DNA of 64,000 nt from Macrostomum lignano (Eukaryota): assembly GCA_002269645.1 (NCBI GenBank), contig NIVC01001704.1, forward strand, positions 1 through 64,000, written 5' to 3'. How positions within the stretch are numbered: position 1 is the stretch's first letter; every line of letters begins with the position of its first letter. Below the pieces are notes generated by a model. It searched no databases and was not told where the DNA came from. It saw only the letters and a list, made by a program, of their open reading frames with translations. The position numbers and the translations under genes were made by a program. Positions 1 through 64,000 of this stretch are shown in pieces.

Positions 1-1109
1 AACTATCCATGCACAACATTCTCCACCAACGAGGCAGCCGCACAATCCAAGAGGTTTCGCCCGAGACTTCAGCGAGCGAAGCGGACTCTACCAGATCACG
101 GTGCAAATCACTTCGCTCTACCTTCCGAAGGGGCGCCAGCCTGGCGACTTGCCGCCTGCATCGATCTCTGGTGTGGCTGTCTGATGAAACACTACCGGCC
201 TGATAGAACCTGCAGGGACCTCTGTCCGAGTATCGGATTGTGCATGAACATAGCAACGAGGAGAAATTTCAAGTTTGCCTACTCCAAGTCTTCTCACTGC
301 CACCGGCAAGAATCGAAGTGAGAGCAGCACCACGCCGAAGAAGAAGAGGAGAACCTCATCACCACCCGCCGCACCAAGCAAGAATTCGAAACGTCCAAGG
401 CCTGCCGCGAGCGCTCCTAAGAACCAGCCTGCTTGCAAAGGTGGACAGCAAGCGATCCCGACTGGGCTGAAGTACCGGCAGTCAAGAAGCTCGTAAGTTC
501 GCCTACGGTTCAGCCGGAAAGCGAGTCGCCTCTAAGGATCTCTCGTACGCCAAGCAGCTAGCTGGAGCTGAAGCCTCGAGCAACAGATCCTCCGATTCGA
601 TTGCAGTCTGTTCGCTTAAGCTCCAACTGGTGTCATTGCTGCGAGGGACTTTTTCAGCATGTCTGACGTCTCGCACTATCATAAACTTTAACTATTTCTG
701 GCAAATTTTTAGTAGCAAGGACGAGCACCTGAATATTCGTAAACATTTAAATAGATCGGCTCGCCTTGGATTCAACTTCCTCACATGTTTTAAAGCATAT
801 AGCTCGGGTTTTCTAGCCTATCCTTTTAAACGCAAATTGTTATTTTCATTAGATGCTCTACGTCGTTTACATCGCTTTTCTTCTCGTCAATCTGCTGCTT
901 GGCTTTTAGACTGCAAGGCTGGTTTACTCGCCTTAGTGCTTATCTTTAGCAATTCGCCTGCCTACCTACTGCTATCCGCGAGACATTTAGCCTGACTGCA
1001 ATAGCGCTTTTGCTAACTACCCGACTTATTATTATTATAATAAACTGATGACCAAGTTCTTTGTCTTACCACGACTTATTCAGACTTATTTCTGGTTTGA
1101 AATTTTCAG

Positions 1110-1718
1110 AGAATTGTTCAGAGTGTCGGGAGCGCACAACTGGATTTGAGCGGTTCCGATGGACTAGATTTATTTCAGCTTCAGCTAAAACTGCTAAAAA
1201 GCGGATTCAATTGCAAACTCTATTTTGGACGACCCTCTATGCTGAGAGTTGCTACGAGTGCTGGCTATACTATGCAAATCTATCCTGGTGGAAAAATTAC
1301 AATTTTTCGATGTGCATCAAATCTCAAATTAATATCCACACTCCTGGCAATTCACAATTCTGTTTTTAAGCTGGATTTTAATTCAATACGTATTCAAACC
1401 TCAACATATGTTGGTGAATATGAATTTTATAGCGCAACAGACAGATTTTTTATGCTAAAATTAAGAATTGGATGTTTCATTGGTTTCACTGTGAGCTACG
1501 ATGCAGAAACTTTTCCTCAAGCCGTGCGATTGCGCTGCAGCTGGAATAAACGTTTGTTTGCAAATTTGTTTTGTTCAAAAAAGCTGGTCATAATGGGCCC
1601 AGCAAATGCCCAAGAACTCTCCTCTATTTTATCATGTATTGAAACATACTTAAAGCTTTCGATTCCTAATTCAACGCATAATATCTTGCAGTCAATCGAT
1701 CCTATATCCAACAACTAG
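1110..1718 (+). CDS. Divergent TATA-binding-protein (TBP)-like protein; 5' end uncertain (frame open from 1101, acceptor-like TTTTCAG ends 1109)
   Basis: Two TBP-like repeats. Repeat 2: RIQTSTYVG...SYDAETFPQAVRL...LFCSKKLVIMG versus TBP KIQNMVG...SYEPELFPGLIYR...IFVSGKVVLTG. Repeat 1: IVQSVGSAQL...LDL...IYPGGKITIF. Length about 200 aa, like a TBP core. Confidence 0.75.
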   Translation, partial: RIVQSVGSAQLDLSGSDGLDLFQLQLKLLKSGFNCKLYFGRPSMLRVATSAGYTMQIYPGGKITIFRCASNLKLISTLLAIHNSVFKLDFNSIRIQTSTYVGEYEFYSATDRFFMLKLRIGCFIGFTVSYDAETFPQAVRLRCSWNKRLFANLFCSKKLVIMGPANAQELSSILSCIETYLKLSIPNSTHNILQSIDPISNN

Positions 1719-1727
1719 TAATCTGAA

Positions 1728-2407
1728 ATGGCAAATATCGTTTTTGCACCGAGCGTCTTCATCCTTGAAGGACTGTTGGGAGCGGGCAAATCCACCGTAC
1801 TGCATAATTTGGCACTACGATCAAGACTAGACAACTGGAGGAAGCGTGCTCATTTTCTGCCGGTGCAAATTTTTGCCGCAGCGAGGGTCCTTTTTGCGGC
1901 GCCCTGGAGAAGTTTTATTCTGGTGAACTGTCAGCATTTGCTTTTCAAACGTTGGTGTACCAAGAGCTGATGGGACGCGACATGGCCGCAGTTCAATTTG
2001 CGACAAACGAGGTGAAGGAGGGCCGCCAGCCGATTGATCTGATAGTGATGGACCGACACCTACGATCCGGAATTGCCTTTTCAAATCTGTTGTACAAACA
2101 GGATCGGTTGACTAACTTTGAACTGAATCTGATGATTCGGTTGTATGAAATGTTTACCAACTGCTTTCAATCTGATGCCACACTAATCTATCTGGACATC
2201 ACACCCGAGCTTGCACTGGAGCGCATTCAACAGCGAAACCGAGGTGGGGAGCAGCACATTACACTGAGTTATCTTGAACAACTACGGGAGGAGCTGCATG
2301 CACAGTTTGCTCTTTTCAAAACTGTGCACAAGATCCGAGTGCTGCCAGAGACTACTCTTGAGGATGTTGTGGACACAGTTTGCAAGATTATTAATCCTTC
2401 TGGCTGA
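1728..2407 (+). CDS. Deoxynucleoside/thymidine kinase family protein, split by one frameshift between about 1808 and 1900
   Basis: P-loop LEGLLGAGKST in the first ORF. The second frame gives LEKFY...FAFQ, IVMDRH and LIYLDITPELALERIQQRNRGGEQHITLSYLEQL (dNK lid motif). Confidence 0.82.
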
Positions 2408-2642
2408 GTGACTCGCGTTTTGACTCGCCTTAATTGCTACATGAAGACAATCTGAAATGTGATTTAATAAAACAGTTGGCCCTTGATTATTCGATTATTC
2501 CTTGACCAGCATCAAGGAACAAGTTGGGAATTCCCTACTTGTTGGCCATGCCATCAAAGCGCGTTCGTTCTTTTTTAATTCCATACTGCATTTTAGTCCT
2601 AAAAATCATCAAAATTCTTGCATTATTTGTTTAATATTAACC

Positions 2643-3411
2643 ATGATAAAAGCACGTTTTTTAAAGAAAAAAAAATTGTTATTCCAGCCAAGAGCTCGCT
2701 GCCTGGTTTGTCGAAAGACCTTCCGCAATGTGGCTGCGCTGCATGCTCACTCGCATGGAGAATGCTTTGCGCCAGATCGACTGTTGGAGGGGCCATTCGA
2801 GGAGCTTCAGGCGCACCCACCAGACGGTTGGTCTGTTCACCTGGAAGAAAGTGCGCATCAGGGGCGAGCCAACTTTCTGCAGTTTGTTCCTAATTCCGCT
2901 GAATCTCCATCGCAAACATCCGCCACCACCGACGACCTTCTACCTGCCGACAAGCTGAACCAGCTGCGCGCCCCAATCTATTGGCTTTTCAATATGACTT
3001 TACAAAAAGGACTGATGTTGAGAACATGTCTGCATGTCAAGGTGAAGCTGTTTCGGATGCTGGCGGATTTGCGGCAACACCCCGATCTCTCAACAGGCGC
3101 TTTAAATTCACCAGCAACTGAAATAATCTCTGCATATTTCAACAGTCACATGGTTACAATTTCACTGGATAAAGAGGGCACCGGTACTGGCGAACTGTCT
3201 GAGGAGAGTTTCAACGACTGGTTTATGCGTGCAATCACCGAAGTGACAAGCAAAATTGACAGCTTCCAGAAACGTGGCAGTGGTTGGAAGTATGACAGCA
3301 TTGAACAGCTTGACCTGATGCTATGCCCCTATAGGAAGTCTCGTTCTCGGCCAAGCTACAACCCGGGCAGTAGGAATTCCACAGCGGCAGAGCAACAGCT
3401 GGGCGGTGGTA

Positions 3412-3446
<35 letters not shown>

Positions 3447-6400
3447 GCCAGAACATTTAAAGTCCCGTTGTCGGTTGGATGCAAGAGAGGAGCCGTAATA
3501 TTTTTGAAGCCAAACAATAATCGGCAGCCTAACTGCTTCAAGTATGCAATCGTAGCAAGCATCTTTTATGCCCAAGTGAAGCGTCCTCATTTGAAGAGCA
3601 GCTATACAGAACATTTGCGAGAATTGGATTTTGGAACTAAATTACAAGTCGGATCAGCGAGACATGCCAAATGCTCATATATTAAATTTTTGAACAAAAA
3701 TCCAGGGTTAAGTTTGCGTGTATTCGTTTGGGATTACGAAGCAAAGACTGCCGTGCATTACTTTTCGCGCCACTGTTCCCCGGAGACAGCCCGCTTCATG
3801 GCAAACTGTTTGTTCATCCCACCATATGGCAAATTCAAGCTGGGCCACTACATGCCTGTTCGTAATTTGAACTCACTTCTAAGCTGCCGAGGCAAACGAC
3901 GGCGTGTCTGCCCAACTTGCCTGGCTCCGTTTTCGGAAAAAATATCATGGGACTTCATTCTGAACGAGCACCAATGCATCGGAGGGTGCGAGAGCCAGTC
4001 CTCGCTCCGCTGGATGTCCGAGCCGCTGCCACAAATACGGGAGGTGCGCAGGCCGCCAATTGAGAAGATGCCTCTGCCGGAGAATGCTAGTCTTGAGTTT
4101 ACCGAACATGCTGCAAGGCTGCCGGCGCTGTACGTAGTTTATGCCGACATGGAATGCCTATGTGCACCGCCGGACGCCAGCGCTCCACATGTGGGAGCCT
4201 CTCAAAAGATTCGCGAGATCCACAAACCGCTTTGCATCGGTTATCGGGTGGTGGCCTGTCCCGGAGTTGAAAGCCGGCTGCCTTCACTATATGGCGAAAG
4301 GTCCGCCTGTTCGGTTATCTATTCGCGGCCCAACGGTGGAGATGATTGCATTGGGCTGTTTTTGATCAAGCTCCGCCAGCTAGCAAGCGAGATCTACCGA
4401 CACGCCAAGGATGAAACATATGTTCCTTTGCTTAAAAAATATCTTCATCTGACGGACCGTGTCGAGAAGCGGCGCCACAAGCATTGTCAGCTATGTAATC
4501 GCGTTTTTGAGCTTGATGAACGCCAAGTCCTGGATCACGATCATCTTACTGGCCTGCCTAGGGGAGTTTTGTGTGTCAGCTGCAATCGCAAATTGAGCTT
4601 GAATCGCCACCGGCTGTTGGTCTATTTTCACAACCTGTCGGCATATGATGGCAAGTTTATTGTTCGCCAAGTTTACGAAACCTTTTCCGGTGAAGAAGTT
4701 AAACTTTATGTTTTGCCTGAAAATCGCGAGCGATTCAAAACGTTCTCTATCAAGTTCAAGCTGCCTGCTGCTGATGGGCAGCACCACGTTTGGTTTGAAA
4801 TCTGCTTCAAGGACACTTTTGCGTATTTACCAACTAGCCTAGCAAGTCTAGCTGAACGCCTGCTCCCTTCTCAGCTGGTGCACACAAGCAAACTATTGGA
4901 GCAATACCCGAGACTACGACCGGAGACGTTGCAGCAGAAGGGAGTTTTTCCCTATTCGTTCCTTGATCGAATGGACAAATTGGACAGCGTAAAATCTCTG
5001 CCAGCAAAGGAGAGGTTTTTCAATAGACTAACAATGCAGCATTGCTCTGACGCCGACTACGCTCGAGCCAAGGCCAGCTGGGAGGAATTCGGCTGCCACA
5101 CTCTGCGTGACTACACTACTGCCTACCTGCGATTGGATGTGCTTTTGCTCTGCGACGTGTTTGAAAATTTCAGAAATAATGCAATCAAAGAGTATCAAAT
5201 TGATCCCGCTCATTTTCTTGGCTCTCCAATGTACAGCCTGGCGGCGTGCTTGCTTCAACTTGCAGAGCCAATTCAACTCTTCACTGATACAGCCATGTAT
5301 GCTGAAATTGAGAGCTCTGTGCGCGGCGGTTTCAGCTTTGGGACACGTCACGTAACCACAGCAAATAACTCGTTGGTTTCGCTCATTCGTCAAGATTTGG
5401 ACAGGGACGAGGGCAACTTTGCGAGCCTGAGGGCAAATGCACCAGAAAACACCTTTTTGGTTTACTTGGATGCAAACTCGCTCTATTCTAGTTGCATGGT
5501 ACAACCTCTACCATACAAGAACTTTCGTTGGCTTTCTGCTCGAGATGTGAATCGCATACCATGCGATAACACCCCCGGCGCAGGCTATTACCTCGAAAAT
5601 CCGCAAGTGAAGAGTCAAATGCTAGACTGGCTGACGAAGTTTTGTTCTGAGGAGCGAGGAGCTTATTTCACAGTCGATCTGCATTATCCCGAGTTTCTAC
5701 ACGATAGCACTGCTGACCTCCCACTGGCGATTGGGCACGAGATTGTGAGAGAAGATCGGCTGACGGATCAAATGCGGCAAGATTGGACAGCACTTCAACG
5801 ACAACTGAACCCCGAGCGATATGCCTCTGCCAGCTGTTACCAAGACGTGAAGGCATTCAAGAGCCCTGCGCGCAAGCTCATCGGTTCTGTCGAGCACAAG
5901 CGCGAATATGTGTTGCACCACCGTGCATTGCGACTTTACCTCGAGTTGGGGATGCGAGTCACAAGGGTCTATCGCGTCATCTGTTTCACCGAGAAGCCAA
6001 TATTACGCTCTTACATTGAGCGCAACATTAGCCGACGAATAGAAGCCAAGACGGAATTTGAACGTGATCTGTTCAAGCTACTCAACAATGCTTTGTTTGG
6101 CAAGTTTCTGCAACGTGTTCGTGACCGATTGTGCTTCAAGATGTGCACCGACGCTGCAAAGCTGGAGTCCTATGTCAGCATGGAAAGCTTCCTAGATGTT
6201 ATCATTTACAACGAGAATTTGGCGGGAGTTAGTCTATCTCCTCGTCAAGTTTTGCTTAACAAGCCAATTATCATTGGCGCGTCAATTCTGGACATTGCCA
6301 AAACTATGGTTTACAATTTTTATTACAACCATGTTCAGGCTCATCATTCGCTTTCATGTGCACGCGTTCTGGCAGGCGACACCGACAGTCTGATGATGGC

Positions 6401-7022
6401 ACTGGTGATGCGCAGACCTGGTGACACGCCCTATAATTCATTGTTCAAGGACCTGATCGCTCAAGGACTACTTGATACCAGCAACTATCCGCCGGATCAT
6501 GCCCTTTATTCTACCCAACACAAGGGTCGGCTGCTTGCATGGAAAGACGAATTTGCTGGAGCGGTTCCAATCGAGTTGGTATTTTTACGACCAAAGAACT
6601 ACTCTTTTCTCTACGTTACCGATACGATTCGGCAACTCTCTCGATGCAAAGGCGTGAGCAAGCAAGTGGCTCGCACGTTCAAGCACACGGCCTACCTCTC
6701 GGTCTTGGAGAAGAGAAGAGTGATGTATGCAAGCTTCGCTCGAATTGCTTCTAAGAAGAAAGTTGTTTTTCTCATGGAACAGAAGAAGCTCGCGCTCGGA
6801 TTTTTTGATACAAAGCGCGCTTGGACAACCCTCCTTGCTTCTCAACCATTCGGACATTGGCGGCTGCGAGCAGCATGCGAAACGCAGGCAAGAATTACTT
6901 TCTTGATACTGTTTAGCATCTAGATGATACAGTAGCATCTTTAGCTTAATATTTTTTCGTTTTTTTAATTTCAGGCAACAATCGATTCGGAAAAGGAGGA
7001 CTATTCGATGGATGAAAATTGA
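2643..7022 (+). CDS. Protein-primed family B DNA polymerase (pPolB) with N-terminal Zn finger, terminal-protein region, vOTU-like protease and EndoVII-like domain. Unspliced ORF stops at 6923; predicted GC-AG intron 6888-6974
   Basis: Exonuclease motifs YADME, FHNLSAYD and DVLLLCDVF. Polymerase motifs YLDANSLY, KLLNNALFGK, GDTDS and RPKNY. Also CxxC...DHDHLTG..RG.LC..CN. First ATG at 2643. Confidence 0.95.
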
Positions 7023-7207
7023 CTTTTGCTTTGTACATTAACACCATATATGCCAGGCATCGTGTGTAGACTAGTCATCATTTTAGCATGGTGTCCTATC
7101 TCTTGAGGTTCACTCATTTTCGTTGGCTGACACAGCGCTCTAGAATAAATGTGTATTGAATGACTAACGAACGTGATTGGTTTTTCGCTCCTTCTTTTGC
7201 AAGAGTA

Positions 7208-7213
7208 TATAAG
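7208..7213 (+). promoter_or_regulatory. TATAAG promoter-like motif; also at 9647, 10696, 13383 (+) and 19044-19049 (-)
   Basis: 45, 49, 47, 48 and 46 nt upstream of the respective ATGs. Confidence 0.65.
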
Positions 7214-7252
7214 CCCAGATGTTGAGACTTTAGTTTAACTTTTGTCCGAAAA

Positions 7253-8122
7253 ATGCAGTCGTCCTCTTCGCCTAGCCAACCGAGTTTAAGAAGTAGGAAA
7301 AGCCAATTATCGAAACTGTTCATTTCGCCATATACACAAACGAGTGGTTTGTGCAATTTCCCAGTCCCGCCACCAACTCCCACTCCCGAGAATGCAAACA
7401 AAAAATTTATTTTCAATGTTTCAGCCAGTACAATGCAGCGCCAGCAGCAAGAATCTCTAAATCCAAGTGACACTAGCAGCTGTAAAGACGCAGCGCCAGT
7501 TCCGCTACGCCTAAATCCCGATTGGTGTCAACAATACCTCGCAGGCTCACCACCGATCGAGAAAAATCTAATTGTCCGCCTTCTCAGCAATCATGCTGCG
7601 GTTCCGGCCAGACAGACAGAGGGCTCTATCGGGTATGATCTGACTGCAGCCGAGACCAAGACCGTCCCTGCGCAGGGACGAGCGATTTTTGATATTGGGA
7701 TTTCAGTCCGAGTACCGGCTGGCACCTATGGAAGAATCGCTGGGCGCTCTGGTCTGTCAGCGTTTCACGGAATCACGGTGGGCGGCGGAGTAATTGACCC
7801 AGACTACTGCGGACGAATTACGGTGATTCTCTTCAACCACGGCATACGAGACTATCATGTTCGCATCGGCGAAAGGATTGCGCAGCTGGTTCTGGAGAAG
7901 GCGGAAATCGCTCCGGTCAAGGTAGAGAACTACACTATCGCTCGCGGGAAGAAGCGTGAAGCGCTGGACAACCAGCGTCAGTTGTCAGCGTCAGCATCGT
8001 CAGTTGCGGAGACCGCCAAGGTTGATGAAGAAGAGAAGATGAAGAATCTGGCGGACGCAATCGTTCAACAAGAAGCTTGCAAGCAGCGGGGCGATTCAGG
8101 CTTTGGCAGCACGGGGATGTAA
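7253..8122 (+). CDS. dut: Trimeric-type dUTPase with S/P-rich N-terminal extension
   Basis: All five motifs present: GYDL, RSGLS, GVIDPDYCG, IAQL and RGDSGFGSTG. Confidence 0.93.
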   Translation: MQSSSSPSQPSLRSRKSQLSKLFISPYTQTSGLCNFPVPPPTPTPENANKKFIFNVSASTMQRQQQESLNPSDTSSCKDAAPVPLRLNPDWCQQYLAGSPPIEKNLIVRLLSNHAAVPARQTEGSIGYDLTAAETKTVPAQGRAIFDIGISVRVPAGTYGRIAGRSGLSAFHGITVGGGVIDPDYCGRITVILFNHGIRDYHVRIGERIAQLVLEKAEIAPVKVENYTIARGKKREALDNQRQLSASASSVAETAKVDEEEKMKNLADAIVQQEACKQRGDSGFGSTGM

Positions 8123-8182
8123 AGATTGCAGGTTTAAATTGCGCGCAAGAGCGGTAGTATCTGGAAATTACTGCAGTTCATT

Positions 8183-8403
8183 CTTTTTTTCAAGAATAAA
8201 CAATTCTGCATGCATATAAAGACTATAAGTTATGCTCCAAAATTGCAAGGAACAAATATATCTGTATCTGAATCCTTAACGCATATAAGCTATCTTTTAT
8301 TCAAGAATAAACAATTCTGCATGCATATAAAGACTATAAGTTATGCTCCAAAATTGCAAGGAACAAATATATCTGTATCTGAATCCTTAACGCATATAAG
8401 CTA
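8183..8403. repeat. Perfect-looking tandem duplication, 111-bp period, between dUTPase and PLA2
   Basis: CAAGAATAAACAATTCTGCATG... starts at both 8191 and 8302. Confidence 0.9.
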
Positions 8404-8454
8404 AACTAAATTATTTGCTATTGGTTTTCAAGTCTTTACTATTTAAGCAACAAA

Positions 8455-8948
8455 ATGTACGCATCAAAACGCAGAAAAGGTGTCTGCAAGCAAAAGAGGA
8501 AATCTGTCCCGAATCGGAAATCGCGCTCTAGCAAACGTGTTCAGAGAGGATCTGGGATTGTAAACTGGTTAATCAATCACCTACCATTTGAGGTCCACCT
8601 CCCTGGTTACAATTTTTGTGGACCGTAAGTGAGCCAAACTTTTTCATGATTTAGTTTGACACTGTTCTAACTAGGAAGTATTAAATTCGCTCTTAATTAA
8701 GGGGCACGCGGTTGCGAAAACGGCTTGCGGAAGGACAGCGAGGGAAAAACCGGTTGGATGATCTTTGCCTACTACATGATGTTGCATACGAAAAGAGCTC
8801 GGACACAAACTCTCGTCTGGAAGCTGATCGGTTGTTAGAAGCCGGAGCTAGAGAGATTATAAGCGATCCGAATACTGGGTGGGGAGAACGCCTTGCTTCA
8901 AAATTCGTGGCTAAGGTGATGCACGCTAAGCAGCGATTGGCAGCCTGA
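8455..8948 (+). CDS. Parvovirus-VP1u-like phospholipase A2 (Polinton PLA2), two exons 8455-8624 and 8702-8948
   Basis: Splicing GTAAGT(8625)...TTAAG(8701) restores HLPGYNFCGPGTRL...NRLDDLCLLHDVAY, with the Ca-binding loop and catalytic HD. Confidence 0.88.
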
Positions 8949-8954
8949 ACACAA

Positions 8955-9662
8955 ATGGAAACTTTCAATCTGCAGTTGGCACACGATTCCTCAATCATCT
9001 TGGCCGGACCATCAAACTCTGGCAAAACTGAATGGGCGCTGCGTTTGCTGCGCGAACGAAATTTGTTATTTAAGCAAGCGCCAACGCGTCTCGTGTGGTG
9101 TCATGGCACGGACCTGAGTCCTGGTGAACAGCACCGCATTCGTTCAAGCTGGGAGGAGGGCGGGAGCGGGCAGCATAATTTGATTCGAGGATTTCCGCTC
9201 GAGCTTATCTCTCAACTTCGCCCACACGATTTGCTGGTTGTCGATGATCTCCAGAGTGAAATGGCCAAGTCCCCCGAATTTACAGCAATTTTTACAAAAT
9301 ATGCCCACCACACACCACTAACTTGTCTCTATTTATGTCAGAATCTCTTTCATCGTTCTGATGCTGAAGCGCGCTCGCGAAGCCTCTCTGCTAGCTACAT
9401 CTGCCTGACCCGAAATATTCGCGATCGAACGGTTGTTCAAAGCCTAGGGAAGCAAATGTTTCCAAAGAGGAGCAACTTTCTAGTTCGTGTCTATGAAAAC
9501 GCAACTGACAATAGGCCCTATTCATACCTGTTTATTGATCTGCGACAAGAAACTCCCGACTTTTTAAGGCTTCGTACTGGTATTTTCCCGGGTGACAAAC
9601 AGCTTGCGTACACCTCTGGTAAAAGCAACTCTGTTTCACTTGATTTTATAAGCAATCCATAG
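8955..9662 (+). CDS. FtsK/HerA (A32-like) DNA-packaging ATPase
   Basis: Walker A GPSNSGKT, Walker B LLVVDD, then YLCQNLF, RNIRD and PYSYLFIDL as in Polinton ATPases. Confidence 0.92.
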   Translation: METFNLQLAHDSSIILAGPSNSGKTEWALRLLRERNLLFKQAPTRLVWCHGTDLSPGEQHRIRSSWEEGGSGQHNLIRGFPLELISQLRPHDLLVVDDLQSEMAKSPEFTAIFTKYAHHTPLTCLYLCQNLFHRSDAEARSRSLSASYICLTRNIRDRTVVQSLGKQMFPKRSNFLVRVYENATDNRPYSYLFIDLRQETPDFLRLRTGIFPGDKQLAYTSGKSNSVSLDFISNP

Positions 9663-9695
9663 ATTGCACTTTGCTCCTTTGTAGAAATTTTGAAA

Positions 9696-10685
9696 ATGAG
9701 TTTTTATGTGTTTTTGCCTTCGAATGACAAGAGTTATGCAGATAATTCACCCAGCGAGTTTCGAGTCCGGCTAAAGGATCCACTGAATGTTGGAACGCGC
9801 TATGAAGTAGCACTGGTTGAGCTAATCTGCGGAGGGTTTCCTGCTTCGGCTGCAAAGGACTCTTCGTTAGATAAAAAGGAAATTGTCTACTATCAAAGAG
9901 ACGTGCAAACGTATTTTTCTTCAACAGCACCTCGATTTGTGAAGTTGTGGTCCCAAGCAAACTTGGAGGCATATCTTTTGTGGAGGCAAGCGGAGGCGGG
10001 CTCGGGAGCAAAAATCACATATCAGTGGTTCCTGCGAAACGGTGGTAGCCGATCGGTTCATGTGGAAATTCCAATGACGTTTCTCAGTACATTTGCCCTA
10101 GACGAGTGGGTTGTGGTTCGAGCGGGGATAGGCAATGAAGAAGGTGAATGGAGTGAGGCTTCTCTACGGACTTTGGAAGAGGTTTCAGCGAAGATGGATA
10201 GATTGAACGATAAGTATACTATGATTTTTAATTTTGTTCTGGACCCATATCATGCTGTGAAATTTTTGGGCGATGGAGAACGCATGAAATCTCTACAAAG
10301 TGGTTCAGTGGACGACGCTCTGAAAAAAAATGTTTGGAAGCTTGTGCACCCGTGGACATTTACCATACAATATTTGCCTGGTGAGCCGTCCGGTGCTGGG
10401 GACGACAATAGCAAGCAGTATATGCATTGCTACACTGACATCATCGACTATCAGCCCGTTGGAAGCACATCTGTTCCACTGTTGCGCGTCGTGGATTTGC
10501 AGCGGAAGGGACACGAAGTAACGCATGAACATAGTTCCTTGACAAATCCTTACTATGTTGGAGTGAATCGTCAGGGCATCAGCGAGATTTCAATTCGACT
10601 GACTGATCAGCGTGGCAAAGGAATACAATTTCAACCGGGCTCGCATACTGTGGCGGTGCTCCATTTTCGTCCTAGAATTGACTAG
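9696..10685 (+). CDS. Minor capsid protein (penton, single jelly roll)
   Basis: N-terminal FYVFLPSN...NSPSEFRVRL...YEVALVEL and C-terminal YTDII..QPVG...PLLR...IRLTDQ.G...LHFR, typical of Polinton pentons. Confidence 0.85.
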   Translation: MSFYVFLPSNDKSYADNSPSEFRVRLKDPLNVGTRYEVALVELICGGFPASAAKDSSLDKKEIVYYQRDVQTYFSSTAPRFVKLWSQANLEAYLLWRQAEAGSGAKITYQWFLRNGGSRSVHVEIPMTFLSTFALDEWVVVRAGIGNEEGEWSEASLRTLEEVSAKMDRLNDKYTMIFNFVLDPYHAVKFLGDGERMKSLQSGSVDDALKKNVWKLVHPWTFTIQYLPGEPSGAGDDNSKQYMHCYTDIIDYQPVGSTSVPLLRVVDLQRKGHEVTHEHSSLTNPYYVGVNRQGISEISIRLTDQRGKGIQFQPGSHTVAVLHFRPRID

Positions 10686-10742
10686 GTGACTAATTTATAA
10701 GCAAACTTTGGGGTGTTGAGTATGATTTGACCAATAATTTAA

Positions 10743-21301: not shown

Positions 21302-21984
21302 TTTGCCGACCACGCTAAAAGGTTATTTAGAGGGACCTTGCCAGGATATTCTTGATAGCTGCCCAATTATTATGTCTGGCGCATAATTCAGCAAAAGCTG
21401 ACACAGCACCTAGGTTTATTATTGACTTATTGAATTATTTATAATTTGGACATGCATGTCATTAATTTAGTGGGACAGTGGCCAGTTGACTTTTGAAGTC
21501 ACATTTTCAGCGCCAGTCAATAAAATATTTGTTTAATATTTTGGCCACAGAAACTTTATATTAAAGAGGTACCTCAGAGAGTGCCACACAAGGTGACCAC
21601 AAATTAAGTGGTAAGGCAATATTTCGCGCGAGCCAAATCCACCCCTTTAGTGAGCGCATTGCATGGTTCGGTCGTGGAAGACTCAGGAAAGCTCGAGACT
21701 AACCTATTCAACCATTTTCTTTCTTTAGGCTACATATTACCTGTTCAACCTGTTCTTGGGACTAGCCACCCTGGTATTATTCGTTACCGAATAGCCGGTC
21801 AAAGTGCTCCAAGTAATCTTCAAACTTCCGAACCGAGTGACGTGCACACAAAAGGACCTAAGGTTGCTGTGAGTTATATATATATATATATATATGAGAT
21901 ATTTGTCCCACTATAGCAAAAGAAAAATGAATATTATTATGGCAGTCTATTAAATTTATATTTCAAGACTATATCAGTAAAAGA

Positions 21985-24900
21985 TTGGCCGACGCATTAA
22001 AAATCACGTGGAACAGGAGTGATATAATTGCAGTAGGCGTGGGAAATTCCCAGCTTCAGTTCATAGGAAGAGGTACAATTCACTTAGAGATAGGAGGAAA
22101 ACAGCATATGGTCGAAGTTCAGATCATCAAAGAAATGAATCCAAGCTACGACATAATACTGGGAGTAAACCTTCTAAAGAATATTCCTCCAGTCCAAATA
22201 GATTACGGAAACAGGAAGATAGTGATCCATAAATACGAATACCCGATGGTAGGGTCAGTCGAACAACAGGAATCACACGAAGTGGCACTCCTTGAGAATA
22301 TTAGAATTCCTGCGCAGAGTGTGATGAAAGTACCAGTCAAAATTTTGGCACAAGTGGATCGAGGAACTTTATGGATCGAACCGAATGAATTCAATGCTGA
22401 AAGAAATGGATACGAAATGTGGCCAGTTTTGGTGAACCACAAGGTAGAGCATGATCAAATGGTTCTTCCCATAATGAATCATCGTCAAGAAGAAATTCAG
22501 CTGGTTAGAGGAACGAAGCTTGGTCGAACAAGGGACTTGGTGAAGCAAGCGGCACAGCACGATTATATCTGTACAGAAGAAAAGGAGAGGCTAACCCCAG
22601 AAGAAAAATGGAATCTGATAGAAAAAGGCGAAGATTTGAATCAGCAACAGACAGAAGAACTGCATAGACTTATATTGGAATACTCTGACGTGTTTTCCGG
22701 ACATGATTCGGATATTGGGAAATGGACAGGACCAAGCGTCAAATTGGAGGTTAAACCAGGCCAAGGAATAATCAATCGGAGACCCTATCCTTTGCCAATG
22801 AAGCTAGAATCTGCATATGACGATGAGATCGCTAAATTGCTCAAGGCAAAGGTAATCGAACCGTCGGACTCCTGTTTTTCATCGCCAACGCTTCTTGTGA
22901 AAAGGAAAGATGGCCGCTTCAGATTTATAGTTGACTTTCGACTAGTAAATCGCATGCTCAGGCAACCTGCTCAGAGTCTTCCAAAAATCCAGGACATGAT
23001 GAGCCGACTACAGAACACGAAGTATTTTTGTGTTTTTGACATTAAGGATGCATTCTTTAATATTGGATTGGATGAGGATAGCCGACATCTAACCGCCTTC
23101 ACGACGTATACAGGTTCGCAATATCAATTTACGCGCCTACCACAAGGATTAAATGTTAGTCAGATATATATGTCAAAGGTGACAAATATGTTGGTTGCCG
23201 GTCTCAAAAATACTATCGGATACGTTGATGATCTACTGCTTACAGCGAGCACGTTCGACGAGATGCATAAAGCTTTAAAAGATTTGTTCACGCGACTGCG
23301 CAGTTTGGGACTGAAACTACGAGCGTATCAGCTAAGAAGTCTGCAATTGCCAAGGACAAAGTGCCGTATTTAGGCTTTGTGCTAAGTAAATCTGGCATCG
23401 CGATGCAGCAGGGCCTAAGGACAAAAATAATTGACTTTCCCACACCCAAGAACGAAAAACAGTTGCAAAGATTCTTGGGAGCTGCGACATTTTACCGCAG
23501 ACATGTGAAAAATTTTAGCATGATTTCGGCTCCATTATATCAGCTTCTGCGAAAGAAATCACAGCCAAAGAAATTCACTTGGACAGAAAAGTGTCAAGAG
23601 GCTTTTGATCGTCTGAAGAGATGTTTACAAGAAGACGTCGTGTTAGCTTTTCCAGACGTAAGAAAAGAATATAAACTAGTAACAGATGCATCAGATGTCG
23701 CATTGGGAGCAGTTTTGACGCAAAAGGATGATGAAGGAAGAGAGAGAGTTGTATCCTATTATTCCAAGACATTACAATCGGCAGAAACTCGGTATTCAGT
23801 CACCGAGAGGGAACTACTGGCAGTTGTTTAAGCAGTAAAATTCTTTCACAGGCTACTCTTTGGAGCTCGATTTACGGTGCAAGTCGATCACAAGCCGTTG
23901 CTGACGATAATAAAAGATAGAGGTATTATGGAAACAAACTCACGAGTAACGAGATCAGTTCTGTTTCTTTCTGAATACCAGATGAAGATAACTTACTGTC
24001 CTGGAAGCTCGACGAAGCATGCAATTGCTGATTATTTAAGCCGACTTACACCAGCAGACGTAGACGAAATCAACTTAATACATCCTGTCCCATCGACACA
24101 GAAGATACAGCAAGAACAGAGGAAAGACTCCTCTCTGAGCAAATTGATTAAGGTGATGGAGGGTGGAGACTTACCGAATGGGAAATCGAAAGAGGATAGA
24201 TTTATCAGGAAGAATATTCATCAGTACAGGATGGAAGGAAACACGCTTTATCGGGAAAGCATTACTGGAGTTCAATTGGTTGTTCCAAAAGTGTGTCAGC
24301 TCGCACTGTTACGACATTATCATGAGGATAAATTATCAGGACATCTCGGATGGCAGAAATGTTTGGAGCGCATGGCGCGACATTACTATTGGAATTCAAT
24401 GCGGCAGGACATGCAGAAGTACGTAAGAAGTTGTCACACATGTTTGAGTACAAAGCGGTCGGGGAATTATAAAATTCCATTCAAGGCTCAGATCGAAGGG
24501 GAGCCTTGGGATACGATGTCAATGGATATCACTGGAAAGCTCGTAACGTCAGAAGTTGAAGGACATGAATTTAATTACATATTGACAGTGCAGGATTGCT
24601 TCTCAAAGTTTGCTTTTGCAATTCCGATTCGAAAACCAACAACGGAAGTGCTTGTAAACAAATTGTTCAGTCATATCTTTGCCACCTTCGGAATTCCAAA
24701 AAGAATAATAACAGACAATGGAAGCTACTTCACGAGTGCTCAGATGAAAGAAATGATGGTGATGATTGGCTGTGAGATCGTCTATACAAGCTATTACACT
24801 CCGCATGCGAATGCAGTCGAACTTTACAACAAACTTTTAAAGAATGTTCTGACCACATATATTCATGAAACACAGACGGAATGGGCAAGATACGTGCCAA

Positions 24901-25503
24901 CGGCGACTTTAGCCCTGAACATAAGCTATAATAAAAATCTTCGAACTTCCCCATGAGCTCATTTTTGGCCATGCATACAAGACCCCCACCGAAAGAGTTC
25001 TAAAGGAACAGGTGTCTGTTTATGACGAAGCCCCAAGTTATGTAAAGAAGCTAGCTAGTTCCTTGAAATTGAGTTGGGATGTTGCAGGCCATTTTCTACT
25101 TCAAGAGCGTCTCAAACAAAGTGAGCAAGCGAACAAAGGAAGAAAAGATCATAAATTGTCTGAAGGAGACATCGTATATTTGGAAAAACCTGTGAAGGAC
25201 GGAAAATTCGACACAAATTGTGAAGGCCCCTTTACCGTCAGGAAAGTGATAGGCGATTCCACAGTTGCAATTCAAAGACCGGAAAATGAACAGAACGAGG
25301 AAGCTAGAACAGTAAACGCCAATAGGTTGAAGAGACTATTGTCAGGCCCACCAATAGCAGTTCCACCATTCTCTGAAGAAACCAATGGCAACACAACACA
25401 TGATGCGCATAAAATCAGATTGCACAAATCCAACGCCACGCAGACAGAAGTAACAGAGGAATCAGCTTGTAAGAGATTCACTTTGCATCCACGCAAGAAC
25501 TAG
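21985..25503 (+). pseudogene. pol: Gypsy pol: partial protease, RT, RNase H and integrase. Frameshift at about 23330, stop at 23829-23831, frameshift at about 24955
   Basis: DIILGVNLL, FIVDFR.VN, YVDDLL, TDASDVALG, DHKPL, H..GH.G...C..C, MDITG, TDNGSYF and AVELYNK. Confidence 0.93.
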
Positions 25504-25507
25504 AACC

Positions 25508-25882
25508 ATGAATATCCTGAACGACTTTGAGCGCCGAGCATGGATCTACCATAGGATCCACTTCTTTCAAAGGTTCTCCCCCCTACTGCCGGGTTATAAG
25601 GAAAGGGTAATACCCATCTTGGAAGATATCCGAACGGAAGCACGTAGACTATACGAACCGGGAGTTTCTGAAGTAGAATTCAGAGAGCCGCCACCGACAC
25701 GGCCGATTGATGTATACAAGACGGAGCTCCGCAATCTCGCTGACGATATGTACGATGACGAATATCGCGAGGGACGCATTATTTGGGAGCTGATAGTTAT
25801 CTGCTGCACCAAACTACTTTCTCTCCTAAGAAACGAGGGTAATGCGAATACTACTGAAGAGGACAGCTCAGAGGACAACTGA
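25508..25882 (+). CDS. Accessory ORF of the Gypsy, unknown function
   Basis: 124-aa ATG ORF starting 4 nt after the pol stop (ACCATG), before the PPT. Confidence 0.55.
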   Translation: MNILNDFERRAWIYHRIHFFQRFSPLLPGYKERVIPILEDIRTEARRLYEPGVSEVEFREPPPTRPIDVYKTELRNLADDMYDDEYREGRIIWELIVICCTKLLSLLRNEGNANTTEEDSSEDN

Positions 25883-26106
25883 AGCTCAAGTTGAGTCGGA
25901 CAACATAAATCGAAGATCGCAGATGGTTTTGAGGTGAGATTGAACGAGCTACATCGCTATATCCAGAATGATAAAAGCTTTACGAGATTAAAATCATTCG
26001 CTCATACTTACAGCTATTTGCTTTCATACTAGTCTCAATGATTTTTTCATCTCCATATTTTACTAAATGAAAATGTGGGGACCACATTTTGAAAAAGGGG
26101 GAGTAA

Positions 26107-27010
26107 TATAAGGATTCAATTTCATATGCATGTAGGCCTTAGGGACTATTTAGGGACTATTTTAGGAAGTAGTATTAGGGACTAAATTAGGCAATAATTA
26201 GGGAATTGCATTGTTATCAGAGCGTGGTGGAGTGTAGCAGTTGTGGACAGCTGCACTCTTACAAAAAGCCACAAGTGCTTGATGACGGCATTGCAAAGGG
26301 CGAGTGCAGGCCGCCCTAAAAGTCTGCTTCCACTTTAGAGGGGTTGTATGCTTTATGTGGGGCGGGGTTCAATTACATTTTTAACAGAGACATTTCAGAA
26401 ATCGCACGAGAAAGGGGAACCGTGAGAATCGGCCGGAATTGCGCGGTGGCTGGAAGACGTGGGAAATGATAACGCAGACAGTTTCACAGGGACTTCATCG
26501 GGGAAATTTATTATAAATAAGCGAGGGGTTAAATGCTAAAAACTTTACCCCTTTTCTCACTCTCTTTTCACTCTCTTTTACACGCCTTGTATTAACTTTT
26601 GGATTGCTTAATAGTTTCTAAATCACGACGACCGCTTCTGCAGACACCTGTGACCGGAGGGTAAGACTGAGCACTGCCATGACTATAGATTTATGAATAG
26701 TGGCGTATCGGTCTCAGACCAGGTAGATATGCGTAATTTATATGTCTATGTATATATATATATATATATATATCTTAGATTAATAGGAGTATTTGAGTAG
26801 CTTAGTTATACCGTAGTGTCTCAGACTTATTCTCCGTGCTTGTATCTCGCTTATTTGCTTATTTACTTATTAATACAAACGTTGAAAATGCAGTAGTAAA
26901 TATAATTATATGGTTGATCGGTAAATAACATCCAAGCATATTCTACCTCGTTTGAATTACTATTAATCATATGTAAGGTTCTTAGTTTGCGGCCAACTAG
27001 GAAACTTATA
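26107..27010 (+). repeat. 3' LTR (TATAAG...CTTATA)
   Basis: Follows the PPT; near-identical to the 5' LTR except in an AT microsatellite. Confidence 0.92.
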
Positions 27011-27519
27011 TTCGGGTGATGCCGCGAAAGACCTCTACCGGCTTTGTGGTCTGAAAAACGAGCGGCAGCAGCTCCCGGCATGTAGAACTGGGTCTCCAGG
27101 CCAGAGTTCGCAGTCCGTTTTCGTGTTTGTTCCACTTTTCTGCCCTGCCGAAGATAATTGCGGCATCCTTGCATTCGAGGGCCTCCTTCGAGACACTTCG
27201 TTGTTGCTAGGCGGCTGTGGGACTAGTCCCTTATATAAGCCTCAGCAAATGGCATGCAGCTGTAGCCCGGATGAAAAAACAACATTCCGCATGCTTTTAC
27301 CAAAATGTCAAAGGGACAACCCGCGCCCAGATTTTTTCAAATTTTGCATGCAATTAGCAAGACGATAATTTTTTCATTTTAATGGCGAATGACAGTTGGT
27401 CTTCTTAGAAATCCTTTAAATAGGAATGGTCTACTAATGGAAAGGGGGATGATAAATGCAGTCAAGACTGAAACAGTTGGTGCCAAGGCTGAAAATGCCA
27501 CTAGGGGAACTGTGTCAGC

Positions 27520-29460
27520 TGTTGTATATATAAAAGTTAGTGGGGTTAAGACGAAGAAGACAGTTGTAGCAAGGGATAAAGATGATGGGGCTGATCGCTC
27601 ATTCCTTCAGAATCAAACAACCGCACGCTCCGTTCGATAACAGCAACTCTATATAAAAGGAGAGGGGATGCAGTCTAACAAATCCAAATTAGCCGCGTTC
27701 CAAAAGAATTTTTGAATATAAAGATAAAAAGATTATTTTTATCCAGCAAAGCTATGGACAAGACGGCTCAACAAAAAGCCTTAGCTGAGCGGTACGTCAA
27801 AGAAGGTGAGCACAGTTATATATTCGACTTTATGTTTAACAAATATCTTTAAACGATCTTACAGTAATGTTTTACATTTCTACCTCTTCCAGCCAAAAAA
27901 ACGGGGTATTTAACAGACCCCACCTGGCTACGAAGGTACGGTCGGAATATATGAAAGAGGAAATGTACGCGTGGAGATCGTTCTGGTGTCGACGAGTACC
28001 GGGAGGGACGGCTATCGGTTAAACATCGACGATGGAAGAAGTGCTGGGATAAAGACAGAGGAGTATTTTGATCTAACGACAGACAATTAACTGAACTGAG
28101 GTTTGATCGGAACATTGAACTTTGATGTAATTTAATAGCATATAATCTTTGAAAAACAACTGATGTACGTACGCTGTTTTATAGTTTCTTGTGTATTTTT
28201 TATCTATAGTAAAACGAGTAAACCGCAAATAAATTTAAAATTCTAAAATTTAAATTTAAATTTCCCAAATAATAATGGGAAAGTTAGCATCGATGGCGAT
28301 AAAGTGTTAAAAATGAAGAATGGGCAAATGACATAGCATCAAGCACACGGAAATTACATTTAAGCATTAAGCTACAATTTAAAATAAATTTAAGCAGTAT
28401 GAAGAGTTACAGAAGATAGGCGGGGTCTGCTGATCGCAGATACAAAAATATTAAAAAAATGTAAAAAAATTTGCACCGTGTTGTTGTTAGTACCGTTCCA
28501 TTGGAAATGCCAATCTAGTAACTATTGCTTACACTGTATTTTCGCAAACTACTCTACTTATGCAATTTAGTAGTATGATGCCAACAATTCATTTTTACAT
28601 GATTTTAGGAACTGAACCTAAAATGATTATTTCGGTCGTCTATACGTTCTTTTTATCACCCTGTCGTACATGTATCTCATCCTGTCTTATCTTACCCTCG
28701 TCTTGTCTTGTAGTTCAATAAATTGTGGTTCCTATCACACCAGAGCCTGGGCAGTGAGGCCTTGCATCCGCTGCGATGGAACGCTATCTAATTCTATTGA
28801 CTCTCCAGTTTGGTTTGGCGACTCTCATCCCTCATTGATACTCTGCAGGGGAATCGCGTGCCATTCGCGTTGAGGGGTCGATCCGTGGGATAGTGCAGAC
28901 CTGTCTCTTGGGTTGGTTGTCCACTTGCTGAGATTGAAGGCGACTGCGGTGGCGTTCTTGATCGAGCCGCGCGCGATGCGCTGATGTTAAAAAGGATGAA
29001 ACAATGAAACAAAACTGGAGAACATGAGTTGAAATATTCACATAGGCAATTTAAACCTACCAAAACTTGTAGCAGCGAACAACCCACGATACTAGCGAAT
29101 AGATGAACACAACAACAACTTTGTTGCTGTTAGCAGTCCGACTGGTTTTTCAGTGCCACTGAATGATGCGGACTGCAACTGGTGCTTTGAAGTGCGACTC
29201 AGCGGCTGTGTAGAGCCATTGAATTTTGACTGGAGTGCCACAATAGCTCGAGTGAGTGCGCGCATCTGGTTAGCCTGGTTCCTTAATGCAATGATAATCT
29301 GTTGTTGAATCATTGTCTTGCTTTAAATGCGATTTTAGCGAAATACTCCTGTCCTACACGGCTACACTCCTAAACTTCTTAACACAGTGATTTAAGCGAT
29401 TTTAAAGAGAGCGAAAGAGGTCTTTCTTATGAGATCGATAACAGGGGACGAAGAATAACA
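27520..29460. repeat. Diverged duplicated block, copy 1 (copy 2 at about 35368-37110)
   Basis: Shared runs such as AAAAGTTAGTGGGGTTAAG, GTCTAACAAATCC, TCAAGCACACGGAAATTA and TTATGAGATCGATAACA in the same order. Confidence 0.85.
27893..28090 (+). pseudogene. Coding exon of an unknown small protein (1-nt shift near 27915)
   Basis: Translates to PKNGVFNRP..PGYEGTVG...VEIVLVSTS.G..GYRLNI...IKTEEYFDLTTDN*, matching 35781-35978 with many synonymous changes. Confidence 0.55.
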
Positions 29461-29554
29461 GCGGGTGTACGCTGGCGCAGGCGAGAGGCAGACTGTTGAA
29501 TAATGTACATTTGTGCTGGGGGCGGGGTGATAGGAAAAGTCGTACGAGCGTAGT

Positions 29555-29911
29555 ATGTCATGTAGCCGCACCTTTACATGTAAGAAATGGTGCCGTATCA
29601 AACCCGACGCCGCGCGATGTTTAAATGTTCACCATATTCGCACCCTAACCGCTATAAGTATCGAGCAGCGACTGGAGTTTTGGCCAGTCCCTCGCTTCAC
29701 TCGACGATCACGTAACGAACTGCTTCTTTACGCACATAACGCTCAAGGCATATTGCGACACATGTTACCTTTTGACATAGAACGTCATCTAAGACAGTTT
29801 TTGCAGGCTCATAACGAGTTTCATTGGACATTGCATATCTATTGTCATGCGTTACAACGGTTAATTAGGTCACGTAGTTATTTTATATGGCTTTTACGAT
29901 CTGACTACTAA
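29555..29911 (+). CDS. Hypothetical 118-aa protein with a weak F-box-like LPxDIxxxLxxFL motif
   Basis: ATG ORF directly upstream of the RING gene; motif match only. Confidence 0.3.
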   Translation: MSCSRTFTCKKWCRIKPDAARCLNVHHIRTLTAISIEQRLEFWPVPRFTRRSRNELLLYAHNAQGILRHMLPFDIERHLRQFLQAHNEFHWTLHIYCHALQRLIRSRSYFIWLLRSDY

Positions 29912-29980
29912 GATATGTGCTGGTTATGTATGCAGGATAGCCCCTGACTATTTTATAATAACAATACGTTTCACCCGCAG

Positions 29981-30616
29981 ATGGCCAAGAACACACCATG
30001 TCCATGCTGCCTCGAGATGCGGGATTTCATGCTCCCGACCTGCGAGTGGGGACACCAAGTGTGTCTCCCCTGCGACACAGCAGCCCGGCAACTAGAAGGC
30101 ACAGTCACGATGGTAACGACGTGTCCAACGTGTCGCAGAGCGAGGGTCACCTGTGCCCTGTGCGGCGAACAGCCCCAGTTCCGGGTTTGTGCGAACCGGC
30201 ACTGGGTCTGTGCTGACTGTCTTCGAAAGTACGGTGCACGCGACATTCAAACGTGCACCGTGTGTATGGAGGCGGTGACACACTCGACAGTCCTTTTGCT
30301 GGCTTCTATGTCAGCAGTGCCTGAGCTGTCGCTCACCAATCCCGACCTCATGACGTTAGAACAGTTGGCGATTGCCGTTCGGTCGTGGCCCTGGCCGCCC
30401 TAGCACCAGGCGTCGTGGCGTACCGTGCTCAACATCGCACGGGACCTGGCGCGTGAGCACTCGGAGCTCACCGCCGTCGACGCCTACCTGTATCTGCTGG
30501 AGCGGACAGAAGACCCTCGCTTCGTCAGGTTTCAGTCGTTGACCTGGGCCGTGGCATGCCTGGCTGCGCGGTCTGCGCAGCAGGTCTCCACCGTGCTCAG
30601 GCTTGGATTCGGCTGA
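29981..30616 (+). pseudogene. Tandem RING-HC (C3HC4 x2) protein with a helical C-terminal domain; in-frame TAG at 30401-30403
   Basis: CPCC..CEWGHQVCLPC..CPTC and CALC..CANRHWVCADC..CTVC. The frame continues past the TAG, and the paralogue at 32133-32390 has a sense codon there. Confidence 0.8.
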
Positions 30617-30827
30617 ACGTCTCGGTAGCACAAACATCGGACAGACGGCGGAGAAAAAGGCCAGCTCCATTTCACTGTTAATAACTTTAGACTAGTACTA
30701 ACCCTTACTGACATATTCAGTGTAAAGTTGACAGTGCTAAATATACTCCCTATATAGAAACTTTACTCATGCATTTTCTGTCATTATTAAAACTCGGGAC
30801 GAGTTTTTTCGTAAAAAAGGGAGATGT

Positions 30828-31858
30828 TGTAGAGTATTATACCCCCCAGAATAATACTTAGACTACTTATATAGTAGTAAAATGAGGAGCATGAATAAGG
30901 AGATGCGCTGAACCATATATATATTTGAATCAACCAATAGAAAGAGAGAAATCTCGAGCATGCGAATTTTAGAAATCACCCAATCTCGTGTGACCCGCGC
31001 TTGTCAGCTTAAACCCCAGGGGAGATGCATCATTCAGCATGCACTCAAGTGAACCAATCAATCAAATTTAACTAAAAATAACTCAAATGCTGTAACCAAT
31101 CATGCGTTTTTACACTAAACCAATGGAGTAACTTTCTAACCTGCCATGTTTGACAGCAAGCAAACCGTGACCCTTTAACAGTTGAGAAGTCGAACTCACG
31201 TGACCTCATGTGGGGTCCGTTTGCCTATAAATACAAGTGGTCCAGAGCGGACCGGAGCCTCAGATTTTGGACTCCAGAAGGAGCAGCTCCGAGGAGGAAG
31301 CCACTAGAGGACTTCCTAGCTAAACTCGCTCGAGTTCTTGCGGTAAGCCTTTCTCATTTGCGCCCGTTGATTGAGACGTCTCACTTGTGTTGGGTTAGAG
31401 TCTGTTGAGACTATTGAGTCTATTGAGACTCCATTGGCAGCAGTCTCCAGAAGGACTACCCTGATAGATCTTGGTAGACTATCAGTGATTACCGGAGCTA
31501 CACCTAGAGTGCATAGAGGCACTGCTAGAAGGAGTAGGCTTGACTTAAACCGCAGTTTTGGCGCAGGGTACCCATTGTTAATACGAAGCTTCCTATTGGT
31601 CCGAACTACAGATACTGGCCGGAACTACTTAACCAGAAGTGAAAGGAACTCGGACCTGGTCTACTAACCCTAGACGACTAGAAGTTGACGAAATCTACAT
31701 CGAGATCTACGCTCGAGGTCGACCCAAGAAGTATCGAGGAAACTACTCCGGAGTTAAGGTAACAGATACCTTCATTTGATTACTGGGTTGCCTAGCTAAA
31801 GAGCTAGAAGTAAGTGTTCTTTGATTACAGATAAAGTCTAGTAATAAGGAACACATCA
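30828..31858 (+). mobile_element. 3' LTR (TGTAGAG...ACACATCA) preceded by a hairpin and PPT
   Basis: AAAAAAGGGAGA just upstream; same termini as the 17170 LTR. Confidence 0.85.
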
Positions 31859-32129
31859 TTGGTCCGAACGACCAACTACTTCAACTACTTCAACCGAAGG
31901 ACTACCAGAGATTCGGACCTGGTCATCAAACCATCGACGTGTACGAAGAAGAAGATTGAGAACTACTCACGGTAGAGATCGACACGAGACCTACCAGAGA
32001 ACAACTAAGGGATATCTCAACTGAAGTCAAGGTAAACAGTACCATTACTGATAACTGGGTTGCCTAGCATCGAGCTAGAAGTGGTGGTTCCTTGATTACA
32101 GAGAAAATCTGGTAATAAGGAACACATCA
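31859..32129 (+). mobile_element. 3' part of another LTR of the same family
   Basis: Starts TTGGTCCG (an internal LTR site) and ends GGAACACATCA. Confidence 0.75.
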
Positions 32130-32132
32130 AGC

Positions 32133-32390
32133 TTGGCCTTCGAGCAGTTGTCCATCGCCGTCCGGTCGTGGCCGTGGCCGCACCGGCATCAGGAGTCGTG
32201 GCGTCACGTCCTTGGCATTGCCAGGAGCCTGGCTCGCGAGCACCCTGGGCTCACGAGTATTGACGCCTACCTGATGATACTCGAGCGCACAGAGGAACCG
32301 CGCTTCACACGCTTTCAGCCGACATTCTGGGCAGTGGTATGTCTGGCTGCGCGCCAGACAACAGCCGTGCTCAGAATCGGTTTCGGCTGA
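32133..32390 (+). pseudogene. 3' fragment of a second RING-gene copy
   Basis: EQLSIAVRSWPWP...LRIGFG* is homologous to about 30358-30616. Confidence 0.85.
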
Positions 32391-33395
32391 TCGTCCGAGC
32401 GGCATCAACACAGGGGCAAGTGTCATCTGCATTTATCTGATGATAACTTTCCATTAACTCTGACAGAACTATCCACTACTAATGTATACAATGTAACATA
32501 CCGACAATATAAATATATACCATATCAAGTTCAAGAGGTTTCTGTAAATTTATATTATTATTCAAACTCGGGACGAGTTTTTTGTAACATGGGAGATTTT
32601 GTAGAGTATTCAGCCTCTCTCAAAAATCCATAAAATTGTTAACGTACTACTTATATAGTAGTAAGACAAGTAGCATGTATAAAGATATGCACTAACCCAT
32701 ACAAATAATTTGATCAACCTAGAAGTGATCAAATATCTAAAAATAACTGAGCTGCTGTACCCTATCATGCGCGCTTACACTAAACCAATGAAGTAACTTT
32801 CTACCATGCCATGTTTGACAGCAACCAATCCGTGAACCTTTGACATTTAAGACAATGAACCTCATGTGGGGTCCGATTGCCTATAAATACAAGTGGTCCA
32901 GAGCGGACCCGGAGCTTCAGATTTTAGACTCCAGAAGGAGCAGCTCCGAAGAGGAAGCCATCAGGAGACTTCCTACCTAGACTCGTTCGAGTTCTTGCGG
33001 TAAGCCTTTCTCATTTGCACCCGTTTTTAGAGTCGACTCGTATTGTTGTTGAGTTAGAGTCTGTTAAGACTCTTGAATCCATTAAGAATCCATTGGTCGT
33101 AGTCTCCAGAAGGACTAACCCTGATAGATCTTAGAAGACTATCAGAGCTTACCGGAGCCATACCTAGAGTGCATAGCAGCGCTCTAGAAGGAAAAGGCTT
33201 TCTAGAAACCAAAGTAAGGCACAGGGATCCCATTGTTAATTCGAAGCTTCCTATTGGTCCGAACTACAGATACCACACCGGCCGGCAAGAAGTCAAGGAG
33301 CACAAAGAAGACTCGGAACAGAGACAAGAAGTAAGGCGCCAGATCAACTGATCTAACTGAATCCTATTGCGAGATCAACTCACAGGAAGAGCACT

Positions 33396-35120
33396 TGTAG
33401 AGTGTTCTACCTCCCGTTAAAAAAAGGTTAAAAGAAGATAATCGTATAATGCTACTACAAGTAAGTAAGTACACGCATGTGCGCCTAAGCTTTGAATGAA
33501 TCACGCTACCAGGAAAAGATGTTACCAAAATGATACGCCATGAGCCATTTTCCCCTTTTAGCGCAACACGTGGTTTGTAATGATGCTATTTTGGATCAAA
33601 AAGTTGCCTATAAATACAAGCGGTCCGAAGCGGACCAGGAGCCAACTCCCGACGAGAGGAGAAGCTCCGAAGAGGAAGCCTTAGGAGGACTTCCTGATCA
33701 CCAAGTCAATCGAGACTCGGTCGAGTTGTTGCGGTAAGCCTTCCTGATTTGCGCCTGTTGTGTTAGAGACGTCTCGCTCAAGTCTATCGAGACTTGAATC
33801 TATTTGAGTCTGTTGAGACTCTTGAGTCTGTTTAGACTCCATTGGTTGCAGTCTCCAGAAGGACTGCCCCTGATAGATCTTAGAGGACTATAAGTGGTTT
33901 CCGGAGCCATACCTAGAGTGCAGAGAGGCACTACTAGAAGAAGAAGGCTTAATTCAGACCGCAGTTTGGCGCAGGGATCCCATTGTTAATTCGGAAGCTT
34001 CCCATTGTGTAGAGTGTTCTACCTCCCGTTAAAAAAGGTTAAAAGAAGATAATCGTATAATGCTACTATAAGTAAGTAAGTACACGCATGTGCGCCTAAG
34101 CTTTGAATGAATCACGCTACCAGGAAAAGATGTTACCAAAATGATACGCCATGAGCCATTTTCCCCTTTTAGCGCAACACGTGGTTTGTAATGATGCTAT
34201 TTTGGATCAAAAAGTTGCCTATAAATACAAGCGGTCCGAAGCGGACCAGGAGCCAACTCCCGACGAGAGGAGAAGCTCCGAAGAGGAAGCCTTAGGACTT
34301 CCTGATCACCAAGGCAATCGAGACTCGGTCGAGTTGTTGCGGTAAGCCTTCCTTATTTGCGCCCGTTGTGTTAGAGACGTCTCGCTCAAGTCTATTGAGA
34401 CTTGAGTCTATTTGAGTCTGTTGAGACTCTTGAGTCTGTTTAGACTCCATTGGTTGCAGTCTCCAGAAGGACTGCCCCTGATAGATCTTAGAGGACTATC
34501 AGTGGTTTCCGGAGCTATACCTAGAGTGCATAAAGGCACTGCTAGAAGAAGGAGGCTTAATTCAAACCGCTGTTCGGCGCAGGGTACCCATTGTTGATAC
34601 GAGGCCTCTGATTGGTCCTGACTGAAGATACCGGCCGGAGGAACTTATCGGAAGTACAAGAGGAACCAGGACCAGAGCAACTGAAGAATCAAGGCGCCTG
34701 ATCTACGAGATCACATAGAGACAAGCGAGATCTACTCGAAGACTACAGAAGAGATATCTCCAAGCGACGTCAAGGTAAGAAGTACCTTTAATTGACTTAC
34801 TGGGTTGCCTAGCTATTGAGCTAGAAGTGAGTGTTCTTTGATTACCATAAGTCGGGTAATAAGGGACACATCAATTGGTCCGAGCGACAGAATCCGGCCG
34901 GAACTAATTGAAGAAGAAAGAAGAATCGGACCCGATCTACAAACGATAGTCAGAAGTGACTGTACGAGATCAACTGAAACTAATCGAGAGCTACTCCGAG
35001 AGATCTCCAAAGGACTCAAGGTAATTGAATACCTTCTGTTGACTTACTGGGTTGCCTAGCTACTGAGCTAGAAGTGATTTTTCCTTGATTATCGAAAGTC
35101 GGGTAATAAGGAACACATCA
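33396..35120 (+). mobile_element. Nested solo LTR, TSD CACT, itself interrupted at 34008-34873
   Basis: CACT at 33392-33395 and 35121-35124. Confidence 0.92.
34008..34873 (+). mobile_element. Innermost solo LTR, TSD ATTG
   Basis: ATTG at 34004-34007 and 34874-34877; nearly identical to its host LTR. Confidence 0.92.
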
Positions 35121-35238
35121 CACTAGTCAGGACTCAAGGTAATAAATACCTTCGTTTGATTACTGGGTTGCCTAGCAGTAGCTAGAAGTGATTGTTCCTT
35201 GATTACTAAGAAAGTCTTGGTAGTAAGGAACACATCAT

Positions 35239-35367
35239 ATACGCTCGCATTTTATTCGGGGTTTTACAGGCGCATTGTTGGGGAGCTTACGATCGGGAGA
35301 TCTTTTGGTTGTGGACGATCTGCAAAGCGAGATTGCTAAATCTGCCGACTTCACGGCTGTCTTCAAA
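35239..35367 (+). pseudogene. Fragment of a Polinton packaging ATPase (third element or rearranged B)
   Basis: HFIRGF...LRSGDLLVVDDLQSEIAKSADFTAVFK versus NLIRGF...LRPHDLLVVDDLQSEMAKSPEFTAIFTK in element A. Confidence 0.85.
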
Positions 35368-35780
35368 GAACTGTCAGCTGTTTTATATACAAAAGTTAGT
35401 GGGGTTAAGAAGAATAAGTCAGTTGTAGCAAGGACTAAAGAAGATGGGGTGATCGCTCATCTCTTCTGAAACAAAAAACCGCACGCCCGGTTCGATATCG
35501 CTAGACTTGCAGGTCGTGATGGCCCACTCTGTTGGGCCAACTCTATATAAAAAGGAGAGGAGATGGAGTCTAACAAATCCAACTTAGCCGCGTTCCAAAA
35601 GAATATTTTATCAATTACAATACTTCGAGCGAATACTACGGGCGAATGTATGGAAAAGTCGGCATAAAAAGGCCTTAGCCGAGCGGTATGTCAAAGAAGG
35701 TAAGCAATTATTTGACTTTGTGTTTAACAAAAATTTTTAAATGATCTTGCAGTAATGCCCTGCATTTCTACTTCTTGCAG

Positions 35781-35978
35781 CCAAAAAACGGGGTATTTAA
35801 CAGACCCCCACCGGGCTACGAAAGCACGATCGGAAGGGTTAAAGGAGGACAAGTAGGCGTGGAGATTGTTCTGATCTCAACGAGTAACGGGAGTAACGGC
35901 TATCGCTTGAATATCCACGAGGAAGGAAGTGCTCAAATAAAGTCGGAGGAATACTTTGATTTGACGATGGACAATTAA
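35781..35978 (+). CDS. Coding exon of an unknown small protein (intact copy)
   Basis: Protein-level conservation with 27893-28090. Confidence 0.55.
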   Translation, partial: PKNGVFNRPPPGYESTIGRVKGGQVGVEIVLISTSNGSNGYRLNIHEEGSAQIKSEEYFDLTMDN

Positions 35979-38851
35979 GTGAAGAAAGGCTGAGGTTTGA
36001 ATCGATACTTTAAACTTTGGGCTTTTTATGTAATTTAATAGAGGCTTTGAAAAACAACTGTTGTACGTAAGCTGTTGTTTTAGTTTCTTGTATATTTCTT
36101 TTATAGCTAAAGTAAAGCGAGTAAACCGCAAAATAAATTTAATTAGTAAAAAATGTAAGCAATGCAAGCAAAACGTATTAGGAAAAAGACGCATAATATA
36201 TAGGTGTGGTTGATAACGGTAGAAAATTGGTAGACAAGCACCCACTATACAGTCTTAAATTGAAAACTTGTGTCTTTTGTTTCTTTTGGCAAGTTGAGCC
36301 AAGAATTGTCTTGGTGATTTTTTCCAGTGCGCTGCTTCGGAGCTTTTTTAAGAGCCTTGTCTTGTAGCGAGAGGGAGTGTACGTAGCTTGTGGGCTTCGA
36401 TTAAGGGTAGTGCATTGGAGTAGGTTGAACATTTGGCTAAGTACGAGTTATTGAGTAGTAGGAAAGGCTTTGACCGCATACCAATTATAATACTGTATTC
36501 TTATTTGTGCAATACTTGAGTTTCTATTCAGCGCTTAATACGAATTTTGCGCACGGCAAACTTTGAACAACGTTTATTAGAGACACTCCAATTAATGCTG
36601 AAGAATAGAAAGTTTAAGCTAGACAGAGGGTCTTAGCAACAACACGTTAATAATATAAAATTAATCAGTAATATTGGGAAAGTAAGCAACAATGGCCATA
36701 GGCATAAAAGGTTAAAAAAAATAAAAGGAGTGAGCTGAGGTCGTACCATCAAGCACACGGAAATTAAATTTGAAAGTAAATCTAAGCAAGATTAGCAGTT
36801 GCATAACATAAGTAGAGGTCTGCTAATCGCAGGTGCAAAAATAAAAGCAAAAAAATACTAGGGCTGTTAGCAGTCCGACAAGTTTTTCGTTGCCAATAAA
36901 TGAAGCGGACTGAAATTGGTGCTTTGAACTGCGAGGCCCAGGTTAGCCAGATTCCTTAGCGCAGTAACGATCTATTGCTGAATCATTGCTTTGCTTTAGA
37001 TGCGAGTTTGGCGAAATACTCCAATCGTAAACTTCATAGCACACAGCGATTTAAGCGATTTTATAGGGAGCGAAAGGGGTCTTATGAGATCGATAACAAG
37101 GGGAAAAGCAAAATATGGTGTATTGCCGTTACTTTACTGTACGCCCGCCGCTCCCAATGTAGGTAAAGCGTCAAACTTTGCATCATGTAAAAGAAAACAA
37201 AATTTCGAACAATCTGGCGAAAAATTATCATTTTAAGTGCAATTGATCCAGAGTTATAAGCAGTTTAGCTGCAATGCAAACTTTAAAAAATTGCCATATA
37301 TTTCGAGTGTTGTGTCCTTCTACTTAAGTAGTCCTTGTTGCGAACCCATATGCGAACATTCCTATTTAGCCAATTCGTTCATATGATATTTATGCAGCAC
37401 GCCACGGCCTTTTGCGAAATAATACTTTTTGTGGTGCTTAAATAAAAAAACGAATTAATAATGTACAAAAGGGGTTTTGCACATTTTGAAGCGAGGGGGA
37501 GGTGTATTAGGGCGTAATTAAAACCCGGATAGATTTGCTTTTACACTACTAACAGTAGTTTCCAGTAGCAGAAATATCGGTAACTGTAGCAGAAACAGTT
37601 GAGGTTTTGGGGGAATCTTTATAAATACAGGGTTACCGAAATTTAGAAACAGCTGAGAGAGTTAGTATTTTTAACCATATGTAAAGTTCTTAGTTTGCAT
37701 CGCGCTGCATCCTAGATACGAGTGCGACGGCTATGAGGTCAATACAATGAGGTCCTGAGGTCAGCACGGAATTTACGAAGAGAAGGCTGCGCGCAAGTTC
37801 AAAGGGACCCAAGGACGCTACATGTTGCTCTTTCAACTGCATTCCGTGTTTGCAGCCGCAGAGAGCAACGTCTGGCGCGCCAGTTTCGCGTTGCAGTCAT
37901 AGAGAGTGGCGAATGCGACCGGATAGGCAATCGGGTGGAGCTTGGCGTCCGTATTTCCTGGCTGCCGCACTCAAGTTCGGGTTCCGTCGCCGGGAGCAAG
38001 AAGCAAGCTTCGAACCAAGACGATGCTACTGAGGATCACCCAGCTTTGAAGCGGGTCGCGACTGCGACCCGAAAGAAGACACCGGCACCAAGCGCCGGCA
38101 AGATACGTACAAAGGCGCCAGGCAAGATGGTGGCGACCAAAGACATTGCGCGATGCCAAATCTCGAACTCTGATGAGGAGTCCAATGCCACCGAACAGGA
38201 GTGAGCAATGTTCGTTTTATTTAAATTCCATGTCAGCACAGCATACCTAAAGCAACGGCAAGCATGTCTCAAGTCTAGTGAAAGTCAACTCAGCTTTACT
38301 TGTTTCAGGCATAATTTGTTTGGCTGCTTGTCTGCTGGGTTCGAAGATTTGCGTGATTTTTAGGCATGGATTTCGCTGCATTACTCGCTTGCGATAACTA
38401 AATGCCCAACGTAGTGCCGTCACCCAAAATCGAGAACACGCCCTTCCTCGGCCACCTCACTATGAGACATGCTTGCTGCAAGGGCTCAGGCAAAACGGTC
38501 TTTAATGCTGTTGCGTTGGCGGCGGCTGCGATAGCAGTATAGTATGGAGCATTCCACCATCTACTGCTGGACCGGAAGCGTCTCATGGAACAAAGGAAAT
38601 CAAAATTTTAGTAAAAGATTTACTTAGTTGCTAAGGCATTATCGTATAAACTTTAGGCGAACAAAAAACAGATTACTCGGATGAGGATGCCACAGGGGAG
38701 CATCCAGACGCCGTTTGAAATAATTACATGTATGTACATTATAAAAAATATGTATCGTTGGCTCGCATTAGTCCAACTTTAGAGTCGAAAATTCTTGGCT
38801 TTTGTAAGAAATACTGGCTGGTCACAGCCCCTATTTTACGTCCTAGATGTC

Positions 38852-39133
38852 CTAGGAGTCCCTGGCTTTCCCGCCTAGTTTCCAGTCCCAGTCCAGCGGA
38901 GATCTAGGAGTCCCTGGCTTTCCCGCCTAGTTTCCAGTCTCAGTCCAGCGGAGATCTAGGAGTCCCTGGCTTTCCCGTCTAGTTTCTAGTCTCAGTCCAG
39001 CGGAGATCTAGGAGTCCCTGGAGTCTCTGGCTTTCCCGCCTAGTTTCCAGTCCCAGTCCAGCGGAGATCTAGGAGTCCCTGGCTTTCCCGCCTAGTTTCC
39101 AGTCCAAGTCTAGCTGAGATCTAGGAATCCCTG
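38852..39133. repeat. Tandem repeat, ~52-bp unit, about 5 copies
   Basis: CTAGGAGTCCCTGGCTTTCCCGCCTAGTTTCCAGTCCCAGTCCAGCGGAGAT repeated. Confidence 0.92.
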
Positions 39134-40186
39134 CTTCTGCGCATCGAAATTGCGCAGCTCCTAACTGAATCAGTGACAGTAAACAGCAGAGCAAGCGCTC
39201 GAATGCAATACACTAAAATTATTTTTCGCCACTAACCTAAACTACTTGATAAAGAAATTCATAAGTAGAATAACTTGGACATTATTGTGCACAATTTGTT
39301 TTCGGCTATGTTTTACGAAAGATCTTGAAATTAAAAATAAAAATGTTAATATGGATTTAAATATAGAATATAATCTTCTATTCAGATGGCTCATGGCTAC
39401 TCTTAAACTTCAAAACTAGAACACAGCAAAATAGTGCATTTGAACATCAATATATTGACCCAACTGCTTTGACAAGCTGCTCTCGAAGAGCAGATCAGAG
39501 CAGAAGAACAATAACTGCAACGATTAGCACGCACAAAAGCTATCACAAAGCACTATCAATACTAATAGTTATTCAATTCGATACCAAATGAAGCACAAAA
39601 GCTCTCGAAAAACTTACCAACTCGAACCTGAATCTCACTAATATGCAATATAAAGCTTGCAGTATCTGAACGAACGAATTCGCGGACGCACGCAAGCGAC
39701 TGTAGCCTCTGCTGTGGCTGTGAATCAGGCAGCCGAACCCCATGCAAGCCGAAGCATAAAAGGTTAAGAAAGAGGCAGAGAGGAGTGTTCCGCCTCTACA
39801 GATGCAGCCTCCCCCCCCCACCTCCCCAGGCTCCCCTTCCATTCGCTGCAGCCACTGAATACAGAGATTGCCGCGCAGACTGATGACTAATGCGTCAAGC
39901 ATGCCTGCTGGTGAGTCACAGAACTGTTCCAGCTTCACCCTCTGGGGCCAAGGCCGCCACTGTCTGGGATGGTCTGGCTGGCTCAAGGCTCTGACACAGT
40001 TCTGGCCCAGATCTGTGCAAAAAGCGTTTAGGTTCCAAATAATCTGGAATCCAAAAAGCCTAGACTAGACTTCAGGCAAGTTGTAAGTGGGTCTGTCAGT
40101 AATCGAATCTCTATTAGGCTTTTCAAAGTTCCGATTCCAGAACTAGGAATGGATTGGAGCCTTGCAGTTTGCTTGGTCCAGATCTG

Positions 40187-40840
40187 AAACTGTGTGCTCT
40201 GTTCTGGAACTGTGTGCTCTGTTCTGGAACTGTGTACTCTGTTCTGGAACTGTGTGCTCTGTTCTGGAACTGTGTGCTCTGTTCTGGAACTGTGTGCTCT
40301 GTTCTGGAACTGCTGCTCTGTTCTGGAACTGTGTGCTCTGTTCTGGAACTGTGTGCTCTGTTCTGAAACTGTGTGCTCTGTTCTGGAACTGTGTGCTCTG
40401 TTCTGGAACTGTGTACTCTGTTCTGGAACTGTGTGCTCTGTTCTGGAACTGTGTGCTCTGTTCTGGAACTGTGTGCTCTGTTCTGGAACTGTGTACTCTG
40501 TTCTGGAACTGTGTGCTCTGTTCTGGAACTGTGTGCTCTGTTCTGGAACTGTGTGCTCTGTTCTGGAACTGTGTACTCTGTTCTGGAACTGTGTGCTCTG
40601 TTCTGGAACTGTGTGCTCTGTTCTGGAACTGTGTGCTCTGTTCTGAAACTGTGTGCTCTGTTCTGGAACTGTGTGCTCTGTTCTGGAACTGTGTGCTCTG
40701 TTCTGGAACTGTGTGCTCTGTTCTGGAACTGTGTGCTCTGTTCTGGAACTGTGTGCTCTGTTCTGGAACTGTGTGCTCTGTTCTGGAACTGTGTGCTCTG
40801 TTCTGGAACTGTGTGCTCTGTTCTGGAACTGTGCTCTGTC
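40187..40840. repeat. 20-bp minisatellite (AACTGTGTGCTCTGTTCTGG)
   Basis: Direct inspection. Confidence 0.97.
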
Positions 40841-41650
40841 AAGACTTGCTTAGGAATTTTTCAAAAGGCCTCGGAACAAGCGACAACACTTCGATCGATT
40901 GAAATCAGCCTTCAAGCCTGGCATGCAGATGCAGGCCTGTTTCTCAAGCACACGGAGTCAGAGGTAGAAGGCATCGGTCTACGAGCGTAGGTTCAATTTT
41001 ACCCTCTGCGTTTACTTTTCCATTCGTTTACTGACAGACTAACCAGCAGCCGCTGCCTCCCTTGCCAACCAGCGATTGGAAATCAAGTAGGCCGAACAGG
41101 GGCTCGCACTAACCATACGGAAGTTCGGCCATTTCATTTTCGCCAAGACACGGAAGCCTCATCCGGCAGCGGGACAGGCGAGAGATGGGCGGCAGTGGAT
41201 TGACTAGCGGAGTTCGCGCGGCTATTCAATCGCAAAAGAAAGATTTAGGGAGAGAGAGGGGGGGGCGCACGGAGGAGATGCAAAGATAACTTTTCAGGGA
41301 GCTAAATTTGGACGAGTGAAAGTACTGCAGCCGTCGCGCCGAAGGGGAGGGCAGTTTCCAGTTTCCAGTGTTTCCGAGACTCGATGGGGCAGTTAGGAAT
41401 TCGGACAGCGGGGCTGGGGGCACTAGAGAGGCAGGGAGGTTGCCGAAGCCTCTGCCGAGGCGGCAAGTGCTTTCCCGAATTCCGAATTCTGCGCCCGGCC
41501 GGCCGCCCCCAGTTAAGCCTTCAGACAGCCGGTCAGCGAGGGCCACTCGGCCAGAACCCATAAAAGACGGCCAAAGATCAGCAGAGCCGGACACAGACCA
41601 GAGGCATTCAGAGCTACTATGCGAGTGCACTTTGACTCGACGAACCCTGG

Positions 41651-42151
41651 ATGCCCGCGATCGAAACTTCTGCCGGCTCGCCACAGCCGCAGTCGACCAC
41701 GCCGCAGCCGCAGCCTCTGCAGCTTCAGCTGCACCAGATGCCGAAGACTTCCAGCGCGCTGGCTGTCGGGGCCGGGTGGCCAGTTTGGGCGGCGCACCTG
41801 CTTGTTGTGGTCGCCTGCTTCGCCCTGCTGTGCGTCAGCTTCGCAGCCTACCATCGAAAGCAGCTGCGGGTGGCTGCGGCCAAGCGGCACCGGCTAGCGA
41901 TGCGCGGCCGTACGAAACTGCGTATGATGTCCAGCGTGTCCGGCTGCGCGACCTTCGGCTCCGACGGCAACGGAGGCCACCCGAACGCCTGCGGCTGTCC
42001 GCTGCGGCTCAGCGCCGACATGGGCGTCCCGTTTGGCGGCTCGCTCGGTGGCGCCGGCTTCGCGGCGGACTCCGGCAAGCGCAAGGGTGGCGGCATGCTG
42101 ATGTTCGACTTCCGCCGGCAGTCGGGCAGGGGCGGCCCGAGCGCGATGTGA
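41651..42151 (+). CDS. Putative single-pass membrane protein, 166 aa, copy 1
   Basis: Hydrophobic WPVWAAHLLVVVACFALLCVSFAAY followed by basic HRKQLR; GC-rich codon usage. Confidence 0.55.
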   Translation: MPAIETSAGSPQPQSTTPQPQPLQLQLHQMPKTSSALAVGAGWPVWAAHLLVVVACFALLCVSFAAYHRKQLRVAAAKRHRLAMRGRTKLRMMSSVSGCATFGSDGNGGHPNACGCPLRLSADMGVPFGGSLGGAGFAADSGKRKGGGMLMFDFRRQSGRGGPSAM

Positions 42152-42302
42152 CGGGCGTGACTGCGCCGGAAGCCTCTGGCCACATTGTCCCATTGTAATT
42201 CCTCACTATAAATTCTGCCTTTAATGCTCTGCTATGCAGCTTGAAGTCTCGATTGTTTCAATTCAGTGAACAGCGTTGATTGAATTGCGTGCTTTATTTG
42301 CG

Positions 42303-43117
<815 letters not shown>

Positions 43118-43903
43118 GGCTAAAGAGATTACACTGAAGTGCGAGCGAAACTTGCGGATGAGCGAGTAGCAGCAGAAACCAGGGACGTCTCACTCCCATC
43201 TGCTCAGTGTTGAATAAATTATGAGGAAAAAAACACTTATCGCGAGTGTAGAAGAAGCACTGAAGTCTGGCACGGTTTTTGGAAGTCATCTAGGAATGAA
43301 TGTCTGGGATGCGACAATGGCGAGCGAGAGAAAAACGTCAGGGATGCTGAGAGCCGTGAGAGGTAATAGAAAAAATGAACAAAAGGCAACGTCTTTTGTC
43401 TTCTGTGTACCAGACTGAGATCTCCTGCTCCTTCTCAACTTCTTAGCAGCTCTCAGCCGCCCTCTCTCCTAATTATTCTTTTCTTCTCCTGCCTGACTAC
43501 CTGACGGCCTGCCTGTCACACGGAAGAAGCTCTCGATCGATTGAGGCTGAGACGATGAAAGGCAGTTTGTTGCTATGACAAAAATAGATTTGGCCTAACT
43601 AACTACCTAAATTCAGGAAGCCCATTGCATCTTTGCCGACTCTGCGATAGGAAATCATGCGCTTTTTTTAGAGGAGCTGCTTCGGGTCAGTCGATGAGAT
43701 GACAACTGTGTCACCCTATGCATGATCGGAAGAGCTCGAGACAAACGATAGAATCAAGTTAGCAACGATCATCGAAGCTTGATCTTGACGATATTCCTTT
43801 ATTTTGTATTTATTTATGTATTTTTATTTATTTATTTATAATGAGGGCAAGTTTCAGCACTTATTAAAAGTATGTTCATTGCTGATACAAGTAGCGAACC
43901 TAG

Positions 43904-43975
43904 GGGCCGTAGCCCAGTGGTCCAGCGCGGCGCTCTTACGTGCCCGCGGCTCATGCACGATTCCAAGTGCAGCCA
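43904..43975 (+). other. Degenerate tRNA-derived sequence (SINE head or pseudo-tRNA, Lys-CTT-like loop)
   Basis: A-box TAGCCCAGTGG, loop CTCTTAC and degenerate B-box GCACGATTCC. Related head at about 56935. Confidence 0.4.
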
Positions 43976-44757
43976 CATTAATTTGGGGCTAAATCGGAAT
44001 CTCGGCTTGGCTCTGCTCGTGCAATCAACGCCCTTGAGGGCCAACCCCAAAGGCACAGTGAAGTTTAAATGCCTAAAGATAGATAAAGTCAGGGCCGCTG
44101 TACACTCCTGTGTGAGTGTGTGCCTGTGCGTATGACTGCGTACGTATCCGCACGCTTGTGTGCCTGCTCAGAGGAGTCGGCGGAATAGGTTCCTCCCCAT
44201 CCCCTCCCCTTTATTTACGGAATCTCTCGCTCCAACACAAACTTCTGCAAAAATATTGTTGTTGGGCAGCCAAATATGAGTTCTCATCTGAGCTAGGGCT
44301 GCTCCTGAAGCGCATCTGACACGGGAAGTTGCAAACGGGAACTTATCAATTTTTAATGGCGCTGCCAAAGCCACTTAACATCGTTGAGAAAGCTGGGGCC
44401 AGAGCGAGGGAATTATCAGAAATTAACCATTTGGAAGCCAAAGGCCTGCACCGCAGGACATACCGAAACGGCCCAAAAGCCCAGAGATTGATAAATGTCT
44501 ATGGCATCAAAAATCATCTCCCAATCACTACAGCAAGTGCCCAGTATGACCTGCTGTGCAGGTCATGACTGATTTAAAGAAGTCCATTATGCATTTCCAT
44601 TATTTTTTCACTCAAATGTTAAAGGTGAAATAAGCGTGTAAAGTGAAAATATGATGTGATGCACAAATGCATGGTTCCAAACAAAACAAGGACATGAAAA
44701 GAAAAGTGCAGCAGGTTTCAAGTTAGGAGACGCCAATACAGGACTGCTCGTGGGACC

Positions 44758-45755
44758 TCAATGTGTCACGTGCCAGATCCTGAAGCATGGATCTGGACAG
44801 AGACCAGGATTTCCGGGACATGACTGCAGCAAAATACTGTCTTCTTAGCTGGAACGTCAGGTTTAAAAGAGCACATTCGGCATCGTTTGCTTGGGCGAGC
44901 CTGGGCTTCCGTTGCTGGGAGTCTCATTGGTGAATGAATGAATTGAATGGTTGGCCTGCATCCGGGCTGGAACCTGAGTCGGTGGCCGAGCGCGTCCCGG
45001 TCGTGAGTCGCGGATAAGCGTCTTGATGCTATTCTCTAGGAAAGTTAAAAAATTGGCTGTCCCACCACATTTCTTGTACAGCGTCCAAGAGTTTCGTCCA
45101 AGCGTGAGAATCAGGTGAAACGCGACTTTCTGGAACCATTTGTAGGACTTACGATACGTAGATATTCCGATACATGACGTCTGTGGACCAGTAGTGGCGT
45201 GTGGTCGGCTTGCTGTTGATGCCCATGAAGGGCACCATGCCCAGAAACTTTTTCATCTCGGCCACACAGCATGGTTTAAGAGCAGACACTCCAGCAGGCA
45301 ACTCTTCCTCGCCAGTTTCTGCTCTCTCCTGCTGGAACTCCCTGACTGCCAACCACATTCGCTCATTGATCCATGTGACAAGACTGGTGAGAAACTCTTC
45401 AGTCAGTGAGATAGATAAAAATATCAAATATTGATATAAAAATGATATAAAAAAATACCTTCTGTCATACCTTCGTCTGAATTTTCTGGTAGATCGATGC
45501 TTGGATTGATGGTCAAAAACCCTCGGAATTCCGGCACCCCGTCGTGGTCAAACGAGTTGTCATTTCCAGGGGCTACTTCAGCCCATTCCGCGGTCGCCTC
45601 ATCTTGGCTCTGATCAAATTCTGGATCCATGCTGTCCGGCTCCGTTTCTGGAACGGCCAGTCATCGCTTGATAAAGCGTCTTCCGAATCGGAATCCAATC
45701 CCAGTCTGCGCAAGGCGTCACTTTTAGCTGTCCTTTTCGGGCGCGTAGAAGCCAT
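44758..45755 (-). pseudogene. piggyBac-like transposase with the catalytic core deleted
   Basis: Acidic N-terminus, then EMKKFLGMVPFMG...HYWST fused near 45150 to KWFQKVAFHL...NSWTLY and a Cys-rich tail C..C...GLCPDPCFRIWH. Confidence 0.82.
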
Positions 45756-46061
45756 TTGTGGGTAGGAAGGCTTGAACAGGAGCTAGCAGAAGAACTCTGT
45801 GATATACTTTACTTCTGGGCTTTTAGGGTGTGCACCCGATTCAGCAAAAAAGAAATTTGTCTATAGACTGCTCTGCAAAAGGCCTTTGGGCTTTTAAGCG
45901 ATCTTACAGAACCAAGCTTGGGCGCGAAGTAACATTTGTTACTGTGGTAACTTGGCCTGCGTGCGCGTCGGGGGTGGGTGCTGGGTTTAAGTTTTTTTAT
46001 GTCTCTCACTCTCGCTGAATGTACTTTGCTAGCGCGGGGTGGAGATTAGGGTGAGTCAGGC

Positions 46062-46681
46062 GGGAGCACGAGAAATGCCCGCAGATGAATTGCCCGCCGA
46101 GATTTGCCCGCAGGAGATTTGCCCGTGGAGATTTGCCCGCCGAGCTTTTCCCGCGGAGATTTGCCCGCAGTGCATTTTGCCCGTGAGCGAATTGCCCGTG
46201 GAGATTTGCCCGCCGAGAATTGCCCGCCGAGATTTGCCCGCAGTGCAATTTTCCCGCGAGTGAATTGCCCGCGAGCGAATTGCCCGCCGAGTTTTTTCCC
46301 GCCGAGGTTTGCCTGCAATGCTTTTTTGCAGCGCATTTGGCAGCTAGATTCTGTCTACATTGCTCCCCCCAAAATATGCATTTGATATGCAGTTACTATC
46401 AAAACGTTTTGATCGTGTAAATCTCTTTATTGAGATTAACACGTACAAAGCATTGGGAAGGCAATGCAGACAAAATCTGACGCGTGGCTAAATGCGCTGC
46501 AGGAAAAAAGCATTGCGGGCAAACCTCGGCGGGAAAAAACTCGGCGGGCAATTCACTCGCGGGAAAATTGCACTGCGGGCAAATCTCGGCGGGCAATTCT
46601 CGGCGGGCAAATCTCCACGGGCAAATCTCCTGCGGGCAAATCTCGGCGGGCAATACGTCTGCGGGCAATTCTCATGGACCC
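46062..46681. mobile_element. Mutator-like MITE: long TIRs built of TTGCCCGC repeats, GGG...CCC ends, 9-bp TSD
   Basis: GAGTCAGGC at 46053-46061 and 46682-46690; the arms are reverse complements. Confidence 0.85.
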
Positions 46682-47072
46682 GAGTCAGGCGATCAATAAT
46701 AAAACAGTTCAGTATAAAGCTGGCTTTTCTGCCTGCAATGTTGTTTACGCTTTTGTGCCACGATAAAGTTTTTACTTGACTTTATTGTAGATACATTCAC
46801 TCGGATCCACTCAATGGGCAAGCTGCAAGAATTTCTGGCACCTCTTGAGCAACAATTTTCACGGCAATCAATATTTTTTCAATGTGGACGTTAACGACCT
46901 CCACACGTGCTTTTGCGAGCTTCACGGCTTAAGCGAGCCTTCCGCTAAGGCAAGCTGGCAAGAATGCTTTGCCTCTGCTGTCTCCTTCAATGTCAGCTTG
47001 CCTTCCGTCGAAAAATATTAAGAAAAGCTAAAAATATTCCCAAGATATCAGGATCTTGGATTGAGACTTCAA

Positions 47073-47381
47073 AGCTGGGAGTGAGATGGGAGAGCTGGGA
47101 GTGAGATGGGAGGTGCTGGGAGTGAGATGGGAGAGCTGGGAGTGAGATGGGAGGTGCTGGGAGTGAGATGGGAGAGCTGGGAGTGAGATGGGAGGTGCTG
47201 GGAGTGAGATGGGAGAGCTGGGAGTGAGATGGGAGGTGCTGGGAGTGAGATGGGAGAGCTGGGAGTGAGATGGGAGGTGCTGGGAGTGAGATGGGAGAGC
47301 TGGGAGTGAGATGGGAGGTGCTGGGAGTGAGATGGGAGAGCTGGGAGTGAGATGGGAGGTGCTGGGAGTGAGATGGGAGAG
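47073..47381. repeat. Purine-rich minisatellite with alternating 20/21-bp units (GCTGGGAGTGAGATGGGAG)
   Basis: Direct inspection. Confidence 0.95.
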
Positions 47382-47823
47382 AACTCAGATCAGGGTCTGA
47401 GATGAAGTGTCCTGTGGTGAGGCTGAAGTGATGGGGTAAGATCTAAATTTACTAATTCTTGGTGACAGGTAGAAATCACAGAAATCGTGTTACGGGATCG
47501 TTAATTCTTGCTTTTAGTAGCAGTCCAAAAGCTTTTAGTCCAAAAGCTTCTAGTAGCAGTAACGATTCAATATGCTTACACTTCTGTGATGGATGCGGAA
47601 AGTTTGACAGCAAATATAGTTATTAGAGTTTGCAATGAGGTCCATCGGATTAAAGGCTAAAATGTTCTTCAGGACTGTGCGACAACTCGGGAGTGCGGGA
47701 ACTGTGCGTGTTAACTATGCCACTCATCCAGCTGCATCGCACGCGCGTCTCAAAGAAAGTTTCCTAAAGTCAGAAAATCGACTGCTGCGTGGCAAAGGTT
47801 TTTATAATTAGTTTGTCTTCCAA

Positions 47824-48777
47824 TCAGTCGCACACGCGGGCCAGTCCTGCCAGCTGCTCAGCGCTCAGCTTCCCCTGAGCGATGCCGAAGCAGACGATGG
47901 TCCCCGACAGACAGTCATCGTCGCGGTAAGACGAGTAGCCCAGCCGGATCACCGAGTCCACGGCTTGTCCGCTGAATGTCGAGCTGACGAAGTCGTAAAC
48001 CCGGCCATTCAGAAAAGCGAAGGCGCCTGTGACGTTGCTGGCGGCCACGCCCAGGAAGAAGCCGCTGGGATCGGCATCCGTCTGCATGAACTTCGAAGTC
48101 GAGATAAAACGCTTGCCCAGTTGAGTGTACCTGAAGATCAAGTCTTCGTTGGTCTCGTAAATATCGCACAAATTCTGATCCAGCTCAGAGGTGATCTTCA
48201 TGTACACCGTCTTGGACTTGTAGGGCCGTCGCACCTTCATGAAGAAGCTCACTGCTCTCTCTCCTTTGCGATCGATGAGCGCCGTGAGACCTCCCGGGAT
48301 GCTCAGCTTCAGGTATGACGTCATCCTCCCAGCAAAGTGCAGTCCGCTCAAGTCTCTCGTCACGTCGAAGGCCTCGGAGCTGATGCTTGCGATGCCCGCC
48401 GCCTTCTCGAGCGACTCCCTGAAGTCGAAGAAGGCGAGGAGCTGCAGCAGGACGGGGGCCAGCGTGAGGCTGCTGCACTGGCCGAGTCCTCCCGATGTCG
48501 ACCAGAGCGACAGCTGTGAGAAGTCGGCAGCCAGAGAGCAGACGGAGTCTTTGAAGTGAGCCGCCTTGCACTTCGGCAGCCGCAGCGTGCACACTCGGAT
48601 GCACTGGAGCTGGCTGGGCAGCTGCAGGAGCTCCGCTGCTGCCGGGTTCGCAGTGGGAGGGCACAGCTGAGTCCACTGCCACCGCCACCGACTGGCGCAA
48701 GCGGGGTTCGAACCCCCGACCTGCTGCAGGGACAGGACCAGCAGGTTAAAAATGAACAGCACCAGCATGGTTGCCAT
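47824..48777 (-). CDS. Secreted protein: signal peptide, PAN/Apple-like Cys domain and LamG/ConA-like domain; copy 1
   Basis: Hydrophobic N-terminus, CIRVC.....CKAAHF....CSL, LHFAG..SYLKL and LSGTI......LSAEQLAGL; intronless 317 aa. Confidence 0.7.
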   Translation of the reverse strand: MATMLVLFIFNLLVLSLQQVGGSNPACASRWRWQWTQLCPPTANPAAAELLQLPSQLQCIRVCTLRLPKCKAAHFKDSVCSLAADFSQLSLWSTSGGLGQCSSLTLAPVLLQLLAFFDFRESLEKAAGIASISSEAFDVTRDLSGLHFAGRMTSYLKLSIPGGLTALIDRKGERAVSFFMKVRRPYKSKTVYMKITSELDQNLCDIYETNEDLIFRYTQLGKRFISTSKFMQTDADPSGFFLGVAASNVTGAFAFLNGRVYDFVSSTFSGQAVDSVIRLGYSSYRDDDCLSGTIVCFGIAQGKLSAEQLAGLARVCD

Positions 48778-51351
48778 GTTATCGTGAATTGAATCTGTCT
48801 GAACTCGGATTCGGAGAAGAAAAGTTGTTGAAGAGAATAGTTGCTATATGCTGTTTTTTAACTCTTTTCCAGGGTGTGATAGAATTGTTGGTCTCTGATT
48901 GGCTGCTTCTCCGGTGGGTAGTTATTTTCTCATAACAGTCACGGCCAGTCTCTTTATTCTACCGGTATACGCTATACATGTTTGAGCATAAAGTTGATTT
49001 GCTGCGAATCAATACTACATGTCTTCTCTAATACCTGGTGTAAGCTTCCTTCGTGTCAGTTAAATTTTGTATCTATACACGTAGGTACTGTTACTGTAGA
49101 TAATTTTCATACTCATAATTTATTCACTTCCGTTGCACGAATGTATTCCGACAGTGGCACAGGCGATCGCTTTTTGGTGAAAGCCCGGAGGACCTAGCTG
49201 ATTTTCACCTAAATACAGGCCACTCCAAAGAACTTAAAAAGTGTATTAAATTCGTGAATAAAGATGAGCGCGCTCGCATGACCAATTCATCTGCGATCTC
49301 GGCAACCAAGGTTGTCATCGCGGCAAGGACCACAAAGCTCTGAGCTTCAAACAAGCCGTAGCAGAAGCAGAGGCACATATTCAAGCCTGCCTAAGAGTCA
49401 AATAATGAAGTCGGCACCCAAGACGGAAAGTGGTTCAGTTCTGAAGGTGGAGCTTTTAAACACCCAAGTACTTCCAACTAAGAATCCAGTCAGACATCAA
49501 CTACAGAGACTACTTCTCGGGAGTCGCACCAACACGATGCCAGTTGCAAAATCTCGCAGGTAAAGTCGCTAGCTGCTAGTCGCTAGCTGCTACACTAGCT
49601 GCTACATGTAGATTTCTTATTTGAGTTTCACATCTGGATCAGTATTTGCTTCAAATAAAGAAGCCAAACATGGTTTAGATAGAGAAAACTGAATCTAACG
49701 TAACATGGATGTCAACTGCAGTATTCAGATCACATTCTACACAAAGTAAATTTAGAGTAAAGAGACTGACAAATGCCTGCCTGGAGAAAAGGTTAATATC
49801 CTATATAATTTTTACAGGAAGTAAAATGACTAGTCTAAATTTAAGAAAGCGCTGCAAAGTTTGCATGTTTATAGTTTGTTTGATTTTATTTCGCGAAAGC
49901 GAGACTTTGCAGGAACTTGAGGTGGGGGCGGAGAAAAGAAAAATATGGAAGTGGTCGGTTGATGATATCAATGAGGTGGGGCGGTTTTAAACTTTGAATT
50001 TCCGCAGGCGTTGAGTTCGCACGAATAATTCCAGAATGTCGCGCAGACAAATCTCAACGAAATTTCTCCTGTTTTCGGGGTCCTCAATTCCGGGGGGAGG
50101 GTAGTGTAGTCGTTGTCGTAGTCGAGCGGTCGTTTAGCAGCAGGCACGGTCGTTCAACTGGTGGCACTGAAGTTTTGGCACCGAAAAATAATGTGCGTCG
50201 ATTTGCTTGACTGATTACTTTCAGTAGGGTAGAGCTGCCACCACCATACATGTAATTTTTTACGTATTACGGAACGTTGAAGTCTCAGAGCTTTCTTTGA
50301 GATGAGAACTTTCGTTGTTTTACACCCCACGGGCGCAAATAACTCAATATAGGCTACGGCTTTATTTGATCAACGAATAAATATTGATAATGGCTTAGTT
50401 ATCGTTATTATTAGTTACTTGAGATGGATTAAATACAGCCGGGGTTTACTTAATAAATTAGTTATTATTACGACTGAGACTTGATTCGGGGCGCCGAGGC
50501 ACTAAACAGCAAAATAAACTAAATCGAAACTAAATTAAGGGTTAGCCGCAAGTAGTAGCAAAAGAAGATAAAAGTAAACGGAATGAAACTAAGTAGGTCA
50601 CAAAGGTAACCAAACGGAAAGGATTACGCAAGGAGAAAGAAAACAAAGGAGAAAACACAAGCATGAAACGAGCAGGCGAAAAATGAGGGGTTAAATAATG
50701 CTCAAAGAACAGTCCAAACAGAAGAGCATGCGTTGGACAGGGGACTGGACACACAAGAACAAAGAATAGACAACATGGTAAGGACACCGGAAAGGAGCGC
50801 AAAAAATAACAAATTCCAGGAGGGGGGCGTTACGGGCCAGAAAGAGGAAAAACGAGACCAACGCGGGGCATGCAATTTGGGGCCAGGCAACGGAAAATTA
50901 TGACGAAGCTAGCCCGACAATGGGCAAAAATAAAAATATAGAAGAGCTCTGAAGTTGAGGCTGAAAGCAAGTCAAGTGGTTGTTATAACTAATCGGCAAG
51001 AGAGAAAAGATGAATCGTATCCTTCATTCTTGAACAAGGCGCTTGATCTTGCAAACTGCTATTCCAGGTTTTAGATTGGGTTCTCCTTGAACGAACCCTC
51101 CGGGCCAAGGCCGCCACTGTCTGGGATGGTCTGGCTGGCTCAAGGCCCTGACACAGTTCTGGCCCAGATCTGTGCAAAAAGCATTTTGGGTTCCAAATAA
51201 TCTGGAATCCAGAAAGCCTAGACTAGACTTCAGGCAAGTTGTAAGGGCATGGTTCTGTCAGTAATTCAAATCTCTATTAGGCTTCTCAAAGTTCCGATTC
51301 CAGAACTAGGAATGGATCGAAGCCTTGCATTTGGCTTGGTCCAGATCTGAA

Positions 51352-51720
51352 ACTGTGTGCTCTGTTCTGGAACTGTGTGCTCTGTTCTGGAACTGTGTGC
51401 TCTGTTCTGGAACTGTGTGCTCTGTTCTGGAACTGTGTGCTCTGTTCTGGAACTGTGTGCTCTGTTCTGGAACTGCTGCTCTGTTCTGGAACTGTGTGCT
51501 CTGTTCTGGAACTGTGTGCTCTGTTCTGGAACTGTGTGCTCTGTTCTGGAACTGTGTGCTCTGTTCTGGAACTGTGTGCTCTGTTCTGGAACTGTGTGCT
51601 CTGTTCTGGAACTGTGTGCTCTGTTCTGGAACTGTGTGCTCTGTTCTGGAACTGTGTGCTCTGTTCTGGAACTGTGTGCTCTGTTCTGGAACTGTGTGCT
51701 CTGTTCTGGAACTGTGCTCT
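51352..51720. repeat. 20-bp minisatellite, copy 2
   Basis: Same unit as at 40187. Confidence 0.97.
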
Positions 51721-52534
51721 GTCAAGACTTGCTTAGGAATTTTTCAAAAGGCCTCGGAACAAGCGACAACACTTCGATCGATTGAAATCAGCCTTCAAGC
51801 CTGGCATGCAGATGCAGGCCTGTTTCTCAAGCACACGGAGTCAGAGGTAGAAGGCATCGGTCTACGAGCGTAGGTTCAATTTTACCCTCTGCGTTTACTT
51901 TTCCATTCGTTTACTGACAGACTAACCAGCAGCCGCTGCCTCCCTTGCCAACCAGCGATTGGAAATCAAGTAGGCCGAACAGGGGCTCGCACTAACCATA
52001 CGGAAGTTCGGCCATTTCATTTTCGCCAAGACACGGAAGCCTCATCCGGCAGCGGGACAGGCGAGAGATGGGCGGCAGTGGATTGACTAGCGGAGTTCGC
52101 GCGGCTATTCAATCGCAAAAGAAAGATTTAGGGAGAGAGAGGGGGGGGGCGCACGGAGGAGATGCAAAGATAACTTTTCAGGGAGCTAAATTTGGACGAG
52201 TGAAAGTACTGCAGCCGTCGCGCCGAAGGGGAGGGCAGTTTCCAGTTTCCAGTGTTTCCGAGACTCGATGGGGCAGTTAGGAATTCGGACAGCGGGGCTG
52301 GGGGCACTAGAGAGGCAGGGAGGTTGCCGAAGCCTCTGCCGAGGCGGCAAGTGCTTTCCCGAATTCCGAATTCTGCGCCCGGCCGGCCGCCCCCAGTTAA
52401 GCCTTCAGACAGCCGGTCAGCGAGGGCCACTCGGCCAGAACCCATAAAAGACGGCCAAAGATCAGCAGAGCCGGACACAGACCAGAGGCATTCAGAGCTA
52501 CTATGCGAGTGCACTTTGACTCGACGAACCCTGG

Positions 52535-53035
52535 ATGCCCGCGATCGAAACTTCTGCCGGCTCGCCACAGCCGCAGTCGACCACGCCGCAGCCGCAGCCT
52601 CTGCAGCTTCAGCTGCACCAGATGCCGAAGACTTCCAGCGCGCTGGCTGTCGGGGCCGGGTGGCCAGTTTGGGCGGCGCACCTGCTTGTTGTGGTCGCCT
52701 GCTTCGCCCTGCTGTGCGTCAGCTTCGCAGCCTACCATCGAAAGCAGCTGCGGGTGGCTGCGGCCAAGCGGCACCGGCTAGCGATGCGCGGCCGGCCGAA
52801 ACTGCGTATGATGTCCAGCGTGTCCGGCTGCGCGACCTTCGGCTCCGACGGCAACGGAGGCCACCCGAACGCCTGCGGCTGTCCGCTGCGGCTCAGCGCC
52901 GACATGGGCGTCCCGTTTGGCGGCTCGCTCGGTGGCGCCGGCTTCGCGGCGGACTCCGGCAAGCGCAAGGGTGGCGGCATGCTGATGTTCGACTTCCGCC
53001 GGCAGTCGGGCAGGGGCGGCCCGAGCGCGATGTGA
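52535..53035 (+). CDS. Putative single-pass membrane protein, copy 2
   Basis: One amino-acid difference (T/P) from copy 1. Confidence 0.55.
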   Translation: MPAIETSAGSPQPQSTTPQPQPLQLQLHQMPKTSSALAVGAGWPVWAAHLLVVVACFALLCVSFAAYHRKQLRVAAAKRHRLAMRGRPKLRMMSSVSGCATFGSDGNGGHPNACGCPLRLSADMGVPFGGSLGGAGFAADSGKRKGGGMLMFDFRRQSGRGGPSAM

Positions 53036-53182
53036 CGGGCGTGACTGCGCCGGAAGCCTCTGGCCACATTGTCCCATTGTAATTCCTCACTATAAATTCT
53101 GCCTTTAATGCTCTGCTATGCAGCTTGAAGTCTCGTTTGTTTCAATTCAGTGAACAGCGTTGAATTGCGTGCTTTATTTGCG

Positions 53183-53448
<266 letters not shown>

Positions 53449-56068
53449 GTTCCTCTGGATAAAAGCGCTTACCGCGCCCATTGGCTTTCCAGCTGCCTTA
53501 ATCGTTTCCGGTGATCTTGTGTGCGTGCTTTCAGCTTGATTGGCTGCGGCAAGTCATCATCATCACAATATACTAAATCTCTAATCACAATATACTAAAT
53601 CTCTAAGGTTTGTCTGTCTGTCTGACCGGTATTCCATAAATCTCTAAGGTTTGTCTGTCTGTCTGACCGGTATTCCAGTCTACAGCCTGAATGCCTGAAC
53701 CGATTTTTTTCAAACTTGCTTTATTCAATTGCAAATTCTTGTGAGATTGTGTGGATCTAATTGCATTGAAAAATTCGAATGAGAAGTTGGTTAAATATTC
53801 GAAAAACGAGTTTTCCCAATGCTTTCAATGGGCGGCTAGAAAAGGTCAAAATCTCACTAACTGAATTTCAATTCCATTAAGATTGCGCCACAACTTTTCT
53901 CTGTTCACTGTGTACGCCTCAATACTGGCTGCAATAAGGGAGAGGAAAATAATGCTCAGTGGCGGCGTGTGTACATTTTTCTCTGGCAGACTGCATAGAC
54001 AGTTGCTATTTATAGATTTCACTCAACTGTGCATTGGCTCTGCCTGCATACAACCTGTGCACACTGAGCAGCCTATCACTGCTATGTATTTGACTGCAGT
54101 GCCGAAGCATATATGGCTGATTTTTGCGCCCTCCGATGTTAATGTTGATGCTGATGCTGATGCTGATGCTGATGCTGATGCTGATGTTAATAAAAGTTTT
54201 AGACGGCAAAGTGGATAACTGCTGCTAAGAGTATTACTGCAGCCTGTTTTGCGGGATTAAAAGGGATAGCTAATTTCAGGTTGTTGTGGGGATAACTGCC
54301 GATTTCTGGGGGGAGGCTGAGAAAGGTTAACTTCGAACTGCTGGAGTTGGTGAACTTTTTGAATAGTATAAGGATTTTTTGACCATCTGTCAATAGGCAG
54401 CCTAGCTATGCCTGTTACTATAGAAGGCAATAACAGGCATAGGCTAAGCAGAAAGTCGGCAGTTCGAGTCTGCATTGAAGCAGCGAATTTATCTTTGTGA
54501 CCTGTGAGAATAATCATTGTCATGCAGGTATTAAAAATTTAAATTTAAAGATACTTTTGCTGGGGCTGCGTTAAGCTTCTAGAGCAGTGCTAATCAGTGA
54601 GCCGTACAATGCAGTCATAGGCTGCTAAATTGCAGACGATGCTGCTAAGCAGCTAAACTCCTGAAGGTATTGCTAAATGCTGAGTTGCGCAAGACTGGCG
54701 ATATGTATCGAAAATTGATTAGTGAGCCGTAGTAAATGCTGAGCAAATTTTTAAATCATTCAGGGGCCAGCTGAGAGAACTGCAGACTGCTAAGGGGATA
54801 AATGAGAATTATTAAGGAAACACTTGCTGACTGCAAATGAATTGACTGCAGACTGCTGAGGGGAACAGCAGATTGTTGAAGGGATCATTGCAGACTGCAA
54901 AGGGGACAAACTGCAAACTGCTGACGTTAGTTAGTTTCTCGAGACTTATGAGCGTATAAGCTGCAAACTGCTGAGGGGATAGCTGCAGACTGCTAGGATA
55001 ATAATGGCAGACTTCTGAGGAGGATATCTAACTGTGAATAGTTTTAGCTTGCTGTGGGGACAATTCTGGGTCCTTGAGGGATAAATGAATAATAATAATA
55101 AAAGTTGTAGAGTACAAATGAGTTGTACGACTGCAGTCTGTTTTGCGGAATTAGAAGGGATAATTTCAGGTTGTTTTGGGGATAACTGCCGATTTCTGGG
55201 GAGGGTTTAACTTTAAACTTCTGAGGCGATAATAGTAGTCGCCTTTTAGCAGTTTGGGAGTGGTGCTAATCTGGGGAGCGGTGCTGATTTAAGGGAGTGG
55301 GGGCTAATCTGGGGAGCGGTGCTGATTTAAGGGAGTGGGGGCTAATCTGCTGGATTAGGGCTAATCTGAGGGATTGGGGCTAATCTGGGGGATTGGGGCT
55401 AATCTAGAAGAAGTAGCGATGCGAATTTTTGCGGAGTGGTGCGAATCTGGAGAAGTAGTGCTAATCTGGGGAGGTGAAACTATCTGGGAAGCGGCGGTAA
55501 TCTGTGGAGCAGTGCTAATCTGGGGGAAGTGGGGCTAATTTGGTGGTGTAGGGCTAATGTGGGAGAATAGTGCTAATCTGGTGAGGATTTGAAAATAACT
55601 AATAATCATAAAAGAACTATAAATGAATTGACATTGCAAAGTTTCAAACATTAAGAAATGTAACTTTTTAGAACTTTTTAGCTCTCAGTAAAATTGGTGT
55701 ACAACTGCTTAGAGATTTGCTACTGCAGAACTGCTTGGAGATTAGTGTGATTTGCTCAGCGACTGTGCAAAACTGCTTATAGACAAGCGCTAAATTGCTA
55801 AGAAGCCACCCGGAGGGGGGCAAAATGGCTAGTCTACTATCTATAGCCAGGACCTGCACCGGAGCGGTTACGAAAATTAGATTTCTCGGTAGTTGCACGT
55901 ACTCTTTTGCACTACTTGAGTAGTCTGATTTTCGTTCGGCATGGCTGGTTGCAGCAGGTAGTTCCTCTGGATAAAAGCGCTTACCGCGCCCATTGGCTTT
56001 CCAGCTGCCTTAATCGTTTCCGGTGATCTTGTGTGCGTGCTTTCAGCTTGATTGGCTGCGGCAAGCAA

Positions 56069-56387
56069 CTGCTTAGCAACAGGTGGCACCAGCTGACTGT
56101 GGACACGCTGTTGCAAATTTCTCTAGTTTCGCAGATCAAGCCTCGACAGTGGGCAAACCTTAACTGCTGGACATCCTCAGCTGGTCTCTCAAGCATTTCG
56201 TCGGCATCCCAGGTCAACTTCGGGTGGAAAACGGATTGAAAGTGCTAGACCACTGGGCTACGCCCCCCCCCCCACGTTCGCGAATGTACCAGCAATAAAC
56301 CTACGAGCGATAAACCTACCAACAATAAACCTACTTTTAATAAGTGCTGACACGTGCCTCGCTTCGCTCGCTCTTTCTCGCTATCTA

Positions 56388-56436
<49 letters not shown>

Positions 56437-56461
56437 CATCTATCTATCTATCTATCTATCG

Positions 56462-56493
<32 letters not shown>

Positions 56494-57129
56494 GTGCTTT
56501 ACTCAGCCAGCGAATATAATGGTCCAGGCTTACAGACAGAATAGCCCCCTTCCATTAAAGGAGTTTCCCATGGAATGGTCTTGGCTCTTGCTAATGTATA
56601 GGCAAACAGAAGACATCTAAAATACCGCTTCCAGTTAATGTAGAAAAAACTGAAAAATCCAGGAAACCAGGGCATTTTTCGACTCTGAGATCAGAGATTG
56701 CGTGCTTCTTCGAGGGGAACTGCTTCGGATCAGTCGATCAGAGGATTGCTGTGTCATCCTTTGCATGACGAGAAGAGAGAAAACAATATAATAAAGTTAC
56801 CTACTGTTCCTTTATTACCAATAATTTAATTTTAAACTTAAGGCACGTGTCAGCACTTATTAAAAGTAGGTTTATTGTTGGTAGGTTTATCGCTCGTAGG
56901 TTTATTGCTGGTACATTCGCGAACGTGGGGGAGGGCGTAGCCCAGTGGTCTAGCACTTTCAATCCGTTTTCCACCCGAAGTTGACCTGGGATGCCGACGA
57001 AATGCTTGAGAGACCAGCTGAGGATGTCCAGCAGTTAAGGTTTGCCCACTGTCGAGGCTTGATCTGCGAAACTAGAGAAATTTGCAACAGCGTGTCCACA
57101 GTCACCTGGTGCCACCTGTTGCTAAGCAG
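56069..57129. repeat. Inverted repeat, arms 56069-56359 and 56841-57129, containing a tRNA-like head; spacer contains (TATC)n
   Basis: The arms are near-perfect reverse complements. Confidence 0.9.
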
Positions 57130-57394
57130 CTGCGATGATTAACGGCTGCGCCGTTCTATAGAAGCATTTTGACGAGATCATAAGCTGGCGGGCAGAAATC
57201 GGGACATGGAATCGTTAATTCTTGCTAAGCTTAGAAACTTGGTAAAAGTAACGAGTCGATGAACCTAAAGTTTACTTTGTAACGGATGCGGAAAGTTCGA
57301 CAGCGATGCGATGAGGTCCTACAGTCAGTAAATCGACTGCTACCAGTCAGAGCAACATGTATATGTTTCTTTTAGCAGAGGCATATACGGAAAA

Positions 57395-58333
57395 TCAGTC
57401 GCACACGCGGGCCAGTCCTGCCAGCTGCTCAGCGCTCAGCTTCCCCTGAGCGATGCCGAAGCAGACGATGGTCCCCGACAGACAGCCATCGTCGCTGTAA
57501 GACGAGTAGCCCAGCCGGATCACCGAGTCCACGGCTTGTCCGCGGAATGTCGAGCTGACGAAGTCGTAAACCCGGCCATTCAGAAAAGCGAAGGCGCCTG
57601 TGACGTTGCTGGCGGCCACGCCTAGGAAGAAGCCGCTGGGATCGGCGTCCGTCTGCCTGAACTTCGAGGTCGAGGTAAACTGCTTTCCCAGGTGCGAGTA
57701 CCTGAAGATCAAGTCTTCGTTGGTCTCGTAAATATCCAGCTCATAGTTGATCTTCACATACACTGTCTTGGCCTTGTAGGGCCGTCGCACCTTCATGAAG
57801 AAGCTCACTGCTCTCTCTCCTTTGCGATCGATGAGCGCCGTGAGACCTCCCGGGATGCTCAGCTTCAGGTATGACGTCATCCTCCCAGCAAAGTGCAGTC
57901 CACTCGAGTCTCTCGTCACGTCGAAGGCCTCGGAGCTGATGCTCGCGCTGCCCGCCGCCTTCTCGAGCGACTCCCTGAAGTCGAAGAAGGCGAGGAGCTG
58001 CAGCAGGACGGGGGCCAGCGTGAGGCTGCTGCACTGACCGAGTTCTTCCGAGGTCGACCAAAGCGACAGCTGTGAGAAGTCGGCAGCCAGAGAGCAGACG
58101 GAGTCTTTGAAGTGAGCCGCCTTGCACTTCGGCAGCCGCAGCGTGCACACTCGGATGCACTGGAGCTGGCTGGGCAGCTGCAGGAGCTCCGCTGCTGTCG
58201 GGTCCGCAGTGGGAGGGCACAGCTGAGTCCACTGCCACCGCCACCGACTGGCGCAAGCGGGGTTCGAACCCCCGACCTGCTGCAGGGACAGGACCAGCAG
58301 GTTAAAAATGAACAGCACCAGCATGGTTGCCAT
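57395..58333 (-). CDS. Secreted PAN/LamG-like protein, copy 2 (312 aa)
   Basis: Paralogue of 47824-48777. Confidence 0.7.
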   Translation of the reverse strand: MATMLVLFIFNLLVLSLQQVGGSNPACASRWRWQWTQLCPPTADPTAAELLQLPSQLQCIRVCTLRLPKCKAAHFKDSVCSLAADFSQLSLWSTSEELGQCSSLTLAPVLLQLLAFFDFRESLEKAAGSASISSEAFDVTRDSSGLHFAGRMTSYLKLSIPGGLTALIDRKGERAVSFFMKVRRPYKAKTVYVKINYELDIYETNEDLIFRYSHLGKQFTSTSKFRQTDADPSGFFLGVAASNVTGAFAFLNGRVYDFVSSTFRGQAVDSVIRLGYSSYSDDGCLSGTIVCFGIAQGKLSAEQLAGLARVCD

Positions 58334-60906
58334 GTTATCGTGAATTGAATCTGTCTGAACTCGGATTCGGAGAAGAAAAGTTGTTGAAGAGAATAGTTGC
58401 TATATGCTGTTTTTTAACTCTTTTCCAGGGTGTGATAGAATTGTTGGTCTCTGATTGGCTGCTTCTCCGGTGGGTAGTTATTTTCTCATAACAGTCACGG
58501 CCAGTCTCTTTATTCTACCGGTATACGCTATACATGTTTGAGCATAAAGTTGATTTGCTGCGAATCAATACTACATGTCTTCTCTAATACCTGGTGTAAG
58601 CTTCCTTCGTGTCAGTTAAATTTTGTATTTATACACGTAGGTACTGTTACTGTAGATAATTTTCATACTCATAATTTATTCACTTCCGTTGCACGAATGT
58701 ATTCCGACAGTGGCACAGGCGATCGCTTTTTGGTGAAAGCCCGGAGGACCTAGCTGATTTTCACCTAAATACAGGCCACTCCAAAGAACTTAAAAAGTGT
58801 ATTAAATTCGTGAATAAAGATGAGCGCGCTCGCATGACCAATTCATCTGCGATCTCGGCAACCAAGGTTGTCATCGCGGCAAGGACCACAAAGCTCTGAG
58901 CTTCAAACAAGCCGTAGCAGAAGCAGAGGCACATATTCAAGCCTGCCTAAGAGTCAAATAATGAAGTCGGCACCCAAGACGGAAAGTGGTTCAGTTCTGA
59001 AGGTGGAGCTTTTAAACACCCAAGTACTTCCAACTAAGAATCCAGTCAGACATCAACTACAGAGACTACTTCTCGGGAGTCGCACCAACACGATGCCAGT
59101 TGCAAAATCTCGCAGGTAAAGTCGCTAGCTGCTAGTCGCTAGCTGCTACACTAGCTGCTACATGTAGATTTCTTATTTGAGTTTCACATCTGGATCAGTA
59201 TTTGCTTCAAATAAAGAAGCCAAACATGGTTTAGATAGAGAAAACTGAATCTAACGTAACATGGATGTCAACTGCAGTATTCAGATCACATTCTACACAA
59301 AGTAAATTTAGAGTAAAGAGACTGACAAATGCCTGCCTGGAGAAAAGGTTAATATCCTATATAATTTTTACAGGAAGTAAAATGACTAGTCTAAATTTAA
59401 GAAAGCGCTGCAAAGTTTGCATGTTTATAGTTTGTTTGATTTTATTTCGCGAAAGCGAGACTTTGCAGGAACTTGAGGTGGGGGCGGAGAAAAGAAAAAT
59501 ATGGAAGTGGTCGGTTGATGATATCAATGAGGTGGGGCGGTTTTAAACTTTGAATTTCCGCAGGCGTTGAGTTCGCACGAATAATTCCAGAATGTCGCGC
59601 AGACAAATCTCAACGAAATTTCTCCTGTTTTCGGGGTCCTCAATTCCGGGGGAGGGTAGTGTAGTCGTTGTCGTAGTCGAGCGGTCGTTTAGCAGCAGGC
59701 ACGGTCGTTCAACTGGTGGCACTGAAGTTTTGGCACCGAAAAATAATGTGCGTCGATTTGCTTGACTGATTACTTTCAGTAGGGTAGAGCTGCCACCACC
59801 ATACATGTAATTTTTTACGTATTACGGAACGTTGAAGTCTCAGAGCTTTCTTTGAGATGAGAACTTTCGTTGTTTTACACCCCACGGGCGCAAATAACTC
59901 AATATAGGCTACGGCTTTATTTGATCAACGAATAAATATTGATAATGGCTTAGTTATCGTTATTATTAGTTACTTGAGATGGATTAAATACAGCCGGGGT
60001 TTACTTAATAAATTAGTTATTATTACGACTGAGACTTGATTCGGGGCGCCGAGGCACTAAACAGCAAAATAAACTAAATCGAAACTAAATTAAGGGTTAG
60101 CCGCAAGTAGTAGCAAAAGAAGATAAAAGTAAACGGAATGAAACTAAGTAGGTCACAAAGGTAACCAAACGGAAAGGATTACGCAAGGAGAAAGAAAACA
60201 AAGGAGAAAACACAAGCATGAAACGAGCAGGCGAAAAATGAGGGGTTAAATAATGCTCAAAGAACAGTCCAAACAGAAGAGCATGCGTTGGACAGGGGAC
60301 TGGACACACAAGAACAAAGAATAGACAACATGGTAAGGACACCGGAAAGGAGCGCAAAAAATAACAAATTCCAGGAGGGGGGCGTTACGGGCCAGAAAGA
60401 GGAAAAACGAGACCAACGCGGGGCATGCAATTTGGGGCCAGGCAACGGAAAATTATGACGAAGCTAGCCCGACAATGGGCAAAAATAAAAATATAGAAGA
60501 GCTCTGAAGTTGAGGCTGAAAGCAAGTCAAGTGGTTGTTATAACTAATCGGCAAGAGAGAAAAGATGAATCGTATCCTTCATTCTTGAACAAGGCGCTTG
60601 ATCTTGCAAACTGCTATTCCAGGTTTTAGATTGGGTTCTCCTTGAACGAACCCTCCGGGCCAAGGCCGCCACTGTCTGGGATGGTCTGGCTGGCTCAAGG
60701 CCCTGACACAGTTCTGGCCCAGATCTGTGCAAAAAGCATTTTGGGTTCCAAATAATCTGGAATCCAGAAAGCCTAGACTAGACTTCAGGCAAGTTGTAAG
60801 GGCATGGTTCTGTCAGTAATTCAAATCTCTATTAGGCTTCTCAAAGTTCCGATTCCAGAACTAGGAATGGATCGAAGCCTTGCATTTGGCTTGGTCCAGA
60901 TCTGAA

Positions 60907-61275
60907 ACTGTGTGCTCTGTTCTGGAACTGTGTGCTCTGTTCTGGAACTGTGTGCTCTGTTCTGGAACTGTGTGCTCTGTTCTGGAACTGTGTGCTCTGT
61001 TCTGGAACTGTGTGCTCTGTTCTGGAACTGCTGCTCTGTTCTGGAACTGTGTGCTCTGTTCTGGAACTGTGTGCTCTGTTCTGGAACTGTGTGCTCTGTT
61101 CTGGAACTGTGTGCTCTGTTCTGGAACTGTGTGCTCTGTTCTGGAACTGTGTGCTCTGTTCTGGAACTGTGTGCTCTGTTCTGGAACTGTGTGCTCTGTT
61201 CTGGAACTGTGTGCTCTGTTCTGGAACTGTGTGCTCTGTTCTGGAACTGTGTGCTCTGTTCTGGAACTGTGCTCT
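60907..61275. repeat. 20-bp minisatellite, copy 3
   Basis: Same unit as at 40187. Confidence 0.97.
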
Positions 61276-62089
61276 GTCAAGACTTGCTTAGGAATTTTTC
61301 AAAAGGCCTCGGAACAAGCGACAACACTTCGATCGATTGAAATCAGCCTTCAAGCCTGGCATGCAGATGCAGGCCTGTTTCTCAAGCACACGGAGTCAGA
61401 GGTAGAAGGCATCGGTCTACGAGCGTAGGTTCAATTTTACCCTCTGCGTTTACTTTTCCATTCGTTTACTGACAGACTAACCAGCAGCCGCTGCCTCCCT
61501 TGCCAACCAGCGATTGGAAATCAAGTAGGCCGAACAGGGGCTCGCACTAACCATACGGAAGTTCGGCCATTTCATTTTCGCCAAGACACGGAAGCCTCAT
61601 CCGGCAGCGGGACAGGCGAGAGATGGGCGGCAGTGGATTGACTAGCGGAGTTCGCGCGGCTATTCAATCGCAAAAGAAAGATTTAGGGAGAGAGAGGGGG
61701 GGGGCGCACGGAGGAGATGCAAAGATAACTTTTCAGGGAGCTAAATTTGGACGAGTGAAAGTACTGCAGCCGTCGCGCCGAAGGGGAGGGCAGTTTCCAG
61801 TTTCCAGTGTTTCCGAGACTCGATGGGGCAGTTAGGAATTCGGACAGCGGGGCTGGGGGCACTAGAGAGGCAGGGAGGTTGCCGAAGCCTCTGCCGAGGC
61901 GGCAAGTGCTTTCCCGAATTCCGAATTCTGCGCCCGGCCGGCCGCCCCCAGTTAAGCCTTCAGACAGCCGGTCAGCGAGGGCCACTCGGCCAGAACCCAT
62001 AAAAGACGGCCAAAGATCAGCAGAGCCGGACACAGACCAGAGGCATTCAGAGCTACTATGCGAGTGCACTTTGACTCGACGAACCCTGG

Positions 62090-62590
62090 ATGCCCGCGAT
62101 CGAAACTTCTGCCGGCTCGCCACAGCCGCAGTCGACCACGCCGCAGCCGCAGCCTCTGCAGCTTCAGCTGCACCAGATGCCGAAGACTTCCAGCGCGCTG
62201 GCTGTCGGGGCCGGGTGGCCAGTTTGGGCGGCGCACCTGCTTGTTGTGGTCGCCTGCTTCGCCCTGCTGTGCGTCAGCTTCGCAGCCTACCATCGAAAGC
62301 AGCTGCGGGTGGCTGCGGCCAAGCGGCACCGGCTAGCGATGCGCGGCCGGCCGAAACTGCGTATGATGTCCAGCGTGTCCGGCTGCGCGACCTTCGGCTC
62401 CGACGGCAACGGAGGCCACCCGAACGCCTGCGGCTGTCCGCTGCGGCTCAGCGCCGACATGGGCGTCCCGTTTGGCGGCTCGCTCGGTGGCGCCGGCTTC
62501 GCGGCGGACTCCGGCAAGCGCAAGGGTGGCGGCATGCTGATGTTCGACTTCCGCCGGCAGTCGGGCAGGGGCGGCCCGAGCGCGATGTGA
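62090..62590 (+). CDS. Putative single-pass membrane protein, copy 3
   Basis: Translation identical to copy 2. Confidence 0.55.
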   Translation: MPAIETSAGSPQPQSTTPQPQPLQLQLHQMPKTSSALAVGAGWPVWAAHLLVVVACFALLCVSFAAYHRKQLRVAAAKRHRLAMRGRPKLRMMSSVSGCATFGSDGNGGHPNACGCPLRLSADMGVPFGGSLGGAGFAADSGKRKGGGMLMFDFRRQSGRGGPSAM

Positions 62591-62737
62591 CGGGCGTGAC
62601 TGCGCCGGAAGCCTCTGGCCACATTGTCCCATTGTAATTCCTCACTATAAATTCTGCCTTTAATGCTCTGCTATGCAGCTTGAAGTCTCGTTTGTTTCAA
62701 TTCAGTGAACAGCGTTGAATTGCGTGCTTTATTTGCG

Positions 62738-62979
<242 letters not shown>

Positions 62980-64000
62980 GTTCCTCTGGATAAAAGCGCT
63001 TACCGCGCCCATTGGCTTTCCAGCTGCCTTAATCGTTTCCGGTGATCTTGTGTGCGTGCTTTCAGCTTGATTGGCTGCGGCAAGTCATCATCATCACAAT
63101 ATACTAAATCTCTAATCACAATATACTAAATCTCTAAGGTTTGTCTGTCTGTCTGACCGGTATTCCATAAATCTCTAAGGTTTGTCTGTCTGTCTGACCG
63201 GTATTCCAGTCTACAGCCTGAATGCCTGAACCGATTTTTTTCAAACTTGCTTTATTCAATTGCAAATTCTTGTGAGATTGTGTGGATCTAATTGCATTGA
63301 AAAATTCGAATGAGAAGTTGGTTAAATATTCGAAAAACGAGTTTTCCCAATGCTTTCAATGGGCGGCTAGAAAAGGTCAAAATCTCACTAACTGAATTTC
63401 AATTCCATTAAGATTGCGCCACAACTTTTCTCTGTTCACTGTGTACGCCTCAATACTGGCTGCAATAAGGGAGAGGAAAATAATGCTCAGTGGCGGCGTG
63501 TGTACATTTTTCTCTGGCAGACTGCATAGACAGTTGCTATTTATAGATTTCACTCAACTGTGCATTGGCTCTGCCTGCATACAACCTGTGCACACTGAGC
63601 AGCCTATCACTGCTATGTATTTGACTGCAGTGCCGAAGCATATATGGCTGATTTTTGCGCCCTCCGATGTTAATGTTGATGCTGATGCTGATGCTGATGC
63701 TGATGCTGATGCTGATGTTAATAAAAGTTTTAGACGGCAAAGTGGATAACTGCTGCTAAGAGTATTACTGCAGCCTGTTTTGCGGGATTAAAAGGGATAG
63801 CTAATTTCAGGTTGTTGTGGGGATAACTGCCGATTTCTGGGGGGAGGCTGAGAAAGGTTAACTTCGAACTGCTGGAGTTGGTGAACTTTTTGAATAGTAT
63901 AAGGATTTTTTGACCATCTGTCAATAGGCAGCCTAGCTATGCCTGTTACTATAGAAGGCAATAACAGGCATAGGCTAAGCAGAAAGTCGGCAGTTCGAGT

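What the first reader, a model, noticed from the sequence alone, without database searches (positions are those of the whole stretch)
29981..32600. LTR retroelement family carrying a tandem-RING (putative E3 ligase) gene at its 3' end
Seen: two back-to-back C3HC4 RINGs plus a helical domain. Two diverged copies are each followed about 200 nt later by hairpin, PPT and LTR, and differ with many third-position changes, so the gene evolved under selection while attached to the element. Established: RING-HC domains are E3 ligases, and many viruses use them against host defence. I do not know this as standard Gypsy cargo. The TAG in copy 1 is probably a nonsense mutation, though readthrough is not excluded.
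Basis: partly seen in the sequence, partly recalled or inferred. Interest (0 to 1): 0.7.

Follow-up and report, generated by a model that had tools for sequence, protein, structure and literature searches.

The report
Flatworm retroelement carrying a double-RING gene
A family of jumping genes, probably from a small marine flatworm, carries at its tail end an extra gene for a likely ubiquitin ligase (a protein-tagging enzyme) that was conserved while it travelled with the element, although both copies seen here are broken and the element's own replication genes were not seen.

Summary
Copy 1 (29981-30616) has two C3HC4 RINGs plus a helical domain, with a real stop at codon 141. Copy 2 (32130-32390) keeps only the helical half. 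Both are followed about 210 nt later by the same hairpin, a purine tract and a TG...CA LTR. The LTRs are genuine: three solo copies have perfect 4-bp target duplications. The shared 84 codons give dN/dS 0.26. A Macrostomum lignano gene model (P0001) independently strings exons from this LTR family onto three more diverged copies, twice joining an LTR splice donor straight to the RING start codon; the window copy has an acceptor at that spot. So the RING is inherited 3'-end cargo, probably made from an env-style spliced RNA. RING1 keeps the linchpin arginine in 7 of 7 homologues, so E3 activity is likely but untested. Not shown: gag/pol, primer site, clade, expression, substrate. The DNA upstream may be Polinton, so a Polinton origin or a non-autonomous element stays open. 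Extra 3' ORFs are known; ten literature searches found no tandem-RING one. New variant, moderate interest.

The parts
29981..30616 (+). Copy 1 of the RING-RING-helical gene (211 codons), interrupted by TAG at 30401-30403
   Evidence: exact contigs in runs X1 and X5
29999..30136 (+). RING1, C3HC4, ending C-P-x-C-R (linchpin arginine)
   Evidence: profile hits to SIAH1, TRIM21, RING1B, E about 1e-4
30152..30265 (+). RING2, C3HC4 with an 8-residue first loop, no linchpin arginine
   Evidence: profile hit to BRE1 RING, E 1.6e-4; separate model pLDDT 80.7 matching RING structures
30353..30613 (+). Helical C-terminal domain of unknown fold family, candidate substrate-binding part
   Evidence: pLDDT falls below 50 after residue 186; best VIA Z 5.8, not distinctive
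29974..29980 (+). Splice-acceptor-like site (CCCGCAG) directly before the RING ATG
   Evidence: sequence; P0001 joins LTR exons to the ATG of two other copies
30789..30824 (+). Hairpin (30789-30807), T-run and polypurine tract (30813-30824) before LTR1
   Evidence: same layout at the 3' end of the unrelated Gypsy element in the window
30828..31858 (+). LTR1, 3' LTR of copy 1; TGTAGAG...ACACATCA; TATA box 31226; splice donors near 31343 and 31759
31859..32129 (+). 3' remnant of another LTR of the family, into which the copy-1 element appears to have inserted; it in turn abuts copy 2
   Evidence: 70-76% identical to the matching part of the other five LTR ends; junction bridged by exact contigs in X1, X5, X11
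32130..32390 (+). Copy 2: helical half only, no RING, open to its stop
32564..32596 (+). Hairpin (32564-32580) and weaker purine tract before LTR2
32600..35237 (+). LTR2, 3' LTR of copy 2 (32600-33395 and 35125-35237), split by nested LTRs
33396..35120 (+). Solo LTR nested in LTR2, 4-bp target duplication CACT
34008..34873 (+). Solo LTR nested in the previous one, 4-bp target duplication ATTG
17170..18392 (+). Solo LTR of the same family inside a Polinton capsid gene, 4-bp target duplication TTCG
35248..35364 (+). Polinton packaging-ATPase fragment flanking LTR2 (target DNA, not part of the element)
   Evidence: 64% identical over 39 aa to the ATPase at 9177-9293, E 8e-10
29549..29911 (+). 120-codon ORF upstream of copy 1, no homologue found, affiliation unknown
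27513..29447 (.). Region X: small genes on both strands, repeated at 35372-37102; Polinton arm or element interior, unresolved

Best explanation
An abundant LTR-retroelement family of a Macrostomum flatworm carries, in at least some of its lineages, a roughly 210-aa RING-RING-helical gene as its last internal ORF, in the position where env or other ORF3 genes sit. SHOWN: genuine LTRs; the gene, 3' UTR, hairpin, purine tract and LTR descend together; purifying selection on the helical half; both fingers fold as RINGs; both window copies are dead pieces of a nested pile of insertions. INFERRED (likely): the gene is expressed like env, from the 5' LTR promoter by splicing from a conserved LTR donor to an acceptor just before the ATG; RING1 binds and activates E2~ubiquitin, RING2 is a structural or partner finger, and the helical domain binds a substrate. 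INFERRED (weak, about 0.35): the substrate is a host silencing or restriction factor, so the protein works like a viral counter-defence ligase. Component odds: cargo of the LTR family 0.85; spliced expression 0.65; active E3 0.75; carried by autonomous gag-pol elements 0.5.
For: Three solo LTRs with exact 4-bp duplications, 3 of 3 with both flanks present. Identity in aligned columns between copies: coding 79%, 3' UTR 77%, LTR 82-88%. Hairpin and purine tract precede both RING-linked LTRs and none of the 3 solo LTRs. dN/dS 0.26, Fisher p 3e-6. P0001, labelled M. lignano, alternates LTR-derived stretches (86-93% aa identity to window LTR 33564-33734) with copies 63-72% identical to copy 1; its LTR stretches are closest to the nested LTR subfamily, not to LTR1/LTR2 (61%), so the linkage spans subfamilies. 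Its two RING starts follow exactly the last codon before the GT of LTR donor 1 and donor 2. Donor 1 is invariant in 5 of 5 aligned LTRs, about 115 nt after the TATA box. RING1 ends C-P-x-C-R in 7 of 7 sequences tested; an arginine there positions donor ubiquitin (PMC12326332, section read). Four Logan clusters share the tandem-RING layout at 29-33% identity.
Against: No gag, pol, primer-binding site or complete element in the window, and no genome to search. P0001 is a predicted gene model whose DNA I could not see; its splices may be predictor choices. Region X upstream of copy 1 recurs after a Polinton ATPase fragment with no RING or LTR behind it and holds a sense-strand intron, which fits a DNA element better than a retroelement. 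No Pfam RING model reaches its curated cut-off and no Foldseek hit reaches E 0.001. RING1 lacks the aromatic residue usual on the E2-binding helix (recalled feature). The context of P0002-P0006 is unknown.
Confidence: 0.62

Rival explanations
1. The carrier is a non-autonomous LTR element (no gag or pol) whose main cargo is the RING gene, mobilised by enzymes of a partner family; the gene may have been taken from a neighbouring Polinton arm. It is still LTR cargo, but not 'Gypsy with an ORF3'.
For: No gag/pol seen. P0001 shows LTR and RING alternating with no pol-derived exon. The family inserts into Polintons. Polinton-type viruses carry zinc-binding accessory genes (PMC8502044, passages), and one adintovirus 'Oncoid' appears among weak fold hits (rank 41, E 0.42).
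Against: A spliced gene model would skip gag-pol as an intron. The Polinton at 1100-15800 has no homologue of the gene. Both window copies are 5'-truncated, so missing pol is expected.
Confidence: 0.25
2. The gene belongs to the host or to a Polinton; an LTR element once inserted behind it and the pair was later duplicated as DNA.
For: RING-like depth is low compared with LTR depth; region X looks like DNA-element sequence; the window has segmental duplications elsewhere.
Against: A solo insertion would not bring a hairpin and purine tract at the right distance; the 3 true solo LTRs lack them. At least four copies 57-72% identical in protein sit beside LTRs of two subfamilies. No intron in the coding sequence.
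Confidence: 0.09
3. Copy 1 is functional through stop-codon readthrough, or as a 140-aa RING-only product.
For: The frame stays open for 70 codons after the TAG; the stop is present in two independent runs.
Against: The 4 other close copies covering the position have a sense codon; the stop falls inside the conserved helical domain; the element lacks its 5' LTR promoter.
Confidence: 0.04

Closest known systems
Bdelloid rotifer LTR retrotransposons with non-envelope ORF3 (Juno, Vesta; PMC5408684, abstract and passages read)
   Same: A family-specific extra ORF of about 200-250 aa at the env position, enzymatic rather than fusogenic, shared between different element types.
   Different: Their ORF3s are GDSL esterase, DEDDy exonuclease or transmembrane proteins; 'RING' and 'ubiquitin' occur 0 times in that text. 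Their gag-pol is known.
Burro/GYPSM1 giant Gypsy elements of planarians (PMC6431247, passages read)
   Same: Flatworm LTR elements carrying domains tied to ubiquitination and apoptosis (MATH/TRAF, BIR, BCL2, SUMO-like), proposed to meddle with host systems.
   Different: Domains lie in a 4,873-aa polyprotein or an upstream ORF of 30-kb elements; the only RING mention is an AIR1 motif; no stand-alone 3' tandem-RING gene.
Macrostomum lignano Ty3/Gypsy families (Mag, CsRN1, Gmr1/Osvaldo; PMC12801592, parts 1-2 of 6, term passages and supplements)
   Same: Likely the same host; 129 of the 137 curated families are Ty3/Gypsy.
   Different: No RING or extra ORF is mentioned in the main text; this LTR's motifs were not found in the supplement text held, which covers only six families and is cut.
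RING-HC E3 ligases (SIAH1, TRIM21, RING1B, BRE1) and viral RING ligases such as herpesvirus ICP0
   Same: C3HC4 ligands, RING fold, linchpin arginine in RING1.
   Different: Two RINGs six residues apart plus an unassigned helical domain; no full-length match; activity untested. The counter-defence role of ICP0 is recalled, not from a call.

Membership tests
LTR retroelement | Terminal repeats with TG...CA ends | tested here: met
   Five starts TGTAGAG and six ends ACACATCA in the family
LTR retroelement | Short target-site duplication made by integrase | tested here: met
   4-bp duplications at 3 of 3 solo LTRs with both flanks
LTR retroelement | Polypurine tract just before the 3' LTR | tested here: met
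   12 of 12 and 9 of 12 purines, 3-nt spacer, preceded by hairpin and T-run
LTR retroelement | Primer-binding site after the 5' LTR | tested here: inconclusive
   No 5' LTR with its interior is present; LTR ends are followed by target DNA
Ty3/Gypsy (Metaviridae) | gag and pol with PR-RT-RH-IN order | tested here: inconclusive
   No match to the window's other Gypsy pol in 27013-39600 or 43170-64000; copies are 5'-truncated; no genome
Ty3/Gypsy (Metaviridae) | Reverse transcriptase groups with a Gypsy clade | not testable with these tools
   No RT of this family was obtained; a 4-bp duplication fits Gypsy (recalled)
RING-HC E3 ligase | Eight C3HC4 zinc ligands per finger | tested here: met
   Both fingers in 7 of 7 sequences tested; RING2 first loop is 8-9 residues
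RING-HC E3 ligase | RING fold | tested here: met
   Profile hits to solved RINGs for both fingers, E about 1e-4; Foldseek probability up to 0.99-1.00 but E above 0.001
RING-HC E3 ligase | Linchpin arginine in RING1 | tested here: met
   7 of 7 (definition)
RING-HC E3 ligase | Linchpin arginine in RING2 | tested here: not met
   0 of 7 arginine, 1 of 7 lysine
RING-HC E3 ligase | Ubiquitin transfer activity | not testable with these tools
   Needs an assay
RBR (RING-between-RING) ligase | IBR domain between the two RINGs | tested here: not met
   Only six residues separate the fingers; definition recalled
Polinton accessory gene | Lies within a Polinton, between its terminal inverted repeats | tested here: inconclusive
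   No homologue in the window's Polinton genes; both copies end in purine tract and LTR; upstream region X may be Polinton

The most novel reading that the evidence does not exclude
A previously undescribed class of retroelement accessory gene: a stand-alone tandem-RING E3 ligase at the env position, made from a spliced subgenomic RNA, belonging to an old protein family also carried by mobile elements of other organisms (P0002-P0006), and used by the element to destroy a host silencing factor, as complex retroviruses and herpesviruses do.
Probability: 0.27. Interest if true: 0.82.

Novelty: new variant of a known kind. Interest (0 to 1): 0.52.

Why it matters
Few transposon-encoded proteins that act against host silencing are known in animals (own knowledge). 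An element-encoded ubiquitin ligase under purifying selection would be a direct handle: its substrate would name the host factor the element needs removed. M. lignano has transgenic and RNA-seq tools (PMC12801592), so the question is testable. The protein family is also uncharacterised: 5 hits among 1.84 billion representatives, only one of them named.

Tried and rejected
No genome held. Word-index protein searches: 0 hits at near length with the single sequence, 2 with the alignment, both already in it, 1 among longer proteins, P0001. Viral contigs: 0 loci in 4 scans. Metagenome contigs: 2 loci from 58 candidate stretches, both chance matches without the cysteines. ESM Atlas: only RING-like leads under 0.9; nothing for the upstream ORF. 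Rfam: 0 matches. Exact look-up of 6 window proteins: 0 of 6. Helical domain: no distinctive fold match, best Z 5.8. No RNA holder listed; in the one laying (4 of 24 runs, all contigs) no LTR-donor-to-RING joint was among the joints shown (31 not shown) and X19 had no cover over the gene: no evidence either way on expression. Rejected: the doubled LTR ends as tandem repeats (they are nested insertions); copy 2 as a short LTR-primer site-PPT-LTR element (its flanking LTRs are 71% alike in the shared part, no closer than other pairs; the primer-site likeness was recalled only and not tested); canonical heat-shock elements (0 in the five LTR stretches scanned). A first dN/dS (0.28) included 9 LTR-derived codons and was replaced. 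No complex prediction was run. Literature: 10 searches; none listed a paper on an LTR element with a 3' RING gene, judged from listings except the five papers opened. Subscription papers and Repbase were not searched.

Full report
Setting. The window is eukaryotic repeat DNA. It holds a Polinton at about 1100-15800 (PolB, dUTPase, nucleoside kinase, ATPase, chromodomain integrase by Pfam; capsid and protease by my reading of the translations), reversed pieces of a second Polinton at 16299-20347, an unrelated Gypsy element at 20386-27012 with 98% identical LTRs, and the finding. No genome is held. The closest named record is labelled Macrostomum lignano; since it matches both the gene and the LTR, that genus is the likely host (inference).

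The gene. ORF 29981-30616 has 211 codons with TAG at codon 141. Two C3HC4 patterns lie at aa 7-51 and 58-95; 0 of 20,000 shuffles gave two. Pfam hits are below cut-off (Sina_RING E 0.0015, zf-C3HC4 E 0.047), but a profile of 7 sequences finds solved RINGs for each finger: SIAH1, TRIM21 and RING1B for the first, BRE1 for the second, E about 1e-4. The AlphaFold model (mean pLDDT 70, 73-90 over most of the RINGs) matches RING structures with high Foldseek probability but E above 0.001; RING2 alone does the same. The helical half has no distinctive match. The stop is real, being in exact contigs of runs X1 and X5.

The LTRs. All begin TGTAGAG and end ACACATCA. Three solo copies have exact 4-bp target duplications: 17170-18392 in a Polinton capsid gene, 33396-35120 inside LTR2, 34008-34873 inside that one. 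So the region is a nested pile. Copy 1's element ends at 31858 inside another LTR, whose remnant ends at 32129 inside the copy-2 gene; copy 2's element ends at 35237 against a Polinton ATPase fragment. The left halves of these three insertions are missing, which I read as a deletion (inference). The junction at 32129 is bridged by exact contigs in 3 of the 4 runs laid.

Linkage and selection. Homology between the copies runs from coding sequence (79% of aligned columns) through the 3' UTR (77%) into the LTR (82-88%). A hairpin, T-run and purine tract precede both LTRs, as at the 3' end of the other Gypsy element, and precede none of the three solo LTRs. Over 84 codons the differences are 21/13/36 by position; pS 0.51, pN 0.20, dN/dS 0.26 (bootstrap 0.13-0.49), Fisher p 3e-6. 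This covers the helical half only. The HMMER search of 1.84 billion representatives gave 5 hits. P0001 is a 660-aa gene model in which LTR-derived stretches alternate with two RING-bearing copies and a third partial one (95% like the first); the distinct copies are 57-72% identical to each other and to the window's. Its LTR stretches are 86-93% identical to the nested subfamily and 61% to LTR2, so the gene travels with two subfamilies. I could not see the DNA behind this model. Contigs show at least one more variant over RING2 and one over the helical half.

Expression, inferred. Four of five aligned LTRs have TATAAA and all five an invariant donor about 115 nt downstream. In P0001 both RING start methionines follow exactly the last codon before an LTR donor, donor 1 in one case and a second donor nearer the LTR end in the other. 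The window copy has an acceptor-like CCCGCAG directly before its ATG. This is the layout of an env-type spliced subgenomic RNA (recalled). No transcript evidence was obtained.

Biochemistry, inferred. RING1 ends C-P-x-C-R in 7 of 7 sequences tested, down to 29% identity; RING2 has arginine there in 0 of 7. A cationic linchpin positions donor ubiquitin in RING ligases (PMC12326332, outline and one section read). So RING1 is the probable catalytic finger. The substrate is unknown; counter-defence is an analogy to viral ligases.

Against. No gag, pol or primer site was seen, so 'Gypsy' rests on end features. Summed depth in X1 is 317-621 over the gene and 7,788-110,222 over the LTR (not a copy number), so close RING copies are few and LTRs many, as expected from solo LTRs, RING-less lineages, or RING copies under the 80% threshold. 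Region X upstream of copy 1 (27513-29447) recurs at 35372-37102 behind the Polinton ATPase fragment with no RING after it, and has small genes on both strands, one with a sense-strand intron and weak coding signal (p 0.05). It may be a Polinton arm; where the element's interior begins is unresolved. P0002-P0006 come from 1-2 kb Logan contigs with no context; scans with three of them found nothing in viral contigs.

Comparison. Extra ORF3 enzymes are known in rotifer LTR elements (PMC5408684, abstract and passages), and planarian Burro elements carry ubiquitination- and apoptosis-related domains in a polyprotein (PMC6431247, passages). The M. lignano LTR survey does not mention RING in its main text (PMC12801592); its supplements hold six of 137 consensus families, cut in the copy I searched, so this family may already be catalogued without the ORF being noticed. 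Polinton-type viruses carry zinc-binding accessory genes (PMC8502044, passages). Three unchecked notes of this scan report a RING inside the polyprotein of dinoflagellate Copia elements, a different arrangement; I did not test them. Ten searches found no report of a 3' tandem-RING gene in an LTR element; subscription journals and Repbase were outside them.

Verdict. Works like an env-position accessory gene encoding a RING ligase. Member of the LTR retroelements by its ends; Gypsy membership and autonomy unproven. New variant of a known kind; interest 0.52.

Noticed in passing
window 31858 and 34008-34873: Two independent insertions of this family hit the same spot (within 1 nt) in the 3' part of another family member's LTR, and others hit its own RING gene and Polinton genes: a possible self- and Polinton-targeting preference.
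   Followed up: partly
window 1101-15800: Largely intact Polinton with nucleoside kinase, dUTPase, PolB bearing an endonuclease VII domain, an adenovirus protein X-like gene and a chromodomain integrase.
   Followed up: partly
window 16299-20347: Reversed pieces of a second Polinton (integrase, capsid gene), about 66-72% identical to the first, split by a solo LTR.
   Followed up: partly
window 20386-27012: Unrelated Gypsy element with 98% identical 0.9-kb LTRs and a broken pol; it too has an extra ORF (25499-25882, 127 aa, no Pfam hit) between integrase and purine tract.
   Followed up: no
window 27437-29447 and 35372-37102: Two diverged copies of a compact cluster of small genes on both strands, one with a conserved GT-AG intron (27756-28090); pS 0.35 against pN 0.19 over 54 codons.
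   Followed up: partly
window 47822-64000 and 39937-42568: About 9.5-kb near-identical segmental repeats, with a 334-339-codon minus-strand ORF (47824-48843, 57395-58399) that starts with a signal-peptide-like stretch.
   Followed up: no
window 46061-46682 and 56065-57133: Long inverted repeats, foldback- or MITE-like.
   Followed up: no
window 38852-39133: 52-bp tandem array, 5.2 copies, at the end of the Polinton-flanked stretch.
   Followed up: no
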